NCBI GenBank assembly: GCA_020348985.1
Contig: CP070761.1
Coordinates: 2,300,310 to 2,364,309 of the forward strand
Direction of reading: 5' to 3'
Length of the DNA stretch: 64,000 nt
Source: Candidatus Thorarchaeota archaeon
GTDB taxonomy: Archaea > Asgardarchaeota > Thorarchaeia > Thorarchaeales > Thorarchaeaceae
A model generated the notes under the pieces. The model ran no database searches. It saw only the letters and a list, made by a program, of their open reading frames with translations, and was not told the DNA's origin. Below, piece after piece: positions 1 through 64,000 of this stretch. Position numbers and translations under genes: made by a program. Each line of letters starts with the position of its first letter. Within the stretch, counting starts at the first letter, position 1.

Positions 1-3000
1 ACCTCGTGGGGTCAACACACTCTGAGGTGGACTTACACCAAGGATTTCTCTGTATCAGCGAATGATGATTGTGGCCGGATAGACAACATCTTGATTCACA
101 ACATTGACTATGCTTTGGAAATACCACATTTGGATTGGATCACAAGCGGCGATGCTGATTGGTTCATTGATACTGCCACTTACAAGGAAGGCGGCTCTTC
201 GGCTAGGAGTGGTGACATAGAAGACAACGAAGAGTCGTGGATGCAGACGACTATTCAAGGGCCCGCGATAGTGAGCTTTGATTGGAAGGTGTCCTCGGAG
301 CAGCGTTTTGACTTCTTACGCTTCTTGGTCGATGGTGCTGAAAAAGCTGCAATTAGTGGATCTCGATCCTGGACGCGTTTGACATACCATATCTCATCTT
401 GGGGTGCGCACACGCTTAGATGGGTTTATACCAAAGACTTCTCCCTATCATATTACTCCGACTGTGGTTGGGTGGACAACCTCAGGTTCATTCCATTTGA
501 CAACGCATTGGACATTGAGCTACCAACTTCACCACAGAATCTACAAGCATCGGTCGTCGATGACCAGATTCAGTTGACGTGGGATGTTCCGCTAATCGAT
601 GGCGACCCTCCTATAATTGGGTATGAAGTCTACAGAGGTACAAGTCCTGAATCAGTTTCATATTACGCGTCTGTTGAGGATACATCTTTCGCTGACACAG
701 ACATCAATGAGAACACAGACTACTACTATGAAGTCAGCGCAGTGAACACTGTGGGGGTTGGTCCCCGAACAGATTACATCATGGTAACTATAGGAGATGA
801 TGATACAACTCCTCCTATCATCAGTTGGGAATATGTAGGAGGTAACAGCGATGGAGACCCAGGATACATCGTAGTGACTGCTTCTGATGAATCAGGACTA
901 TCCGAGGATCCGAGCGGCACGTACTACCTCTCATCTGTCCTAGGAGATCAGAGTTTCACATTCACAGCAGTTGACGCTGATGATGACAGACCTGGTGACA
1001 GTTTAAGCACTACCATCACCGTGATTATTGACATCGACGATGATGACACCACGGCTCCTGTTATCACTTGGGAGTACTTTGGCAGCAACACTGATGGAGA
1101 TGCGGGTTACTTAGAAGTCACAGCTTCTGACGCGTCAGGATTGTCTGTAGATCCAAGTGGTACGTATTATCTTACAAATGACACAATCGAGCAGAGTTTC
1201 GAGTTCACCGCAGTTGATGCTGACAATGACAGACCTGATGATGAATTGAGTACCACAATCACAGTGAGCATCACCATCGAAGACGATGATACAATAGCTC
1301 CAGTGATCTTGTGGGAGTACTTCGGCAGCTACACCGATGGCGATCCCGGTTACATCGTAGTTACTGCTACCGATACATCAGGACTATCAGAAGACCCGAG
1401 CGGCACATACTACCTTTCATCCGTCCTTGGAGAACAGAGCTTCACATTCACAGCCGCAGATGGCGATAATGATAGACCACACGACACTCTCAGCACCACA
1501 GTAACTGTAACGATCGAAATAGTGGACGATGACACCACGGCTCCAGAGATTCTGTGGGAGTACTTTGGGAGCAACACCGATGGTGATCCTGGCTACATTG
1601 TAGTTATAGCTACCGATGCATCAGGACTATCAGAGGACCCGAGCGGTACGTACTACCTCTCACCAAACATAGGACAGCAAACCTTTGAATTCACAGCTAT
1701 TGACGATGATGATGACAGACCCGAAGACCGACTTGGCATAACAGTGTCTGTAACGATTGAAGTAGGAGATGATGATACCGCAGTACCAGAGATTCTATGG
1801 GAATACTTTGGGAGCAACACTGACGAAGACCCGGGATACATCGTAGTGACTGCTACCGATACCTCGGGACTATCTGAAGATCCAAGTGGCACATACTATC
1901 TGACATCAGCTCTCGGAGAACAAAGCTTCACTTTCACCGCTGTGGATGCAGATGAGGACCGTCCAGAAGACCAATTGAGTACTACAATAACGGCGAGTAT
2001 AGTCATCGAGGACGACGACACTACAGCTCCGGAGATTCTGTGGGAATACTTTGGTAGTTACACTGATGGCAATCCTGGCTACATCGTAGTCACTGCCGAT
2101 GATGCGTCGGGTCTATCAGAAGATCCAAGTGGTACATACTATATCTCTGCCGCTCTTGGAGCACAGACCTTTACTTTCATGGCTGTAGATGCTGATGACG
2201 ACAGAAAAGATGACAATCTGTGCACTTCGGTGACTGTGACAATTGAAATAGATGATGATGACAAAATCGCTCCAGAAGCCGTGTGGGAGTACTTCGGAGG
2301 CTACACCGACGGCGACCCAGGGTACATTGTAGTGACTGCGACCGACGATTCAGGACTGTCCGAAGATCCAAGTGGAACATACCACCTCACAACTGAACTA
2401 GGAGATCAGGTTTTCGAGTTCGTCGCAGTAGATGCAGACGCGGACCGGACCGGTGACCAACTGAGTACAACCGTCACTGTCACGATCACTATTGTTGACG
2501 ATGACACTGTCCCACCTGAGATTCAGATTGAGTATCTGGGAGGCGATGGGACCGACGCGAACCCTGGTTACTTCACATGGACAGTCACAGATGCTGGGGA
2601 TGGATTCAGTGTTGATGGAGGCGGAGGATTAAGTGAGATTAATATCACCATCAACTACACGTCCCTGGACGGATTGGGTGATTATTCCATTGTCTTGCTA
2701 GATGTCGCCTCTGGTACTTGGAACCTGCAGTCTGACCTGGGAACCTATTCAATCACTGTGTTCGCACGAGACGATGACGACGACCGCACTCTTGCTGTTG
2801 ACTCCCTCACGAGCGAACTATCATTAGAGCAGGACATCATAGATGACGATACTTCTCCCCCTGATGTTTCCAACGTGCTGATAACAGAGACTGCAGCCCG
2901 ACTCATCGTTACTTTCTCTGCCTCTGATGATTCAGGAATCGCGTCCATTGAGATTCTGATTGATGGTCAAGCGTTTGCACCTGTGGTCCAATCTCAAGAA

Positions 3001-3819
3001 TTCGAGACCTACACGTTCGAGTACAGTATGGAGCTTTTCTTCGGGACTCAGACTTGGGAACATCTTCTAGAGATCAGGGTGACAGATGGGGATGACGACC
3101 GACCATTCGACAGCCTGACGACTGATGTTACTGAATCATTTGTGTTATCTCCAGAGCACCTGTTGAGATTCATTGAGTACGAGCTCCTGATGCTTAAGGC
3201 AGAAATCAATGAGAATCTGGAAGACAAAGTCAGAAGAATGCTAGATTGCCTTCTGGACAAGGCTATTGATAGAATTCGAGATGCATTAGAACTCTATTTG
3301 GAAGGGAGAATCTCTCTCTCTCTAATGCTGGAACGGTTGACCAAAGCCATCCTCCACTTCTCAGAGATCATCACGGAGATTGGCAACTGCCACGACAAGA
3401 TTGACGAAGCCTTTGCACAACATCTAGTTGATAGACTTCATGAGATAAGGGACCACGTCACATACGCTATGGGGGCAAGTATTGGAACTGAGGCTGCACG
3501 GGCAATTGCAGATGTTGAGATTAGGATTGATCGTTTTGCGGATGGCCTTTATGAATCACTGTCATTCTGGGATGCCCTAATGATTGACATGCACCTGAAA
3601 CAGACAGTTCGAAAGCTCGACCAGACTCTGATTCAGTTGGCTCGAGGTAATGATTGTGCCGCCACACACAAACTGGCTAAGGCAGTCAGAGCTCTTGAGC
3701 ATACCAAGTGTTGGGTCAAAGCTCTTGAAAGGTTTGGAAGAATATCGGGCGATGTGGCGGACGGATTGATTTCAGAGATTGATGCCCTTATCACATCGTT
3801 ACAGCAAATCGAGATTTGA
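1..3819 (+). CDS. Large extracellular repeat protein (5' truncated): ConA/MAM-like domains, FN3, nine acidic Ig/cadherin-like repeats, C-terminal helical (FIMAH-like) region
   Basis: Frame is open from base 1 (TSWGQHTLRWTYTKDFS..., a second copy of the later SWGAHTLRWVYTKDFS), so the start lies upstream of the window; FN3 signature PTSPQNL..LTWD..GYEVYR..YYYEVSAVN; DDDTTAP repeats. Confidence 0.85.
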   Translation, partial: TSWGQHTLRWTYTKDFSVSANDDCGRIDNILIHNIDYALEIPHLDWITSGDADWFIDTATYKEGGSSARSGDIEDNEESWMQTTIQGPAIVSFDWKVSSEQRFDFLRFLVDGAEKAAISGSRSWTRLTYHISSWGAHTLRWVYTKDFSLSYYSDCGWVDNLRFIPFDNALDIELPTSPQNLQASVVDDQIQLTWDVPLIDGDPPIIGYEVYRGTSPESVSYYASVEDTSFADTDINENTDYYYEVSAVNTVGVGPRTDYIMVTIGDDDTTPPIISWEYVGGNSDGDPGYIVVTASDESGLSEDPSGTYYLSSVLGDQSFTFTAVDADDDRPGDSLSTTITVIIDIDDDDTTAPVITWEYFGSNTDGDAGYLEVTASDASGLSVDPSGTYYLTNDTIEQSFEFTAVDADNDRPDDELSTTITVSITIEDDDTIAPVILWEYFGSYTDGDPGYIVVTATDTSGLSEDPSGTYYLSSVLGEQSFTFTAADGDNDRPHDTLSTTVTVTIEIVDDDTTAPEILWEYFGSNTDGDPGYIVVIATDASGLSEDPSGTYYLSPNIGQQTFEFTAIDDDDDRPEDRLGITVSVTIEVGDDDTAVPEILWEYFGSNTDEDPGYIVVTATDTSGLSEDPSGTYYLTSALGEQSFTFTAVDADEDRPEDQLSTTITASIVIEDDDTTAPEILWEYFGSYTDGNPGYIVVTADDASGLSEDPSGTYYISAALGAQTFTFMAVDADDDRKDDNLCTSVTVTIEIDDDDKIAPEAVWEYFGGYTDGDPGYIVVTATDDSGLSEDPSGTYHLTTELGDQVFEFVAVDADADRTGDQLSTTVTVTITIVDDDTVPPEIQIEYLGGDGTDANPGYFTWTVTDAGDGFSVDGGGGLSEINITINYTSLDGLGDYSIVLLDVASGTWNLQSDLGTYSITVFARDDDDDRTLAVDSLTSELSLEQDIIDDDTSPPDVSNVLITETAARLIVTFSASDDSGIASIEILIDGQAFAPVVQSQEFETYTFEYSMELFFGTQTWEHLLEIRVTDGDDDRPFDSLTTDVTESFVLSPEHLLRFIEYELLMLKAEINENLEDKVRRMLDCLLDKAIDRIRDALELYLEGRISLSLMLERLTKAILHFSEIITEIGNCHDKIDEAFAQHLVDRLHEIRDHVTYAMGASIGTEAARAIADVEIRIDRFADGLYESLSFWDALMIDMHLKQTVRKLDQTLIQLARGNDCAATHKLAKAVRALEHTKCWVKALERFGRISGDVADGLISEIDALITSLQQIEI
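796..2496 (+). repeat. Seven tandem 243-bp (81-aa) coding repeats, followed by two divergent copies to about 3150
   Basis: DDDTxxP.I.WEY.G..TDGDPGYIVVTA.D.SGLSEDPSGTYYL...F.F.A.D.D.DR recurs at 796, 1039, 1282, 1525, 1768, 2011 and 2254. Confidence 0.95.
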
Positions 3820-3903
3820 ACCTAGATGACACAAAAAATGCAATGATTGATAATCAGTCCAGGTCTATGAAATCATATCAGTCATTATGCATGACTAGGG
3901 AGC

Positions 3904-4131
3904 GTGCGAGGTATTTCGAGAAACAAGGGAATGGCAGTCGTTGGACTGCTGATGTTCATAATCGGACTAGCGATCTTTGTTGACGATCTTCATGATTTTG
4001 TCCCAGGAACTGAATGGCTTCATTGGTTGCCCGAGTTCCAGCCAATCATCATTCTTGGCTTCCATCTCGAGCATCTGTATATCGGAGCGGGGATTCTGCT
4101 GATCGGACTCATCGCTATGGCCCGGTCCTAG
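3904..4131 (+). CDS. Small two-TM membrane protein
   Basis: Two hydrophobic segments; start may be ATG 3931. Confidence 0.65.
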   Translation: MRGISRNKGMAVVGLLMFIIGLAIFVDDLHDFVPGTEWLHWLPEFQPIIILGFHLEHLYIGAGILLIGLIAMARS

Positions 4132-4187
4132 GAATTGTGCATCAACTGGAGATTCTACTAAAGTAACCCTGCTGGAGGCCGTCCAGA

Positions 4188-4505
4188 TTGGCGTTTTCAG
4201 ATAATGAGCAATCAGTCGAGTTGTGCGACTATTGCGGTGAGCGCAAGCCGACTAGATGGTGGAGTGGGTTGGCCAGGAAGTACTGCTCAAAGGAGTGCAA
4301 TGCGGCTGACTTGTATCGCTTCTATGCGTTCATGACTTGCTTGACTGGATTTATCGTACCAATAGGCATTGCCGCTATTGTGACTGCCATAGCGGAAGGA
4401 AGAGCAGACTTCGACCTATTTGGTTTGATACAGTTTGCACTCACGACTGTTGGTGCAATTGCATTTGGTTACCTGACGGTAATAGGATACAGAGCTGCAA
4501 GGTGA
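4188..4505 (+). CDS. Small Zn-finger (CxxC...YCSxxC) membrane protein
   Basis: CDYC and YCSKEC motifs followed by two TM helices; GGAGG upstream. Confidence 0.65.
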   Translation: MAFSDNEQSVELCDYCGERKPTRWWSGLARKYCSKECNAADLYRFYAFMTCLTGFIVPIGIAAIVTAIAEGRADFDLFGLIQFALTTVGAIAFGYLTVIGYRAAR

Positions 4506-4577
4506 TATAGAGAAGAATCCGTCACCCTTCAAACTCAGTTCCGGCGATTCTTCTGCTACATCTGCATAAGTTCAGAA

Positions 4578-4799
4578 CTACCTTGCAGCACCGACTATGA
4601 GCAACACTATGCCAAGGCCCAATAGGATCAACATTACTTCAGTGAAGACATAGCCTGCGAGATCCAAGCTATAGAAACCAAGATCGAATAGTGCTGCTAT
4701 TTCTGGGAACATATTCAGCATTCCCAGCAGTATCGGCAGTATCCCAATAATTATCAGAAGCAGTCCAAGGCCTGCTGCACCCTTACCCATTCCATTCAC
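4578..4799 (-). CDS. Small membrane protein
   Basis: Two hydrophobic helices; GAGGTG at the start. Confidence 0.65.
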   Translation of the reverse strand: MNGMGKGAAGLGLLLIIIGILPILLGMLNMFPEIAALFDLGFYSLDLAGYVFTEVMLILLGLGIVLLIVGAAR

Positions 4800-4952
4800 C
4801 TCAAATGGCAGAAAATTAGTTGCGCTTCTCCCATAAAAATTGATGTGGACTTATTATCGTAGTAATACATTGCGGGAAAGAGCTCCAAAATGCAATCTGT
4901 TGTGAGACAATGTCACGTCAAAGTCCAAAGCGAGTTGACTTGGGGCTCGGAT

Positions 4953-5447
4953 TCAGGTTGCAGTGTTTTCATCAAAGCCAATCAATTCCCCTTCCCAGGG
5001 ACTCTCCAGTTTCTTGACTGTGAGAGTGATCAGGCCAAGAGCTGAGAATCCTACAATCGGGAGAGGTATGTTGATTGGTGGAGGACTACCGGAAGCAGGA
5101 GGAAGCAACAGGGAAAAGATAACTTGGAACACCATCAGAAGCAGTATCTTCTGTGCGTAGTCATACCTTTCTCTATTTTGCTTCTTGGTCGTGTCATACG
5201 CGAGCTTGGCAATGTAAAGACTTGGCCAAAACCAAATGACGTAGATCAAGGCAAAAGGGGAAAAACTGAAACTCACGCCAAAACTCGTTGTCCAGTGGTA
5301 TTGCCAAAGCGGGGCCAGAAAGATTAGATGAATGTTCTCAGAGCTCACAATCTGCATAGATAGGAAGAACGGAGACGCCAATGTCACCGTGAGCAGAAGA
5401 TAGCTCACCTTCTCTGTGAACCTGAAAGGCATGAGATCCAGTCTCAA
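4953..5447 (-). CDS. Hypothetical membrane protein
   Basis: About four hydrophobic segments; fills the intergenic gap. Confidence 0.6.
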   Translation of the reverse strand: MRLDLMPFRFTEKVSYLLLTVTLASPFFLSMQIVSSENIHLIFLAPLWQYHWTTSFGVSFSFSPFALIYVIWFWPSLYIAKLAYDTTKKQNRERYDYAQKILLLMVFQVIFSLLLPPASGSPPPINIPLPIVGFSALGLITLTVKKLESPWEGELIGFDENTAT

Positions 5448-5504
5448 ACAGAATTACACGCTCTGAGTCAATAAAAGAACTCGCAAGAAAGCAGGAGATT
5501 GCCT

Positions 5505-5921
5505 CTATTTTCCACTATGACTTCGGACTATCTTCGAGGCAGTGAGCCACACTCTCATCCTGTCAAGATTCGCGTGTAAATCGATTATGCTACCTTTCGT
5601 ACCAAATGAAACCGAAGTAGGGGCCATTCGCTTCCCGTTGTTCCTCACAGTGTAGGTTTGCGACTGAATGCTACCACTACCGATTTTCTGAGCTCGTTCT
5701 CCCATCAGAAGTACATCTTCAAGGTCATTTTCGCTCTTGATGTGAAGATAACATGATGCATAGTATGGAGAGGATCGGTCAGTGAATCTTACAATCCGCG
5801 ATCCTGGTGCAAATTCCTCTGCCGCGCAAGACGAGCATATCGAGTACTTAGTGGGAGTGAAATAGTCATACACAATCTGGACGTTTTTCTCAGATCCGCA
5901 TCTTTCACAGTGCTCTGTCAT
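5505..5921 (-). CDS. Hypothetical protein with N-terminal Zn ribbon
   Basis: CERC...CSSC pairs. Confidence 0.6.
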   Translation of the reverse strand: MTEHCERCGSEKNVQIVYDYFTPTKYSICSSCAAEEFAPGSRIVRFTDRSSPYYASCYLHIKSENDLEDVLLMGERAQKIGSGSIQSQTYTVRNNGKRMAPTSVSFGTKGSIIDLHANLDRMRVWLTASKIVRSHSGK

Positions 5922-6067
5922 GATCCGCCCTTCTGCCTTTCACAAAATGGCAGACAATACGAATCAAACAGAATACTTGAGACGTTATGTTGCGGGGATG
6001 TTATAGATGAAATCGTGGCTTGCTCATGTCAACACGCATTTTTACATGTGAGAGTTTTCTGACTACT

Positions 6068-6688
6068 ATGCCAAACATATTCACGAAGCGTGTGCTCGAA
6101 AAGTTTGTCACAATGGTGCCAGAGCTTAAGGATGCTCTGTCAAGGGCCGAGATGAAGCTCAATCCTAGATTCGAACCTCCGTTTGAGATGCTTGTTAGAT
6201 CCATTGTCTACCAGCAGCTCTCCTACAGGGCAGCAAAGACAATCTATGATCGGTTCCTAGCATTGGTCGGCAAGCTAACACCAAGACGCACACTCTCAAA
6301 ATCGGATGAACAACTCCGAAGCGTAGGTCTGTCACGACAGAAGGCGTCCTATATACGGAATGTTGCCTTAGCATTTGGCAGAGGGGGTAGTCTAGCAAAA
6401 TACAACACAGTTGATGCGATAAAGGCTCTGTCATCTTCTGACATCATGGAGCTCTTTGTCGAGATTAAGGGTGTAGGTCCTTGGACCGTCGAGATGTATC
6501 TCATCTTCTCTCTGGGTCGGCTTGATGTTCTCTCTGCAAGTGACCTTGGAGTGCGCAAAGGAGTGATGAAGCTCTACGGACTGGCAGATGTTCCAACTGC
6601 AAAGCAGGTCAAGGAGATTGCCGAAAAATGGCATCCCTTGGAGACGGTAGGAACGTATCTTGCCTGGCGTGCCACTGAGTTTGACTGA
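6068..6688 (+). CDS. alkA: DNA-3-methyladenine glycosylase II (HhH-GPD family)
   Basis: LVRSIVYQQLS, GLSRQKA, IKGVGPWT HhH motif, DLGVRKG. Confidence 0.9.
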   Translation: MPNIFTKRVLEKFVTMVPELKDALSRAEMKLNPRFEPPFEMLVRSIVYQQLSYRAAKTIYDRFLALVGKLTPRRTLSKSDEQLRSVGLSRQKASYIRNVALAFGRGGSLAKYNTVDAIKALSSSDIMELFVEIKGVGPWTVEMYLIFSLGRLDVLSASDLGVRKGVMKLYGLADVPTAKQVKEIAEKWHPLETVGTYLAWRATEFD

Positions 6689-7714
6689 TTATCTGGCTGA
6701 ATCGATTATCTTTTCGCCAGTCTCTTTGAAAGATGAGCGGAGTCTTTCTTTGGTGCTGTCTAAGAGGAACGAAGCGTCGACAGCATTCAGTGATAGTCGG
6801 AGCAGATCTGATAGCGTAAACCCAAGGTGTTCGTGAAGCTGGAGGTACTCGTTGTCTAGGTCAGTGTGAAAGAAAGTGGGGTCGTCACTATTGACTGTAA
6901 CCAACAAGCCCATATCATAGAACTCTCTGATAGGATGTTCCTGAAGAGATTGAACTGCTCCAGTTCTTACATTGCTGACCGGGCACGCCTCTATCCCGAT
7001 TCTATCCCTCTTGATTCTTTCAAGCAATCTCAAATCTTGTGCCGCAGAAACTGCGTGTCCCACGCGTTCGACTTTCAATGCTTCGATCGCTCCCCAAACA
7101 GACTCTGGTCCTGCGGCCTCACCTGCATGAGCCACCAGATGCAGTCCCATTTCCTTAGCCTCTCTGTAGATTTCCGCATACGGCTCTGGAGGAAACGTGT
7201 GTTCGCTCCCTCCAATGTCAATTGAGATAACATTCTCCGACTTTTCCTTGATCCACGACAAGGTTTCACGTGCCGAATCTAGTCCGTAGTTGCGCACCAA
7301 GTCAATCCGGATATTGGATTCGATGCCATGGTCACTTTTTGCTTTACGGACTCCTCTGTTGATGTGGTCCAGCATGTTACCATAGTCCAGGCCACGTTTG
7401 ACATGATCGGGTGCAGAGAAACTGAACTCCACATATCGTGTATTTGACTTCGCACAGTCTTCTAGCATTTCGTAGGCAATCTGTTCGAAATACTTCTCTT
7501 GCGGAATATTGTCTATGACTTGTCCATAGACTGAGATGAAGTGTGCAAAATCGCGATACTGGAATAGCCTATCATATTCGTCGTCATTCCTGAGAGGTGA
7601 CTCTATGCTTTCTTCTTCCAATATGTGCAACAAGGTGCGCGGCCTTATCGACCCTAGAAGGTGGATATGTAATTCGGCCTTGGGAAGTTCTCTTATCGCC
7701 TGGTCCGTGTTCAT
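6689..7714 (-). CDS. add: Adenosine/adenine deaminase
   Basis: LPKAELHIHL, HAGE, RVGHA, CPVSN, NSDDP motifs. Confidence 0.92.
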   Translation of the reverse strand: MNTDQAIRELPKAELHIHLLGSIRPRTLLHILEEESIESPLRNDDEYDRLFQYRDFAHFISVYGQVIDNIPQEKYFEQIAYEMLEDCAKSNTRYVEFSFSAPDHVKRGLDYGNMLDHINRGVRKAKSDHGIESNIRIDLVRNYGLDSARETLSWIKEKSENVISIDIGGSEHTFPPEPYAEIYREAKEMGLHLVAHAGEAAGPESVWGAIEALKVERVGHAVSAAQDLRLLERIKRDRIGIEACPVSNVRTGAVQSLQEHPIREFYDMGLLVTVNSDDPTFFHTDLDNEYLQLHEHLGFTLSDLLRLSLNAVDASFLLDSTKERLRSSFKETGEKIIDSAR

Positions 7715-7958
7715 CTTGCTATCTCTCTTGCATCCGACTGTTAAGTTGTATTATCCCCATACATATCGTTGTCTTCACAATCCAAGTGGCCAGTTGTTAA
7801 GCAGCTTCCGGAAGGCACCGTAATGTGCTGCCGCCATAATCTCTACTGAATCAGCAGACGTACGACCCGATTGAGAATGCCTTAACCAATTCCACCTAGA
7901 AGCCTTCTAGCTCAAGGATATTCGCGAATGAATTTACTATTTCGCCTTATATTAGCGA

Positions 7959-8321
7959 ATGAGAATCAATTTCTCGATTGAGATGACTGTCAACACTCAG
8001 ACTGCAATTGCACACTCATTGTGTAGGAAGAGAGCATGTGGACGCCAAAGTTGCTTGGTTTTCTACACAAGCGATGATTGTTATCTGTGTGGCGCCGCCA
8101 AAGAAATCCTGACTGGCGTGGTCGGAGACTTCGGGCTTCAGGATAACGTCATCTCAATCGTCGACATAGACTCCTGCCGCAACTTCGATAATGAGTTATC
8201 AGACATTTTTGCTTTGCCTGCAATTAGAATCTGTGGAGAAGTTATAACAGGGCTGCCCGACCCTGACAAGGCCAGGACAAGACTGATGCTTGCCATAATG
8301 AACGAGTGCTTTGGTCAATAG
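7959..8321 (+). CDS. Thioredoxin/glutaredoxin-fold protein
   Basis: FYTSDDCYLC (CxxC), VDID, ALP cis-Pro loop; start may be 7983. Confidence 0.7.
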   Translation: MRINFSIEMTVNTQTAIAHSLCRKRACGRQSCLVFYTSDDCYLCGAAKEILTGVVGDFGLQDNVISIVDIDSCRNFDNELSDIFALPAIRICGEVITGLPDPDKARTRLMLAIMNECFGQ

Positions 8322-8384
8322 TTTGGGTACAGATATTAGACGCCCCTTCACTACCTTGTTAAAACGTTGTAAATAGGAAGGGTT

Positions 8385-9065
8385 ATGATGTCTGACACAA
8401 CTAGCTCCTCACTACGGACAGCCGCAATCTTCGTCTTCATCGGATTCTTGATGACTCTTGGAATGGTTGCTGAGACTCTGTTAAACACCGATGCCGTGAA
8501 TCTCTACACGGTTAATGACATTCAATCCATTATCGATGGACTTGTTGCGAGTACCCCTTTCACGATTCAGTTTAGCCTGGCCGGGCTTGTCTTTGACTGT
8601 TTCTTTATCATTGGATATCTGTCCATCTTCTACGCTTTGTATGTTCTCACCAAGGAGCGAGACCTCGTGCTCCCGAAACTCGCATTTGCCTTAGGCTTCA
8701 CAACCGGCGTAACTGACCTTGTCGAGAATGCCATTCATGTCTCACTCTTGACAGGTGTACCCAATGGCTGGGTTCCTGACGCTTTGGTCTTCTCGAACGC
8801 TTGGACGGTGACATTTGTCAAGGATCTCTCTAGCTACATGGCGGGGATGATATTCGTCGTCTTGCTCCTCATGACTCTCGGAATTCCGCCGGTACTAAGA
8901 ACACCTAAACTCGTACTGACAATCCTTCTTGGATTATACGTAGTACTAGGCTGCATAGCAGTTGTCTTTCCCCCATTCTTGACATTAAGAAATCTAAGCT
9001 TCATGATTGATATGCTTCTTGGATCGCTGATGCTCAGCAACATGGCCACAAGAATCGCGACGTAG
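8385..9065 (+). CDS. Multi-pass membrane protein
   Basis: About six TM helices, DLVEN motif. Confidence 0.75.
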   Translation: MMSDTTSSSLRTAAIFVFIGFLMTLGMVAETLLNTDAVNLYTVNDIQSIIDGLVASTPFTIQFSLAGLVFDCFFIIGYLSIFYALYVLTKERDLVLPKLAFALGFTTGVTDLVENAIHVSLLTGVPNGWVPDALVFSNAWTVTFVKDLSSYMAGMIFVVLLLMTLGIPPVLRTPKLVLTILLGLYVVLGCIAVVFPPFLTLRNLSFMIDMLLGSLMLSNMATRIAT

Positions 9066-9107
9066 ATGCCCACACGATTAGCCGAGGATCAGGCATCAAG
9101 AACTAAG

Positions 9108-9263
9108 TTACTGCCCCTGTGGCGCGCTCAGAGACTCCAAGATTGCACGCAATGTGCTCTCAAGTGACTGGACTCTCTCTTGAAGAGCATGAATCTCCTC
9201 CAAAAGGTACCCAATCTTCTCCTCGATACTCGTATCGCCAGATTCACTCTTCGGGAAACCCAT
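9108..9263 (-). CDS. Small coiled-coil protein (51 aa)
   Basis: ATG at 9263 after a purine-rich tract; heptad-like LEEIHALQERVQSLESTL. Confidence 0.45.
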   Translation of the reverse strand: MGFPKSESGDTSIEEKIGYLLEEIHALQERVQSLESTLRAILESLSAPQGQ

Positions 9264-9312
9264 CTTATCCCTCTCTGATGATTTCCAATCTGGCACTGAG
9301 TTTTCCCGCTCC

Positions 9313-10689
9313 TTATCTTGTGAAGTACACAATGCTCTCTCTCAAGACAAAGGACCTTCTTATTCCAGACCTTCTAACTCTGTCGATTTCGATTCCCATA
9401 GGTCTGAATCCTGCTTTCTCGGCCACCATCATAGTAATGAGATCTGTAGGAATATAGACGTCCAGGATCAGGGAATCCCCTACAACCCATGCCACCTTGC
9501 CTCCCGGTCGCATTGAGTCGTGTATTCGACAGAGCACTCGGTAAATGTCTTCGAAGTACTTGCGAATCAGTATATGGTAGTCCTTTCTTCTAATTCCGAG
9601 CCGTTCTCTCATTCTGGGTCTCGTTGCCCTTGTCACATAGGTGACCCAATCAAGGTCGAACAGATCTGGCTGCTCTTCATACTCTTGTATCATTTTCCTG
9701 GAGACATTGTCACAGAGAATCATTCTATCACGGAGCTCTCTAAAATCTGCTGTAGATTGGGCGTCCTCCATCCAGCCAATCTCCAGCTTGTAGTTTCCAA
9801 CATAATCAAATGAGTTCAGATACGGTGGCGATGTAATAACGGCATCCACAGTGTGTTCTGCAGGAATCGCGAATTCCATTGAGTCCTCGTTGTAGATGTG
9901 ACACGGAGGTAACTCGCCTTGAATTCGCTGAACTTGTTCGATGTCTTCAATTATCTGGCCAACTTTCGTCTCGAAGAGCTCCACTGGGAGTCTCACATGC
10001 ACGGCAGTTTCCTTCTTCTTATCATACCCTATCGAAGGCGACCGCTTGAGATTGCTGCAGGGCAGCAGCACAGTCATGAAGGCCAGCTCAAAGTAGATCC
10101 TGAGATCCGGCCGCTCAATCTGCTGAACTTGTTCTTTGATCCTGAGAATGATCTGGAGCACATCAGGTCTAAACTGCCTGTCAGTCTTCATAAACACCGG
10201 AGGATCAATGCTGGTCTCTTTTGTGAAGTCAAGCGATTTCATAGTGTTTCTGATTTCCTCAGGACTGATTTCCCATGCTGTTTTCGCTTTGAGGACCCTG
10301 AAGATCGTTGGATTGATTTCGATGCCCACAGACTCAATCCCTCTCATCATTGAACAGACATTCACCGTTCCTGATCCTGTGAACGGATCCAATATTACGG
10401 AATCCTTCCCAAGACCAAAGTCATCCATTGTGTCGTATACGAAGCTATCAGAGAATCCTTCAAGGTAGTCCGTCCACCGGTGAACTGGCCTCGCCTTGTT
10501 GTTGGCAAAGTTCAGACCACGGCGCTTCAATTCAAAACGAATGCTGACCTCAGGATAGCGAAGCTGGAACTCATGAAGATACGTTTCTGGCGTTTTGAAA
10601 TGAGATCCTATGCTTGTCCATAGGTCCGTATTTCCAGAGTAGAATCGACCCACATCACCGATAAAAGACGAGTCCTGCTCACTGGTCAT
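9313..10689 (-). CDS. DNA amino-methyltransferase (N4-cytosine/N6-adenine type), orphan
   Basis: Motif I DPFTGSGT precedes motif IV ITSPPY; HRW motif; no adjacent endonuclease. Confidence 0.85.
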   Translation of the reverse strand: MTSEQDSSFIGDVGRFYSGNTDLWTSIGSHFKTPETYLHEFQLRYPEVSIRFELKRRGLNFANNKARPVHRWTDYLEGFSDSFVYDTMDDFGLGKDSVILDPFTGSGTVNVCSMMRGIESVGIEINPTIFRVLKAKTAWEISPEEIRNTMKSLDFTKETSIDPPVFMKTDRQFRPDVLQIILRIKEQVQQIERPDLRIYFELAFMTVLLPCSNLKRSPSIGYDKKKETAVHVRLPVELFETKVGQIIEDIEQVQRIQGELPPCHIYNEDSMEFAIPAEHTVDAVITSPPYLNSFDYVGNYKLEIGWMEDAQSTADFRELRDRMILCDNVSRKMIQEYEEQPDLFDLDWVTYVTRATRPRMRERLGIRRKDYHILIRKYFEDIYRVLCRIHDSMRPGGKVAWVVGDSLILDVYIPTDLITMMVAEKAGFRPMGIEIDRVRRSGIRRSFVLRESIVYFTR

Positions 10690-10773
10690 TCTGTTTTCAA
10701 CACGGCAGACCTTTTGGCTGCATGTCTCAAACTCACATTTAAAGTCAAGAGTCTGCTCAACTCTTTCAGGTTC

Positions 10774-11547
10774 CTATACTATGACAACAGCATCCACGAA
10801 AAGCTCGTAGTCCTCATCCTCATCCAAGTTATGAATCAGAACTTTCTCGACCTCGAATTCTCCACGTATCTCAAGCAACCTTGATTCGGTTAGTATTTTG
10901 ACTGAAGAGTTCTCAAGCTCTTCCTTCAATTCATCCGTCGTAACGATCTCATCTGCTGCGGTCAAGAGCACCACCCGGTCAGTAACTGATGTCAGCTCTA
11001 GTGCCACGTCAACTGACTCGTCTCCGGTGTGAACCACTAGAGTTCTCTTCTCCTCGAAGTCAGATGCGTCCATTACAGTCCTGTAGAGTCCATTGTCAAG
11101 ATACTCGTCAGCTCCCACGAGACAGTCAAGATCAAACTCTGTTCCGTCCTCTGACTGAATAGCCTTGATCCCGCGCTGGCGATAGTTCTTGATGGCTTCA
11201 TGTAATGCGTCCGCCGCGAGATTGGAACAATGCATCTTGATTGGAGGAAGACCATCAAGTTCGTCTGCGACATCGTCACGAGTTACCTGCATCGCCTCAT
11301 CAAGCGTCATTCCCACAACCATCTCTGTGGTCATGCTGCTTGTAGCTATCGCAGAACCACACCCAAATGTCCTGAACTTGGCCTCCACGATACGGTCGTC
11401 TTGGACACGAATGAACACTTCCATCAGATCTCCGCAAGTTGGGTTTCCGACACGGCCACTAGCTACGTCATCGCCTTCAAGAACGCCAACATTCCTGGGA
11501 TTTCTGAAGTGGTCGAGAACTTTCTCACTGTATTGTGTTGATTTCAT
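10774..11547 (-). CDS. iscU: Fe-S scaffold IscU/NifU-N fused to a degenerate thioredoxin-reductase-like nucleotide-binding domain
   Basis: YSEKVLDHFRNPRNVG, PTCGD, FGCGSAIA, LPPIKMHCS; extra ~120-aa C-terminal domain. Confidence 0.9.
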   Translation of the reverse strand: MKSTQYSEKVLDHFRNPRNVGVLEGDDVASGRVGNPTCGDLMEVFIRVQDDRIVEAKFRTFGCGSAIATSSMTTEMVVGMTLDEAMQVTRDDVADELDGLPPIKMHCSNLAADALHEAIKNYRQRGIKAIQSEDGTEFDLDCLVGADEYLDNGLYRTVMDASDFEEKRTLVVHTGDESVDVALELTSVTDRVVLLTAADEIVTTDELKEELENSSVKILTESRLLEIRGEFEVEKVLIHNLDEDEDYELFVDAVVIV

Positions 11548-11558
11548 TCAATTTTCAC

Positions 11559-12728
11559 CTACTTCTTTCTCTTGTAGACTGGTGACATATCCCTTAGTCT
11601 CGTTACTATCTCAGGAACCGCCTCTAGAACAACATCGATGTCTTCGTCTTTGTTGAAGCGGCCCACGGTGAGTTGTAGAGAACCATGTGCTTCCTCATGC
11701 AGTAAACCTGTTGCAATGAGTGTATGAGATGGCTCAAGTGTTTTCGAGGTGCAAGCTGAACCTGTTGAAACTGAGATTCCACGGTCCTTGAAAGAAAGCA
11801 GCAATGCCTCTCCTTCGATTCCCTCAAATCGTATGTGTGCATTGCTTGCCAACCTCTGTTCAGGATGTCCGTTTAGATAGCTGTCGGGAACGGTACCCAG
11901 AATCTCTTTGATCAGCCGGTCTCGATAGGTTTTGAAACGCTTGACCTCTTCGGGAAGCTCTTTCTCCATAATCTCTGCGGCTGCACGCATGCCAACAATA
12001 CCGGGCATGTCCTCAGACCCGGATCTAAGCCCTCTTTCCTGTCCGCCACCTATGAGAACAGGGTTCACTCTGAATCCCTTTCTCATAACAAGCACGCCGA
12101 CTCCTCTTGGACCGTAGATATCATTCGAAGATAGTGACATCAGATTGATGCCATCCCTCTTGACATCAAGTGGGAGGAGGCCTTCTGCAGCTACAGCATC
12201 TGTATGAAAGGCAATCCCTTTCTCTGATGCCAGTTTACCAATCTCCTCGATTGGCTGTATCGTACCAATCTCATTATTTGCTATTCCGATTGAAATCAGT
12301 ATTGTCTTGTCTGTGAGCCTTCGTTCAAGCTTCGATAGACTCACGCGTCCGTACTGATCGACGGGGACCTTTGAAACATTGAATCCCTGTCTCTCTAGAT
12401 ACTTGGCAATGTTATGAATCGAAATGTGCTCGACTTCTGATATGACTATGTGATTCCCTTTTCTTTTGTTCTTCATTGCATATCCAATGATTCCCAAGTT
12501 GATTGACTCAGTAGCTCCCGACGTGAAAATGATTTCATCAGTATCAGAGTTCACAAATCTGGCAATTGTTTTGCGGCTCTCTTCCAAAGCCTCTGTCGCC
12601 AAATCTCCGACATTGTGTAGGGTCGATGGATTTCCGAACCTGTCGCGCAGATAGGGCGTCATCTCATCGATAACCCGCGGGTCCACGGGTTTGGCTGACT
12701 GATAATCCAGATATACTTCGGACGTCAC
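11559..12728 (-). CDS. iscS: Cysteine desulfurase
   Basis: IIFTSGATES, NNEIG, HTDA, GGGQE, STGSACTS; the usual SxHK PLP motif reads SSNDIYGP. Confidence 0.88.
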   Translation of the reverse strand: MTSEVYLDYQSAKPVDPRVIDEMTPYLRDRFGNPSTLHNVGDLATEALEESRKTIARFVNSDTDEIIFTSGATESINLGIIGYAMKNKRKGNHIVISEVEHISIHNIAKYLERQGFNVSKVPVDQYGRVSLSKLERRLTDKTILISIGIANNEIGTIQPIEEIGKLASEKGIAFHTDAVAAEGLLPLDVKRDGINLMSLSSNDIYGPRGVGVLVMRKGFRVNPVLIGGGQERGLRSGSEDMPGIVGMRAAAEIMEKELPEEVKRFKTYRDRLIKEILGTVPDSYLNGHPEQRLASNAHIRFEGIEGEALLLSFKDRGISVSTGSACTSKTLEPSHTLIATGLLHEEAHGSLQLTVGRFNKDEDIDVVLEAVPEIVTRLRDMSPVYKRKK

Positions 12729-12752
12729 TCTTTCTCCCCTTGCGTCAGAATT

Positions 12753-13127
12753 CTAGAACCACATCGTAGCATCAGCATCTAATGCTAGATCATTCAGTGT
12801 AGCAGCTCCAACAATCTCACAGGATTCGACAAGCTCTACAGTATCCCATCCTAGCATCTGTTTCGATGCCTCACAAGCATAAATCTTGACTCCCTGACTG
12901 GCAGTCTCTTTCAGCATGTCTGCAATGCTAGGGAATGTTCCAAGCCTGATTTTCTCTGCAGAACCCGGCTCCAATACTCTCAGACCCTGCCCCAGGTAGT
13001 AGACAATTGCTTCTAGATCCATTGCTTTCGCTATCTGAGCAAGTACGAGCGGTGAGTATTGACGCTCGGGATCGTCGCTTGTCTGGACGTAGAGTATCGT
13101 CTTCTTCTCTTCGCTCATATGTTTCAC
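12753..13127 (-). CDS. DsrE/DsrF-family sulfur relay protein
   Basis: GVKIYACEAS, IVGAATL; lies between tusA and iscS; start may be 13118. Confidence 0.8.
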   Translation of the reverse strand: MKHMSEEKKTILYVQTSDDPERQYSPLVLAQIAKAMDLEAIVYYLGQGLRVLEPGSAEKIRLGTFPSIADMLKETASQGVKIYACEASKQMLGWDTVELVESCEIVGAATLNDLALDADATMWF

Positions 13128-13370
13128 CTACTTCATTCTTCTAAACAGGAATCGTAACACGCCGTCTTCAAGTCGCTCTATGGATAGGAGTTCATGACCA
13201 GTCCTCTTTGCCCACCTCTTCATGTCCTCCTCCGCACCTGGGTCATCAGCCAGCATCTCGAGTACTTGGCCCACTTCAATAGAATTGATTCCTTTCTTGA
13301 CCTCGAATATCGGCTGAGGGCAGAACAGGCCCACACAGTCCAGAGTCTTGATCGGTTCCAGCTCAGTCAT
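13128..13370 (-). CDS. tusA: Sulfur carrier TusA/SirA
   Basis: LDCVGLFCPQP and LADDPGA motifs. Confidence 0.9.
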   Translation of the reverse strand: MTELEPIKTLDCVGLFCPQPIFEVKKGINSIEVGQVLEMLADDPGAEEDMKRWAKRTGHELLSIERLEDGVLRFLFRRMK

Positions 13371-13403
13371 TAGAAGCCCCTTTCACTATAGTTAATCGAA
13401 TTC

Positions 13404-13428
13404 TTGTTAACTTTGTTAACTTATAACC
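13404..13428 (-). promoter_or_regulatory. TATA box followed by two tandem GTTAAC palindromes (putative operator of the tusA-iscU operon)
   Basis: TTGTTAACT twice (13404-13421) abutting TTATAA (13421-13426). Confidence 0.45.
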
Positions 13429-13441
13429 TTATTGATGCGAA

Positions 13442-13852
13442 TCACGCCTTCTGTGCTCTCTTTGCTTCTAGCTCTTCTTGCAGTACTCTGCAGCGGTCTA
13501 GCCAAAGTGCCTGGTATTGTTCAGGACCAACAAGTCGTGACTTCAAGTCCTTGGCAGTTGTAATGCCTTCCTCCTTGCACCATCTCACACAGATGGCATA
13601 CGCTTCCCAGTCCATTTCGGTGTCTTCCCAAACAATTTCGACATCTTGCGCCCCGCTCACATACCAGGCTAGCAGTCGGGTATGTCCATCAGTAGAGACG
13701 TATTCACCATTCAAGAGCTTGACTGGCACAGGTTCGAGGGCATTTTCTCCTCCATCCTCAAAGAGACCCATGACTAGAGCGAGCTTCTCTTCGCTGATAT
13801 ACAGCTGACTTGGCTGAATCTTGTCGATTCCAAGTCTGAAGGTGTGAGTCAT
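13442..13852 (-). CDS. ParB/sulfiredoxin-like protein
   Basis: IQPSQLYIS, PVPV, DGHTR motif; ATG 13852 avoids overlap with the divergent gene. Confidence 0.75.
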   Translation of the reverse strand: MTHTFRLGIDKIQPSQLYISEEKLALVMGLFEDGGENALEPVPVKLLNGEYVSTDGHTRLLAWYVSGAQDVEIVWEDTEMDWEAYAICVRWCKEEGITTAKDLKSRLVGPEQYQALWLDRCRVLQEELEAKRAQKA

Positions 13853-13916
13853 TCTGATTATCCAATCTGAGGAGCAATCTATATAGCTGTTCATAATGTG
13901 TCTTGTAGGAATCAAC

Positions 13917-15101
13917 ATGTCACATGAACTCGAACAGGAGAAGAGCAAGCAGGCTTGCAAGATTATGGATGAATTGGACCTTGATGTTTGGCTTGTTTGG
14001 GTTAGAGAGACCTCCCAGATGGCTGACCCCGTCCTAGAACTAATTCTAGGAGCAGACCTTGTCTGGCAATCTGCACTCCTTTATTCTAGAAACGGAGAGA
14101 AGGTTGCCATTGTAGGAAACTTCGACGCAGATGGCATCAAGAGTACGGGAGTGTTTGACAAGATTGTCCCGTATACACAGAGTATCACAGAGGACTTCCT
14201 CACAGAGCTTGATAGACTGGCACCAAAGAACATCGGGATCAACTTCAGCACCAATGATGTCACTGCCGACGGTCTTTCAGTAGGTATGCACATGCTGTTG
14301 AAGGAGATGTTGAAAGACACGAAGCACATTGATGTCCTTACTTCAGCGGAAGCACTGATTGGCAAGCTACGTGGAAGGAAGGTAGCAGGAGAGCTCACAA
14401 GGATCGAGAAGGCAGTAGAAATAACCGAGAGGATCTTTGATGAGTCGCAACAGTTCGTCAGAGTTGGTCTTACAGAACTTCAGGTGTATGATTTCTTTCA
14501 TCAGAGAATGAGAGAATACGGCGTTTCTTCGGCTTGGTATGAAGATCACAATCCTGCTGTCGATGCTGGCCCCAACAAGCAGTTTGGGCACTCTGGGCCC
14601 ACAGACAGTAAGCTCAAGTCGGGTCACCTCCTGCACTTCGATTTCGGTGTCAAGTATGAAGGCTACTGCTCAGACATTCAAAGGATGTTCTTTTTAGGAT
14701 CAGAGCTTGAAGTTCCCGAGGAGATCAAGACCGCCTTTCAAGCAGTCAATGATGCCATTACTGCGGCATCTGAATTCGTCAAACCTGGGATTAAGGGCCA
14801 TGAAGCAGATGCCGTAGCAAGAGACCTTGTGAAAGAACGTGGATATGAGGAATATCAACACGCCCTTGGTCATCAGCTGGGACGGAACGCACACGACGGC
14901 GGCACTCTCCTTGGTCCATTGTGGGACAGGTATGGGGAAACACCGAATGGCATTGTTGAGGAGGGCAATGTTTTCACGCTGGAGCTGTACGTGTCCACGG
15001 AGAACTACGGACAACTTAGTCTTGAGGAGGACATTATTGTTACTTCTACGGGATGCAGATTTCTGTCCCAAAGACAGCTTGAGTTGGTGTACATCGACTA
15101 G
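13917..15101 (+). CDS. Xaa-Pro aminopeptidase/prolidase (M24)
   Basis: DFGVKYEGYCSDIQR, HALGHQLG..HD, FTLE, LEED. Confidence 0.9.
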   Translation: MSHELEQEKSKQACKIMDELDLDVWLVWVRETSQMADPVLELILGADLVWQSALLYSRNGEKVAIVGNFDADGIKSTGVFDKIVPYTQSITEDFLTELDRLAPKNIGINFSTNDVTADGLSVGMHMLLKEMLKDTKHIDVLTSAEALIGKLRGRKVAGELTRIEKAVEITERIFDESQQFVRVGLTELQVYDFFHQRMREYGVSSAWYEDHNPAVDAGPNKQFGHSGPTDSKLKSGHLLHFDFGVKYEGYCSDIQRMFFLGSELEVPEEIKTAFQAVNDAITAASEFVKPGIKGHEADAVARDLVKERGYEEYQHALGHQLGRNAHDGGTLLGPLWDRYGETPNGIVEEGNVFTLELYVSTENYGQLSLEEDIIVTSTGCRFLSQRQLELVYID

Positions 15102-15167
15102 AAAGTTGAGATTCATTCAAGATATACTGAAATCAACAAACAATGGCTTGTCACATGGGTATGACTT

Positions 15168-15323
15168 GTGTCGGAGAAGCCACGTGCATTGAGTGCAGAG
15201 TTCGTTAGCGTCAAAATGATGCGGAACCTGATCAAATCCCAGCTGCCATTCCTCACGTACGAACAGGTGCACCTTTTTTTCGACATGGTGAAACGCTGGT
15301 CTAAGGAAGAGGAAGTCTACTAG
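15168..15323 (+). CDS. Putative small protein (51 aa) below the ORF-track cutoff
   Basis: GTG...TAG, MSEKPRALSAEFVSVKMMRNLIKSQLPFLTYEQVHLFFDMVKRWSKEEEVY; ends 3 nt from the convergent speA stop. Confidence 0.4.
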   Translation: MSEKPRALSAEFVSVKMMRNLIKSQLPFLTYEQVHLFFDMVKRWSKEEEVY

Positions 15324-15326
15324 ACG

Positions 15327-17180
15327 TCAGCGGCTTCCAGACATGTAAGGGTCGTCCTTGGTGTCTATGTCTTTGTAGCCAACTTCTTCGAGGATGTCTC
15401 CCATTCTTTCTGCTCCTTCCACCCAAGTAACGCTCCACCTTCCTTGCTCGGACACAGACACCTCAATGTCCGGAAGGTCGCCGAGGAGGTTGTGATTCAT
15501 TTCGATAACGTCTTGGTACGCTCCAGTGAGTGCTATGACAAAGAACGATCCGTGAAGATTCTCGAGGCGGCCGATAGGTACTCCCTTTCCCTTCTCGGGT
15601 TTTGGCATTGTCATTGGGCGAAAGTCCTTCGTGAACCAAATGGTTTCGGTCTGAGGTCTATGGAATTGAGAGAATTCACCGTCTGAGTCACACGTTATGT
15701 CGACTAGTCTGACCGTGGTCTCAGGATGTACATCAAGTGAGGCATGAGGGACGATTGGGAAGTGCTGATGAACAAGCACATAGTCTCCTATTGCGTTGAA
15801 GACACTAAAATTTCCAACAACGATATGTTCAGGATACCAGAAGCTCCTCAACATGCCGCTGGAAATGAAATCGGTCTCACCTCTTGGTGCAAGGGTTTCA
15901 GCGATGTGTCTTCTTACTGCTGATTCAAGCTCACCAACTATCATCTCGTTTTCCAGAGTGCGTCTCAGGTCCGTTCCAGGAACAGTGTGAATTGAATGGA
16001 ACTCATTCCACAATGGTACTAGATCTTTCACTGTCGTAGTCCTAGAGATACGACCCAGCCACTCATCCCTTGCGGCCGTCAGCTCTTCTGATGTATACTC
16101 CTCTGGCTCGGGGAACACAGATCTCACTTCCAATCCTTCAACTACGACTATGGAGCCAAGAGCAGTTATTCCCCTCCCCGATTCCACTAGGATGTCAGGG
16201 GCCGGCCTCTTCGTGGAATCTACAGATAATCCCCGTTGGATGCCTTGGACTAGTTGACGAGCATACTCCTCCATGTAGTCCTCTCTGTTGGTGCTATCAT
16301 AGTCAATGGCAAGCCCTCCCCCAAAGTCGATAATCTTCAGATTTCGGAGACCCATATCCAAAAGCTCGACATACACTCTCGTCATGTATTCTCCTAGTCT
16401 TCCAAAGCTTGTGACATCCTCAATCTGCGATCCTGCATGGGCGAGAATCGTAGTGATACAGCCTTCAAATCCTGAGGCTTTGAACAACTCCACAACGCTG
16501 AACAAATCGTGAATGCTCAGACCAAACTTTGAGTCACGACCTGAAGAATGTGACCAGTGGCCTTCTACAGAGATGTACGGCTTCAGCCGCAAGACTAGCT
16601 CCGTCTTCTCAGACTCGAATCTCTCTGTGATGAGCTTTGCCTCATGAACTGATTCGACGGAGACAGCCATATGAAACCCGTCTTCCTGCATCTCATGAAT
16701 CATATCGAGGTATTCAGGATCCTTGGCTCCGTTGCAGATGATTCTCCGTTGCTTGGCGTCGCCAATGACTCGTTGGATGAGCAGCAGTTCAGCCTTTGTA
16801 CCGGCCTCCAATCCATAGGCTGGATCGGAACCCACCACCGTTGTGACACAATCTTTTCTCTGATTGACCTTGACAGGATATACAGCGAGAAACTCCCCGG
16901 GATAATCCAGATCGTTTCTGGCCTTATCGAAAGCAGACTTCAGCCGATTCATTTGGGATATTATGAGCTGAGGCACCCTTAGTGTGAAAGAAGTCGTATA
17001 GCCATCATACTCGAAATTCTTCGAATGTATTCGACGAATGATTTCTTCAAAGGAAATGGAATGTTCTCCGATTTTGAGCAGCAAGTACCCATCGTCGTCA
17101 ATGTCCAAGAACCTGAGATCATTTCTTCCGATGCCGTAGACCTTCCTTGCCTTCTCTATTGACCACTCACTCTCACTCAC
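15327..17180 (-). CDS. speA: Biosynthetic arginine decarboxylase (PLP, alanine-racemase fold)
   Basis: VYPVKVNQ, GLEAGTKAEL, CNGAKD, SKFGL, DFGGGL, ESGR, ITCDSDG, GAYQD. Confidence 0.9.
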   Translation of the reverse strand: MSESEWSIEKARKVYGIGRNDLRFLDIDDDGYLLLKIGEHSISFEEIIRRIHSKNFEYDGYTTSFTLRVPQLIISQMNRLKSAFDKARNDLDYPGEFLAVYPVKVNQRKDCVTTVVGSDPAYGLEAGTKAELLLIQRVIGDAKQRRIICNGAKDPEYLDMIHEMQEDGFHMAVSVESVHEAKLITERFESEKTELVLRLKPYISVEGHWSHSSGRDSKFGLSIHDLFSVVELFKASGFEGCITTILAHAGSQIEDVTSFGRLGEYMTRVYVELLDMGLRNLKIIDFGGGLAIDYDSTNREDYMEEYARQLVQGIQRGLSVDSTKRPAPDILVESGRGITALGSIVVVEGLEVRSVFPEPEEYTSEELTAARDEWLGRISRTTTVKDLVPLWNEFHSIHTVPGTDLRRTLENEMIVGELESAVRRHIAETLAPRGETDFISSGMLRSFWYPEHIVVGNFSVFNAIGDYVLVHQHFPIVPHASLDVHPETTVRLVDITCDSDGEFSQFHRPQTETIWFTKDFRPMTMPKPEKGKGVPIGRLENLHGSFFVIALTGAYQDVIEMNHNLLGDLPDIEVSVSEQGRWSVTWVEGAERMGDILEEVGYKDIDTKDDPYMSGSR

Positions 17181-17212
17181 ATTAGTGACCTCTGCCTTGC
17201 GGATGTAGAATC

Positions 17213-18664
17213 CTATTCTTCTTCACCGATGGTATCAAGCATCCCTTGAAATGCTCTGGCGAGATCTCCTATCTCGTCATCCTGTGCCATGAAGGATTCG
17301 TCTACTCGTAGGTCTAGTGTATCTAGGTCTTGTTGCTTAATCATTGCTTCGACATTCCTCATAGCGAGATCCATCAAGTACTGCAATGGCTTAGCAATTT
17401 GGTTCGTAACAACCGTAGCTACAATGCCTGCCAGCACAATGCCTCCGATAGTCACCATCAAGATGAACGATATCGCCGCTGTGTTGGCTTGTGCTATCCT
17501 TGATTCAAGTTGTGGTATGGCAGCAAGCGCCTCCTCCACAGGAACTATGATTGTGCAGATGTACCCCCCGATCCCGACGGGAGCATAAGCCAGAACCATG
17601 TCTCTTCCACTATCCTGAAACTCGATGATCCCTGTACCTCCTGACGTGACTTGTATGATCTGTGCCGTTTCTAACGCTTCAAAATCTTCGAGTGCTGGAA
17701 GATCGGGTTCGTAGAATGCATAGACTGAATCATCAACCTCATGATGGGCCACAATTCCGCCGTCAGAAGTGATCAGTGTGGCATTGCCAGTGTCTAGGAC
17801 TCTGACGTCTAGAATCTTGTCTCTAATGTCATCTACAGTTATGTCACCAGCAATAATACCGAGAAGTGTTCCATTCTGATGATAGAAGGCTCTGCCTATT
17901 GAAAGCAGCAAAACACCATCTATTGGATCGTAGTACGGTCCATCGTATACAATCTCGCCTCCACCATCACGGATGGCCATATACCATTCCTCTTCTGCAG
18001 CCCTGAATTGATCCTGTGGGTCCAATCTGTCAGCTACTGTTCCACCGACCACGCTTCCGGGATAGTTGATGAAGAGGTTGTTTCTGAAAGCAACATAGAG
18101 CCATCTAAACTCAGGCATCTGATTGTGAATGTATTGGAATATGTAATCCAGATTTGAGACACGACTCAATGTTTCATTATGTTGAGTCTCATAGGTCTGG
18201 TAGTTTGTGGGAGTCGAGCCAGGAACATACCAGCTACTATAGCTGAAAGATGCATTGACCTCCCTCCACGGATCCCACTCAATATCTGTTGGAATCGGAC
18301 CTTCTGATATGTGTTCAAAGAAGTAGTCGTAGTATACTTCTCTTGCTCTAAACGTTGATTCAGTCGTGAACAATCCTTCGCATTCTTCAGCCATCGCTCT
18401 AACCATCGATTCGGCAGTCAATAGCTTTTGGTTGATTACTAGTGCATTCTGTTCAGCAGTTTGCTCTATACTTCGCTCTATCTGATTACTTAGAGCTGTT
18501 GTGCTCTCGGTAGTTGTGAAACCACCTATTAGGTCCACGAAGAACAGAGAGACTGCTCCAGTAGCTCCAAGCGAGATGATCGATATCAGAAGGAAGGTGA
18601 CTATGACATTTCTTCTGAAGCTGCCCTTCTTTTTAGTAACAGTATAAGATTGCGCCATATTCAT
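17213..18664 (-). CDS. Membrane sensor TM-dCache-TM-HAMP with no cytoplasmic output domain
   Basis: Two TM helices; EEWY...GPYYDP...GIIAGDI Cache motifs; KPL...DEIGDLARAF HAMP, then stop. Confidence 0.85.
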   Translation of the reverse strand: MNMAQSYTVTKKKGSFRRNVIVTFLLISIISLGATGAVSLFFVDLIGGFTTTESTTALSNQIERSIEQTAEQNALVINQKLLTAESMVRAMAEECEGLFTTESTFRAREVYYDYFFEHISEGPIPTDIEWDPWREVNASFSYSSWYVPGSTPTNYQTYETQHNETLSRVSNLDYIFQYIHNQMPEFRWLYVAFRNNLFINYPGSVVGGTVADRLDPQDQFRAAEEEWYMAIRDGGGEIVYDGPYYDPIDGVLLLSIGRAFYHQNGTLLGIIAGDITVDDIRDKILDVRVLDTGNATLITSDGGIVAHHEVDDSVYAFYEPDLPALEDFEALETAQIIQVTSGGTGIIEFQDSGRDMVLAYAPVGIGGYICTIIVPVEEALAAIPQLESRIAQANTAAISFILMVTIGGIVLAGIVATVVTNQIAKPLQYLMDLAMRNVEAMIKQQDLDTLDLRVDESFMAQDDEIGDLARAFQGMLDTIGEEE

Positions 18665-18671
18665 CCTCCTC

Positions 18672-21497
18672 CTAGTAGTCTACTGTCGAGCCTCCCATCT
18701 CGAGCTGTGCCATCAACACTCCCACTTGTTGGAACGCCCTTTCAATGTCGCTCTTTACGTCAATGCTGTCTACTACAGACAAGTACTGCCCTTGAGGAAT
18801 GTACTCACAGATAGATTCGAGCAGCTGTTCAATTGAGATGTCCCTATGGCCTTCTACAGCTTTTCTCAGCTCCTGGCCTACCCCAATGATAATCAAGTTG
18901 ACGTCAAGGTGTTGGCCGCGAATGAAGCCTTCGATTGTGCGGGCCTTCGTACGCTTCTGCCTATCTCTTTCAGTGCGGATTCCACTGAGCAGATCAAGTG
19001 AATATGTATCAGAGCTATTGTCTTCGCCGTCTGTGAGTGCAATGACCCATCTGTGTTCACTTGATTCAATCCTGTCCAGAGACTCCAGAGCGCTCCCGAG
19101 TGCATCGTAGAATGCGGTTGCATTGTTGGGATACCTGAGCGAATCGAGAGCACGAACAATCGGACTGTCACTTGGATCGTCGTAGTGGCCTTTCAGAGTG
19201 AGAGGAAGAATTTCTCTGTAACCTGAGTTGAAGACGATGATGCTGACTTCGTCCTGAGGATTGACTTGCGAATCAAGTATCTCTTTGGCTCCTTGGACTG
19301 CAGCCTTGATTCTGTCCTGCGCTCGCATGCTGCCCGAGTAGTCAATAACGAAGATGACGCTCTTCTTGAACATTATCGAACGCCGAAGCCGTTCAGCTTC
19401 TCTTCGTACATCATGGCTGGGTTTGTCCAGTTGGTCCAGCACATCAGCTAGTTGCTGCATGGCATAGACAACCAACCAACCCTCCTCAGCTCTTTGACCG
19501 ATTCTAATTGCATCCTGGAATTCGTCTTCGGCATTCTTCCAATCATCTTGGATTACATAGAGCTCACCCATATGATAGTGTATGAATGCTTGACTTCTTT
19601 CATAATCAATCTCTTGAGCAGTCTGAAGTGCTTCTCTAAACTTCGAGAATGCTTCACTATACATGCCCTGTTCCTTTCTCACAAGACCTGTAGCATCAAA
19701 TCGCCTGGCGAGACCCTTCTTGTTGCCAATCGTTAGGTCGATGGCGGCAGCATCGTCAAGATGTCTAATGCTCTCATCGTAGTTACCATTGTCCATCTCT
19801 ACCAGTGCCATGTTGTGGTAGACGGATGCAATTCGTGACATGGCGTCACTTTCATCCGCACTCTGTTCTTTTGCTCTCTCAAGCATTTCATTCGCCATGG
19901 CCAATGACCGTTTGTAGTAGTCCATGGCGTTGCCGGGGTCTCCCCGTTGTCTGAACACGTTACCAATATTGAGGAGCATCGTCTGAATGCCGACGTCGAT
20001 ATTCAATCTCTCGCTAATCTCCAGAAGATTCTGATAGTTAGCTAGCGCACGGTTGAGATCTCCACGAATAAACGCCTGATTTCCAAATCTTACCGCCTCT
20101 TGGAAGCTAAGCAGTGCATCCACCGTGGTTCCCACTTCTTCGAACATCGCTCCAGAAGTGTGAAGCCCTCGCGTGAAGTCCTGTTGGGCCATCTTCTCTA
20201 CGAGTCTAGTCATATCCTTGATTGGCTTCACCACGGCTTGACCTCGGCTGTAGGAACCGTAGCCGACAGCCACAACGGCAAAAGCCAGAACTCCAGCGAG
20301 AATGATTGTCATTTGAAGTGTGTTCGCTTGGACAAGACTGAGGATATCATTCGCGGGTTCTACAACCTCGTCGTAGGGAACGACCACGGCTAGTACAAAT
20401 CCCGTAGTGTTGGCTGTTGAATGGGCGATGTACCAGCTCTCACCATCTTTCTGGAATTGAGAGACACCAGAAGATGTTGAGAGAACTGTACCCAATACAC
20501 TCGTGAAATCCTGTGCTTCAGAAGATGTTTCGGAGCCGAATTCGAGATCATATATGGACTGACCCTCGGTCGTGAAGTCTCTATGAGAAACGACCTGTCC
20601 GGTGTCGGTCAACAGGAACGCGTATCCGCTGTCGAGAATCTGTATGTTGGTCACTTCTGATATCATAGTGTCAAGGGTAACGTCAGCAGATACCACACCA
20701 TATAGGGAGTTGTTGTCGAAGTGGACGGGGCGCCCCATTGAAAGCACAAGTCCCGTTGATGGGTCGCCGTATGGTCCTGTGAATGCAAGCGATGTGTTGT
20801 CCATGATGCCAACAGCATTAGTGTACCAATCCTCTCGCATGTGGTCATAGTCTGTGCCATCTTCGTACCAATCCCAGAAGTACTCTAGATTGTCATAGGG
20901 ATAGTTCCTGAACAGATGAGTTGGGCTGTAGCTGGAATCAATTCCCATGTAGAGCCAGATGTAATCCTCATTCATCTGCCTGAGTGATCGATAGATATTA
21001 TCCATGTTGCTTGAAGTCTCCACGAAGTACTGGGTAGCAGGATCCAAGTCATAGGGGTCACTTGGGTTGTTGTAGAATTCACGCGGCATGTAGTAGCAAC
21101 TAACATCAAAGGAAATCTGTGTGGACTCGTAGATGTCATAGTAAGCGCTAGTCAGCCCGGGCACAGGATGCCCCTGCCCCGCTTCCAGAACCGGGTTCCA
21201 CCAATACGAATCCTGTGGTGTGGCATTCATTCGGTTGTTGAACAATGCCTCACTATAGTCTTCCATCATGAAGACGCCGTCAAAGTATTGCTGCATGCGT
21301 TCGTCAATGAACAGAGCAGTATCACCTGCAATCCTCTGCACGTTCGCGAGTTCTTCTGACTCTAGCGCTGCCGCAGAGTCGGCTGCATTGTCATTCGATA
21401 CCCCGAAAATCGTCAATCCTGAAACAGCGGATATCACAAGTATCGGTATCAATGATACTGCAACGAAGACGATCACAATACGTTTGCTAATGTCCAA
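18672..21497 (-). CDS. Membrane receptor TM-dCache-TM-HAMP-TPR-vWA
   Basis: EDWY...TGPYGDP...GVVSADV and GYAFLL Cache motifs; HAMP; about six TPRs (NIGNVFRQRGD, HNMALVEMDNGN, YHMGELY); vWA MIDAS DYSGS, T, LTDG. Confidence 0.9.
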   Translation of the reverse strand: MDISKRIVIVFVAVSLIPILVISAVSGLTIFGVSNDNAADSAAALESEELANVQRIAGDTALFIDERMQQYFDGVFMMEDYSEALFNNRMNATPQDSYWWNPVLEAGQGHPVPGLTSAYYDIYESTQISFDVSCYYMPREFYNNPSDPYDLDPATQYFVETSSNMDNIYRSLRQMNEDYIWLYMGIDSSYSPTHLFRNYPYDNLEYFWDWYEDGTDYDHMREDWYTNAVGIMDNTSLAFTGPYGDPSTGLVLSMGRPVHFDNNSLYGVVSADVTLDTMISEVTNIQILDSGYAFLLTDTGQVVSHRDFTTEGQSIYDLEFGSETSSEAQDFTSVLGTVLSTSSGVSQFQKDGESWYIAHSTANTTGFVLAVVVPYDEVVEPANDILSLVQANTLQMTIILAGVLAFAVVAVGYGSYSRGQAVVKPIKDMTRLVEKMAQQDFTRGLHTSGAMFEEVGTTVDALLSFQEAVRFGNQAFIRGDLNRALANYQNLLEISERLNIDVGIQTMLLNIGNVFRQRGDPGNAMDYYKRSLAMANEMLERAKEQSADESDAMSRIASVYHNMALVEMDNGNYDESIRHLDDAAAIDLTIGNKKGLARRFDATGLVRKEQGMYSEAFSKFREALQTAQEIDYERSQAFIHYHMGELYVIQDDWKNAEDEFQDAIRIGQRAEEGWLVVYAMQQLADVLDQLDKPSHDVRREAERLRRSIMFKKSVIFVIDYSGSMRAQDRIKAAVQGAKEILDSQVNPQDEVSIIVFNSGYREILPLTLKGHYDDPSDSPIVRALDSLRYPNNATAFYDALGSALESLDRIESSEHRWVIALTDGEDNSSDTYSLDLLSGIRTERDRQKRTKARTIEGFIRGQHLDVNLIIIGVGQELRKAVEGHRDISIEQLLESICEYIPQGQYLSVVDSIDVKSDIERAFQQVGVLMAQLEMGGSTVDY

Positions 21498-21566
21498 ACT
21501 CCTTCCTCCAGATTCTCAACTTGCGTGCTTCCGTAATTTCCAACATTTGGTCCGTAACCTCTAGTA

Positions 21567-23006
21567 TCATTGAGCTTTGAGTTCCTTCTCCAACTTCCAA
21601 ATGAATTGACTAATCTCTTGTCCGGCGTCCAAGGTGAATGTGTCCTCAGAGAAGACCCCTTCTATTTCACCTTCGCCAAGCAAGATTAGTAGGGTCCTCC
21701 TTAGGATTCGTCTGTCTATCCCAGTCTCTTTCTCAAGCCTGAGAATATCCAATGTCTCCCTTCCTTCCAGCAAATCTCGTATCGAGGCCATTGTCTTGTC
21801 GATTGTCTGCTTATTTGGCCGAGGAAGTTTCCTCTTTCTCGGCTTCTTGGTCCGGACGAAAGTACTACCATCAATGTGGCCCTCAATGGCTCCTGCCTGT
21901 ATCATCGCCTGCAGTGAGCGTCGCAGATTGTAGGCAGCCGGTCTTGGCAAGGTTCTTCGGAGAATTCGGTCTAACTCTTTCAGCTCAATGCGATGGTGCT
22001 TTGACGTTATTGAATCAATGCTTTCCTGAATGTATTCCTCAATCACGTATTCGGCGAGTACTTCGAGCTGAGCTCCACATGACTCGCATTTGGCGGCTTC
22101 AGGCGAAGCCGGTGCCCCGCAGTTTCCACACTTGATAGCACGTCGATAGACTGCGTCCTTGGTCGAGTCAATCTGCTGAAGAATCACTTGCTCAGATTTT
22201 GATGCCTTTCCTGTTTCCTGAACTTCCCAGAAGCTCAGTCTCTTATCCCGCGTGCTCACGACTAGATAGGCAACATCTGAAACATCATCAGGGATGCCCG
22301 TAGCCATTGCTTTGGGCGCCGCTTCAATATCAAGTGAAGTGATTTGATTTCCATCTATGTCCCAAATCCTGAGCACGGAAGAGTGATCACCAGTTACGAA
22401 GAGTCGTCTCTCCCCGAAAGTCAGGACGGCGAACGTTGTCAGTGCAGCTCCGAGTTGAAGATCCTTCAACTTGTATCCTGCTGCTGTCAGTATAGTGACC
22501 ACGCCCTTTCTGTCGGCAATTACAACTTCCAGTTCAGTGTCGTTTGTTATGTCCTCTAGCCAGACATCTGCGACAGGACGGTCCATGGTCCGACTGAAGA
22601 GTGCATTCTTGTCATCATTCCACAGGATTACTCGTCGATTCTGAAGAGCTACGACTACCTCGGCAGCGTCATCCCCATCTATGTCTCTAGCATCACAAGC
22701 AACAACTGAGCTTTCCAGTCCAATGTTCCATATTGGGCTTCCTTGATGGTCAACTACTAGCACCTTCTTGCCAACGCCGCCTACAAGGGAGTCCTTTCCA
22801 ACGCCCTCTACGTCGGCAACAGCAATGCATCTGACTTTGCTGCTCCACTTCCTGGTGGATCGGAGAGTTCCCCGGGCATCGTATACTCGTAGCTTATCGC
22901 TGTAGTCAAGGGAGAAAATCTGTGTTCTTGCATCAAGTCGTTGACGGACATAAACCGAGTAGACATTCGCAGAAGTAGGAACCTTCGCAACCGAGCGAAT
23001 ACGCAA
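21567..23006 (-). CDS. Beta-propeller (FG-GAP/WD-like) + double Zn ribbon + tandem PCI-like winged-helix protein
   Basis: DVEGVG, DIDGDD..EVVV, DITNDT..EVVI blades; CGNCGA...CESCGA; MIQAGAIEGHID and LLGEGEIEGVF. Confidence 0.75.
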   Translation of the reverse strand: MRIRSVAKVPTSANVYSVYVRQRLDARTQIFSLDYSDKLRVYDARGTLRSTRKWSSKVRCIAVADVEGVGKDSLVGGVGKKVLVVDHQGSPIWNIGLESSVVACDARDIDGDDAAEVVVALQNRRVILWNDDKNALFSRTMDRPVADVWLEDITNDTELEVVIADRKGVVTILTAAGYKLKDLQLGAALTTFAVLTFGERRLFVTGDHSSVLRIWDIDGNQITSLDIEAAPKAMATGIPDDVSDVAYLVVSTRDKRLSFWEVQETGKASKSEQVILQQIDSTKDAVYRRAIKCGNCGAPASPEAAKCESCGAQLEVLAEYVIEEYIQESIDSITSKHHRIELKELDRILRRTLPRPAAYNLRRSLQAMIQAGAIEGHIDGSTFVRTKKPRKRKLPRPNKQTIDKTMASIRDLLEGRETLDILRLEKETGIDRRILRRTLLILLGEGEIEGVFSEDTFTLDAGQEISQFIWKLEKELKAQ

Positions 23007-23075
23007 CTAAACAAGCACCTTGAATGTTCTTATCTTGTATATGCATATAAGTGTGCACGCGCGCCGGAGTCCGCC

Positions 23076-24158
23076 ATGAGCCAGACACCGACGAAATGTG
23101 ATGTGGGATTCATCTGGAGCTCGAGTCTTGAGAAATTCGACTTTGGTAGAAGACACCCCATCAGAGTCGGCAGGTTCCAAATGGTTCGTGACTTCTTGGA
23201 CGAGACACAGTTTCTTGAGCAGCCTAACGTCTGCGTGATTGAGCCAAAACGGATGCCTGAAGACCTATTGAGTCAGGTGCACTCTCAGACGTACTTGGAT
23301 CAGGTAAAACGGATTTCAGAAACCGGTGAGGGTGAGATCGATGTCGACACCCCTGGATTCAAAGGTATTTACGAGAACGCAAGCATCGCCTCTGGAGGAA
23401 CTGTGTCTGGCGTCAAGGCAATCCTTGATGGAAGAATCAAGCACTTTCTCTCGCCAACTGGTGGGTTTCATCATGCCATGTACGAGAGAGGCGGTGGTTT
23501 CTGTATTTTCAATGATGTCGCAGCGGCAGTCTACATGCTCAAGAGTCAAGGTGTAAACAAGATACTTGTTGCCGATTTCGATGTTCATCATGGCAACGGA
23601 ACACAGAGATACTTCTACAAAGATCCAGATGTCATGGTTATTTCATTTCACCTAGATCCAGAATGGATGTATCCTCACGACGGGTTCATTCATGATATTG
23701 GAGAAGGACCCAGTCGTGGTCACAACATAAACATGCATTTCCCAATGGACGCGGGGGACGCAGTCTATGGATTCGCTTTCGATGAAATTGTCCCACCCTT
23801 GATTGATTGGTTCCAACCTGAATTTATCCTATTCCTGCCTGGATTTGACGCCCATTACTTGGACAGACTGGCCAACATGACACTAACTACAACCATGATT
23901 CGATACGTGGCATCGGAGATCCATGATGCAGCTCACAAATGGGCTAGTGGCCGCCTAGGGGTTCTATCGGGTGGGGGGTATCATCCAGACGCGTTCAGAT
24001 GGGGAGTAGGAGAAGTCATGTCTATTCTGTCCGGACACCCCTATGATGCACCTCCTCAAGAGCCGCCGTTCGAAGATGATGAGGAAACATGGGAGATTGT
24101 TCGAAGCAATGTATCTGAGGTCAAGAGGCTCGTCTTTCCAGAGCTTGGAATCGAATGA
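23076..24158 (+). CDS. Zn-dependent histone-deacetylase/AcuC family amidohydrolase
   Basis: GGFHHA, GFCIFND, DFDVHHGNGT, GFDAH, GGGY; TATA about 26 nt upstream of ATG 23076. Confidence 0.92.
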   Translation: MSQTPTKCDVGFIWSSSLEKFDFGRRHPIRVGRFQMVRDFLDETQFLEQPNVCVIEPKRMPEDLLSQVHSQTYLDQVKRISETGEGEIDVDTPGFKGIYENASIASGGTVSGVKAILDGRIKHFLSPTGGFHHAMYERGGGFCIFNDVAAAVYMLKSQGVNKILVADFDVHHGNGTQRYFYKDPDVMVISFHLDPEWMYPHDGFIHDIGEGPSRGHNINMHFPMDAGDAVYGFAFDEIVPPLIDWFQPEFILFLPGFDAHYLDRLANMTLTTTMIRYVASEIHDAAHKWASGRLGVLSGGGYHPDAFRWGVGEVMSILSGHPYDAPPQEPPFEDDEETWEIVRSNVSEVKRLVFPELGIE

Positions 24159-24227
24159 GCATGTGTGTCACATTGAAAACGGTAATAAGCGGGTTCAATG
24201 CCAAAGCATCGCGAAGGTGGTCCGGCA

Positions 24228-25358
24228 ATGAAGGCAAGCGAAGTTCGTTCCAGTAATGAGTCTGGACAGGAAGGAGAGTCTCCCGAGTTTGTAAGAACTA
24301 GCTTGGCTGCCAGCATGACTATCGGCAAAGTCCCTGGCAAATTCTATCGCGATGCAGAGCTCTACTGCATAAATCTACTTCTGACCTATGACGAAGGGTG
24401 CCACGCAAAGTGTGCATACTGCGGACTTTCTGGTTCACGAGAGACCGAAGGAGAGTGGGTCGATAGCAGTTTCATAAGAGTTGATTGGCCCGTGTTTGCT
24501 CTGGACGACATCAAGACAGCAATTACAGACGGGACTTGTCCGCATGTAGAGAGAGTTTGTGTCTCTATGATCACCAATAGACGCGCCCGCGAAGACTGTA
24601 TCGCCGTTGTTTCGGAACTGAAAAAGGTGATTCCTCGAATCTCGGTGCTAATCACGCCTACCATTGTCACTAGAGATTGGCTCGTCCGAGTCAAGGAGGC
24701 AGGAGCTGACATGGTTGGTATCGCAGTTGACGCTGCAACCCGTGAGATATTTGACTCTCTGAGAGGCAAAGGAGTTGGCGGCCCTCACAAATGGGAAAAA
24801 TACTGGGACACCATCCGCGACTCTGTAGAAGTCTTCGGACGTTTCAATACGGGTGTTCATCTCATTGTTGGAATAGGAGAAACTGAGCAAGAGATGATCG
24901 GCACCATCCAAGAAGCTCACGACTTGGGTGCTGATACTCATCTTTTCTCATTTTTCCCCGAAGAGGGGTCAGTCATGGATCAATATCCACAACCCCCTAT
25001 TGGAGCCTATCGAAGAGTGCAGATGGCAAGGTACATTATCAACACAGAAAAAGGCAGAGCAGAGCGAATGCAATTCAATGAACATGGTCAAGTTCTCGAC
25101 TTCGGAATGGGACATGATGTTGTTGAGAACCTGCACGAATATGGTGGGGCATTCATGACATCAGGGTGTTCTGGTGAGTCGATGGACCATGCCTGCAATC
25201 GTCCATTTGGCAACTGCTCACCATATCAGGCATCAATTGGACACTGGCGCAACTTCCCGTTTCATCCTGAGGAAAGCGACCTGATTCATGTAAGGGACCA
25301 GCTTCAGGACTACTCACTTGAATACTCGGTGGATGATCAAGAATTTGACGCAGATTGA
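24228..25358 (+). CDS. lipS2: Radical SAM lipoyl synthase subunit LipS2
   Basis: CHAKCAYC; C-terminal TSGC...CNRP motif typical of LipS2; lipoate ligase context. Confidence 0.8.
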   Translation: MKASEVRSSNESGQEGESPEFVRTSLAASMTIGKVPGKFYRDAELYCINLLLTYDEGCHAKCAYCGLSGSRETEGEWVDSSFIRVDWPVFALDDIKTAITDGTCPHVERVCVSMITNRRAREDCIAVVSELKKVIPRISVLITPTIVTRDWLVRVKEAGADMVGIAVDAATREIFDSLRGKGVGGPHKWEKYWDTIRDSVEVFGRFNTGVHLIVGIGETEQEMIGTIQEAHDLGADTHLFSFFPEEGSVMDQYPQPPIGAYRRVQMARYIINTEKGRAERMQFNEHGQVLDFGMGHDVVENLHEYGGAFMTSGCSGESMDHACNRPFGNCSPYQASIGHWRNFPFHPEESDLIHVRDQLQDYSLEYSVDDQEFDAD

Positions 25359-26379
25359 AGATATCGGGCATTTGATTGATGAGTGTCTGCATGCACCCAT
25401 CGAGTCTCTAGACCCACTGTTTGAGAGGGCATTCAAGGAGGCCCGAGAGAGATTCTCCGACACGATTGCGTTTCATATGCCTGGAATGGTTCACTATGAG
25501 ACTGATTTCTACGAAGCTACCGATCCGTACAGGTTCCCAAGCTTTTCCGTCACCGGCTCTGGTTGTGCACTAAACTGTGAGCATTGTAAGGGACATCTTC
25601 TTGAATCCATGATTCCAACTCTTGCTCCAGAAATCCTGTGGGAAAAGCTTCGGGAAGTGAAGAGGAGGGGAGGGAAGGGTGCGCTTGTTAGCGGGGGGGC
25701 GACATCCAAAGGCAACACTCCTCTCATGGAATTCGTCCCCGTAATGGCAAAGGCGAAGAAAGAATTGGACCTTAACATTGTAGTACACACTGGCGTCGTC
25801 TTCCCAGAAATGGCTAGGGCGCTTGCAGATGCAGAAATCGATGGAGCTATGCTCGACGTAATTGGTTCGGCGGAGACTCTGCGAGAAGTCTACCATCTCA
25901 ATCTCAAACCCACATCTTTTGATCAATCGATGGCACTCCTCGAGGAGAATGGAGTGCCTGTTATGCCTCACATTGTAGTTGGGCTACACTTCGGGAAGCT
26001 AGTTGGAGAGGCAGAGGCCATCAAGATGATTGCCAAACATGATCCAAAGTCAATCATTGTGGTTGCATTGAAACCACTAGATGGAACGCCAATGGAACAG
26101 GTGACCCCGTCAAGTCCGACTGACATTGCTCGGGTTATCCTTGCCACAAGACTTGCAATCCCAGACAAGCCTCTGATACTTGGTTGTGCCCGGCCTCATG
26201 GAGCACATAGAAGGGAAACCGACCGGCTTGCCATTGACGCAGGTGTCAGCGGCATCGCTTATCCCACCGAAGAGGGCTATGAGCATGCTAAGGAGCGCGG
26301 CCTCTCCATTGTAATGTCGGAAGAATGCTGTTCCCTAATGGACAACGCACTGCCTTTGTTGTCACAAGGAGGCCGTTGA
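25333..26379 (+). CDS. lipS1: Radical SAM lipoyl synthase subunit LipS1
   Basis: CALNCEHC; GCARP and terminal CC motifs typical of LipS1. Confidence 0.8.
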   Translation: MIKNLTQIEDIGHLIDECLHAPIESLDPLFERAFKEARERFSDTIAFHMPGMVHYETDFYEATDPYRFPSFSVTGSGCALNCEHCKGHLLESMIPTLAPEILWEKLREVKRRGGKGALVSGGATSKGNTPLMEFVPVMAKAKKELDLNIVVHTGVVFPEMARALADAEIDGAMLDVIGSAETLREVYHLNLKPTSFDQSMALLEENGVPVMPHIVVGLHFGKLVGEAEAIKMIAKHDPKSIIVVALKPLDGTPMEQVTPSSPTDIARVILATRLAIPDKPLILGCARPHGAHRRETDRLAIDAGVSGIAYPTEEGYEHAKERGLSIVMSEECCSLMDNALPLLSQGGR

Positions 26380-27986
26380 GTTTGACTGAGTGGAGACTTC
26401 TTGATACTGGTGTTCTCACTGGCGCTCAGAACATGGCATTGGACGACGTCGTTCTTGAGTGTCGCTCTCAGAACCTTACACCCAATACACTCAGGTTTCT
26501 GCAATTCAGCCCATCCACTGCGTTGATCGGATATCATCAGTCCGTTGAACAAGAGATTAGATCAGAATATGTGAAGAGAAATGGCGTCGATGTCAACAGA
26601 AGGATTACCGGGGGCGGAGCTATCTTGTTCACACCCACCTGTCTCGGGTGGGAAGTCTTTGCCGATAAGGAATCACCTGGCATAGGGGACCTGAAGTGGG
26701 ATCTCGAAAAGCTGGCAAGAAAGGTCTGCAATGGGGCAATTGAGGGGCTCAAACGGTTGGGTGTTGATGCCGAATTCAGACCGAAAAACGACATAGAGGT
26801 CAATGGCAGGAAGATCTCAGGTACGGGCGGGACGGAGAGAGGGGACGCATTTCTGTACCAAGGAACTCTGCTTGTAGACTTCGATGTAGATCTCATGCTT
26901 CGTTCACTTCGAATTCCTGTTGAGAAACTGAAAGACAAGGAAGTCGAGAGTGTTAAGGAACGAGTCACATGGTTGAGTCGAGAGCTCAATGCTCTCCCCT
27001 CAATTGAGAAGATAAAACAAGCCTTCGTAAGGGGATTTGAGGAAGTCTTTGACATGACTCTGGTTCCTGGCGGCTTAACTGATTCCGAGAAGAAGCGGTA
27101 CAAAGAACGTCTCCCCTATTTTGAGTCGGATGATTGGATTGATCTCGTACAACGACCGAAGACCGATGCAGGTCAAGTCATGGCAGTCAGGAAGACACCT
27201 GGTGGTCTCATCAGGGTCTCCATAGCACTGGACCTTGTTGGCGACTTCATTGTAAGCTCATTCATCACTGGCGACTTCCAGGTATTTCCTCAAAGGGCCA
27301 TTCTTGATCTAGAGGCCCGGCTGAAGAATGCCCCTACGGATGAGGATTTCATCCGCCAGACGGTTGCTGAATTCTTCGAGGAGACTGGCACAAGAATACT
27401 CGGTGTAGATCCCGAGGACATCGTTCAGATAATTCTAGAAGCCATCAAAAAGAGAGAATTCGTTGAATGGGGCGTCACACTTGAGGAATCTAACCACATC
27501 ATGACTGTCAACTTCATGCCAGATGAACTGGCCTCGCAGACCTTCGACTATATCCTGTTACCTTATTGCGCGAAACTTGTCGAATGCGACTACCGTTACT
27601 TTGAAGGATGCACAACTTGTGGTGATTGCACCACGAGCGATATCTACGGACTAGCTGTCGATCTTGGCTTACCAGTCAGAACGATTCAGAACTTTGAGCA
27701 CTTGATGGAGTCGATTCAGGAGTTCAAGGAAAGGGGCGCTCGAGGTTATGTGGGTTCCTGTTGTGAGGGCTTCTATAACAAACATCACGACGACTTTGTT
27801 GAAACCGGAGTGCCAATGCTTCTCATCGATGTTGATGACTCCACGTGCTATGAACTAGGAGAGGAAAGAGAAGCATACCTCGGCGAGTTCGAAGGTCAGA
27901 CAACGCTGAAAGTAGACTTGTTTACGAAGGTTGTCAAGGTCCTCTCAGAGAAAGGAATCCTTCGTGGCGAGGTGCTATCTCATTAG
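26376..27986 (+). CDS. lplA: Lipoate:protein ligase (fused AB) with extra Cys-rich DUF116-like C-terminal domain
   Basis: NMALD, RRITGGGA, NDIEVNGRKISG, TGDF; tail LPYCAK..C..C..CGDC...GSCC; TTG start after AAGGAGG. Confidence 0.88.
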   Translation: MSLTEWRLLDTGVLTGAQNMALDDVVLECRSQNLTPNTLRFLQFSPSTALIGYHQSVEQEIRSEYVKRNGVDVNRRITGGGAILFTPTCLGWEVFADKESPGIGDLKWDLEKLARKVCNGAIEGLKRLGVDAEFRPKNDIEVNGRKISGTGGTERGDAFLYQGTLLVDFDVDLMLRSLRIPVEKLKDKEVESVKERVTWLSRELNALPSIEKIKQAFVRGFEEVFDMTLVPGGLTDSEKKRYKERLPYFESDDWIDLVQRPKTDAGQVMAVRKTPGGLIRVSIALDLVGDFIVSSFITGDFQVFPQRAILDLEARLKNAPTDEDFIRQTVAEFFEETGTRILGVDPEDIVQIILEAIKKREFVEWGVTLEESNHIMTVNFMPDELASQTFDYILLPYCAKLVECDYRYFEGCTTCGDCTTSDIYGLAVDLGLPVRTIQNFEHLMESIQEFKERGARGYVGSCCEGFYNKHHDDFVETGVPMLLIDVDDSTCYELGEEREAYLGEFEGQTTLKVDLFTKVVKVLSEKGILRGEVLSH

Positions 27987-29046
27987 CGATTTTGACGTTA
28001 TCGTAATAGGCGGGGGTCCATCCGGATCTGCTACCGCCCTTGGGTGCGCATCAGCTGGAATGTCTGTGATGGTTGTTGAAAAGGGAGACGAGCTGAGAGA
28101 CAAGCCATGCGGAGGTGTGCTCCCCTGGGTTGCCTCCGACACCGTTGAGGGCATCATAGGGAAGGAGATTCCGTCGAGTGTTATGGCTGATCCTAACGAA
28201 CTCGGGCTCTACTATGTTCCACCAAGCGGCAGAAGGAATGGAGGAAGAGTCGCTGGCTACAAAATTCACAATATTGACAGGATCTTGTTTGACAAGTGGC
28301 TGAGAGACGAGGCAGGCTCAGTAGGTGCAGAATTCAGATACAATACAAAGTTCGTTGAGTTTGAAGGAACTGACCCAATCAAAGTCAAAGTGGAGCAAGA
28401 CGGCGAAGCGCGCACAATAACATCGAGATTCTTGGTTGGTGCTGACGGAGTCCGTTCAGACGTCCGCGCGCAGCTTCTTCCTGGCCAACCGGCTCCTGTC
28501 CTTCTTGTTGCTCAGGAACTGTGGGAGGCTAGTGGGGACTTCGAGGATTGTTTCTACGGATTCTTCAGCAGTCGCGTTTCATCTTCCTATGCCTATCTCA
28601 TTCCGAAAGGACAGCAGCTTTTGGTAGGTCTCGGAGTCCAACCGAAGCAAGATCCAGACTTGACATCTGCAATGTCGACATTCAAAGAATGGCTAGCAGC
28701 GGAATTTGCTCTTCGGACTTCTGAAATGGTCAAACGAGAAGTATGGGCAATTCCATACGGCTTCTTCCATCCCGGTTTGGGAAACGTTCTGCTGGTAGGT
28801 GATGCAGCCGGCCTCTGCAATCCATTGTCGGGTGAAGGGATACGACTGGGCATAGAAAGCGGAGATGCCGCCAGCACAGCGATTTCTTCAGAAGCGGAGA
28901 GCAGTTCACTCATTGGTGCATACGTTAAGGATGTTGGGGGAATTGCTGAATTCGTGGGAAGTGTTTACGATTTCGTACAGAACTTGGACGATCAAGGTAG
29001 AGAGAAATTCGTAAGTGATGAGCTAAATAGAAGGAGTCAATTCTGA
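27964..29046 (+). CDS. Geranylgeranyl-reductase/FixC-family FAD oxidoreductase (LipT-like by context)
   Basis: GGGPSG, KPCGG, GADG, LVGDAAG..NPLSGEGI; start uncertain. Confidence 0.85.
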   Translation: MARCYLISDFDVIVIGGGPSGSATALGCASAGMSVMVVEKGDELRDKPCGGVLPWVASDTVEGIIGKEIPSSVMADPNELGLYYVPPSGRRNGGRVAGYKIHNIDRILFDKWLRDEAGSVGAEFRYNTKFVEFEGTDPIKVKVEQDGEARTITSRFLVGADGVRSDVRAQLLPGQPAPVLLVAQELWEASGDFEDCFYGFFSSRVSSSYAYLIPKGQQLLVGLGVQPKQDPDLTSAMSTFKEWLAAEFALRTSEMVKREVWAIPYGFFHPGLGNVLLVGDAAGLCNPLSGEGIRLGIESGDAASTAISSEAESSSLIGAYVKDVGGIAEFVGSVYDFVQNLDDQGREKFVSDELNRRSQF

Positions 29047-29208
29047 AGCAGAACACGGATGAACCAAGGTTTGGGTTGCAGTCTTCCCATCTGCTCACGA
29101 GGAGTAATACGGCCTCATCTAATCCGTCTTCAGATTCTGCTAGCATTCCTCCAAAGTTCGAAGGCTGATTTTTTATAAGTTTGATACTTCAAATGACACG
29201 TAAGTACA

Positions 29209-29332
29209 GGGGTCGAATTGAGCTAGAGGACCGAGCCAAAGGAAAATCAAATCTAGCCGCAGAGTTAGTCCTTTACTTGCATGAGTCCCCCGACCAGACT
29301 GGATTGGAGTCGGACTGCACAGCCTCGGCCCC
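29209..29332 (+). ncRNA. Candidate ~125-nt structured RNA
   Basis: Closing stem GGGGTCGA/TCGGCCCC, internal stems GCTAGA/TCTAGC and CCGAC/GTCGG; about 30 nt after TTTATAA. Confidence 0.3.
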
Positions 29333-29419
29333 ACAGCAATCATATACAAAGGAAGATTGGCGACATAGGGGCAATTATATCGCATAAACGCTCCTTGAAA
29401 GCCTGGGAACGTCCTAGTC

Positions 29420-30115
29420 ATGCGCTTAGCTTCAGTCATTGACATAAGTCTTGTAGACGTACCAGGCATGCCCGTATCGGTTCTCTTTACAGGTGGATGC
29501 AATTTCAATTGCCCATACTGTCAAAACAGCGAACTGATTCCGTTGCGGTCTGGCAATGAGGTTCCTGTCGATGAGATTGCTGAACGCGTCCAAGGCGGAC
29601 TGTCAGAGGGATACTGCATTACCGGCGGTGAGCCAACAATCCACGGTGATCTCCCGATGTTGCTTCAGAGGCTTAGGAGAGAATGCGAGAAGCATCTCAA
29701 TCTCAACACACAGGGCTCTGTTCCCCAAATCTTGGCCTCATGTATCCCTTTTCTAGATTCCATTTGGTTCGATATCAAGACTGCACCAGAGAAGTATCCG
29801 GAAGTGATACGAACACAACGAAACCCCTGGGACCAAGTAGAGTTTAGCCTGCGTAAAGTCTTGGACTCTGATGTTCAGATATGGCCTCGGACAACGTTTG
29901 CATCGAAGCTTATGAACTCCCAAGACCTGGTGAGAGTCATGGAAGTCCTGTCTGAAATGGGCTTTCGAGGTGAATATGTCGTTCAGAACTATGTTGAGTC
30001 AGCTGGAGTATCAGATGAGGGGCGGCTCTGCTGCGTCAAGCCTGAGCTATCTGAGGTTCAAACAATAACAGAATGTGCGCCTGCAGGTATTCAAGTTCGA
30101 TTTGACTGGCGATGA
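29420..30115 (+). CDS. nrdG: Radical SAM glycyl-radical activase (anaerobic RNR activase-like)
   Basis: FTGGCNFNCPYCQN, ITGGEPT, DIKT. Confidence 0.8.
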   Translation: MRLASVIDISLVDVPGMPVSVLFTGGCNFNCPYCQNSELIPLRSGNEVPVDEIAERVQGGLSEGYCITGGEPTIHGDLPMLLQRLRRECEKHLNLNTQGSVPQILASCIPFLDSIWFDIKTAPEKYPEVIRTQRNPWDQVEFSLRKVLDSDVQIWPRTTFASKLMNSQDLVRVMEVLSEMGFRGEYVVQNYVESAGVSDEGRLCCVKPELSEVQTITECAPAGIQVRFDWR

Positions 30116-30224
30116 AACGTCTTTTGATGGCTATACACAGACATATCTTTATAAACTGCAAACGTCGTGCTCAGATTTGACCACTACCTCTAGTGGCATA
30201 ATTATGTTGGAGTGGCTTTGAAGC

Positions 30225-30959
30225 ATGTTTCCCACCCAGTCTCTTGGCTATGACCGTGCAATCACGGTATTCAGTCCCGAGGGCAGATTATACCAAGTTG
30301 AATACGCTACAGAGGCAGTAAGACACGGCCCCCTGGCTGTTGGCGTCAAGGCGGTAGACGGAGTCGTGCTTGCTGGTGAGAAGCGAACACCACACTCGCT
30401 TGTCGACATTTCATCATTGAAGAAGATCCTTCTGATTGATGACCACGTTGGTACCGCGATTGCTGGACTTCACGCAGACGCGAGGAAGCTAATCGACCAA
30501 GCACGCATCAGGGCGCAGATTAACAAGCTCAGCTACGACGAACCCATCATGATTAGATCGCTGGTTGTGGACATTTGTGACACAAAGCAGCTTCACACAC
30601 AATATGGGGGCGCTAGGCCTTTCGGGGTGTCCCTACTAGTGGCTGGTATCGATGATGGTGGTCCCCAGCTCTACACAACCGACCCGTCAGGGTCATTCTG
30701 GGGATGGAAGGCCGCAGCAATTGGAAAAGAGTCAGACATCGTCCGTGAGTTCTTCTCCCGAGAGTACAAGGAAGGTCTCAATCTCAACGGAGCGATGAAG
30801 CTCGCTCTGGAAGGACTGGCGCAATCCCGGGGTGAACCGGGAGAGGCTGATATTTCTGAAAGGGCAAAGACCGTCGAGATTGGGACAATCTCAATCGAAG
30901 ACAAGATCTTCAAGATTCTAACGCCCGAAGAAGTTGAAGCTGCACTGACTCAAGAGTAG
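30225..30959 (+). CDS. psmA: Proteasome subunit alpha
   Basis: YDRAITVFSPEGRLYQVEYA, RPFGVSLL, DPSG. Confidence 0.97.
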   Translation: MFPTQSLGYDRAITVFSPEGRLYQVEYATEAVRHGPLAVGVKAVDGVVLAGEKRTPHSLVDISSLKKILLIDDHVGTAIAGLHADARKLIDQARIRAQINKLSYDEPIMIRSLVVDICDTKQLHTQYGGARPFGVSLLVAGIDDGGPQLYTTDPSGSFWGWKAAAIGKESDIVREFFSREYKEGLNLNGAMKLALEGLAQSRGEPGEADISERAKTVEIGTISIEDKIFKILTPEEVEAALTQE

Positions 30960-31004
30960 TCGCAGAGATCCGGTCGTCATAGTCATTCTGGAAGCATAGC
31001 ATAT

Positions 31005-31904
31005 CTAAGCCCCAGTGGCTTTCTTGACCAATTGATTCACAATCATGCTTGCGATGTTCAATCCTGTTACCCTTGACAAAGCACTCCAAGAAGGAGAGGC
31101 ATTTGCCTCAATCACACAAGGGCCTTCAGAGGATTCCAAGATATCGACACCTGTGTAGTCCAAGTTCAGGATCTCGGCTGTTTTGATTGCACACTCCGCG
31201 TAATCCTCACTCAGATCTGCTATCTCTGCTTTTCCTCCTGAGTGAACATTGGTTCTCCACTCTTCGTCATGGTCCTCTGGAAGATACCTGTACATCGCGC
31301 CGACCAGTTCGTCTCCAATCACAAATGCCCTGATGTCTCGTTTTGGTTTCTCGATCATCTCCTGGACATAGAGTACTTGTCCAAGCTGATGTATAAACTT
31401 CATCGCTCGATATGTTAATTCGGGATGCTCGGCTCTGATGGAGCCCATGCCACGGGCTCCAATCAGTGGCTTGATCACAACGTCACCAACGTCCTCAACG
31501 AAGTGAATTGCGGCCTCAAGGTTTTCACCAACATATGTTCGAGGAACTTTGATGCCTGACTTGTGAAGGGCGGTTAAAGTGGCATACTTGTCTTTTGCTC
31601 TTCTGAAAGAATAGGCAGGATTCATAACATAGATGCCTGCGTCCTCAAAATGCTCAAGGAGACTGATCCTGAAGGTGATTTGATCGCCAGTCCCAAATCC
31701 GATCGTCCTGACAATCATTCCATCCATGCCAGAAATGACTTGATCCTCAAGATGTGTAAACTTGTGAGGAATCTCCGCGGCAACATCCGGCAATCTAAAC
31801 GGCAGAACGTCATGATTCATTGCCTTCATGGCATCAATCAGGCTCTTTGTGGCCCAATTGTTAACATTCTCATGATACGAGATTCCAAAGAGTCGACGGC
31901 CCAT
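31005..31904 (-). CDS. RimK-family ATP-grasp ligase
   Basis: DKYAT, VIKPLIGARGMG, YVQE, WRTNVHSGG, GVDI, EANASP. Confidence 0.9.
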   Translation of the reverse strand: MGRRLFGISYHENVNNWATKSLIDAMKAMNHDVLPFRLPDVAAEIPHKFTHLEDQVISGMDGMIVRTIGFGTGDQITFRISLLEHFEDAGIYVMNPAYSFRRAKDKYATLTALHKSGIKVPRTYVGENLEAAIHFVEDVGDVVIKPLIGARGMGSIRAEHPELTYRAMKFIHQLGQVLYVQEMIEKPKRDIRAFVIGDELVGAMYRYLPEDHDEEWRTNVHSGGKAEIADLSEDYAECAIKTAEILNLDYTGVDILESSEGPCVIEANASPSWSALSRVTGLNIASMIVNQLVKKATGA

Positions 31905-32016
31905 TTGAATGGCATCTCCTGGTTACTTGTATCAATCTCCTTGAGCGATGTTAAATGGATTACCCAAGGTGAAGTAGTTCGACAAAATCCAAGTAGAATC
32001 GCACTTTGTCCTCTTC

Positions 32017-32811
32017 ATGGCTCTTCCAGGGCTTACTAAACAACAGATAGTTGAAGTAGACAGAATCATGATGGAGGAGCTCCATGTCCCTGTGGAGCTC
32101 ATGATGGAGCATGCGGGTCTATGTCTGGCTCGAACAGCGATTATCTTTGGTGGTAACACCTCTCGACATTTCATTGTGATAGCTGGACCCGGCAACAACA
32201 GTGGCGGCGGGCTTGTTGCAGCTCGACGTCTGCACGCCTGGGAGCAAAGCGTGACCGTGATTGTCCCAAAAGGTACTGATGGACTACGTCCAGCTTCAAA
32301 GCATCAACTGTCTCGGGTGCTGGCCTCTGGCGTAGAAGTGACTAAGAGTGTGCCGACTACCCTCAAACCCGATGTGTCCTCGATTCTACTAGATGCATAT
32401 CTAGGATACGGATTCACCGGAAGAGACGACTCTATAAGTGATGCCGTTTTTTGTCTTCTCCGGCGTCATCCATCTGTTATTTCTCTTGATGCTCCCTCTG
32501 GTCTAGATGTCTCAACTGGTGAGAATGTCGGCGGTCTGAAGCCGAAGTTGATAGTTACAGTTGCTTTTGTCAAGCAAGGTCTGCTGTCTACTAGTCCTGA
32601 GAATGTTGGAGAACTTCTGGTTTGCGACATTGGAGTCCCAACTAGTGTATTTGGCAGTCGGCTAGGAATCGATTGGAGGTCTCCTCTCAAGAAGGAGTCG
32701 CTGCGTGACTTGTCTCAGGCCTTCTCAGAGAATCCAATTCAGGAGGTTGAGTCACTAGCTGATGAAGGCGATTGCCTCTGTTGGCTGCCCCGGAGACAGC
32801 CAATCTCTTGA
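32017..32811 (+). CDS. nnrE: NAD(P)H-hydrate epimerase (stand-alone YjeF_N)
   Basis: LMMEHAG, GPGNNSGGGLVAAR, SLDAPSG, DIGVP. Confidence 0.88.
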   Translation: MALPGLTKQQIVEVDRIMMEELHVPVELMMEHAGLCLARTAIIFGGNTSRHFIVIAGPGNNSGGGLVAARRLHAWEQSVTVIVPKGTDGLRPASKHQLSRVLASGVEVTKSVPTTLKPDVSSILLDAYLGYGFTGRDDSISDAVFCLLRRHPSVISLDAPSGLDVSTGENVGGLKPKLIVTVAFVKQGLLSTSPENVGELLVCDIGVPTSVFGSRLGIDWRSPLKKESLRDLSQAFSENPIQEVESLADEGDCLCWLPRRQPIS

Positions 32812-32831
32812 ATCAAACCGTGTAGGAACAA

Positions 32832-33497
32832 TCAACGCTCACATTCGAATCTTACAGTCAGATCATCGTAGGATTCGAAACTCATCAGAAACGAATTGAG
32901 TTTGAACACAGGTACAATTGGAACTCCATCAGAAAACTCGACGTCTTCCACTAGCCATGTAACAAGAATAGGGCTGAGCGTGAACTTCTTTCGTTCAAGT
33001 CCGTCCAGTTTCGCAGAGAGCCTATCCAACAGTCCACACAGAAGCTCGGTTCTCATCTTCTGCTTCTCTGCAGCGCTTTTGAGTGCAGACGATTTGTATT
33101 TTCTTACTCCCCACATTTTGGCATCAATTGATACAATTCTGTTTCCTCGCAATCCAATAACATCGATCTCCATGCCTTGGATTTCCAAATTTCCTCGACG
33201 TCTAAAGCTCTCTGTACACTTGAAGCCGTGTTCAACCAAAATGCTTGTAACCATACCTTCAAAGTCTTTCCAGTTCATTCGATTTACAACTGACTCGACT
33301 TCTGCTCCCAATGATACTGCTTTCAGAGCTAGCTCGACTCTTTCATTTCTGTGAAGTTTCCATTTCCCTTCTGGCTCCTTCAATGCACCAATCTCATGGA
33401 GGATTCTCTCCTGCAAATCATTTGTAGTGTAGACTGACGAGCCATCGCGTGAACTGTCAAGTAGATTCAGGATTTCTCTCAGTCGGGGTTTCACCAT
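32832..33497 (-). CDS. PD-(D/E)xK restriction-endonuclease-fold protein (Mrr/NERD-like)
   Basis: WKDFE, EIDVIG...IDAKMW. Confidence 0.75.
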   Translation of the reverse strand: MVKPRLREILNLLDSSRDGSSVYTTNDLQERILHEIGALKEPEGKWKLHRNERVELALKAVSLGAEVESVVNRMNWKDFEGMVTSILVEHGFKCTESFRRRGNLEIQGMEIDVIGLRGNRIVSIDAKMWGVRKYKSSALKSAAEKQKMRTELLCGLLDRLSAKLDGLERKKFTLSPILVTWLVEDVEFSDGVPIVPVFKLNSFLMSFESYDDLTVRFECER

Positions 33498-33540
33498 TTC
33501 ACGATTTTAGTTCTCACTCTACTTTATAACGTTCGCTGCC

Positions 33541-34047
33541 ATGACTGATTGTGAGCGCGACATGTCAGACACAGCTGAAGGTTGGACTCGTGTTCTCAGA
33601 GCTTTCGATGACTGGATCGAATATGAGACCACCGAGTTTGGCCCTTGGACCGGCTACTTCTCATTGGAGAATCTACAAGGCCTCATGGATAAAGAGAGAC
33701 TGAGCTGGATGGGCTCGATGGTTGACGAGATAATCCCTGGGAGAATTGAGAGTTGCAGAAATGCCGGTGTTGCACTTGAGGACTTTCTGCCTTACATGCC
33801 TGATGCTATGGCTATCGAAACCGTTCGTTCAATGATAGATCTTAACCTAGTACTTCAAGATGGTATGTTGAAAATGAGCGATGCAGTAACTAGAATGGCT
33901 GACGAGTACAAAGTTGGCGGGCTCGACGAGATCGGAGGTCATCTCAAGGAGCTAAAGGAGATCGAAGAAGACATTCGACATCATATGAGTCTGTACTCCA
34001 AGGGATTTGCACGTCTGAGGTCTCTGGGCCTTGAGATGCCCGATTGA
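33541..34047 (+). CDS. Hypothetical helical protein
   Basis: Long ORF divergent from the nuclease; start may be 33562. Confidence 0.7.
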   Translation: MTDCERDMSDTAEGWTRVLRAFDDWIEYETTEFGPWTGYFSLENLQGLMDKERLSWMGSMVDEIIPGRIESCRNAGVALEDFLPYMPDAMAIETVRSMIDLNLVLQDGMLKMSDAVTRMADEYKVGGLDEIGGHLKELKEIEEDIRHHMSLYSKGFARLRSLGLEMPD

Positions 34048-34190
34048 GCACAGAAATACCTGGCGCCACTCCAAAACCTTAAGTACCAATCTAATCGGTT
34101 CTTGTTTGACCCAATATAAAGAGGTGAAAAGCTAAATGGGTACTGAAACATTAATGGACGCCCATCGACGTCGGGTCACGAGAGCAAGAG

Positions 34191-34583
34191 GTGAATATCA
34201 AATCGCCTCGAGAGGTGAGTGTATTCTCTAGTGGGCAAAAGGCCCATACGGAATATGCTGAACCCGTTAACACTCCTCCTTTTGAGAGTCTGGCTTCATC
34301 GTTTTTGTCTCTGGCAGAACATAGGCTAAGTGACATGCAGAAGACTGTTCTTGTGATGAGTGCCAAGGTCCTTGAATATCATGACCTGACAGTGACCGCT
34401 CTTGCAGACCATATGAGCCGAAGAAGCCACGTGCCTTACAGCACACTGAAGTGGAACTTGAGGCTCCTGACGAAGATGGGTCTCTTGGTGGGTGGTGACA
34501 CCAAGAACAGAGGTAGGAAAGCAAGTCTGACAGAGGCTGCCAGATTGCTCATCCACCACTTGGAAGATCGAGCGATCTCCTAG
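34191..34583 (+). CDS. Winged-helix DNA-binding protein
   Basis: TVTALADHMS..VPYSTLKWNLRLLTKMGLL...ASLTEAA; start uncertain. Confidence 0.7.
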   Translation: MNIKSPREVSVFSSGQKAHTEYAEPVNTPPFESLASSFLSLAEHRLSDMQKTVLVMSAKVLEYHDLTVTALADHMSRRSHVPYSTLKWNLRLLTKMGLLVGGDTKNRGRKASLTEAARLLIHHLEDRAIS

Positions 34584-34621
34584 AGGTTTCACTCTGGGCA
34601 ATCCTCTCTTCTTCCTGTTTT

Positions 34622-34711
34622 TCTCTTCGGCAAGAGCCATTGGGTGCATCCCGCACTCGGGAGGAGCAATCGATTTTGCCCGTCCGTCATCGAAGCTTCT
34701 TGCCGAAGAGA
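34622..34711 (-). promoter_or_regulatory. Eukaryote-type SECIS-like element inside a 14-bp perfect outer stem
   Basis: Minus strand: ATGAC-GGACGGGCAA-AATCGA-TTGCTCCTCC-CGAG (34690-34656); inverted repeat 34622-34635/34698-34711. Confidence 0.75.
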
Positions 34712-35490
34712 TTCTTTCCTTTTGATAGGCCCTCCAAGACCTTCTCTTTACTTATGCCAGCAGACATCAGAAGCTCAACAGACACTTCTTCTCCGGATCC
34801 CAGATTTCCCAGATTCCATTGGAGCGCAGATGCTATGTCCTTTGGTCCCATCTTCAGGTTTCGTCTGAGGTCGCGACGGGCATCCTCAACTTTCAGCTTT
34901 GCAGGAGGCGAAATCTCCCAACTGTCTGGTTGTTTGATTGAACTCATTCCAACATACAGTGGATTGTCGTCCCAAATCATCATTGTACCAGAGTCTGGGT
35001 CATACTGACCGCGGTCATCCTTGTAGCTTCTTGGACCACCCAGGTCAAAGTCCATGAAGTTGTAGACCTTCATGTCTTCCACTTCCATATCTCCTATGTT
35101 TTTCGTCGTATGTCGAATGATTATTGTTGGCTTGTTATAACTCCAGAGAGCTATGCTGAATCTCAGCATCGGCTTAGAGAAGCCTACAGGAGTCAAGTCA
35201 AGATCGACCCTGAGTGTCTGACCTTTCATCTCGTTCCGTCGAATTCGAATGATTCTCTCCTCTGTCGACTGAACGTGATGAACGAGATCGTCAAGCACAA
35301 AGGAGGCCCAGAACCCGCTCCTGTAGCCCGCTGGATTGCGCAACAACAACCTGTCCAGTCCTTTGGGATCAATCAAGCTGAGTCGCTTCATATAGAAGCC
35401 CTTACGACCTCTTCCTCAAGAAACACAGTTCACTGCATATGTCATGTCAAGTCTTGGAGACCGTCTTCCAGATTCCAAGGTCTCATACAT
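34687..35490 (-). CDS. Candidate selenoprotein (267 aa, CxxU at residues 22-25) with a beta-sandwich-like body
   Basis: ATG 35490 with GGTGTGA SD and upstream TTTATA; MYETLESGRRSPRLDMTYAVNCVS-TGA(35418-35416)-GRGRKGFY is in frame with track ORF 34687-35391; 3' SECIS-like hairpin. Confidence 0.75.
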
Positions 35491-35667
35491 GATCGATCAC
35501 ACCAACTGCCTTCCTTGTCGGGATTCTCGGAGATATAAAGTGTACCAAGCAAGACCGCCTGCATGTGTGATGGCTTCGTGGCAATTCATAGTCGTACTCT
35601 CTTATCCTTGTCACAAACTTGATAAATATCACAAAGGACCGATGACGCGCTCAGGTGCGGACAAGCT

Positions 35668-36906
35668 ATGACTACTCTTACACTAGAGCAGCTACAGAAA
35701 TGGTACAGGAAGAGGCTTTCAAACAAGTCCAAGGATTTTACAAAGCTAGCTGAGAGAAGTTACAAGATAGTCGGGCGGACATTGAAAGATGTTGAGGAAG
35801 TCTCACAAGACCTGCTTGAAGCCAGTGATGATGATGACATCGAGCATCAAGGAATCGCCTCTCGATTTGCAATGAAGATTAGTGAAATCGTTGAAGGCTT
35901 TGACGTAGATAAGAAGGTCACCTACTCAAACACAGAGGAAATGCAGGAGGAGATTCAGAGATTCATTCAGGACCTTTGGGGCGCAGGAGCAAGATGGATT
36001 AAGCGGATGGATAAGAAGCACAAGAGCACAATCAAAGTTCTTGATTCCTACATGAAAGAGCTTATGCGCGAGATGAAGAAGATAGGCAAGATCCTGTATG
36101 AGTTTGCATGGATAAAGGACCTTGAACGTATTGACGGACGAATTACTACACTTCGTGATTTGACTTATGGCAAAGAGATCTTCGAGGAGCAAATCCGGCA
36201 GATCCGTCTAAAACTGGACGCTGCGGAGGCAGAATATGAGGCGGCAGAGAAAGCCTACGGTGACTTCAAAGACACATCAAACGTCGCTGAGATACTGAAT
36301 CTTGATCAAGAGTCCGAGCGAGTTGCATCTCTGTTGCGAATGCGGCTCAACACGCTCAGAAAAGCCGTGAAGAAATTCACTCAGCATGACACCGGGGTTC
36401 GGATTGGTCCCGCAGGCCATAGGGCTTTGGCAGATTATTTCGAAGACCCCTTCGAAGCCATCGTTGAGGAGCCTGATGGCACTCCCGGCCTTCTTGAGGG
36501 ACTCGGTGGAATGCAGAAGGCAATTGAAGGCGGACAATTGAAGCTGAAAGACCGGCTGGCCAGGAGAGCGATAGAGGAGATTGAAGAAATTCGAAATGGT
36601 GCCCTTTCGGAACTGCAAAGAACAGCAAAGGATATTGTCCAAAAGAGAAGAACCTACGCCGGATCAGAAGTCTACAAGCAAAGTGAAGAGATGACTTCTC
36701 GCCTTGATGAGGCGACGAAGAACCTAGAATATCATCGCAATGACCTTCTGAGAACAGGTGATGAGATTCAGCGTCAGATTGACAAGGTGGAGGAATTCCG
36801 AGAGAGAATAGAGTCTGAGATTCTCGAAGCGTTTGGCGAGAAGGTCATGATTCAGATTGATGACTTGGGTTTGGAGCCGCTCTTAGCCAAATGTACCGTT
36901 AGCTAG
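35668..36906 (+). CDS. Coiled-coil hypothetical protein
   Basis: Highly charged, helical and heptad-rich, 412 aa. Confidence 0.8.
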   Translation: MTTLTLEQLQKWYRKRLSNKSKDFTKLAERSYKIVGRTLKDVEEVSQDLLEASDDDDIEHQGIASRFAMKISEIVEGFDVDKKVTYSNTEEMQEEIQRFIQDLWGAGARWIKRMDKKHKSTIKVLDSYMKELMREMKKIGKILYEFAWIKDLERIDGRITTLRDLTYGKEIFEEQIRQIRLKLDAAEAEYEAAEKAYGDFKDTSNVAEILNLDQESERVASLLRMRLNTLRKAVKKFTQHDTGVRIGPAGHRALADYFEDPFEAIVEEPDGTPGLLEGLGGMQKAIEGGQLKLKDRLARRAIEEIEEIRNGALSELQRTAKDIVQKRRTYAGSEVYKQSEEMTSRLDEATKNLEYHRNDLLRTGDEIQRQIDKVEEFRERIESEILEAFGEKVMIQIDDLGLEPLLAKCTVS

Positions 36907-36924
36907 AGATCGGGTGCAGTTGTC

Positions 36925-37749
36925 TTGAGAGTTCTTGTTACATCTACACAAGACATGGCGAGCATGACAATCAAGCAAGTGTTGAACGAAGAGTTTGATT
37001 TTGTTGAGACCGCAGACTCATTCGAAGGCAATCCAGTTTATGCCAGAGGCGAATCGGCAATCCTGATCACTACAACTCGAGATATGATTGATTGTGAGCA
37101 CCTGGAAGATCACTTCAACGCAGAGGTCTTCATATTCTGTTCGCGACATAGAGCGGCTTCTGGAAAGCCAGCTCTCTTGGTTCATAGTACCGGAAACTTG
37201 GGCTTGGATGCGGAATTCGGAGGTCAACCTCAGCAATTGTCGGTCTCCGCAGGAAGTCTAGTCGCTCGAGCACTGAGAACACTTCAGGATGAGAAGGAGC
37301 GACAAGACCTTGTCGACTTTGATGTGACCATGGAAGTCACTCATCATGGCCCTACGTCGATGAAGACACCGCTCATGTTCATCGAGTTGGGTAGTGAAGA
37401 AGAACACTGGAAGAACGAGAAAGGTGCTAGAGCAGTAGCTACGGCTGCAATGGCCTGCATCGACGAATCCTTCTCGAAGACTGTGTCAATCGGATTCGGT
37501 GGAAATCACTACGCAAGCAAGTTTAACAGACTTGTGCTTGAGAAAGGGGTCTGCATGGGCCACATGGCTCCCAAATATGCTATAGAGGGACTTACTCCAA
37601 ATGTGGTTAGGCAGATGATAACTAGTTCAAAAGAATTGGTTGAGCGTGCTATCATCGATTGGAAAGGTACAAACGCCGAACAGAAGGCACATTTGTTTCC
37701 AATCCTTGAGGAACTCGACATCGAAACCGTCCGTGCGAAGCACCTCTAG
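36925..37749 (+). CDS. dtdA: D-aminoacyl-tRNA deacylase (archaeal DTD2)
   Basis: SRHRA, VHSTGN, EVTHHGP, FIELGS, GFGGNHY, IDWK. Confidence 0.93.
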   Translation: MRVLVTSTQDMASMTIKQVLNEEFDFVETADSFEGNPVYARGESAILITTTRDMIDCEHLEDHFNAEVFIFCSRHRAASGKPALLVHSTGNLGLDAEFGGQPQQLSVSAGSLVARALRTLQDEKERQDLVDFDVTMEVTHHGPTSMKTPLMFIELGSEEEHWKNEKGARAVATAAMACIDESFSKTVSIGFGGNHYASKFNRLVLEKGVCMGHMAPKYAIEGLTPNVVRQMITSSKELVERAIIDWKGTNAEQKAHLFPILEELDIETVRAKHL

Positions 37750-37867
37750 ATACGACCAGACATTGACACTGTTCCCAGTCAAACAACTTGCTTTCGTTGT
37801 TATGTCTCCGAAAGTCTAATTACTGACTACTACTCTCCGCCAATAAGCGCCACTGGAGTAGGGGAAA

Positions 37868-38821
37868 ATGCCCTCAGATGATACGAAAAAGGCCATTGCC
37901 AATCTGGACGAAAAGATAGAGGCACTCTCAGATTCGGTGAATGATATCGCTGCAGAGATGAAAGCGCTCTCTGAGGTTCCCGAAATAACCAAAGCAGTTG
38001 ACACGCTATCGGCTGAACTGAAGAAGATCAAGAAGGATCTTGAACCAGTGTCGAAACTAGATGAGATAATCAAATCAGTCTCAGGTATCGCATCAGGCAT
38101 AGATGACCTGAAGAAGACCTCCAAGGACGAGGAGCTCGATAAGAAGGCAGACGAGCTAGCCGCTTCAGTCGCTGCTCTACACTCTGCATTCAAGACGTCA
38201 ATAGAGCAGGATGAGCCGCAACTTCTTGTGAAGAAGATAGACGAGCTTCAGCAATACATAGCAGATCTTTCAGGCATCGAAGAGAAGATATCAGAGATAG
38301 CTAGAAGCTTTGAAGAGACCCGTGAGATTGTGAGCATCATCGTTCGGCAGCTAGATGATGTCGAGCGAAAATACAACAAGGCCTTGGAGGAGGTAAGCAA
38401 GGCGCTAGAAGAAATGACAAAGGCCGCCGAGGCAGCTCCCAGAGCAGAACTACCTCCTCGGAGGGAGAAACCGAAGAAGGAGAAGCCAAAGAAGGAGGAG
38501 CCCGAAGAGCCCGAGGAGCCCGAGCCGCTCGGAGTCGAGGGGCTACCTGCCACTGTTGATGATCTCATGGATAAGCTTCTGAAGATGGTGACGGCGCAGA
38601 CAGAAGCCGTGCAGATGGCAACTGCACTCGAAGACACAAGAGACCAACTGACTACTATGATAGAAGAGCACACGCCTGTTATCTACCAATTCGGCAAGCG
38701 AGCACGTGAGTTGAAATCATACCCGCCAACTGCAACTCTGAATGAGAATGACATTGCAAGACTGAACAAGGAAATACGAGAGTGGGCTGTGAAACTCAGG
38801 GAGATAACACGACCGGATTAG
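37868..38821 (+). CDS. Coiled-coil protein with K/E/P linker and small helical C-terminal domain
   Basis: Heptad-rich N-terminus; EKPKKEKPKKEEPEEPEEPEP linker. Confidence 0.8.
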   Translation: MPSDDTKKAIANLDEKIEALSDSVNDIAAEMKALSEVPEITKAVDTLSAELKKIKKDLEPVSKLDEIIKSVSGIASGIDDLKKTSKDEELDKKADELAASVAALHSAFKTSIEQDEPQLLVKKIDELQQYIADLSGIEEKISEIARSFEETREIVSIIVRQLDDVERKYNKALEEVSKALEEMTKAAEAAPRAELPPRREKPKKEKPKKEEPEEPEEPEPLGVEGLPATVDDLMDKLLKMVTAQTEAVQMATALEDTRDQLTTMIEEHTPVIYQFGKRARELKSYPPTATLNENDIARLNKEIREWAVKLREITRPD

Positions 38822-38993
38822 GTGCTCAACACAAGATTCTCAGTTGTAAGCCCCTTCACGTGGCTAACCTTTATCTCTCAAAACAGAGTCTATCCTGACT
38901 GGATTCCCTTGTACGTCTTTTGAGGTCGTACAGAAGTCTGACCTACGAGTCAGACTAAATCATTGATCATAGACACATCGAGTTGAGATTAGG

Positions 38994-39827
38994 ATGAAAC
39001 TTGAGAAACATAACATCGAACTTGCGGAAAGAATCGAAATGCTCGACAATGCCTCTGACATTGAGTTGGCCAGAGAGCTGATGGAACTGCACTCCGAAAA
39101 GTGCAAGGAGTGTCAAGAAGATCGTCTCAGTTGCACTGTTCGACCGGCGTGCACTGACCGTAACTTCCTGAACGCGTTGATAGAACTAGGAGTAGAAGCA
39201 CAAGATCTTCCGAGCTTCTGCTACAGCAAGTATCTTGAACAGATTGCCAAGTTCGTGCTTTCAGGGAAGGGTAAAGGTATAGCTGACAGACGGATTCCAG
39301 AAAAGGACCTCCTGTCAACTCTCAAAGTGGCGTCAATCCGTCAATTCAACACGAAGTTCGGCAAGATTTGGGACAGATACGCCATGGTTCGTGGTCACAA
39401 TGTCATGTTAGTTGCAGGAGACGAACTGCTTTTTCACTTTGACTTTAGAAGAGGAGTTGTCATTCTCAATCCTTGGAATCTATCGATAGAAGATGTGAAC
39501 ATTTTCGATTTGTACGTTGAAGTCCTTTCCAAGCATTATGGTTTGTCTGCGTCTACTAGAAATCTTACATCCAACTGGTGGTCTATGACAGTTGAGTTGG
39601 GTTGCACACTCACGAAAGAGGAGTCATCTCGTCTCAAGGGGATTCTATCAGACCGATTCGAAGCATACCAGATCGTGGACACGGAAGAAGGCACTGTCGT
39701 TGAGATTGAGGTTGTTCTTGACCAGTCTAGTCCTTCTATAGAGCTGAGGACTATTCTTGCCGGGTTTCGATCGATGTTTGAATTAGTTGCTGGAAGGTCC
39801 GAAGTGCCTCCAGGAGTTGGGCGGTGA
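38994..39827 (+). CDS. Hypothetical protein with Cys cluster
   Basis: CKECQEDRLSCTVRPAC...FCY; 7 nt upstream of the next gene. Confidence 0.75.
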   Translation: MKLEKHNIELAERIEMLDNASDIELARELMELHSEKCKECQEDRLSCTVRPACTDRNFLNALIELGVEAQDLPSFCYSKYLEQIAKFVLSGKGKGIADRRIPEKDLLSTLKVASIRQFNTKFGKIWDRYAMVRGHNVMLVAGDELLFHFDFRRGVVILNPWNLSIEDVNIFDLYVEVLSKHYGLSASTRNLTSNWWSMTVELGCTLTKEESSRLKGILSDRFEAYQIVDTEEGTVVEIEVVLDQSSPSIELRTILAGFRSMFELVAGRSEVPPGVGR

Positions 39828-39834
39828 GTTGATC

Positions 39835-42800
39835 ATGAGCGGTACGAAAGTTTCAGAAAACAATGAGGTCTTGATGACCAGTCTTGGAATTACCGAGGTG
39901 GAATTGCGAGTTCTGCTTTCAGTCTATGCAGGCGGTCACATGACGGCTGGTGGAATATCTCTGGTTTCCGGAGAAAAGATACAATCTGTGAGGAAGGCCT
40001 TGGCTCGACTTGAGAAGAAGGGCTTGGTCGTCCCTATTGAAGGGATAATACCTGTTTACAAAGCCATTTCGCCTACGATTGCGTCGGGTGAGATTCTGAC
40101 ATCATTGCTGAACGATCTAGAGGCTGCAGAATCCTCTTCCAGGAAAGAGACTGCGCGGCTCAAAGAGGAAGTCGAAGTTACGTCTAAAGGTCTCGTTGAA
40201 GGACATCTCTCTGCAACGAAGACTTTGTGGGACCTGCTTGAAGATTATGAAGATAAGATGATTGAGACTCTCCAATCATTGATTGCAGCCGTGACGGGAA
40301 GTGCCTCTGGCGTGCTGGGTGGATTGTCAGATGCTGCAATCATCTCTCTTCAGAATGTAGAGAATGATCTGGAAGAGGATTTGGGAACCAAACTCAGAGA
40401 GCTTCAACTAGAGTTGGACAAGAGTCAAAAGGAACTCTCCAAGACGTTAAAGGCCACCCTTGGGAGTTTCAACAAGTGGTTGAAGACCGAAAGAACGACC
40501 ACCGCCAATTCAATAACCGCCTATGATACTCGTGTCGATGCCTTGCTCAAGGAGGTGAGGAAGGCAATTGACTCCGCTCTGACAAATGCTGAATCTGCAA
40601 TCGCAGTGACAAACGTAGAGCTTCTTCAGAGCATGAATTCATCAACATCAGACCTTGCAGTTAAGATTGATGCAATGCTTGAGGAATTGATGACAGATTT
40701 GGCTGACGTTAGATCTGACTTCGACGCTGGATTGTCACAAGCTCTCGACGCCTCGAAAGAGTCAATTCAAGAATACATTGAGAGTGTCAAGGCTCTCTCC
40801 TCAGACGAGGTCGAAAAGGTTCAATCGAGCATGGATGCACCAATAGCAAGAATCGAGAAAGCGTTAGATGAAGTGACAACTTGGAAGCAGGATGCTCTCG
40901 CCTACTTTGTCTCGGCAGAAAGCTCTCTCAACGCTCAACTAGACCAGCTGTCAGCTTCTGACCAGAGCTTGATTGAGATAGTGAAGAACACTCTATTGGG
41001 TCACCTCGACAGAGTAAGCTCACTGGTAACCGACGAGTACGAGACGCTCTCCTCAATCGTGACGGGAATTGAAGGCGAGTATTCTCAGCACCTCGACAAC
41101 ACGAAAGAAAGCATTGTTGCTCTAGTTCGAGAACATCTTTCTAGCGACCAGAAGGCAATGGGCACAAAAGCCGCTGCAATGCGTACTGAGCTCAACAACT
41201 TTGCCAAGAAGGCGTCTCGGAGAATCGGCAGAAGACTGACCCGTGGCACATCTAAGCTAGGAGATGTTGTTGAAGACAGATCCCTGAAACTACAAGCAGT
41301 CGCAGATACAGTGAGCAAGAAGCTCAGGACATCAATGACGGAAATAATTACCAAAACTTCGACAGCAAATGAGTCATTATTGACTGAAATGACGAAGTCT
41401 ACACATCAGCTCGAGACCGGCGTTGGCAATAGTCTTGGAACAGTCTTGAATCAGTTTGCTGCGATAACAGAGCAATACGTCGACGAAGCTGAATCTCTGT
41501 ATGCTGGACTCAATTCGAGGATTGATACTCGTCTCGGTGATACAGTGAAATCTCTCACATCCCACATGGATAGAGCAAGGCACAGCATTGAGATCATGAT
41601 AGATGACCAGATGGAGCGCATCGACAAACAAGCAGCAGGCATCCAGGATGAGTTCCATATGCAGATTGAAGAGATTACTCGTCAGTTTGTGAGTTTGACC
41701 CAGGGTCTGGAGGCTGCTTTCAATGGATTGCTTGCCAGTCAAATCATCGAAACAAGAGATTTCATTTCTTCAACACACACAGAGTTCAACACCGCTGTGA
41801 AGTCTGAAATGAACACTCTGAAGGAGGAGTCAGCAAACCTCCAACAGGAGTATTCAGCCGAACTGGGACAGAAGCTGGACGAGATTAGAGAATCGGCTAG
41901 TTCTCTACGCAAATCACTAGAGGAAGTCACTGCAGATGAGCAGAAGAACATGGCGGAGTCGATTCAGACTACATTGGATTCTCTCGAGACGGCAATACAG
42001 GCTAACCAGGACTCTCTTGTCGAGGTGGACTCCACAACGGTTAAACAAATGAAGGACGAGCTAGTCGAATTGACAAGTGATTTTGGCGCCGCTGCAGCAG
42101 CAGCACGTGTCGGACTAACGGAGAAGGTATCGGCTCTGACAGAGGCTGTGGAAAACGAACTGGAGAAGAGCATCAGGAAAGTCACAACTGTTGCAGAGAC
42201 AAGGTTTGCGGAGCAGGCGGATGTGCATCAACGGACGCTGACTGGAACAAGCAAGGATCTCGATGCCACTTTGACGAAGCTACTCAAAGACCTTACCTCT
42301 AACCTCGAGGCTTTTCAATTGACATTGGCTGAGGCAGAAGCGGAACGTGTCAAGGCCAAGAGCGACGCTCGAGAAGAAGTTGCGGACGCGTTGGATGTTA
42401 GGAAAAACGAAGCCACAATGGCTGTGGGGGCCGCCTCAGCCGCTCTCGAGTCATCAGTTGCAGGAATCGGGGCATCAATTGAAAGCCTTGAGGCACGTCT
42501 AAGCGATGATCTCAGCAGTGCATCTCTGGGTATTTCAGAGGCATCGAAAGCAGCGGTCAAGAGCTTGACGCAGAATTCGCGAAAGAGTATTTCACATATC
42601 TCCCAGACTGGTGAAGACCTTGTTCAGAAGTTCGCTGAGATGTATCAAGGTTATACTGGAGAGCTCGAGTCCAAGAGCATGATTTCGATAAGGGAGATTC
42701 AGGATCACGTTGGCGCCTTTCCAACTGCATTCTCAGTTACCGCGGAGAAATCCCTCCAGGACACAACGACTGACACTCGCAGGGTATTCGGCAAAGTTGT

Positions 42801-43728
42801 GGAGGCTCTTTCAGCCACCCTTACTGAAACGGAGCGGGCTTCTGAGTCTGCATCCGAAGAACTGAGAGGCGTCTCCGATAGGTTGGCATCCAGGGTGACA
42901 TCCGAGTTCGAGAATGCTTTGGAGGAATGCCAGGAAGGGGCAGTGACTTCTAACCAGCATGCTGCAAGGATGTTCGAATCAATTGGACTCTCACTAAAGT
43001 CTAACACAAGCAAGGCTGGCCATGGACTCATCGAGGACTTCCGTGGAGATGCGGCAAACAAGACACAAGAAATCTCCGTTACTGCCTCAGCTGCGAATGC
43101 CACGTTGGCTGACGAGACAGCCAAACTGAAGGAGGCACACACTGAGGTCCTTGAGAAACAGGAAGCAACCGTTGCCCGCAGTTTCAGAAAGTGGTCTACA
43201 AGCCAGAAAAAGTCGCTAGACAAACGCCACAAGGGACTTGTTTCTACCCTGAAAGACGCAAAAGCATCAACACGTTCAACTGTCGAGTCGGTTGAGGCGA
43301 TTCGGGAGGCAATCGAAAAACTCGCTAAAGTCACAACCGAGAAGACTTGGTATGTGTCTGGCGTTGATGAAGTCTTTGCTCACATTCACGACATGGCTTC
43401 ACGCGCAACTGAATCGATTATTATATCGGTCTACGACACAACGAACCTTGACCTGAAGGCTCTATCGCGAGCGAAGTCGGCAGGAATAAGAGTGCTCTTC
43501 GTTCCGTCATCCGATGAACCTGACTCGGCGTTAGAGGGACTATCGGGGTGGAGAGTATGGCAAACCAAGTCGCCGCCTCTATTGGCTGTAGCCGACAACG
43601 ACGAGATTCTGATAGGTGGAACAAGCGAGAGTGATCAATTGGTGTCGCTGATATCATGTGATGAATCCTACATTCATCTGTTTCGTGATGTGATTGGACC
43701 AAGGATTGTGGCATCCCGCATCTCATAG
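39835..43728 (+). CDS. TrmB-family protein with ~1100-aa helical/coiled-coil insertion
   Basis: N-terminal wHTH LGITEVELRVL...LARLEKKGLV...YKAISP; C-terminal TrmB-like WYVSG..EV..HI.DM..RA.ESIII. Confidence 0.82.
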   Translation: MSGTKVSENNEVLMTSLGITEVELRVLLSVYAGGHMTAGGISLVSGEKIQSVRKALARLEKKGLVVPIEGIIPVYKAISPTIASGEILTSLLNDLEAAESSSRKETARLKEEVEVTSKGLVEGHLSATKTLWDLLEDYEDKMIETLQSLIAAVTGSASGVLGGLSDAAIISLQNVENDLEEDLGTKLRELQLELDKSQKELSKTLKATLGSFNKWLKTERTTTANSITAYDTRVDALLKEVRKAIDSALTNAESAIAVTNVELLQSMNSSTSDLAVKIDAMLEELMTDLADVRSDFDAGLSQALDASKESIQEYIESVKALSSDEVEKVQSSMDAPIARIEKALDEVTTWKQDALAYFVSAESSLNAQLDQLSASDQSLIEIVKNTLLGHLDRVSSLVTDEYETLSSIVTGIEGEYSQHLDNTKESIVALVREHLSSDQKAMGTKAAAMRTELNNFAKKASRRIGRRLTRGTSKLGDVVEDRSLKLQAVADTVSKKLRTSMTEIITKTSTANESLLTEMTKSTHQLETGVGNSLGTVLNQFAAITEQYVDEAESLYAGLNSRIDTRLGDTVKSLTSHMDRARHSIEIMIDDQMERIDKQAAGIQDEFHMQIEEITRQFVSLTQGLEAAFNGLLASQIIETRDFISSTHTEFNTAVKSEMNTLKEESANLQQEYSAELGQKLDEIRESASSLRKSLEEVTADEQKNMAESIQTTLDSLETAIQANQDSLVEVDSTTVKQMKDELVELTSDFGAAAAAARVGLTEKVSALTEAVENELEKSIRKVTTVAETRFAEQADVHQRTLTGTSKDLDATLTKLLKDLTSNLEAFQLTLAEAEAERVKAKSDAREEVADALDVRKNEATMAVGAASAALESSVAGIGASIESLEARLSDDLSSASLGISEASKAAVKSLTQNSRKSISHISQTGEDLVQKFAEMYQGYTGELESKSMISIREIQDHVGAFPTAFSVTAEKSLQDTTTDTRRVFGKVVEALSATLTETERASESASEELRGVSDRLASRVTSEFENALEECQEGAVTSNQHAARMFESIGLSLKSNTSKAGHGLIEDFRGDAANKTQEISVTASAANATLADETAKLKEAHTEVLEKQEATVARSFRKWSTSQKKSLDKRHKGLVSTLKDAKASTRSTVESVEAIREAIEKLAKVTTEKTWYVSGVDEVFAHIHDMASRATESIIISVYDTTNLDLKALSRAKSAGIRVLFVPSSDEPDSALEGLSGWRVWQTKSPPLLAVADNDEILIGGTSESDQLVSLISCDESYIHLFRDVIGPRIVASRIS

Positions 43729-43732
43729 GCAA

Positions 43733-44203
43733 CTAGAACCGAATCGAGTAGATATCAGCATCCTCATCGTCGTAGTAGTTCTCTTTCCTATCGACGAGTG
43801 ACATCCCTACGTGCTCGTATAGGTGTTTGGCGGCATCGTTGCTCGTCCGCACCTCTAGGATGCATATGGGGATGTCCACTTTCGCAAGCTCATTGAACAC
43901 GTGACGGAGAAGCAGGCTCCCAATTCCCCTACGACGGCATTCTTCGCGCACGGCAATGTTCATGATGTGCCCTTTCGCTCTATCATTCGGAATCATCCAA
44001 ACAACATATCCTACTACTCGATCGTTCTCGGTCGCTACCCGCATTAAGCCAAGATTCTTTTCTGCTAGCGGCACTTCTCCGTCCCAGCAGGCAAACGTAT
44101 CGAAGATATCCGAATCCCACGGTTCTGGAAAGGACCTCTGTTCAATATCAGTGACGTCGTCCAAATCTTTGAGGCGGATGGGTCTGATTTCAACTGTCAC
44201 CAA
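43733..44203 (-). CDS. rimI: RimI/Ard1-like N-acetyltransferase
   Basis: IEQRSFPEPW, NIAV...RRRGIG, LEVRTSN, YY.DEDA. Confidence 0.9.
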   Translation of the reverse strand: MVTVEIRPIRLKDLDDVTDIEQRSFPEPWDSDIFDTFACWDGEVPLAEKNLGLMRVATENDRVVGYVVWMIPNDRAKGHIMNIAVREECRRRGIGSLLLRHVFNELAKVDIPICILEVRTSNDAAKHLYEHVGMSLVDRKENYYDDEDADIYSIRF

Positions 44204-44221
44204 TCAGTAAACTCTCCTATC

Positions 44222-44527
44222 CTAATCGTTCCGCCATTTGCCAAAATTGTCTTCAGCAACTGGATTTCCGCAACCAAGACAGTATCTGGCCCTGTTTGGT
44301 AGAATCTCACCGCACTCTCGGCATCTTCTCAAAGTCTCCTGAACCATCCGTAGATCAGTCAGACTACGATATGAAAGTGCGAACATGAAGAGCACGACGG
44401 CCAAGAATCCAAGAAGAATGATGCCCACCAACTCATTCGAACCTCCATAAACGAAGAAAGGGAATATGAAGACAAAGCCTCCCTGTTCAATGCCCGCAAG
44501 TGACATGAGGATAACTCCAACAACCAT
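44222..44527 (-). CDS. Small membrane protein with C-terminal Zn ribbon
   Basis: GGFVFIFPF, TM helices, CRECG...YCLGCG; frame is open to a CTG at 44569 behind GGTGTGAG. Confidence 0.7.
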   Translation of the reverse strand: MVVGVILMSLAGIEQGGFVFIFPFFVYGGSNELVGIILLGFLAVVLFMFALSYRSLTDLRMVQETLRRCRECGEILPNRARYCLGCGNPVAEDNFGKWRND

Positions 44528-44752
44528 CAGAATGATTCCAAGAGGAAGAATGAATTCATTTCTTGTCAGATTCTCACACCATCCAACTTGTCATTTTGTA
44601 CCAATTCCATATCTATCAATGGGTTGAAACAGATGGATAGACGGCAGCTACCACATCAACTCAACCGTCATAAGACATATCAATAACTGGTATACCGTTG
44701 AAGTTGGCTGTAATGACAGGTCGCGTAATCTGCTGGTTTAGAGGGATTCATA

Positions 44753-45181
44753 ATGACATCTAAGGGCAAGAAGTCACGGTTCTTGTACAAGTTCACAGTC
44801 CTCGGACCCGAGGACATTCTATTGGAGAAAGTCCTCTCGATCTTTGACGAAACGCTTGTGTCCGTTGATGGGATAAGAATCGGGTCATCAGGGGTCGAAA
44901 CAGACGATTCCGATGTCAGTGCGGTCTTTATGTCACCCAGACATTCTGCCTTGGATTTGCTCTTGTCACTCTCATACACCGGAGCCAACGGAGCAATCAT
45001 CGTTATGCGTGAGGCCGATCCAGCGATCGAAACCGTCTACAGGAATGAGATTCGAGAGAAGATTGGCAGTGGTATCCCTACAAGAGTAGTGTGCATTGGG
45101 GATGACGTGGATGAGTTCAAGCGGACCGAAGTTGCCCAGATTCTGGAGGAACTGATTGAAGAGATTCAGAATTCCAATTAG
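44753..45181 (+). CDS. Ras/Rab-fold-like protein lacking GTP-binding motifs (pseudo-GTPase)
   Basis: FLYKFTVLG and SYTGANGAIIV resemble Rab beta1 and YYRGAxGAIIV; no GxxxxGKS/T, DxxG or NKxD. Confidence 0.6.
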   Translation: MTSKGKKSRFLYKFTVLGPEDILLEKVLSIFDETLVSVDGIRIGSSGVETDDSDVSAVFMSPRHSALDLLLSLSYTGANGAIIVMREADPAIETVYRNEIREKIGSGIPTRVVCIGDDVDEFKRTEVAQILEELIEEIQNSN

Positions 45182-45258
45182 GCATGCGAGTGCAACGCAA
45201 ACGTACATCTTACAAACTCTTTTCTCGTTGTCATCAATTGTCAAAAACGGTGGCATCA

Positions 45259-46221
45259 ATGAGCTCGGATGACAAAGGTGAGAAGTACTGGCTCGGAGTA
45301 AGAGATGCACTTAGAATGGTGGATTCATTTCTGCGTTGGTCGAAGAACAACCCCGAACAAGCCAAGACTTTGGATGCGTTCATCTCTGAAGGCCTGATTG
45401 CAGCGGCAAAGAGATGCGAAGAGTGCTTGAGTAAGGATCTTGGATTGACTTTCAAGCAGAAAGAGGACGGCTCTGTCGAGATGGCCGCAATTGACGAACC
45501 CACCGACGAACCTACTGCTATCATGCCAGACGGTCACGAAACTACACCTGAAACATCTATGCATTTTGAAATCGAAGAAGTTGAATCAGAGGTCGTTGAA
45601 GACCCCGCCGAAACACTAGAACCACTCGAAGAAGATACGATTGAGCCACTGGCGCCTGAGGTCTTTGGAGACCCATCATCTTCACTTGAACTATCCCAGG
45701 AAGAGCTTGGAGCAGTAGAAGAGCCTCCCGCCAGGGACTTCGGCTCAGAGTTCAGCATAGACGAACCAACAGCATTGGTGATTGACTCTGAAGAAGCAGA
45801 AACCGAGGACGAGATTGAAACACCCCCTAGTGACTCGGGGATTACTTGGAGAGAATACGAGGACTTGCTTTCAGAAACCCCATCTATGGAAACCGAACAT
45901 GTTGGTGAAATGGTCGAAGACATTCATGAAGATGGACCTCCGATTCCGCCGCCGTTGGAAACTGAGACAGGTCCCAGTGAGCATGCGACAGTTGAGTCGG
46001 ATCGCTCTGCTCGATGGAGTCCATATGATGAGCCCTCCATCGATTCCGAAGAGATTGAGTTCGAAGAGGAAGAGGATTCAGAACTAATAGAGTTGGACGA
46101 AGCAGAATCTGAATCAGATGTCTCGGAGGGCACTCCTCCTCCACCCCCACCCCCTCCAGAGAGTGACGAAACTGAGGAAGAGCGACGCCGCCGTGCACGA
46201 AGACTCTTCTTTGGCACTTGA
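45259..46221 (+). CDS. Acidic disordered protein with folded N-terminal domain and C-terminal poly-proline
   Basis: YWLGVRDALRMVD N-terminus; E/D/P-rich middle; P8 then EEERRRRARRLFFGT. Confidence 0.8.
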   Translation: MSSDDKGEKYWLGVRDALRMVDSFLRWSKNNPEQAKTLDAFISEGLIAAAKRCEECLSKDLGLTFKQKEDGSVEMAAIDEPTDEPTAIMPDGHETTPETSMHFEIEEVESEVVEDPAETLEPLEEDTIEPLAPEVFGDPSSSLELSQEELGAVEEPPARDFGSEFSIDEPTALVIDSEEAETEDEIETPPSDSGITWREYEDLLSETPSMETEHVGEMVEDIHEDGPPIPPPLETETGPSEHATVESDRSARWSPYDEPSIDSEEIEFEEEEDSELIELDEAESESDVSEGTPPPPPPPPESDETEEERRRRARRLFFGT

Positions 46222-46224
46222 TTG

Positions 46225-47250
46225 TCAGTAATTCATAATCTCGAGGTACGTCTCAAGTGCCTCTTCTGGTGATTTCACATCTTTGACTACAGCACTCCCC
46301 CTTCTCATGAGGGTGACTGAAGGGCCCGATTCAGTTTCGATTTGGAGAAATCGCTTCCTCCGAGTCACGGTGAATCTTGAGCCAATCCTTTCTGCGATGC
46401 TATCTAGGTCTAACGTCAACATCTCTGTTGGAGTCACGCTGTAGTTGCCTGAACATAGCATAATTACTCTCGGCTTATTCGTTGCTTTTGGTATTTCGGG
46501 AGTCAAAACAGAGCACGTTGGACAAGTTTCGGACTTGGTTATGTCAAAGAAGTCAAAACTGAGATCGTCTATGTCGACTGTCATCAATCGATTCATCAAT
46601 TTCGGTTCTTTTCCTGTGGCCAGGAGCACGGCCTCTCTGACTTCAATAGATGCAGCTATAGAGAGCAACGTAGGGGAGACCCCAACTTGAGCACATGTGT
46701 TGTCTGGATCGTCTGTCGCGTCTCCAACGAGACACTCCAAACATCCCGTTCTTCCAGGGATGAAAGTGCTTAGGTTTGCATAGTATTCTATCGCTCCGGC
46801 AAAGACGTACGGGATTTTCAGCGTAATGCTTGCCTTGTTCAATATACGTCTTGAGTGAAAGGAATCAAGGCCATCAAGAATGAGGTCTGACCCTTTTAGA
46901 ATGTCAATCGCGTTTCCCTCGTCAAGTGACAAGGAGACTGTTTCATATTCTACCTCGGGGTTCATCCGTTCAAGATTCGATGCTGCGGCTTCGGCCTTCG
47001 GAAGTCCAATGTCACTAGTATCAAATACTGTTTGTCTCTGGATATTAGATAACTCTACGATGTCCCTGTCTATGATTCGCAGTTTACCAAACCCAATAGC
47101 GGAGAGCAATCTCAGGGACGGGCTACCGAGTCCACCGGCTCCAACAACCGACACGGTGCTCCTTATTATCGATTCCATGTTCTCTTCTGAGAAGTCCTTT
47201 AGAACTAGCATCCTAGAGTATCGTTCTCGGAGTTCAGGTGTCAAGCTCAT
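46225..47250 (-). CDS. ThiF/MoeB/E1-like adenylyltransferase
   Basis: RYSR, VGAGGLG, DRDIVELSNIQRQ, CLEC, catalytic-type TC, CPTC. Confidence 0.9.
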   Translation of the reverse strand: MSLTPELRERYSRMLVLKDFSEENMESIIRSTVSVVGAGGLGSPSLRLLSAIGFGKLRIIDRDIVELSNIQRQTVFDTSDIGLPKAEAAASNLERMNPEVEYETVSLSLDEGNAIDILKGSDLILDGLDSFHSRRILNKASITLKIPYVFAGAIEYYANLSTFIPGRTGCLECLVGDATDDPDNTCAQVGVSPTLLSIAASIEVREAVLLATGKEPKLMNRLMTVDIDDLSFDFFDITKSETCPTCSVLTPEIPKATNKPRVIMLCSGNYSVTPTEMLTLDLDSIAERIGSRFTVTRRKRFLQIETESGPSVTLMRRGSAVVKDVKSPEEALETYLEIMNY

Positions 47251-47312
47251 GTGTCTCGCCCCAATCATCAGCGAGAGTTCAACTTAAAGCCTTAGACATG
47301 TGCTGTTTGGAC

Positions 47313-48140
47313 ATGGCTTATGGTGCACAGGTCTCGGTTGGTGTTGGCCGAACCGTGAAGAAGTCCCTCGATATTGCCCTTTCCAAGATGACTTCGCCAT
47401 TGTTAGCAACGAAACCTGTTGACCAAGTTATCATAAAACCCTCCATTCTTGACCCGCGATTGCCAGGGAATTCTACCAAGGACATGATACAGGCGGTTGT
47501 ACGGGTCTTTGGCTCTATTGCACCTGTCATCGTCGTTGAAAGCGACAATCCCTTCCGGTCCGCCAGCGAAGCGTTATCCGGAATGGGCCTGGAGAATATT
47601 CAAGGGGCGATAACTAGACTTGTCAACCTCTCGGAAGAAGACATGATTCAAGTAACCATGTCTGAACACGTATTCACGAGGCGCGGTATGCCCAGAATCC
47701 TCACTGAATCTTCTCTATTGGTGAATCTATCAACACTGAAGGTCAATCCTGCACGCTCATCATTGAGTGGAAGTATCAAGAATCTCTTCGGACTTCTTCC
47801 TGAAGTGGACAAGAAGACATACCATGACACATTGGATGGCGTGCTGATGGATATACTTGCCACCTTCCCACCTGATCTATCGATAATGGAGCTGTCAAGT
47901 GTCCTGGTGGGGACCAGAAGAAAGGGGACTTCGATCGAGGTGGGTGGCGTTGTTGTCGGGACTGACCCTGTCGCCACTGATGCGTTCTGTGCCTCCCTTT
48001 TTGGTATGGACCCCCTCAAGATATCAAGTATTCAGAAGGCCTATGACTTAGGTTTGGGAGAGGCCGTTGTGGATAGAATCAAGGTTCTGGCGACAGACAA
48101 CCAGCTTGCTAGACTGAGGGAGCGATGTGCACTAGCTTGA
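47313..48140 (+). CDS. DUF362-family protein
   Basis: VIIKP, VVES, SIKNLFG, GTDPVATD, A..LGLG. Confidence 0.75.
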   Translation: MAYGAQVSVGVGRTVKKSLDIALSKMTSPLLATKPVDQVIIKPSILDPRLPGNSTKDMIQAVVRVFGSIAPVIVVESDNPFRSASEALSGMGLENIQGAITRLVNLSEEDMIQVTMSEHVFTRRGMPRILTESSLLVNLSTLKVNPARSSLSGSIKNLFGLLPEVDKKTYHDTLDGVLMDILATFPPDLSIMELSSVLVGTRRKGTSIEVGGVVVGTDPVATDAFCASLFGMDPLKISSIQKAYDLGLGEAVVDRIKVLATDNQLARLRERCALA

Positions 48141-48233
48141 CAATGCCGGAAAGAATATAATCTAACAGAGATGCCGCACAGTCTCTGTCCGCGTTTGAGG
48201 ACCTGTGACAGTCTAGTCAGGTAGTGACGTTTC

Positions 48234-49400
48234 ATGGATTGGACATCTCATCGAATGGCAAATATCCCTCCTTCGGGCACTCTCAAAATGTTTGAGATCG
48301 CTTCGAAGCTCGAGGCTGAAGGAAAGAAGGTATACCATTTTGAAGTGGGTCAACCAGACTTCCCGACTCCTCCCAACATAATCAAGTCCGGAATAGATGC
48401 ATTGAATGATGGGTTCACAAAGTATGTTTCTTCAAGAGGTGTTCCAGCGCTTCTCGATGCCATAGAAGGCTTCTACGGCCGCAGAGGAATCTCTATTGAT
48501 GGGCGCAAGAACCTAATAGTCACCCCTGGGGCAAAGATGGCGCTTTTCCAGGGTTTTCTTTCGGCTATAGACATTGGTGATGACGTTCTTGTGCTGTCAC
48601 CTGCATGGCCCACCTACAGAGTGATGATCCGCACGGCAGGTGCAAAACCTGTGGACGTCCCAACCAGCGTTGTCTACGAATTGGATGAGGAGGCCCTCAA
48701 GTCAGCCGCTACTAAGACAGTTTCGGCTCTGGTCATAAATAGCCCTAACAACCCAACAGGTGGTGTTCTTCAAGAGAGCCAAATGAGACTAATCTACGAC
48801 CTAGCTGTTGACCATGACTTCGCAATCTTCAGTGATGAAATCTATGAAGCGTTAGTATATGACGGGCTTAGCCAGACATCTATGCTGGAGGTCGATCCGT
48901 CAATGGAACAGTCAATTGTGATAAGCGGTTTCTCGAAGACATACTCCATGACGGGCTGGCGACTTGGTTTCGCTGTTGGGAATGAAGAAGTGATTGAAAA
49001 TATGGTACGAATCCAGCAAAATACGACATCATGTGCGCCCTCGTTTGCGCAAATGGCAGGAGTTGAAGCTCTCTGTGGCGACCAGAGTTCCATCAAGAGC
49101 ATGGTCGACTCCTATAGTCAAAGGCGTGACAAGATGGTAGCTGGATTCCGAGATATGCCAGAAGTAACTTGTGAAATCCCCCTCGGTGCTTTCTACTGTT
49201 TTCCAGATTTCTCGAAATACGGGCTAAGCAGCAACACGCTCGCAGAACTCTTGTTGATAAAAACAGGCGTTACAACTGCACCAGGCAAGGTATTCGGTGA
49301 CATGTGGGATGGCCATCTCAGGTTCTCCTATGCAAGTTCACTGTCTGTTATCGAAGAAGGTCTCGCCAAGGTCAAGGAATTCCTCGAAACTCTTGACTAG
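48234..49400 (+). CDS. Class I/II PLP aminotransferase (aspartate aminotransferase-like)
   Basis: GQPDFPTP, NSPNNPTG, SDEIY, SKTYSMTGWRLG. Confidence 0.93.
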   Translation: MDWTSHRMANIPPSGTLKMFEIASKLEAEGKKVYHFEVGQPDFPTPPNIIKSGIDALNDGFTKYVSSRGVPALLDAIEGFYGRRGISIDGRKNLIVTPGAKMALFQGFLSAIDIGDDVLVLSPAWPTYRVMIRTAGAKPVDVPTSVVYELDEEALKSAATKTVSALVINSPNNPTGGVLQESQMRLIYDLAVDHDFAIFSDEIYEALVYDGLSQTSMLEVDPSMEQSIVISGFSKTYSMTGWRLGFAVGNEEVIENMVRIQQNTTSCAPSFAQMAGVEALCGDQSSIKSMVDSYSQRRDKMVAGFRDMPEVTCEIPLGAFYCFPDFSKYGLSSNTLAELLLIKTGVTTAPGKVFGDMWDGHLRFSYASSLSVIEEGLAKVKEFLETLD

Positions 49401-49407
49401 GTTGTAG

Positions 49408-50025
49408 GTGGCAGCTATGGGGGCTTCTGACCCAGAATCACCTTCTTTGGAAGGTTCAGGAGTGCGTTTTGAGTGCACAAAGTGCGGTGCCTGCTGTAGA
49501 CAAGATGAGCTGCTCGTCACCGTGACTGCATCGGATATCGTCCGATTGGGAGCTGGACTGGGATTGAACGCCATAGAACTGACGCGTGCTCTTGATTTCT
49601 ATGTCCTTGATAGTGAGCCAATCCCACACGGGTTGCGCCACATACCCAGAATCTTGACAGAAAGGGGTTTGGCATATGTCGCGCTCAGGAAGCTCGAGAA
49701 CGGAGACTGTGTATTCCTGAAAGATGACATCTGCATGATTCACTCTATTCGTCCTGCCGTTTGTCGGTCCTTTCCGTTTGTTTTCAGGGCTCAAGATAAA
49801 GATATGAAGTGGGGACTCAGCGCGATGAAGGACATCTGTCCAGGGTTGGGCCAAGGGGAGGAGGTCCCCCTGAACTATCTTCGTGATCTAGGCAGCAGTG
49901 TCCTGTCAGACCTGGCCTCCTACTCGAAGCTCGCGCAAAGGTGGAACAAGACGGGGTCGGAGCTTTCGGCGATTGACTACATAATCTATGCAATAGAGAG
50001 CCTTTCGGAGAAAACTCGACAGTAA
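49408..50025 (+). CDS. YkgJ-family CxxCxxCC cysteine-cluster protein
   Basis: FECTKCGACC, CVFL, CMIHSIRPAVCRSFPF, CPGLG. Confidence 0.88.
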   Translation: MAAMGASDPESPSLEGSGVRFECTKCGACCRQDELLVTVTASDIVRLGAGLGLNAIELTRALDFYVLDSEPIPHGLRHIPRILTERGLAYVALRKLENGDCVFLKDDICMIHSIRPAVCRSFPFVFRAQDKDMKWGLSAMKDICPGLGQGEEVPLNYLRDLGSSVLSDLASYSKLAQRWNKTGSELSAIDYIIYAIESLSEKTRQ

Positions 50026-50037
50026 GAGAACGCAGAA

Positions 50038-51027
50038 TCACAGCCTGCTCAGAATCTGTAGAATGTTTCCGAAGTTGTGCTCAACGGTCCTGCTCTTCTC
50101 GCTATACGATTCTAGATTCGCGAGTCTAGAGTCCTTTTCTAGTAGCTCACGGAATCTTTCCGAACGAATCTCTGAGTGGATCCGGTCATTGACATCAAGA
50201 ATCTGGTCTGATGTCTTGAGAATGAACTGGAGCATCTTGATCAGGAGGTGAAAGTCGTTGATGTCTCTGAGTTGTAACGTCTGACTGTAGAACTGAAATT
50301 CAAAGCGTGCAAGAAGCTCCCGCATGCCAGCTAGATCCACAAGCCAAATTGGGGATCCTTCTTCTTTTAGCTCCGAGTGGAGATCTGACCAACATGCTTG
50401 TTGTTCCAGCAACTGCACCAGATACCCACGTAAGAAGGCAAAGTGGTCGACACCCTCTTCGATGTCATCTTCAGTACCTATCGGACTCATCATTCCATCT
50501 GTCTGACTGTGTTTCACAGCAATCATCAGTGAGAATTTGTCCACGTAACGTTTGACTTCTTCTGTCTTCTCCTTACGTGACATCAAGTCGGAGAAGGTAT
50601 CCGCAAGAGTGAGAATGAACTTGTAAAGACATTCGGAGCATATCTCTGCACTTGCTGTTAGGTCCTTTGTCGAAAGAAACTGCAGAGCATCCTCGAGGTC
50701 ATTTCCTGGCACGTCATACCCGTGAATACGAAGAACCCACCCTTGAGAGATGCAGTATACCTTGTTATCCGGATAATTGACATAGATAGAGGTGTAGCAC
50801 ACATTGCTATCTTCGGATCTCTCCTCCAACATTCCTTTTCTGTTAGTCCTATAGGAGAAGACCTGAGGATCGACTTCCATCGCCTCAACTTCTAGTATGT
50901 TGTCATCATTGATACATAGCTTCTCATCACCAAAGACCTTGAAGCAGGGGCATCCTCTGACGAGTTTGATTGAGCCTCCTTTGCCGCTGCCATCTTGTGA
51001 TTCAACCAAGATTTCTCGGGATTCCAA
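50038..51027 (-). CDS. Cys-rich hypothetical protein, paralogue A
   Basis: LVRGCPC..FGDE..CIN, YCISQG, CSECLYK shared with the adjacent gene. Confidence 0.8.
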   Translation of the reverse strand: MESREILVESQDGSGKGGSIKLVRGCPCFKVFGDEKLCINDDNILEVEAMEVDPQVFSYRTNRKGMLEERSEDSNVCYTSIYVNYPDNKVYCISQGWVLRIHGYDVPGNDLEDALQFLSTKDLTASAEICSECLYKFILTLADTFSDLMSRKEKTEEVKRYVDKFSLMIAVKHSQTDGMMSPIGTEDDIEEGVDHFAFLRGYLVQLLEQQACWSDLHSELKEEGSPIWLVDLAGMRELLARFEFQFYSQTLQLRDINDFHLLIKMLQFILKTSDQILDVNDRIHSEIRSERFRELLEKDSRLANLESYSEKSRTVEHNFGNILQILSRL

Positions 51028-51166
51028 GCCATCATACCTCTGACAAAGAGTCGACGAAATGCACTAATCTTCTGGAAATCTAGGGATATAGGCATTGTTG
51101 TCAGATATTTGCTACATTTCCTTCACTTGCTTCCTTTCTCCAGATAGTCAGTCTGTGCCTTCTGGA

Positions 51167-52126
51167 CTATACATCGACCTGATTCAAGACCCCGACTAAG
51201 CCGGCGAATCGCTGTTCAGCCTTCCTCCGTCGAAGAGAATAACGCTCAAGGAATGACGCGAAGTCACACGGCTTGGATTCAGATTCCTCTAATCTTCGAA
51301 TTCTCTCTCGTATTGCATCACATAGATTGAGTACTCTTTCTGCGATGTCAACCATGTGCCTCAGTAGTCCAAGTGCAACGATTTCGTCACTAGCATCAAC
51401 CAGAGTTTCGACTTGGAAAAGGAAGATTGACTCGAGCCTTATGAGTTGCTTATGGTAGTCCACTACAGCGGCTGCATCTTCCATCTGATCGTCCAAGCTC
51501 AAAGAGCTCGCATATGTCGCAATCTCTGATCGTTCCTTTAGAGCCACTCCAACGTGGATAGAGATAAGCTCTCTCAGTACGCCATCCTTCTCTTCAGACA
51601 GATCTGCTTCTGCGCCTGAGAAATCCGTCAGAATCTTGATTGCCAGATTCTTGACATAGGTCACTATCATCTCAGCCTTTTCACTATCCGTAATCACGTC
51701 CTCGAAGACATTGCTCAGTGTCACTATGTATTTGTATAGACAGCTTGAGCACTGGGCCCCGTTTGCTGTCGCTCCAGTAATCGTCAGAAATTTGAGCGCG
51801 GCTTCCATATCCGCCGCCTTGATTGGTCTCTGATTGATTCTGAGCTTCCTGCCTTGACTCACACAGTATGTATCGTCTTCGACAGAGTCCAAACCTATCA
51901 AGAGATAGCAGAGTCCCTCCATGCTGCTACAATGCTCAAGCATATGCTCAACTGTATCTACGTGAGTGTAGAACGCCGGGTCGACAGAAATCGCTTTGAT
52001 TGGCAGAACACTATCGTGATTAATACAGACACTCTCGTCTCCAAACTCCTTGTAGCATGGACAACCCCTAACCAGACGAACATCCTTTTGAACGGCTCCT
52101 GATGTGGTTGAGCCGCTATCATTCAT
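51167..52126 (-). CDS. Cys-rich hypothetical protein, paralogue B
   Basis: LVRGCPC..FGDE..CIN, YCVSQG, CSSCLYK; ATG 52126 after AGGTG. Confidence 0.8.
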   Translation of the reverse strand: MNDSGSTTSGAVQKDVRLVRGCPCYKEFGDESVCINHDSVLPIKAISVDPAFYTHVDTVEHMLEHCSSMEGLCYLLIGLDSVEDDTYCVSQGRKLRINQRPIKAADMEAALKFLTITGATANGAQCSSCLYKYIVTLSNVFEDVITDSEKAEMIVTYVKNLAIKILTDFSGAEADLSEEKDGVLRELISIHVGVALKERSEIATYASSLSLDDQMEDAAAVVDYHKQLIRLESIFLFQVETLVDASDEIVALGLLRHMVDIAERVLNLCDAIRERIRRLEESESKPCDFASFLERYSLRRRKAEQRFAGLVGVLNQVDV

Positions 52127-52261
52127 AAGACATACACCTAGTCGCTTTTCGCCGACAAACCCTTTTGCGAGCAAAATGGGGTCAGTCCACGGAATATCTG
52201 TCAGCTCATTTGGCGCTGATATTAACGTTTCTTGATTGGATGGCGACCAGGTGGACCAATT

Positions 52262-52402
52262 CTAGCCCCATAGCTCGCGCTTGAGAAGATCCCGAATAGC
52301 GATTCGAATTGCCTCTGACCTGTTTGGATAGAGCCTTGATTCGACCAGTCTCTCGAGACCCTCGACGTACTGCTCAGGAATATGAAGTGTGACGAGTTTC
52401 AT
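52262..52402 (-). CDS. Ribbon-helix-helix (CopG) regulator, CdrS-like, 46 aa; absent from the ORF track
   Basis: MKLVTLHIPEQYVEGLERLVESRLYPNRSEAIRIAIRDLLKRELWG with the PNRSEAIR signature; AGGTG SD. Confidence 0.9.
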   Translation of the reverse strand: MKLVTLHIPEQYVEGLERLVESRLYPNRSEAIRIAIRDLLKRELWG

Positions 52403-52448
52403 GCAGATAACACCTAGGTCACTTCTGGGTCATACGTCAATATGATGT

Positions 52449-52461
52449 TGAGTATTACTCA
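52449..52461. promoter_or_regulatory. Palindromic putative operator upstream of the RHH gene
   Basis: TGAGTA-T-TACTCA perfect inverted repeat about 47 nt before the ATG. Confidence 0.5.
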
Positions 52462-52604
52462 CTCAAAATAGAGCACCTGTTTACTTCTAGCTCTGGGCAA
52501 ATTGCTCAGAAGACAGAAGAGTGGGGAATCGTTGCACGGTGTAACTTATATCACAAGAGGGGTTCGTTGAACACCGTAGACCAATCCAATGGACAGGAAT
52601 TCAA

Positions 52605-53180
52605 ATGCAGTCAAGACAAGTCTTGGGCATTGGGATTGTGCTAATTTTGGTCACAGTAGGTCTGTTAGTGGTGTATCTCGCTACTATGCCGTCCAATGAT
52701 CATGATGATAATGAAGAACAGACCACTCCGAAGGATGTCGACCTCCTAGAATATAACATAACTTTACCAGAGACCCGCTGGGTCATGACTGATGGTCAAG
52801 ACCTCTATCCATCAGACCTACTAGGCAAGTGGACCATAGTTGATTTCATGGCCACCTGGTGTGGGCCTTGTGAAGCTTTCAATTCGGATCTGAAGCAACT
52901 TCACGACACGTATGGGGACTCGATAAACCTAATCTCATTGACGGTCACGATGAGCGAGACCTTAGGTATGTTGGAGGACTATAAGGATGATAACAATATC
53001 ACATGGCGCATTGGTCAGGACTATGGTGAGAATTGGCAAAACACAGCATCAGAATTCATTGGTGTTCGCTACATTCCCACTCCAATCATCATTGATCCTG
53101 ATGGCATACTTAGATGGATGCATGAGGGAATTTGGGCCTTCGTGGACATGAACGAAGTTCTTACAAGCCTAATGGGATAA
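52605..53180 (+). CDS. Membrane-anchored TlpA/redoxin thiol-disulfide oxidoreductase
   Basis: N-terminal TM, DFMATWCGPC, YIPT.IIIDPDG. Confidence 0.9.
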   Translation: MQSRQVLGIGIVLILVTVGLLVVYLATMPSNDHDDNEEQTTPKDVDLLEYNITLPETRWVMTDGQDLYPSDLLGKWTIVDFMATWCGPCEAFNSDLKQLHDTYGDSINLISLTVTMSETLGMLEDYKDDNNITWRIGQDYGENWQNTASEFIGVRYIPTPIIIDPDGILRWMHEGIWAFVDMNEVLTSLMG

Positions 53181-53197
53181 AGGTTTGATCGGGCGCG

Positions 53198-53893
53198 ATG
53201 TTCATCGACTATCTGATTGAAGTAGCTGCAAATCTCGGGACTTCTTTCGGAGTTGGCTTCTACCTTGCCACCTCTCCCTGCATCTTTCCTCTCCTACCCC
53301 TCTTCCTGCTCAGAAGTCTGCAATCACAAGAGACTCGCAGAGGTAGTGTAGCAATCACGGGTGCTCTCTGGTTGGGTATCATGACTTCTCTTGGAGTCTT
53401 CGCGGCTGTCTCCGGATTCATCGGTTTGTGGGTAATCAGGCACTATGACACCTTACAAGGGCTTCTTGGCATGATTGTCGCGTTCCTTGGGATAGTCACC
53501 ATGTCTCACACTCTGCGTGAGAAGCTAGGACTTACACGATTGAGCATGACCGAACCCGGTGACCCAAAAAGTCTGATGGGAGTCTATGCGGTTGGATTTG
53601 GCTACGCAATGCTTGCGGCTCCATGTAATATGCCTGTCCTACTTGCTTTCCCCCTTCTTTTTGGCCTGCAGTCCGAGCTCTACGTGATTCTCCTGATGGT
53701 GATCACGCTTGCAATCGGCGTGGCTACACCTTACCTCGCAATAGCGCTGGCTACTGGAGAAGCGAGGAGTAGAATTGCATCCACAATCGCAGACTCGGCC
53801 CGCAAAGTTGAGATAATTGTGGGCCTGCTGCTGATCATTGTTGGCATGTGGTTGGCCTATCCGCTCATTGGGGGCATATTCACAAGCGGCTAG
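53198..53893 (+). CDS. ccdA: CcdA/DsbD-type transmembrane electron transporter
   Basis: SPCIFPLLP and APC Cys motifs, multiple TM helices. Confidence 0.88.
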   Translation: MFIDYLIEVAANLGTSFGVGFYLATSPCIFPLLPLFLLRSLQSQETRRGSVAITGALWLGIMTSLGVFAAVSGFIGLWVIRHYDTLQGLLGMIVAFLGIVTMSHTLREKLGLTRLSMTEPGDPKSLMGVYAVGFGYAMLAAPCNMPVLLAFPLLFGLQSELYVILLMVITLAIGVATPYLAIALATGEARSRIASTIADSARKVEIIVGLLLIIVGMWLAYPLIGGIFTSG

Positions 53894-53979
53894 AGTCCCA
53901 TCACGCAGAAGAGCACAAGTTATATCGGACCAAGTGAATCGCACGAGCTAATCCGTGTGCTCCGATGGAATGATGACAA

Positions 53980-56109
53980 ATGGTGGATAAGCAAGAAGGG
54001 ATTCGCCACCTCTTCAATCCACGCTCTATTGCCGTGATTGGGGCATCTGATACAAAAGGGAAACTCGGGAATTCAGTTGTGAAAAACCTGCTTCAGAGTG
54101 GCTATCCGGGCAAAATCTATCCTATCAACCCCAAGGGAGGCGAGATTCTTGGGCTGAAAGTCCACAAGTCCGTTGGTGACGTGAAAGGCGACGTTGATGT
54201 GGCTGTCATTGTCATTCCCGCACGTTTCGTTCTGCCAGTTGTTGAAGAGTGTGGCAAGAAGGGAGTAAGAGCGCTGGTCGTAATCACGGCAGGATTCAGA
54301 GAAATTGGACACGAAGGTCAACAAGCGGAACAGAAAATGGTTGAACTAGCTAACAAATACGGAATGGTTCTACAAGGACCTAATGTTTTAGGCATGGTCA
54401 ACAACAGCGAGCCGTTTCCCTACAACGCATCCTTCGCTGCAGGTACTCCTGACAAGGGGCCGATAGCATTCGCATCTCAATCTGGAGCACTGATGACTGG
54501 AATTCTGGATTGGAGCCTTACAGAGAAGATTGGTTTCTCCAAGTTCGTGAGCCTTGGTAACAAGAGCCAATTGGATGAGGCAGACTTTGTCGAGGCTTTT
54601 GGCAAGGATCCAGACTCGAAATTCATTCTCCTCTACATCGAGTCTGTAATCGAGGGCCGTAGGTTCATGAAAGTGTGCCGCGAGGTGACTCCTCACAAGC
54701 CAGTTTTCGTTGTCAAATCAGGGGTCAGCCAGGCAGGTGCCCGAGCCGCGTCATCTCACACGGGTTCTCTGGCAGGAAGTGACATGGCCTACGAGGTTGC
54801 ATTCAAACAGTCTGGAGTGATTCGTGCAGATAACATGGCTGAGCTCTTTGAAGTGGCCAATGTCTACGATGACATGGGTCTTCCTCCGGGGAATCGTGTT
54901 GCGATCATAACAAATGCGGGAGGGCCCGGTATACTCACGACTGACGCTTGTGAGCTGATGGGCTTGAAGATTGCCCAGTTATCATCAGACACTATTGCCT
55001 ACTTGAAAGAAAAAATGCCGCCAGCAGCATCAGTGTACAATCCAATCGATGCATTGGGAACTGCGCAGCCTGAGCACTATTCATCGTGTCTAGAGGCCGT
55101 CATGAGAGATGAGAATGTAGACTCAGTTCTGATTCTCCTGACTCCACAAGCAATGACGAAACCCATTGAGACCGCTGAGGTTTTGGTGGAATCGTACAGG
55201 AAGTACCCAGACAAACCTCTCCTTGCAGTCTTCATGGGCGGATCAACGATGGACCGACCCAGAATCATACTAAATGAGGGAGGAATACCAGAATTCGATT
55301 TTCCCGAGAGAGCGGTCAACGCCCTCGCAGAGCTCTACAGATACACCGTTGTACGAGATCGAATGACCGATGAAGCGACTCCTTCGTTTTCAGTTGACAA
55401 GAAAAAGGTCAATGAGATTATTGCGAAGGTTCGAGAAGATGGCCGTCGTGTCATGTTGGGCAGTGAAGCACATTCGATTGCCGAGGCCTACGGCATCCCT
55501 GTCGCGAAGATAAGATTGGCAACAAGTTCAGAAGAAGCAAAGAGAATCGCCAATGACCTCGGGTACCCCTTGGTCATGAAGATTTCAAGTCCGGACATAA
55601 TTCACAAGACAGACATTGGTGGCATTATGCTCGGTCTAGAAACAGAAGAGGAGGTTGAGGCGGCCTTCCTCGAGATTCTTGGTAATGCTCGAACTCATGC
55701 TCCAAGAGCTGTGATCTACGGAGTCGATGTCCAGCAGATGGTACCAAAGGGAAAGGAGCTGATAATCGGATGTTCTCGAGACGTCCAGTTTGGACCCCTC
55801 GTTATGTTTGGAGCAGGTGGCATCTTCGTGAACTATCTGAAGGATGTGGCGTTCAGGCTGGCACCATTGACACGTACGCATGCTGCTGACCTAATGGATG
55901 AGACAAAGATGAGTACCATCTTGAAGGGCGTTCGTGGAGAAGCTCCAAGTGACTTGGCAGCGCTAGAGGATACAATACTTCGAATCAGTCAACTTGTGAC
56001 AGACTTTGAGGACGTCGTCGAGTTGGACATAAACCCCGTCTTCTGTTATGAGAAAGGTCAAGGGATTTCAGCAGTCGACGTGAAGATTACGATAAGTGGT
56101 GAACGTTAA
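53980..56109 (+). CDS. ADP-forming acetate/acyl-CoA ligase, fused alpha-beta
   Basis: PRSIAVIGAS, SQSGAL, SHTGSLAG, NAGGPG, HKTDIGG, ELDINP. Confidence 0.93.
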   Translation: MVDKQEGIRHLFNPRSIAVIGASDTKGKLGNSVVKNLLQSGYPGKIYPINPKGGEILGLKVHKSVGDVKGDVDVAVIVIPARFVLPVVEECGKKGVRALVVITAGFREIGHEGQQAEQKMVELANKYGMVLQGPNVLGMVNNSEPFPYNASFAAGTPDKGPIAFASQSGALMTGILDWSLTEKIGFSKFVSLGNKSQLDEADFVEAFGKDPDSKFILLYIESVIEGRRFMKVCREVTPHKPVFVVKSGVSQAGARAASSHTGSLAGSDMAYEVAFKQSGVIRADNMAELFEVANVYDDMGLPPGNRVAIITNAGGPGILTTDACELMGLKIAQLSSDTIAYLKEKMPPAASVYNPIDALGTAQPEHYSSCLEAVMRDENVDSVLILLTPQAMTKPIETAEVLVESYRKYPDKPLLAVFMGGSTMDRPRIILNEGGIPEFDFPERAVNALAELYRYTVVRDRMTDEATPSFSVDKKKVNEIIAKVREDGRRVMLGSEAHSIAEAYGIPVAKIRLATSSEEAKRIANDLGYPLVMKISSPDIIHKTDIGGIMLGLETEEEVEAAFLEILGNARTHAPRAVIYGVDVQQMVPKGKELIIGCSRDVQFGPLVMFGAGGIFVNYLKDVAFRLAPLTRTHAADLMDETKMSTILKGVRGEAPSDLAALEDTILRISQLVTDFEDVVELDINPVFCYEKGQGISAVDVKITISGER

Positions 56110-57170
56110 TGGCTAGGAATATTGTAGTAACCGGGGAGGCGGGCACAGGAAAGACCATGGTGGCCCTAGCGATTGCCATGGGACTTCGTGCCAAAGGAAA
56201 GAAAGTGGGTTACTTCAAGCCTGCTGGAGAGAAAAGCTTCAAACGTAGCAAGGACGGAATGTCGATTGACGAGGACGCTGCAATAATGAAAGATGTCCTC
56301 GGCTTGGAGGCAGATGCTGGGTCTATCTGCCCGATACCTCAGTCTCATACATCGTTTGATGAGCTCGCAAAGATTGGCACCGCTGACCTGAAGGCCAAGA
56401 TCCAGGAGTCTTATGATGAAGTATCCAGGGGCATGGATGTTGTTATCATCGAAGGTACAAGAGATCCCTGGCAGCTTCTACACGTGAATCTCTCAACCCC
56501 TCAGATAGCTCAGATGATGGAGGCCCGTGTTCTCTGCCTTGTCAATTTCACCGAGCTATCTGCGACCGACAATATCCTCCATCTGAAGAGTTTCTTCAAT
56601 CAGCACGGCATCGCCTCTATGGGCGTTGTGCTGACTATGGTACCCCCGATGCTCAAGAACACGATTCAGAATGAGATACCGAAGTTCATGGAGGAACATG
56701 AAATTGGCTTCTGCGGAGCGATATATCATCGAAGAGAGCTATTCAATCCCACAATACGAGATATCCTGCGTGCTCTGGATGGAGAAATGATAGTGGGGGA
56801 CGACAAGCTGGATCATCTTATCGATCAATTCCTAATTGGAAGCATGCTGCCGGAAAATGCGCTGAAGTGGTTCCGCAGAGCTAGGGACAGTGCTGTCATC
56901 ACAGGCGGCGACCGTGCTGATCTTTGTCTTGCTGCAATGGAAACAGATGTAGCTTTGTTGATTCTGACTGGGGGTCTAGGTCCTGACATCCGAACAATCT
57001 CTAGGGCAAAGGAGACTGGTGTTCCCATTCTGATGACGGCTCACGACACGTATGCAACGGGGCGAATTGTTGACGGACTCATAGGGACAGTTTCTGCAGA
57101 GAATAAGAGGAAGATAAAGACCATAGAGAAGATTGTTGGTGAAGCACTGGACTTTGCATGCCTCAGTTAG
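56109..57170 (+). CDS. BioD-like/DRTGG phosphotransacetylase-N family protein
   Basis: GEAGTGKT, GYFKP, ITGGDR, LILTGG. Confidence 0.88.
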   Translation: MARNIVVTGEAGTGKTMVALAIAMGLRAKGKKVGYFKPAGEKSFKRSKDGMSIDEDAAIMKDVLGLEADAGSICPIPQSHTSFDELAKIGTADLKAKIQESYDEVSRGMDVVIIEGTRDPWQLLHVNLSTPQIAQMMEARVLCLVNFTELSATDNILHLKSFFNQHGIASMGVVLTMVPPMLKNTIQNEIPKFMEEHEIGFCGAIYHRRELFNPTIRDILRALDGEMIVGDDKLDHLIDQFLIGSMLPENALKWFRRARDSAVITGGDRADLCLAAMETDVALLILTGGLGPDIRTISRAKETGVPILMTAHDTYATGRIVDGLIGTVSAENKRKIKTIEKIVGEALDFACLS

Positions 57171-57195
57171 AATCCACAACCGTCCGAAGAGGGTG

Positions 57196-57463
57196 GTGAG
57201 AAGGAGCGGAATCGCTCCAACTCAGAAACAACGAGAGCGTTGGACTCGCCGGGAGGAGTCCAATACGCAAGATGTTGGCTTGAAGACAAGGATAAGTCAC
57301 TGTGTGTAGTTCAGCAAATACCGGCTCTTTGCTCTAGTAATACCCTGAACAAGTGACAAGTATAGCTAATCTCAAGAGAAGTGGATAGCCAACGCTAGGT
57401 GACACGGACAGCTATTCTCAGCGGATGAGAAGTCTCGTTTTTCTGGTTGCTTCTGCTTCTCGC
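57196..57463 (+). ncRNA. Unidentified multi-stem structured RNA candidate (~270 nt)
   Basis: Seven or more mutually compatible nested stems in an ORF-free intergenic region; G-U wobbles favour the + strand. Confidence 0.55.
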
Positions 57464-57529
57464 AAAGGATTTATGACAGCGTCTTCCGTTGCCAATGCGC
57501 GACTTTACTAAGTAAACGAGGTATGTTAA

Positions 57530-58297
57530 TTGGCAGGAAGTGCTGCAGAAACAACACCGGATTCGGCTGAAAGGGCTGAGGCTGGTTCGGAGACAGCTGG
57601 TGAGCTGAAATCTCTTGAACTAGTCAGGTCTCGGAGGTCAATCCGAGAATTCACAGGCGAACGCATTCCCGATGAGCACATCGAGCTCATCTTGGAGGCT
57701 GCTCGGCATGCTCCAAGTCCGGAGAACATGCTGATGATTCGTTTCATTGTGATTCGCGACGATCAAGAAACCAAGGAATTCCTCGCAGACATTGCTCAGG
57801 AAATGGCTGAAACCGCGTTTGGTGGTGCGCCGTTTGAGCTCACTTCTGGACGAAACTGGTTCATATCGGACCCGTATCGTGCGGCAGTCTACGCGAGGTT
57901 AAGGGATGGAAAGCTATTCAGATATCCCGAGAAGAGCGATGCTGTAATCCTAGTTTGTGCAAGTGAAACATGGCATGATGCCGGCTATCTGTATCCCAAT
58001 GATCTCTTCGGTTCTGTTGTGTCAGGAATGGCAATTCAGAACATGTGGCTTGTAGCCACAGAGCTGGGATACGGATGTGGGTACGAGGCATTGGTCTGTT
58101 CAGACCCCCGACATGCAATGCTAATCAGAGACCGAGTTGGAATCCCGCCAACTTGGACACCTTTGACAGCATTCTGTATTGGAGTCAGAGTGTCGCCAAG
58201 AGCATTAGGACCTAGCAGACCTCCAATCGAGGGTCTCATGTACGAGGAGCGTTGGGGTCTTCCGTACAAGCGTATGGCATTCAGGAAGAAGGGGTGA
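57530..58297 (+). CDS. Nitroreductase-family protein
   Basis: RRSIREF, LEAARHAPS.EN, AIQNMWLVATELGYG. Confidence 0.88.
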   Translation: MAGSAAETTPDSAERAEAGSETAGELKSLELVRSRRSIREFTGERIPDEHIELILEAARHAPSPENMLMIRFIVIRDDQETKEFLADIAQEMAETAFGGAPFELTSGRNWFISDPYRAAVYARLRDGKLFRYPEKSDAVILVCASETWHDAGYLYPNDLFGSVVSGMAIQNMWLVATELGYGCGYEALVCSDPRHAMLIRDRVGIPPTWTPLTAFCIGVRVSPRALGPSRPPIEGLMYEERWGLPYKRMAFRKKG

Positions 58298-58302
58298 ATC
58301 AA

Positions 58303-58560
58303 ATGGACGTAAGTTTCGACGAAAAGACCATGGAGAAGCTCACCGAGCTAGCAACTGAAGCAAACCTGAGCGTGCCCGGTCTCATCGAAGTAGTGATGCA
58401 TCAGTTTGCCAACAATGTCGGTGCACGATGCTACACTGGCAGATGGTCAAAGGGCGAAGTCGATGACGTCAAGGGATTTCGCTATTGTGTGCAATGGCCT
58501 TTCAAACCTGGATTCCTTGAGGCAGAAGGGGACAAGGTCAAGAAGTGGAGGTTGGAATAG
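58303..58560 (+). CDS. Small protein, RHH-like N-terminus + QWPF motif
   Basis: ATG after GGGGTGA; MDVSFDEKTMEKL...SVPGLIE; QWPFKP. Confidence 0.7.
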   Translation: MDVSFDEKTMEKLTELATEANLSVPGLIEVVMHQFANNVGARCYTGRWSKGEVDDVKGFRYCVQWPFKPGFLEAEGDKVKKWRLE

Positions 58561-58833
58561 ATGGCTAAATTTAGAAAACACCCAACAGGTCAATGGCCCT
58601 TCTATCCAAGATTGAAAGAAGGCGACATTGAACATGAGTACTGGTCCAGCAAGAAGATGTATCACAAGGCGTTTCTCACGGACCGGATGGGCCGTATCGT
58701 TGTCACAATGGACGGTGATTCCTATGATGAGTTCTTGGATGCTGTAAGAAAGAAGAAAGGAAACATCTGGGCATCATCAATCGATGAGGCAATGCGAGAG
58801 GCAATGGCGGCTTGGGTTGCAAAGGAGGACTGA
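58561..58833 (+). CDS. Small protein, QWPF motif + RHH-like C-terminus
   Basis: Abuts the previous stop; QWPFYP; RIVVTMD..YDEF...SIDEAMREAM..W. Confidence 0.7.
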   Translation: MAKFRKHPTGQWPFYPRLKEGDIEHEYWSSKKMYHKAFLTDRMGRIVVTMDGDSYDEFLDAVRKKKGNIWASSIDEAMREAMAAWVAKED

Positions 58834-58835
58834 AG

Positions 58836-59198
58836 ATGAGTCAGTTACAGGAATTCTTCCAATTCTTGGTTTCAAAGGTCAAAGAGAAAGAAGACCTTCA
58901 GAAACTTGTTGTTGAGTGGGTCGGTCCATTCGATGGTAAGATCCTTCAGGTAACTACTGAAGATGGGCCGCAGTACATGATAGTCCAAAAGGAGCCTCCT
59001 TGGATGACAGTCCATCAGGGCACATATCCAAGTCCTGATGTCATATATCGATCAACGTCAGAAGTTCTTCTGGGAATCTTCACCGGCGAAGTACCGTTCA
59101 AGGACACTATGGCTGATGGGCGCCTGGACGTCATTGGGAACGCAAATGAGAGCGACCCTCTGGCCAATCTCATCTTGGCTGCCATGATGGGAATGTAG
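58836..59198 (+). CDS. SCP2 sterol/lipid-binding domain protein
   Basis: PDV.Y....VLLGIFTGE.......GRLDVIGN pattern; acyl-CoA gene context. Confidence 0.75.
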   Translation: MSQLQEFFQFLVSKVKEKEDLQKLVVEWVGPFDGKILQVTTEDGPQYMIVQKEPPWMTVHQGTYPSPDVIYRSTSEVLLGIFTGEVPFKDTMADGRLDVIGNANESDPLANLILAAMMGM

Positions 59199-59210
59199 GA
59201 GGTACACATC

Positions 59211-60335
59211 ATGGATGTGAAGAAGATTGCAGTGATTGGTTCGGGCTTGATGGGCGCTGGGATTGCTTATGTGTCTGCATGGAATGGCTTTGAGGTTCAT
59301 ATGACAGATATCAGCCAAGAATTAGTTGAGGCTGGTATGGAGAGAATCCGCAACGATGTCATGACTGGCATCGACAAGGGTAAGATGTCAATGACCGAGG
59401 CGGAAGGTCTCATGAGTCGCCTCAAGTATGGAACAAGCGCGGAGGAGGCCGCCAAGGACGCTGATCTGGTTATAGAAGCGATTTTCGAGAACATGGAGGT
59501 CAAAAAGGAAGTCTTCGCCAAGATTGACGCTGCCGCTCCTGAGCATACCATCTTGGCCACAAACACATCGTCTCTTTCGATCGATGAGCTCGCTAGTGCC
59601 ACCAATAGACCAGAACGGTTTGTTGGTATGCATTACTTTTCGCCCGTTGCAGCAATGAAGCTTCTAGAAATCGTGTTGGGCGAGAAGACAAGTGAGGGGA
59701 CTCTGGCAGTTGCCAAAGCTGTTGGTGAGAAACAGAAGAAGACATGTGTGACAGCCAAGAACAGTCCAGGATTCATCGTAAACAGAATCCTCATGCCTAC
59801 GATGCGAGAGGCCATCATGCTATATGAACGAGGTGTGGCCACCAAGGAAGAGATTGACACGGCAATGACATCGATAGCTGGAATGCCTGCCGGGCCCTTC
59901 ACTCTTGGTGACTTCGTTGGCCTAGACATTGCATTTAATGCAATGAGTACGCTCTACAGAGAGATTGGCGACTGTTTCACTCCTCCCGACACGCTCAAGA
60001 ACCTAGTAGAATCTGGTGCAATTGGCACGAAGGCTAAGAAGGGATTCTACCTTTACGGGGGCGAAGAGGAAGAACCTGAGCCTCCAAAGGGTGCAGATCT
60101 TGAGGAAGTCGCTCAAACGATTTCAATCATGGGAATCCGCGAAGCCATGTTGCTAGTAGATGAAGGGATTGCAGACAGAGAGGACATCGATTTGGCGATG
60201 AAGTTGGGTGCTGCCTTCCCACAGGGTCCGTTTGAGCAAGCAGAAAAGATTGGAATGGACAAGTGTCGCGAAATCATCACCAAGCTCTATGAAGAGCACG
60301 GTGAGTGCTATAGCGTTCCAAAGATGCTTCAATAG
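59211..60335 (+). CDS. 3-hydroxyacyl-CoA dehydrogenase with duplicated C-terminal domain
   Basis: GSGLMGAGIA, EAIFE, TNTSS, GMHYFSP, PGFIVNR; two ID.AM...P.GPF domains. Confidence 0.93.
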   Translation: MDVKKIAVIGSGLMGAGIAYVSAWNGFEVHMTDISQELVEAGMERIRNDVMTGIDKGKMSMTEAEGLMSRLKYGTSAEEAAKDADLVIEAIFENMEVKKEVFAKIDAAAPEHTILATNTSSLSIDELASATNRPERFVGMHYFSPVAAMKLLEIVLGEKTSEGTLAVAKAVGEKQKKTCVTAKNSPGFIVNRILMPTMREAIMLYERGVATKEEIDTAMTSIAGMPAGPFTLGDFVGLDIAFNAMSTLYREIGDCFTPPDTLKNLVESGAIGTKAKKGFYLYGGEEEEPEPPKGADLEEVAQTISIMGIREAMLLVDEGIADREDIDLAMKLGAAFPQGPFEQAEKIGMDKCREIITKLYEEHGECYSVPKMLQ

Positions 60336-60478
60336 CAGGTGAATGTGGGCAACCATCATTGGTTGTCCAATTCATCTCTTTTTCTTGCGTTCGACGTGTC
60401 AGTTTCAAACTGTAAACTTGAGGAACGCAGTTTATAAGCAGGCGTCATTCCACCTTCACAGCATTTCAATAAGAAGGG

Positions 60479-61297
60479 ATGACAATGCCAGAATACGAAA
60501 CAATGTTGTACAGCAAGGAGGGTTCGTTTCTCTCGCCTGTTAAGAACGTGGCAGTTATCAAGCTCAATCGCCCAGACGCATTGAACGCGATTAATGATCA
60601 ATTCATCACAGATTTGGATGCTGCGTTGACAGAGGCCGAAAACGATCCTGACGTTCGTTCTATTGTGATAGGAACTGCCCACCCGAAGGTCTACAGTACG
60701 GGCGCAGACCTGAAGGCGGCTCAAGCCCTGCTGAACAGTCCTGAAGAAGTGAAGGAGCTCACAATTCAAGGACAAGCTGTCATTGATAGGATTGCTAAGC
60801 TAAGCAAGCCAACCATTGCTGCCGTACATGGTCTTGCTTTAGGCGGCGGATTCGAGATCGCGCTTGCCTGTGACATTCGCATAGCTGATGAGGAGGCGAA
60901 GTTTGGCTCAGTCGAGGTTGCCGTTGGCCTACTTCCTGGCTGGGGTGGTTGCGTCAGACTGCCAAGAATCGTGGGCCTTGGAAAGGCAATGGAAATGATT
61001 CTCACAGGCTCCCAGATCACGGCTGCGGAGGCCCTTGAGATGGGATTGATTAGCAAAGTGACATCTGTTGATGAGCTTATGAGTCAGGCAATGTGGTATG
61101 GCGCAAAGCTCGGAGGCAATGCACCTGTTGCGATGAGATTGGCCAAGCAGGCAACTCACATGGCGTTTGAGGAAGAATACAAAGACAACCTGAAGTTCGA
61201 AGCTGAAGCAATATACGAGTGCTTCAAAACGAAGGATCTTGGCGAGGGAATTGCATCAGTCTTCGAGAAGCGTCGTGCCAAGTTTACTGGAGAATAG
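60479..61297 (+). CDS. Enoyl-CoA hydratase/isomerase
   Basis: LNRPDALNA, GADL, ALGGGFE..LACD, E..VGLLPGWGG. Confidence 0.93.
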   Translation: MTMPEYETMLYSKEGSFLSPVKNVAVIKLNRPDALNAINDQFITDLDAALTEAENDPDVRSIVIGTAHPKVYSTGADLKAAQALLNSPEEVKELTIQGQAVIDRIAKLSKPTIAAVHGLALGGGFEIALACDIRIADEEAKFGSVEVAVGLLPGWGGCVRLPRIVGLGKAMEMILTGSQITAAEALEMGLISKVTSVDELMSQAMWYGAKLGGNAPVAMRLAKQATHMAFEEEYKDNLKFEAEAIYECFKTKDLGEGIASVFEKRRAKFTGE

Positions 61298-61308
61298 AAC
61301 ATCGATAT

Positions 61309-61327
61309 GGAGGCCTCTATGGCCTCC
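61309..61327 (+). terminator. GC-rich hairpin after the hydratase, followed by a pyrimidine tract
   Basis: GGAGGCC-TCTAT-GGCCTCC. Confidence 0.4.
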
Positions 61328-61520
61328 CTCACCATTTCTTCTGTCTTCACATGTTGTATCATCAAGGTTCAATAGCCTCATTTTGCCACAATCAACAACC
61401 AAATACTGGTTCTGGAGAGACTCAATGTATTCCGTCAACCTTAAGACCACGTTGGAAAAGGTTGAGTATTGCGAGTAATGGTACCATTGGGAGAAAGACA
61501 CTCCCGTGGAGGATAATCAA

Positions 61521-62687
61521 ATGGGTAGAAATGTTGCTGTAGTGGCTGGTGGCCACAGCAAGTTTGGGAAGCGATACGACGCAACCATGAGAGAGCTTTG
61601 TGCCGAGGCGTACAAGCCAATCTACGATGAAGGTATAACACAAGACAGAATCGACGCAAGTGTTCTCTCGTATGCAGCATCGCAGTTCAGTGGTCAGGGA
61701 GCAGGCTCTGCACTCATTGCTGACTATCTGGGAATCCAGGATAAGCCTCACATGAGGGTGGAATCAGCATGTACAACGGGTACTGCATCTCTGAGAGCCG
61801 CCTGGGGAATGGTGGCTGCTGGTCTCTATGACGTCATGCTAGTTCTAGGTGTTGAACAGATGAATAGAGTATCTTCAGCCACAGCAACCGAGTACATGTC
61901 ACAGGCTGGAGACATGCGTTGGGAGTATCCATTTGGCATCTCCTTCCCCGCGTTCTATGCCCTTATGGCATCACGATACATGGCAGACTACGGTATTCCT
62001 CATGAAGTTTTGTCTAGGATTTCTGTGAAGTCACACCATTATGGTGCACAGAATCCAAAGGCCCATCTGCCTAAGGAAGTCTCTCTGGAAGAAGCAGACA
62101 ATGCAGTACCTATCTGTAGGCCCTTGAATCTGTATGATTGCAGTCTTATCACGGACGGTGCAGCCGCAGTTGTCATAGCCGCGGAAGAGAGAGTTAAGGA
62201 GTTCACTGATCGCCCGATGTGGATCAGAGGTATCGGGGCCGGAGCATCAGAGATGATGATTCAAGATCGCAAGAGCTTGACAAGCATACCTGGTGCGAAG
62301 AGAGCTGGAAAGGCAGCCTACGAGATGGCAGGTATCGGACCAGATGACATTGACATGGCTCAGGTTCATGATTGTTTCAGCATCGCAGAACTGATTGCAT
62401 ACGAGGATCTTGGTTTTGCCGAGCCTGGCAAAGGTCGTGAAATCGTTGAGAACAAGGAGAACTACCACGAGGGCAGGATTCCTGTCAATTGTGACGGTGG
62501 TCTGAAGAGCAAAGGCCATCCACTTGGTGCCACCGGAATCTCAATGACGTACGAGATTCTCAAGCAGATGAGAGGTGAAGCAGAGCAGCCGTCCAGGCAG
62601 ATTAAAGATGTTAAGTACGGACTTGCTCACAACGTCGGCCAGAGTGGTCAGTTTGTTAATGTCTTCATCTTTGAGAGGGGATTCTAA
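61521..62687 (+). CDS. Thiolase (archaeal/SCP2-type acetyl-CoA acyltransferase)
   Basis: VESACTTG, HDCF, KGHPLGATG, AHNVG. Confidence 0.93.
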   Translation: MGRNVAVVAGGHSKFGKRYDATMRELCAEAYKPIYDEGITQDRIDASVLSYAASQFSGQGAGSALIADYLGIQDKPHMRVESACTTGTASLRAAWGMVAAGLYDVMLVLGVEQMNRVSSATATEYMSQAGDMRWEYPFGISFPAFYALMASRYMADYGIPHEVLSRISVKSHHYGAQNPKAHLPKEVSLEEADNAVPICRPLNLYDCSLITDGAAAVVIAAEERVKEFTDRPMWIRGIGAGASEMMIQDRKSLTSIPGAKRAGKAAYEMAGIGPDDIDMAQVHDCFSIAELIAYEDLGFAEPGKGREIVENKENYHEGRIPVNCDGGLKSKGHPLGATGISMTYEILKQMRGEAEQPSRQIKDVKYGLAHNVGQSGQFVNVFIFERGF

Positions 62688-63103
62688 TGGCAGAGGAAAA
62701 GGAGCTCTACCTTGGGTACGCTACTGACAAAGCGGTCACGCCCTTCATGGCTGATTGGCTCAGGAATCTGGAGCAGGAAAAACTCATGAAGAGCAAGTGC
62801 ACTTCATGTGGTACAGAGTATCTCCCTCCAAGGCAGCACTGTCAGAAGTGTCTCAGCATATGTGAGTTAACTGAATTCACTGAGAGAGAGGCAAAACTGT
62901 ACTCGTATGTCATAGTTGACTTTGGACCTGAAAGCCTCTCAGACAAAGCACCATATGTGGTTGCAATTGGTGAATTTCCATCGGGTCTCCGGTTGACGGC
63001 TCACATTACAAACCTGATGTCCCCTCCTGAGGTCGGAATGCCTCTAAAGCTTGCTTTCGAGAAAATTGATGATAAGAAGATCAGCTACAAGTGGCTAGTC
63101 TGA
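62687..63103 (+). CDS. DUF35 Zn-ribbon/OB-fold thiolase partner
   Basis: CTSCG..YLPPR.HC..C; overlaps the thiolase stop. Confidence 0.9.
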   Translation: MAEEKELYLGYATDKAVTPFMADWLRNLEQEKLMKSKCTSCGTEYLPPRQHCQKCLSICELTEFTEREAKLYSYVIVDFGPESLSDKAPYVVAIGEFPSGLRLTAHITNLMSPPEVGMPLKLAFEKIDDKKISYKWLV

Positions 63104-63109
63104 ATAACG

Positions 63110-63129
63110 AGAGGGCCAAGGCGCCCTCT
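63110..63129. terminator. Hairpin between convergent genes
   Basis: AGAGGGC...GCCCTCT. Confidence 0.35.
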
Positions 63130-63141
63130 TACGATTTCTTT

Positions 63142-63489
63142 CTAAGAACTGAATCTGCCGGCAGATGACTCCAGAACTTTTGCCCACTTGGTTAGAAACG
63201 CTACTTCTCTAAGAGTTTCAACATAGATTGCTGAGGCAGTCACAGGATCACTCTTGTCGATCTTCTTCATTGCATGGTCTATTAGTTCCATGATGTCCTG
63301 AAGCCGTCTTCTGCCCTCATTCCTACGATAGTCACTAAAAACGACATAGTCTTCTAGTTCTGTGTTCCATGCACTCATGAATTGCTCTTGCTCTAAGACT
63401 GCCGTACCCAATTCGTAAGTGCTTACCAGAGACTCCCTCATCGCGGTTAGCGAATCCTTCCACGCCTGTCTATTATTTGGTATGCTCAT
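63142..63489 (-). CDS. Hypothetical helical protein
   Basis: ATG 63489 after AGGTGTG; 115 aa. Confidence 0.65.
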   Translation of the reverse strand: MSIPNNRQAWKDSLTAMRESLVSTYELGTAVLEQEQFMSAWNTELEDYVVFSDYRRNEGRRRLQDIMELIDHAMKKIDKSDPVTASAIYVETLREVAFLTKWAKVLESSAGRFSS

Positions 63490-63634
63490 AGCTGCACACC
63501 TGGGTTGCAAAGGGGTTTGCGGCGTCTCAGAGCCCTCCAAACGGGTACATAAGTATTGACGAAAAACTGTCGCGTACTCCCAATGCTTATTACTGACCAC
63601 TTACGGCTTCGCTTAGTCTACGAGGAGCGATGTT

Positions 63635-64000
63635 ATGATGTCCGAAGAAGTAGTTCTCCTTGACATGTCTAATGGAATAGCCACAATCACAATCAATCGA
63701 CCAGACAAGTACAACGCTTTGAACTCGGAAGTTGTGACCAAGATTCGGGAGTTCATGCAGAAAGCTGAGGAAGACGAAGCAATAAGAGTCGTTGTCCTAA
63801 CCGGCGTAGGCGAAAAGGCCTTTGCATCCGGGGCCGACATAAACGAATTCAAGGGCAGAGACTCCAAGAGTGTAAGGCCAAGGGTTGAGCGCGGTCAAGA
63901 GCTTTGCACGTACATGGAGTCGATGTCAAAGCCTACTATCGCAGCAATTAACGGATATGCTCTTGGCGGAGGGTGCGAGTTTGCCATGGCGTGTGACATT
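63635..64000 (+). CDS. Enoyl-CoA hydratase/isomerase (3' truncated by window end)
   Basis: ITINRPDKYNALN, AFASGADI, INGYALGGGCEFAMACDI; not in the ORF track because there is no stop. Confidence 0.92.
   Translation, partial: MMSEEVVLLDMSNGIATITINRPDKYNALNSEVVTKIREFMQKAEEDEAIRVVVLTGVGEKAFASGADINEFKGRDSKSVRPRVERGQELCTYMESMSKPTIAAINGYALGGGCEFAMACDI

Follow-up and report, generated by a model that had tools for sequence, protein, structure and literature searches.

To our knowledge, Cache-HAMP proteins are more frequent than any other extracellular sensors in prokaryotes, and all those characterised so far act on an enzyme or a chemotaxis array. Classical Cache-HAMP receptors act as homodimers. 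Recruitment-type outside-in signalling without an intrinsic enzyme is found in integrins and in obligate heterodimers such as GABA-B. Intracellular complexes of eukaryotes are typically assembled with vWA, TPR, and propeller domains, and vWA, TPR, and beta-propeller domains are also common in NTP-dependent conflict systems and BatA-E operons. The motif of amino-acid-sensing dCache_1 domains (AA_motif) consists of Y121, R126, W128, Y129, Y144, and D173 in PctA numbering (Gumerov 2022, PMC8915833). The dCache_1AM amine sensors have a corresponding AM_motif, which is carried by 3LIB, and amine binding by the 3LIB protein was shown by experiment (Cerna-Vargas 2023, PMC10589655). In alpha2delta proteins, the VWA domain is extracellular and inserted inside the Cache domain (PMC8915833).

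The locus described here lies in a window of 64,000 nt (the whole stretch of DNA that was analysed) from Candidatus Thorarchaeota archaeon (GCA_020348985.1, contig CP070761.1, 2,300,310-2,364,309), and all positions refer to this window. ORF calling identified a module of four co-directional minus-strand genes with intergenic distances of 69, 7, and 32 nt, which agree exactly with the gaps of about 69, 7, and 32 nt given in a preliminary description of this DNA. The genes, and the signals found in front of gene 1 by sequence inspection, are as follows.

23045..23050, minus strand: TATA-box-like TTATAT, 39-44 nt 5' of the gene 1 TTG start
23016-23020, minus strand: Shine-Dalgarno-like AGGTG before gene 1
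21567..23006, minus strand: gene 1, propeller/Zn-ribbon/two-winged-helix protein, 479 aa
18672..21497, minus strand: gene 2, long sensor, 941 aa, TM-dCache_1-TM-HAMP-6xTPR-vWA
17213..18664, minus strand: gene 3, short sensor, 483 aa
15327..17180, minus strand: gene 4, SpeA-type PLP-dependent arginine decarboxylase, 617 aa

No comparable A/T box was seen when the three gaps were scanned, and each gap contains a GGAGG- or GAGGT-like motif; the single TATA-like box and the gap motifs are suggestive of one transcript for all four genes. The order propeller-long-short-SpeA was kept in all 15 of the Thorarchaeota loci examined, as well as in many metagenome loci, and within Thorarchaeota it persists at identities as low as approximately 40%, in loci whose flanking genes are different. 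Such recurrence, without exception among the Thorarchaeota loci examined, puts the arrangement far outside what chance would produce. In other Asgards the sensor pair is likewise adjacent, and the conservation of gene order on which the preliminary description had staked its reading was borne out. Genes for HDAC-like, radical-SAM, LplA, M24 peptidase, IscS, and NifU proteins neighbour the module. A published description of the sensor pair was not found in the literature.

Both sensors have an N-in orientation, with TM1 followed by an extracellular dCache_1 domain, TM2, and a cytoplasmic HAMP domain. Their domains were delimited as follows, with the sources in brackets.

Long sensor, aa 7-25: TM1 (TM windows)
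Long sensor, aa ~40-390, 20328-21380, minus strand: dCache_1 (Pfam, model)
Long sensor, aa 394-412: TM2 (TM windows)
Long sensor, aa 423-477, 20067-20231, minus strand: HAMP (orthologue homology and model)
Long sensor, aa 478-707, 19377-20066, minus strand: six TPRs and cap (Pfam, model, Foldseek)
Long sensor, aa 712-935, 18693-19364, minus strand: vWA (Pfam, model)
Short sensor, aa 20-38: TM1 (TM windows)
Short sensor, aa ~45-395, 17480-18532, minus strand: dCache_1 (Pfam)
Short sensor, aa 401-419: TM2 (TM windows)
Short sensor, aa 424-479, 17228-17395, minus strand: HAMP (Pfam, weak)

The dCache_1 family (PF02743) was matched above its Pfam cut-off of 45 bits in both the long (59.2 bits) and the short sensor (67.3 bits). 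In the AlphaFold model of the long sensor (pLDDT 82), TM1 and a stalk occupy residues 3-86, the dCache domain 100-374, TM2 and AS1 375-437, AS2 453-477, twelve TPR helices with a cap 481-707, and the vWA domain 712-935. The dCache_1 fold is bimodular and PAS-like and sits behind the long stalk helix, between the two TM helices identified in the model and TM windows. Foldseek matched the long sensor to Mlp24/37, PctA/B/C, and 3LI8/9 with target TM-scores of 0.56-0.72, and its TPRs to KLC/LGN-type repeats. The TPRs were also detected by Pfam (TPR_12, 88 bits), as was the vWA domain (VWA and VWA_2, 35 and 51 bits), which in sequence is no nearer alpha2delta than TRAP, BatB, ITIH, or CMG2. On its Rossmann-like fold the vWA domain carries a MIDAS (D719-x-S721-x-S723, T794, D823) whose residues are invariant in an 18-member family alignment with identity down to 19%. 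Pfam identified no kinase, MCP, cyclase, or phosphatase domain in the long sensor, and Pfam and NCBIfam searches of both sensors for HATPase_c/HisKA, MCPsignal, GGDEF/EAL, Guanylate_cyc, SpoIIE, and Pkinase returned none at E 0.1, only partial overlaps with the sensor and TPR regions. The preliminary claims that the 941-aa receptor has no kinase, cyclase, or MCP domain, and that its cytoplasmic part consists of about six TPRs and a vWA domain with an intact MIDAS, are upheld by these results.

HAMP (PF00672) gave no Pfam match in the long sensor at E 0.1, and in the short sensor it scored 19.6 bits, under the cut-off of 25. Orthologues score above this cut-off (P0145, 36.2 bits; L136 long, 46.8 bits; L136 short, 42.8 bits), and TM2 is followed by K-P-I...EEVG in the long and K-P-L...DEIG in the short sensor, with the helix-connector-helix pattern of HAMP (in the long sensor from the model), the AS1 proline, and a DEIG-like start of AS2. 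HAMP was assigned in both sensors because of homology to the scoring orthologues together with the model. The short sensor stops 4 residues (GEEE) beyond HAMP helix AS2, just as the preliminary description had it; its orthologues in all lineages also stop no more than 25 aa past HAMP, with the exception of L095 (544 aa) and a high-GC archaeal group (599 aa or more), which carry C-terminal extensions. Its PDB relatives in sequence searches were 3LI8/3LIB, Mlp24/37, and PctB. Within the genome its sole paralogue is gene 2 (25% identity), and no further dCache_1 or HAMP proteins beyond genes 2 and 3 were found in the 3.16 Mb.

The long gene followed by the short gene was found in two Heimdall loci, Lokiarchaeum ossiferum, Promethearchaeum, Hermod- and Sigynarchaeial loci, and one high-GC archaeon, and the two are also adjacent, in reversed or divergent order, on giant-virus MAG contigs. 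Trees were built on the region common to both sensors, and in them the long and short sequences formed reciprocal clades (SH-aLRT 96/96, and 100/100 when the high-GC group was left out), within which the groupings mirror each other; the long and short sequences of the high-GC archaeal group cluster together. Natural fusions with four TM segments, in the order short then long, were represented by seven clusters of protist-type proteins (1521-1652 aa), one of them from EukProt Mallomonas annulata, and by a 1719-aa open frame; the N-terminal halves of these proteins group within the short clade, the C-terminal halves within the long clade. Because the two genes are adjacent in all lineages, have mirrored trees, and are fused in protist-type proteins, there is strong indirect evidence that they are ancient paralogues working as one functional unit, and the pair has stayed linked from a time before the Asgard lineages diverged. 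A recent truncation of the short sensor had been raised as a concern; the paralogue-rooted tree gives a single ancient duplication with mirrored long and short subtrees, which means that the short sensor did not arise by recent truncation, and its form is ancestral.

The gene 1 protein was modelled by AlphaFold with a pLDDT of 84.7, and contains the following domains.

aa 1-263, 22218-23006, minus strand: six-bladed beta-propeller, cytoplasmic (24 strands in the model), followed by a helix
aa 290-315, 22062-22139, minus strand: Zn ribbon (weak Pfam match, model)
aa 319-385, 21852-22052, minus strand: winged helix 1 (model), followed by a basic linker
aa 399-478, 21573-21812, minus strand: winged helix 2 (model)

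No TM or signal segment was found in this protein. The Pfam matches to propeller and Zn ribbon are both weak, fold searches returned generic propellers with NHL first (Z 23.8), and the winged helices, which among the propeller orthologues are specific to Thorarchaeota, had no significant relatives in the search. A propeller/Zn-ribbon gene adjoins the sensor pair in most archaeal lineages, although its position shifts: it is upstream in Thorarchaeota, downstream in Loki-, Hermod-, and Sigynarchaeia, and on the opposite strand in Heimdallarchaeia. It is absent beside the second Heimdall copy, L084/L088, and one giant-virus locus, so it is not an obligatory partner everywhere.

At the AA_motif positions, the long-sensor pocket contains Y217, E222, W224, Y225, Y243, and D272, and the short-sensor pocket F220, E225, W227, Y228, Y244, and D274. 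The amino-group-binding residues of the motif are retained in both, and the carboxylate-binding Arg is replaced by Glu; with the motif incomplete, assignment of the Thorarchaeota sensors to the dCache_1AA amino-acid sensors was rejected. Retention of the amino-group residues together with the Arg-to-Glu change points to an amine ligand, either a decarboxylated amino acid or a polyamine, and the pockets appear to have been adapted from amino acids to amines. 3LIB, which carries the AM_motif, is among the nearest PDB relatives of the short sensor. The carboxylate-binding Arg is absent in every SpeA-linked module and present in the Loki-type modules, which have no SpeA; the Hermod- and Sigynarchaeial sensors lack it although they too have no SpeA, and the correlation between loss of Arg and presence of SpeA amounts to two or three independent contrasts.

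The gene 4 product matched the biosynthetic arginine decarboxylase family NF003763 over its full length (E 1.5e-102), below the equivalog cut-offs (344.2 bits vs 369 and 320 vs 624; NF003763 / TIGR01273). Solved relatives are PDB 3NZP, 3N2O, and 3NZQ, of which 3N2O covers residues 8-606, and the PLP-lysine and active-site motifs YPVKVNQ, GGGLA, ESGR, and CDSDG align with 3NZP; the decarboxylase is apparently intact. SpeA is present in a single copy and is the sole arginine decarboxylase detected in the genome, in which no pyruvoyl ArgDC was detected and TiaS is encoded. The module lacks SpeA in Loki-, Hermod-, and Sigynarchaeia, where the pyruvoyl enzyme is used instead; the two enzymes are complementary, and SpeA is linked to the module only in lineages without the pyruvoyl enzyme. 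Among 41 relatives, 20 have both the long sensor and SpeA, 17 have neither, 4 have SpeA alone, and none has the long sensor alone. SpeA lies downstream and co-directional in Thorarchaeota, L084, and L088, and in Heimdall L081 and L078 it is upstream and divergent. It is retained where the sensors have been deleted (the G003 scar and G006), and therefore can do without the module. As the sole ArgDC detected in a TiaS-bearing genome, surviving sensor loss and missing from the modules of pyruvoyl-enzyme lineages, SpeA looks like a housekeeping enzyme, rather than a dedicated producer of the signal, and the earlier proposal that it is a candidate signal-producing enzyme was unsupported in that form. 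It is perhaps a regulated target of the module.

Taken as a whole, the locus is best explained by a kinase-free, two-paralogue heteromeric receptor that signals via TPR/vWA protein recruitment, a reading which is considered probable, if only slightly so. The long and short sensors would form a heteromer, in the simplest case a heterodimer of one long and one short chain, with one chain of each contributing to the HAMP four-helix bundle, which would leave one TPR-vWA arm per receptor. Ligand bound in the membrane-distal Cache pockets, in Thorarchaeota presumably an amine rather than an amino acid, would signal via TM2 and HAMP and alter binding of the TPR-vWA arm to a cytoplasmic partner, so that the output would be protein recruitment or release and not catalysis. 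The best candidate for this partner is the neighbouring propeller/Zn-ribbon protein, and in Thorarchaeota, with its two extra winged helices, it could be a sequestered DNA-binding regulator. SpeA would be a housekeeping source of agmatine that is wired to the module where SpeA is used, plausibly as its regulated target, and external amines could then feed back on agmatine and polyamine synthesis through SpeA.

Two separate homodimers would also fit a complete pocket and HAMP domain in each protein and the habit of classical Cache-HAMP receptors; here the long sensor would signal alone via TPR-vWA, and the short sensor would be an independent modulator, such as a decoy, a sink for ligand, or a co-receptor for another partner via HAMP. 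The clustering of long and short sequences in the high-GC group would then reflect repeated duplication or conversion, not strict specialisation. This arrangement is judged unlikely, since adjacency everywhere, mirrored trees, joint presence in giant viruses, and short-long fusions are hard to explain by it, and in most lineages the short form has no output, the extended forms being L095 and those of the high-GC group. The component domains, which are typical of eukaryotic intracellular assemblies, together with the resemblance of the TPRs to LGN and kinesin-light-chain cargo adaptors and the sharing of the family by eukaryotes and giant viruses, would suit a constitutive membrane anchor or scaffold, in which TPR-vWA tethers a cytoplasmic complex (propeller, cytoskeleton, or trafficking) and Cache serves adhesion or matrix binding. 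Conservation of small-molecule pocket residues in the dCache_1 domains of both paralogues argues against such a scaffold, as does the HAMP relay between membrane and arm in all lineages, which is what a ligand-switched device predicts, and the scaffold is regarded as quite unlikely.

The chance that the SpeA link is merely an inherited neighbourhood, the module being unrelated to agmatine or polyamines and the Thorarchaeota ligand something else, is appreciable and only a little short of even. The housekeeping character of SpeA, its persistence after sensor deletion, and the occurrence of the module without it in Loki-, Hermod-, and Sigynarchaeia, the second Heimdall copy, giant viruses, and protist-type sequences all favour this view; it is opposed by an adjacency that has outlived rearrangement between the downstream and divergent positions while flanks changed, by the lack of the carboxylate-binding Arg in every SpeA-linked module, and by the fact that, among the 41 relatives, SpeA accompanies every long sensor. 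A conflict or defence system, or a Bat/MoxR-type vWA system, is brought to mind by domains frequent in NTP-dependent conflict systems and BatA-E operons and by BatB being among the nearest solved vWA domains, and is nevertheless very improbable: PADLOC gave nothing beyond generic TPR, the locus contains no MoxR, STAND, or effector genes, it keeps the same place among housekeeping genes in different genera, and its composition is not island-like.

Paralogue-rooted trees place the sequences of eukaryotes and giant viruses next to the Heimdall- and Thor-type versions (SH-aLRT 95-98), but archaeal monophyly was not rejected by the AU test (p 0.25), and the eukaryotic origin of most such sequences is taken from one organism-named EukProt label, one nameless EukProt record, and monocistronic contigs. 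It is doubtful that the pair is an Asgard invention inherited or early acquired by eukaryotes, with a kinase-free recruitment receptor in Asgards, in protists as fused four-TM proteins, and in giant viruses. If true, the archaeal relatives of eukaryotes would possess an undescribed form of outside-in signalling resembling that of eukaryotes, and eukaryotes would have a second Cache+VWA architecture that differs from alpha2delta. If the receptor reading is right, Asgards would sense their surroundings without two-component logic, an external amine signal would be tied to an essential agmatine supply, and Asgards would share a receptor family with protists and giant viruses. The pair is present in cultured Lokiarchaeum ossiferum, which makes bench study possible.

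Compared with described systems, the amino-acid receptors PctA/PctB/PctC and Mlp24/Mlp37, together with B. subtilis McpB/McpC, have the same input half of TM1, bimodular dCache_1, TM2, and HAMP; the Pct/Mlp proteins are the closest fold and sequence matches, and their ligand-motif positions align one to one. Receptors of this type are homodimeric and end in an MCP, kinase, cyclase, or phosphatase domain, whereas in Thorarchaeota the output consists of TPR and vWA without an enzyme, a paralogue lacking an output is obligatory, and both proteins have Glu in place of the carboxylate-binding Arg. Methanosarcina mazei 3LI8/3LI9/3LIB are also archaeal dCache_1 domains, the best PDB matches of the short sensor (E 4e-10 and 1e-8) and the top-ranked fold matches of the long one, but they are histidine-kinase sensor domains. 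Like the long sensor, alpha2delta (8x90_B, rank 14 among its fold matches) and CACHD1 combine dCache_1 with a MIDAS-type VWA in one membrane protein; their architecture, with an extracellular VWA set into the distal module of dCache_1, was rejected for the long sensor, whose VWA at 712-935 is C-terminal to TM2, HAMP, and the TPRs and hence cytoplasmic. BatB-type proteins of the Bacteroides/Leptospira aerotolerance operons share the membrane-anchored vWA and TPR, the BatB vWA (3IBS, E 0.003) is among the nearest solved sequences, and NCBIfam gave a BatC-like TPR match. Bat operons, however, lack a Cache/HAMP input and are associated with MoxR ATPase and DUF58, and a Bat or MoxR-vWA assignment was rejected with no MoxR AAA+ ATPase or DUF58 among the neighbours. 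A vWA/MIDAS gene beside a beta-propeller gene recalls integrins, with both domains cytoplasmic in Thorarchaeota; an integrin-like head was rejected, as it needs a seven-bladed FG-GAP propeller that pairs with a betaI/vWA domain and the one here has six blades, with FG-GAP_3 only at E 0.04. The gene 1 propeller matches NHL and WD40 propellers at least as well as integrin alpha, and integrin alphaIIb stands at rank 49 (Z 19.8) in a flat list topped by NHL propellers. The likeness of the sensor pair to integrins and GABA-B is a functional analogy of cytoplasmic docking and asymmetric heterodimer logic, with no homology shown. In the module described here, a Cache-HAMP input is coupled to a purely protein-binding output (TPR and MIDAS vWA), together with an output-less paralogue.

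The module consists of four genes on the reverse strand, encoding a propeller protein, two sensors and a SpeA-type arginine decarboxylase, with intergenic spacings of 69, 7 and 32 nt.

Genes of the module (window positions, strand, product)
21567-23006, minus strand: gene 1, propeller protein, 479 aa ORF
18672-21497, minus strand: gene 2, long sensor, 941 aa ORF
17213-18664, minus strand: gene 3, short sensor, 483 aa ORF
15327-17180, minus strand: gene 4, arginine decarboxylase, 617 aa ORF

Upstream of gene 1, a TTATAT box is accompanied by an AGGTG motif, and the three short gaps contained Shine-Dalgarno-like motifs only; the promoter-like box and the short gaps are compatible with a single predicted transcript. 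An HDAC-family gene (22941-24158, plus strand) is divergent from the operon. Taken at its longest, this ORF shares 66 nt with the beginning of the propeller gene, but matches to orthologues begin at residues 29-55, so the gene probably starts further downstream. At 24198-27986 (plus strand), a pair of neighbouring radical-SAM genes, one of which encodes a BATS domain, precedes a gene for an LplA-type lipoate ligase with a fused DUF116; the cluster is conserved beside the module in several Thorarchaeota and resembles an archaeal lipoyl synthase of the two-protein type together with a ligase.

Comparison with Pfam and NCBIfam identified dCache_1, many TPR families and VWA/VWA_2 in the long sensor, dCache_1 and HAMP below threshold in the short sensor, and no kinase, MCP, cyclase or phosphatase domain in either. 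Gene 1 gave weak propeller and Zn-ribbon matches only, and gene 4 matched biosynthetic arginine decarboxylase over its full length, with PDB relatives 3NZP, 3N2O and 3NZQ and with the PLP lysine and other signature motifs intact. In the AlphaFold model of the long sensor (pLDDT 82), TM1 and a stalk helix are followed by a bimodular Cache domain, TM2, the HAMP helix AS1, a loop, AS2, twelve TPR helices with a cap and, finally, a vWA fold. Based on hydrophobic windows and flanking basic residues, the N-termini of both sensors and everything after TM2 were placed in the cytoplasm, and the vWA domain is therefore intracellular. The preliminary description, which had listed four co-oriented genes with gaps of about 69, 7 and 32 nt, a receptor lacking a kinase, cyclase or MCP domain, an assumed intracellular vWA and an arginine decarboxylase as the fourth gene, agrees with these results, and the ORFs reproduce its gap sizes exactly.

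The two sensors are each other's sole paralogue in the genome (25% identity) and carry its only dCache_1 and HAMP matches. Among 40 relatives, most genera of this family have the long sensor, and the short one directly follows it every time. The order propeller-long-short-SpeA was kept in 15 of 15 wider Thorarchaeota loci, down to approximately 40% identity, where the outer neighbours (the HDAC-like gene and an M24 peptidase) differ, and it was repeated in many metagenome loci; the conservation of gene order on which the preliminary description had depended was thus borne out. The long sensor was compared exhaustively with 1.8 billion cluster representatives, which gave dozens of end-to-end relatives (860-950 aa, 19-45% identity). 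Eight of ten sampled relatives combined dCache_1, TPR and VWA (three of these eight with a scoring HAMP), and two of the three domains scored in the remaining two. The MIDAS residues of the vWA domain were invariant in an alignment of 18 relatives. P0239, P0169 and P0187 were searched for in viral and metagenome contigs and were not found there.

Scanning one genome per prokaryotic species for the pattern gave 89 loci, 80 of which were kept. All 80 were labelled as archaeal MAGs or genomes and none as bacterial, and those with a lineage name were Asgard: Thorarchaeota, a Heimdallarchaeota chromosome (two copies), the cultured Lokiarchaeum ossiferum, Promethearchaeum, Hermodarchaeota and Sigynarchaeum. 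The short sensor immediately follows the long one in every scanned locus with enough sequence, and it ends no more than 25 residues past HAMP except in the second Heimdall copy (L095, 544 aa) and in a high-GC archaeal group (at least 599 aa). The region common to both paralogues (TM1 to HAMP) was used for a maximum-likelihood tree, which split long from short sensors with SH-aLRT values of 96/96, or 100/100 without the compositionally odd high-GC group. The preliminary description had named a recent truncation as an alternative origin of the short sensor. This was rejected because the lineages share both the long-short adjacency and an ending near HAMP, and the tree separates the two paralogues.

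The long and short halves of the tree contain the same internal groupings, namely Hermod with Sigyn, Loki with Promethearchaeum, Thor with one Heimdall copy, the other Heimdall copy with two other archaea, and a giant-virus clade. Natural short-long fusions were found in seven representative clusters (1521-1652 aa) and as a 1719-aa open frame on a metagenome contig. They have four TM-like segments, an N-terminal half closest to the short sensor and a C-terminal half that is a complete long sensor; when placed in the tree, the N-terminal halves fell in the short clade and the C-terminal halves in the long clade.

Short-long fusion proteins (1521-1719 aa, four TM segments)
Protein cluster representatives: P0241, P0233, P0235, P0272, P0206, P0243, P0247
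Locus L153, 4150-7134

That the two sensors are invariably adjacent, have diverged together, occur jointly outside Archaea and are naturally fused is indirect evidence, of the classical kind, that they act in one predicted complex; it falls short of proving a 1:1 heterodimer. The high-GC archaeal group (GC 0.62-0.66) also has the pair (L136, 7278-11827; L148; L167), and its neighbours include an archaeal-type Hef helicase-nuclease. There, the sensor regions of the long and short proteins cluster together (SH-aLRT 100), which could reflect a separate duplication, gene conversion or an artefact of composition. A scan of prokaryotic species representatives gave only TPR matches for this pair.

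In EukProt, one fusion (P0241) carries the label Mallomonas annulata, a chrysophyte, and a second fusion likewise comes from that database. Contigs of 3-3.7 kb with one long ORF of the same architecture resemble monocistronic transcripts. On the strength of the EukProt label, the P0241-type fusion is a putative eukaryotic dCache_1+VWA architecture with a VWA that is not inserted into Cache. The published rule for eukaryotic dCache_1+VWA proteins is that the VWA is inserted in Cache (PMC8915833), whereas that of the fusions lies outside it. Three contigs of giant-virus MAGs in IMG/VR also carry the adjacent short and long pair, as do several metagenome contigs of low GC. The two genes are reversed or divergent there, and the GC content is 0.21-0.31 (0.44 in one case); the viral assignment is the source's label.

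Giant-virus MAG contigs with the short and long pair (IMG/VR GVMAG labels)
L109/L112, 7398-11765
L110; L111; L113-L118, L121, L122, L161

The neighbours in L109 are a photolyase and a gene with major-vault-protein repeats. A 384-aa neighbour in a giant-virus locus was considered as a propeller and proved to be unrelated (hhalign probability 0.2%). With the paralogues rooting each other, eukaryote-type and giant-virus sequences fell within archaeal diversity, beside Heimdall- and Thor-type sequences (SH-aLRT 95-98); a single clade of all archaeal long sensors was not rejected by the AU test (p 0.25), and taxonomic labels are few.

In the AlphaFold model of the gene 1 product (pLDDT 84.7), six propeller blades (24 strands, residues 1-263) precede a helix, a Zn ribbon and a pair of winged helices; the protein has neither a signal peptide nor a TM segment. 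Homologues that likewise combine six blades with a Zn ribbon adjoin the pair upstream in Thor, downstream in Loki, Promethearchaeum, Hermod and Sigyn, and on the opposite strand in one Heimdall locus. This adjacency, surviving relocation, argues for a functional link between the propeller protein and the sensor pair. Inspection of neighbours revealed no propeller gene beside the second Heimdall copy, two further archaeal loci and one giant-virus locus. The pair of winged helices is specific to Thorarchaeota, as an addition to the propeller protein, and no significant relative of this tail was found in a profile search against PDB (best E 0.18); fold searches with gene 1 were filled by matches to the propeller rather than to the tail. 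In the Hermodarchaeota-type loci L098, L102, L107 and L108, the propeller partner has 622-624 aa and an extra middle domain of about 250 aa preceding the C-terminal Zn ribbon.

The genome contains no pyruvoyl arginine decarboxylase. It has a single SpeA, a single agmatinase-family gene, a single AdoMet-decarboxylase domain and TiaS. Archaea require agmatine for the agmatidine modification of tRNA-Ile2. With a sole SpeA, no pyruvoyl enzyme, TiaS present and this general need for agmatine, SpeA looks like a housekeeping enzyme. The two enzymes are complementary in distribution: Thor and the Heimdall genome lack the pyruvoyl enzyme and have SpeA beside the module, and in Lokiarchaeum, Sigynarchaeum and one Hermodarchaeon, which encode the pyruvoyl enzyme but not SpeA, no decarboxylase adjoins the module.

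Long sensor and SpeA in 41 related genomes
Long sensor present, SpeA present: 20/41
Long sensor absent, SpeA absent: 17/41
Long sensor absent, SpeA present: 4/41
Long sensor present, SpeA absent: 0/41

Locus L195 (G003:C7:6000-24000), from a related Thorarchaeon, contains a deletion scar at 8985-9454, where propeller residues 29-67 are joined to residues 366-483 of the short sensor. SpeA beside it is intact and the HDAC-like gene is in its usual place, so that a single deletion removed the module and left SpeA. Because of this scar and the genomes with SpeA only, SpeA is considered independent of the sensors and the module dispensable. In L197 (G006:C21, 7138-8910), SpeA lies directly between the HDAC-like gene and IscS, and the sensors are absent from the genome. 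This SpeA is 34% identical to that of the window and its neighbours are 53-77% identical, which suggests possible fast evolution or replacement following module loss. The adjacency of SpeA to the module survives an inversion between Thor and Heimdall. The decarboxylase had previously been proposed as a candidate signal-producing enzyme; given its apparent housekeeping character and its independence of the sensors, the chances are about even that it is instead a regulated target.

The best PDB sequence matches of the short sensor were the Methanosarcina mazei kinase sensors 3LI8 and 3LIB, the latter an archaeal amine binder (PMC10589655), followed by the amino-acid sensors Mlp24/37 and PctB; the fold matches of the long sensor were the same set. 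In the amino-acid motif, a Trp/Tyr pair, a second Tyr and an Asp hold the amino group and an Arg holds the carboxylate (PMC8915833). Both Thor sensors keep the Trp/Tyr pair, second Tyr and Asp and have Glu in place of the Arg. The Arg was absent from every SpeA-linked module examined and kept in Loki-type sensors, in the long sensor of the second Heimdall copy and in one further sensor; it was also absent from Hermod and Sigyn sensors, though these have no SpeA. The retained amino-group residues, the Arg to Glu change and the lack of Arg in SpeA-linked modules favour a predicted amine ligand in Thorarchaeota, the evidence being a few phylogenetic contrasts. Of the two pair copies in Heimdallarchaeota CP070760.1, L081 has a divergent SpeA, a propeller gene and no pocket Arg, and L095 has neither neighbour, Arg in the pocket of its long sensor and a Zn-ribbon-like C-terminal extension on its short sensor.

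Several known systems were compared with the module. The propeller gave a flat list of fold matches, headed by NHL (Z 23.8) and continuing with WD40, lactonases, BBSome subunits and integrin alpha (Z 19.8). Homology to integrin alpha/beta was rejected, as the propeller is six-bladed and resembles NHL and WD40 propellers at least as closely as integrin alpha, and the likeness of a propeller plus vWA to the integrin pairing is an analogy only. Kinship with BBSome/IFT proteins was likewise rejected: the weak BBS2_Mid and PHTB1_N Pfam matches are not discriminating, and the BBS2, BBS1 and BBS9 chains are among hundreds of equally scored propellers. The Bat/MoxR system was dismissed because no ATPase is present at the locus, and a catalogued defence system because PADLOC returned nothing beyond a generic TPR match. 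In literature on Asgard combined with Cache, HAMP, vWA or TPR, no described counterpart of the TPR-vWA output was found. No specific kinship of the vWA with alpha2delta was seen by sequence, and the architecture is not alpha2delta-like, since the VWA of alpha2delta sits inside Cache and is extracellular (PMC8915833), whereas that of the long sensor is intracellular. The input half is that of a regular dCache_1-HAMP receptor.

What the first reader, a model, noticed from the sequence alone, without database searches (positions are those of the whole stretch)
34656..35540. Hidden candidate selenoprotein of an unfamiliar family: in-frame TGA in CxxU plus a eukaryote-type SECIS
Seen: track ORF 34687-35391 (-) has no good SD. 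Exactly 33 codons upstream and in frame is ATG 35490, preceded by GGTGTGA and, further up, TTTATA. The extension reads MYETLESGRRSPRLDMTYAVN-C-V-S-TGA-GRGRKGFY, so the only interruption is a TGA (35418-35416) at the U position of a CxxU motif. At the 3' end lies AUGAC / 10-position helix GGACGGGCAA:UUGCUCCUCC (one C-C mismatch) / loop AAUCGA / CGAG. Established: CxxU is a classic selenoprotein redox motif; UGAN/NGAN core + ~10-12 bp helix + apical AA is the eukaryotic SECIS, and this SECIS type is known from Asgard archaea. Inference: a 267-aa selenoprotein whose body (beta-rich, DFDLGG...YDP...ALQW, resembling glycoside-hydrolase N-terminal beta-sandwiches) is not a thioredoxin fold or any selenoprotein family I recognise. 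Standard gene callers would truncate it.
Basis: partly seen in the sequence, partly recalled or inferred. Interest (0 to 1): 0.92.

Follow-up and report, generated by a model that had tools for sequence, protein, structure and literature searches.

The report
Hidden Asgard-wide selenoprotein family
A gene that databases cut short in Asgard archaea, the closest microbial relatives of eukaryotes, almost certainly reads an internal 'stop' codon as the selenium amino acid selenocysteine; this adds a widespread protein family, built on a sugar-enzyme-like scaffold, that the published selenoprotein lists I could read do not contain.

Summary
Observation confirmed. The gene runs 35490-34687 (-), 267 aa, with one TGA at codon 25 in CxxU. 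In 48 Thorarchaeia genomes examined, codon 25 is TGA in 47 and TGT (Cys) in one. The extension evolves like coding DNA, and the annotated Met occurs in only 2 of 29. The SECIS, whose AUGA is the stop codon, shows compensatory changes at all 8 helix pairs; as a lone hairpin it is at chance level. Orthologues in other Asgard families have TGA at the same site (26 loci) or CxxC without a SECIS (Ca. Lokiarchaeum ossiferum clade). The genome has SelD, EFSec and SepSecS; an assembly gap sits where relatives carry tRNA-Sec and PSTK. The predicted fold is a stand-alone GH15/GH94-type beta-sandwich, not thioredoxin, with the motif at a beta-hairpin tip. It is absent from the seven published Asgard families and the 119-family 2026 list. 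Selenoprotein: about 0.93. Function is inferred: most likely a cytoplasmic selenol/thiol redox protein (about 0.55), partner unknown. This scan flagged the Lokiarchaeia orthologues earlier on other DNA; the Thorarchaeia branch and the link between branches are shown here.

The parts
35534..35539 (-). TATA-box-like TTTATA, 44 nt upstream of the start codon
   Evidence: a similar motif sits about 45-55 nt upstream in most orthologous loci; function inferred
35497..35503 (-). SD-like GGTGTGA before the true start
   Evidence: GTGA/GTGG recurs at this spacing in many orthologues
34687..35490 (-). Full coding sequence, 267 aa, candidate selenoprotein
35392..35490 (-). 33-codon N-terminal extension missed by annotation; predicted to supply the first beta-hairpin of the sandwich
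   Evidence: differences by codon position 0.36/0.19/0.63, like the body (0.38/0.21/0.62), against 0.70/0.71/0.70 upstream; model of the full-length Cys homologue
35416..35427 (-). C22-x-x-U25 motif; TGA at 35418-35416
   Evidence: TGA in 47 of 48 Thorarchaeia genomes, TGT in one; CxxC in the L. ossiferum clade
34690..35391 (-). Body (annotated 234-aa ORF): GH15/GH94-type N-terminal beta-supersandwich plus linker helix, with a conserved acidic D147-x-D149-x-G-G...D159 patch
34656..34690 (-). SECIS core and upper helix; its AUGA is the gene's stop codon
   Evidence: 90.7% of cells paired, 8 of 8 pairs with compensatory change, covariation 0.95 against 0.31 in shuffles and 0.12-0.21 when slid
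34642..34652 (-). Second small hairpin on the 3' side of the SECIS core (5-nt loop containing GC)
   Evidence: 84.8% paired, 3 of 4 pairs compensatory; a similar hairpin follows the core in Loki-type orthologues; role unknown
34622..34711 (-). Outer (lower) stem pairing the last codons with the 3' UTR, 14 bp here
   Evidence: shorter equivalents are visible by eye in several orthologues; not scored for covariation

Best explanation
This is a 267-aa cytoplasmic selenoprotein of an undescribed family spread over Thorarchaeia, Lokiarchaeia and related Asgard families. Shown by comparison: translation starts at ATG 35490, UGA 25 is a sense codon that alternates with Cys, and a eukaryote-type SECIS overlapping the stop codon is conserved with it. 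From established knowledge: EFSec brings Sec-tRNA to UGA 25 under direction of the SECIS, while the terminal UGA, being part of the SECIS core, terminates, as described for Loki VhuU.1 (PMC4989117). Predicted: Sec sits on the turn of the first beta-hairpin of a stand-alone glycosidase-type beta-sandwich that has no catalytic barrel. Inferred (about 0.55): Sec is the reactive selenolate of a redox couple. It forms a selenenylsulfide with Cys22 (Thorarchaeia) or with a conserved C-terminal Cys (most Lokiarchaeia-type members, which lost the first Cys). The sandwich would be the binding surface that selects a protein or sugar-like target to reduce or to sense. The target is unknown. Confidence is about 0.93 for 'selenoprotein' and about 0.55 for the redox mechanism; the figure below weights identity over mechanism.
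For: TGA at codon 25 in 47 of 48 Thorarchaeia genomes and TGT in one. Coding-type substitution pattern on both sides, and frame 0 open in 28 of 28 while the other frames have stops in 21 and 25 of 28. Same-site TGA in 19 f9, 3 f30, 3 f16 loci and 1 f28 locus. CxxC in 35 full-length proteins of the L. ossiferum clade and in P0076/P0071. SECIS covariation; SECIS in all 19 f9 and the f16 loci, none convincing in the Cys loci. SelD with its own TGA and the same stop-overlapping SECIS, SepSecS and EFSec in this genome. TGA ends 322 of 800 long ORFs, so the general code is standard. The stand-alone gene was found only in families that carry SepSecS, where both were sampled. Two genomes (93% and 90% complete) in which SepSecS, EFSec and SelD were not found hold internally deleted copies. 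The truncated ORF folds with a disordered N-terminus (pLDDT 36-47); the full-length Cys homologue folds at pLDDT 91 with strands 3-13 and 18-30 around the motif. Sec has a partner Cys, at -3 or at the C-terminus, in nearly all members. No signal peptide or membrane segment (highest 19-residue hydropathy 0.81).
Against: No experimental evidence of translation or selenium content. tRNA-Sec and PSTK were not found in this assembly, although a 100-N gap lies exactly where relatives carry them. Four TGA-bearing loci (f30, f28) show no recognisable SECIS core near the stop. One Thorarchaeia member has no Cys at -3 (L027). The Cys-bearing clade and the TGT-bearing genome still have Sec genes, so those swaps are not explained by loss of Sec. 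Gene neighbours differ between clades and give no common pathway. The C-terminal Cys region is poorly modelled (pLDDT 53), so its closeness to Sec is not shown.
Confidence: 0.82

Rival explanations
1. Selenoprotein, but Sec/Cys is a metal ligand (Zn, Fe-S, Ni or a toxic metal) rather than a redox couple: the hairpin CxxU is a rubredoxin-like knuckle completed by the C-terminal Cys or by a second subunit.
For: CxxC on a beta-hairpin turn is the usual knuckle geometry (established knowledge). The L. ossiferum clade has three invariant Cys and P0076/P0071 have CxxCxxC. Two loci lie next to hydrogenase-maturation hypC/hypD-like genes, named by eye from motifs.
Against: Most f9 members replace the first Cys with an aliphatic or aromatic residue, and Thorarchaeia lack the C-terminal Cys, so no constant set of three or four ligands exists. 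No conserved His.
Confidence: 0.2
2. Selenoprotein acting in selenium handling or sensing: full-length protein is made only when Sec-tRNA is available, or it carries selenide as a selenopersulfide for the Sec pathway.
For: Distribution follows SepSecS and the gene decays where Sec genes were not found. In family f16 it lies two genes from SepSecS, next to a GcvH-like gene. Sec is close to the N-terminus, so failed read-through gives only a 24-aa peptide.
Against: An entire clade keeps an intact Cys version, which cannot report selenium through read-through. Decay on Sec loss is expected of any selenoprotein. The SepSecS link is seen in one family only.
Confidence: 0.13
3. Redox-controlled regulator of a Roadblock-small GTPase fusion protein.
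For: The gene lies directly downstream of, and on the same strand as, a Roadblock-GTPase gene in 24 loci of two Loki-type families.
Against: The link is absent in Thorarchaeia, f16 and f30, and no full-length orthologue of that fusion was found in this genome by tblastn. Synteny among kin is not independent evidence.
Confidence: 0.12
4. Two units: a 24-aa upstream peptide ending at a real UGA stop, with the body translated from a downstream start as annotated.
For: Public records start downstream; this window has a Met at 34.
Against: Met34 occurs in 2 of 29 orthologues. Codons 26-33 are conserved in frame. Natural Cys homologues are one continuous ORF. The truncated body lacks its first strands. 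A covarying SECIS would be unexplained.
Confidence: 0.03
5. Pseudogene, sequencing error, or a genome-wide code in which UGA means Trp or Gly.
For: One database entry has Trp at the site (P0058).
Against: That Trp is a gene caller's reading of TGA. TGA is a common stop in this genome. Independent contigs agree. The same codon is kept across five Asgard families under purifying selection.
Confidence: 0.01

Closest known systems
Asgard selenoprotein genes with lokiSECIS/eSECIS-like elements (SelD, HdrA, VhuD/FrhD, VhuU/FrhA, Prx-like, AhpF-N, DsbA-like; PMC4989117, PMC11227280)
   Same: In-frame UGA aligned to Cys in homologues; AUGA...GA core, 8-10-bp helix, apical adenines, often a type II mini-stem; SECIS overlapping the stop codon as in VhuU.1 and in this genome's selD.
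   Different: No Pfam, NCBIfam or PDB sequence match and not among the seven families. The other families have bacterial or methanogen counterparts; Sec forms of this one were seen only in Asgard genomes. A second conserved hairpin follows the core, which the passages I read in these papers do not describe.
N-terminal beta-supersandwich plus linker helix of GH15 glucoamylase/glucodextranase (1lf6, 1ulv) and GH94 phosphorylases (2cqs, 4zle, 8rf9)
   Same: Same predicted fold: Z 18-20, rmsd 2.7-3.0 A over 204-232 residues.
   Different: 8-13% identity, no catalytic (alpha/alpha)6 barrel, stand-alone, and carries Sec/Cys on the first hairpin.
Rdx/SELENOW-type and AhpD/CMD-type CxxU selenoproteins
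   Same: CxxU order of the motif, near the N-terminus.
   Different: Those use a thioredoxin-like or an all-helical fold; this is an all-beta sandwich, and the first Cys is dispensable in most f9 members.
Beta-sandwich domains of secreted or cell-surface proteins (haloarchaeal proteins P0065/P0067/P0077, T9SS-type and large Asgard surface proteins)
   Same: Closest sequence relatives outside the family (E 1e-5 to 1e-11); share the acidic D-x-D and G-D motifs; atlas models at TM 0.77-0.81.
   Different: They are exported or multi-domain and lack the Cys/Sec hairpin motif.

Membership tests
UGA-recoded selenoprotein (Asgard SECIS type) | In-frame UGA conserved among orthologues | tested here: met
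   47 of 48 Thorarchaeia genomes and 26 loci of four other families
UGA-recoded selenoprotein (Asgard SECIS type) | Protein-coding conservation on both sides of the UGA | tested here: met
   invariant P12, R13, D15, Y18 upstream and G31 downstream
UGA-recoded selenoprotein (Asgard SECIS type) | Cys at the aligned position in homologues | tested here: met
   TGT in G365; CxxC in the L. ossiferum clade and in P0076/P0071
UGA-recoded selenoprotein (Asgard SECIS type) | 3' SECIS with UGA/GA core, upper helix and apical adenines, conserved in structure | tested here: met
   not found in 4 TGA loci of f30/f28
UGA-recoded selenoprotein (Asgard SECIS type) | SelD, SepSecS and EFSec in the genome | tested here: met
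   all over the family cut-offs
UGA-recoded selenoprotein (Asgard SECIS type) | tRNA-Sec and PSTK in the genome | tested here: inconclusive
   Not found in G000 (86% complete). A 100-N gap at about C1:947615-947714 lies where both same-genus genomes carry tRNA-Sec and a kinase gene taken as PSTK from its position and P-loop
UGA-recoded selenoprotein (Asgard SECIS type) | UGA is otherwise a stop codon | tested here: met
   322 of 800 ORFs over 400 codons end in TGA
UGA-recoded selenoprotein (Asgard SECIS type) | Selenium shown in the protein | not testable with these tools
   needs mass spectrometry or 75Se labelling
The seven published Asgard selenoprotein families / 119 prokaryotic families | Sequence or profile match to a listed family | tested here: not met
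   no Pfam or NCBIfam hit for P0001, P0002, P0104, P0076 or the L030 protein; lists read
Thioredoxin-fold CxxU proteins (Rdx/SELENOW) | Thioredoxin alpha/beta fold with the motif before helix 1 | tested here: not met
   both models are all-beta sandwiches with C-terminal helices only
GH15/GH94/GH116 glycosidases and phosphorylases | N-terminal beta-supersandwich with linker helix | tested here: met
   Z 18-20
GH15/GH94/GH116 glycosidases and phosphorylases | Catalytic (alpha/alpha)6 barrel in the same chain | tested here: not met
   the protein ends after the linker helix; the only fusion seen is to a VWA domain (L068)
Aldose 1-epimerase (galactose mutarotase) | Same supersandwich with catalytic His and Glu | tested here: not met
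   fold Z only 11-13; no His is conserved in 80% of the family

The most novel reading that the evidence does not exclude
An Asgard-specific selenocysteine redox switch built on a recycled carbohydrate-enzyme domain, which in Lokiarchaeia passes redox or selenium status to a Roadblock-small GTPase module: a selenoprotein signalling component in the archaeal relatives of eukaryotes. The extra hairpin beside its SECIS core could be part of how UGA is recoded without SBP2.
Probability: 0.15. Interest if true: 0.92.

Novelty: new variant of a known kind. Interest (0 to 1): 0.76.

Why it matters
Published surveys count seven Asgard and eleven archaeal selenoprotein families, all shared with bacteria or methanogens, and the largest Asgard survey searched only with known families. 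This family is present in most Thorarchaeia and Lokiarchaeia genomes searched, so it would rank with the commonest Asgard selenoproteins, yet public records truncate it. It puts Sec on a fold not listed among the 119 prokaryotic families. It also gives a tractable test set: a natural Cys version in a cultivated organism (Ca. Lokiarchaeum ossiferum NEF87_004727), Sec/Cys swaps, and dozens of covarying SECIS elements. These bear on an open question, how Asgard archaea read a eukaryote-type SECIS without SBP2.

Tried and rejected
Rfam found no SECIS match. The search for related loci with the single protein found nothing, while whole-genome search did. I did not resend it there or to any other remote tool afterwards and used only natively encoded proteins for folding. 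Complex prediction of the L. ossiferum Cys homologue with its neighbouring Roadblock-GTPase gave no verdict. No RNA holder was listed among sequencing runs. A search for longer fused forms found none, which is weak evidence. No PDB sequence relative. A covariance model of this SECIS found only this locus in the genome at a significant E-value, so it is gene-specific and revealed no further selenoproteins. A regular-expression census of other selenoproteins was pure noise. The sigma-70 promoter scan does not apply to archaea. The idea that the terminal UGA is a second Sec was rejected: in L027 and in family f16 the SECIS UGA is out of frame, and f9 genes mostly end in TAA or TAG. The idea that the TGT swap in G365 follows loss of Sec was not supported, since G365 keeps a TGA-containing selD. 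The tree gives each family as one well-supported group but leaves the backbone open, so the order of Sec/Cys changes between families is not established. No paper in the searchable library names NEF87_004727 or an Asgard 'microintron'; most subscription papers are not covered. Searches were input slips.

Full report
Observation. The sequence matches the finding exactly. ATG 35490 is in frame with the annotated ATG 35391; the only interruption is TGA 35418-35416 at codon 25, in C-V-S-U. The terminal codon TGA 34689-34687 is itself the UGA of the AUGA core of the 3' hairpin. Folding adds a 14-bp outer stem between the last codons and the 3' UTR and a small second hairpin (z = -3.4). Alone the hairpin is not significant: a loose SECIS pattern gives 38 hits in this genome against about 35 expected. 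Contigs from independent studies show no difference at the TGA.

Organism and machinery. Database relatives are Candidatus Thorarchaeota proteins, annotated from downstream starts as hypothetical. The genome (86% complete) has SelD with an in-frame TGA, SepSecS and EFSec next to it. Its selD SECIS also uses the stop codon as AUGA. tRNA-Sec and PSTK were not found. Six family members have a clear tRNA-Sec; in both same-genus genomes it lies about 700 nt past SepSecS beside a P-loop kinase gene, and this assembly has a run of 100 N at that spot. TGA ends 322 of 800 long ORFs, so there is no general reassignment.

Conservation in Thorarchaeia. Of 48 genomes whose locus I read, 47 have TGA at codon 25 and one (G365) has TGT, giving CxxC. 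The first Cys is kept in all but one. The start codon sits at the same place (ATG 25, GTG 2, ATA 1 of 28); the annotated Met34 is Met in only 2 of 29. Codons 2-24 differ by codon position at 0.36/0.19/0.63, like the body (0.38/0.21/0.62) and unlike the upstream DNA (0.70/0.71/0.70); the frame is open in 28 of 28, the other frames are closed in 21 and 25. In 27 aligned 3' ends the upper helix is 90.7% paired with compensatory changes at all 8 pairs; covariation is 0.95 against 0.31 for shuffles and at most 0.21 for slid controls. The second hairpin is 84.8% paired. These counts include kin, but the slid controls keep relatedness.

The wider family. A profile search of 400 genomes of the phylum found strong matches in most genomes of f1 (this family; the tally of 75 of 85 includes some with only a weak large paralogue), f9 (124 of 135), f29 (11 of 14), f30 (3 of 4), f16 (5 of 5) and f28. 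All 19 f9 loci read have TGA at the homologous site, 13-15 codons after an ATA (rarely ATG or GTG) start behind a strong SD, and a near-perfect SECIS 11-32 nt after the stop, again followed by a small hairpin. f16 has C-S-K-U with the SECIS straddling the stop; f30 and f28 have CxxU, but I found no SECIS core there. Family f29, which includes Ca. Lokiarchaeum ossiferum NEF87_004727, has CxxC in all 35 full-length proteins and no convincing SECIS, although these genomes keep SepSecS. The stand-alone gene was found only in families with SepSecS where both were sampled; ten families without SepSecS showed no stand-alone copy, and four with SepSecS also showed none. G007 and G371, where SepSecS, EFSec and SelD were not found, carry copies with large deletions at the syntenic place. 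A tree recovers each family as one supported group with an unresolved backbone. Since Sec is the state in five families, an ancestral Sec with later Cys changes is the simplest reading; it is firm only for G365, which sits among Sec-bearing genus members.

Fold. The annotated 234-aa ORF folds (pLDDT 85) as a beta-supersandwich with one C-terminal helix and a disordered first 21 residues. The natural full-length Cys homologue folds at pLDDT 91, with strands 3-13 and 18-30 forming a hairpin that carries C11 and C14 at its end. So the extension supplies missing strands, which argues independently for read-through. Both models match the N-terminal sandwich plus linker of GH15 and GH94 enzymes (Z 18-20, rmsd about 3 A, 8-13% identity). 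The catalytic barrel is absent, and no His is conserved that could serve mutarotase chemistry. The nearest sequence relatives outside the family are domains of exported archaeal and bacterial proteins, which share the acidic D-x-D motif but not the Cys/Sec hairpin. That patch is therefore probably an inherited structural or cation site (inference).

How it most likely works. Recoding: EFSec with Sec-tRNA decodes UGA 25 under direction of the SECIS about 730 nt downstream, while the UGA inside the core terminates; Mariotti et al. describe this overlap and a minimum-distance rule for Loki genes (PMC4989117). Function (inferred): the protein has no signal or membrane segment, and the one feature constant across all clades is Sec or Cys on an exposed turn. 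A second Cys is almost always available, at -3 in Thorarchaeia, f16, f28 and f30, or at the extreme C-terminus in f9, f29 and f30. Most f9 members have lost the -3 Cys but keep the terminal one. That interchange suits a reactive selenolate with an alternative resolving Cys better than a fixed metal site. I put redox enzyme or switch at about 0.55, metal site at 0.2, selenium carrier or sensor at 0.13 and dedicated GTPase regulator at 0.12; the last overlaps with the first. Neighbours give no single pathway: Thorarchaeia have a divergent 412-aa coiled-coil gene (29 of 29) and a convergent HTH gene; f9 and f29 have a Roadblock-GTPase gene directly upstream (24 loci); f16 has a GcvH-like gene and SepSecS; two loci have hypC/hypD-like genes.

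Comparison with what is known. Huang et al. 2024 searched more than 400 Asgard genomes with known families and report seven (PMC11227280). The 2026 review lists 119 prokaryotic families, 11 of them archaeal, none on this fold (PMC13188914). Mariotti et al. looked for new families in the first Loki assembly and found five known ones. Pfam, NCBIfam and PDB sequence searches are blank. It works like the known SECIS-dependent Asgard selenoprotein genes, meets every testable criterion for that class except the inconclusive tRNA-Sec/PSTK check, and belongs to none of the listed families. The literature search covers open-access papers and preprints only.

Earlier notes of this scan. First readers and follow-up agents flagged the Lokiarchaeia-type orthologues in other genomes, and another note describes the outer stem here. 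I reached these points from my own calls (32, 49) before reading those notes and do not count them as support.

Verdict. A real and previously unlisted selenoprotein family, about 0.93 likely, on an unusual scaffold, with unknown target. Novelty: new variant of a known kind. Interest 0.76.

Noticed in passing
L059 (G235:C1, about 1600400) and L060 (G264:C43, about 89950), just after the Sec codon: Inserts of 29 and 32 nt, one base after the Sec TGA, shift the frame. They form a canonical bulge-helix-bulge (central CTTG/CAAG helix, two 3-nt bulges, paired exon flanks), and cleavage at the standard sites restores the family sequence. Candidate tRNA-type introns in an Asgard mRNA, right at a Sec codon.
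   Followed up: partly
L030, L051-L067 (family f9), 13-15 codons before the TGA: Most f9 genes appear to start at ATA behind a strong GGAGG, a second reason why annotation misses the N-terminus.
   Followed up: partly
L052, L077, L089 (family f30), 10-45 nt after the stop: CxxU genes with no recognisable SECIS core but a conserved hairpin whose 5-nt loop resembles the second hairpin of the Thorarchaeia element; the Cys-bearing G365 gene also keeps that hairpin.
   Followed up: partly
L069, L070 (family f16): Gene flanked by a NifB-like radical SAM gene (named by eye), a GcvH-like gene and a convergent SepSecS; the SECIS straddles the stop, whose TAA supplies the apical adenines.
   Followed up: partly
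L068 (G179:C22): The family domain is fused to a C-terminal von Willebrand A domain (about 706 aa open frame) and lies divergent from hypC/hypD-like genes.
   Followed up: no
window 35668-36906 (+): Divergent 412-aa coiled-coil protein, 54-69% identical and syntenic in 29 of 29 Thorarchaeia loci, with no family assignment (weak Vps28 hit, E 0.012).
   Followed up: no
window 34326-34649 (-): The 107-aa ORF that starts inside the second hairpin is probably spurious; it is antisense to the conserved HTH gene 34191-34583 (+).
   Followed up: partly
G000:C1:2858066-2858497 (L081): A distant copy of the same sandwich domain sits inside an open frame of about 1,490 aa; most Thorarchaeia genomes give such a second weak match.
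   Followed up: no
G000:C1:1758645-1758775 (-), 56192-56289 (-), about 477400 (-), about 2556000 (-): Several tRNA genes with apparent introns that ARAGORN missed; it lists only 21 tRNAs in this genome.
   Followed up: no
L117 (G371:C111) and L119 (G007:C8): Decayed copies: G371 has lost about the first 195 codons, including the Sec codon, but keeps the SECIS; G007 has lost about codons 80-217.
   Followed up: yes
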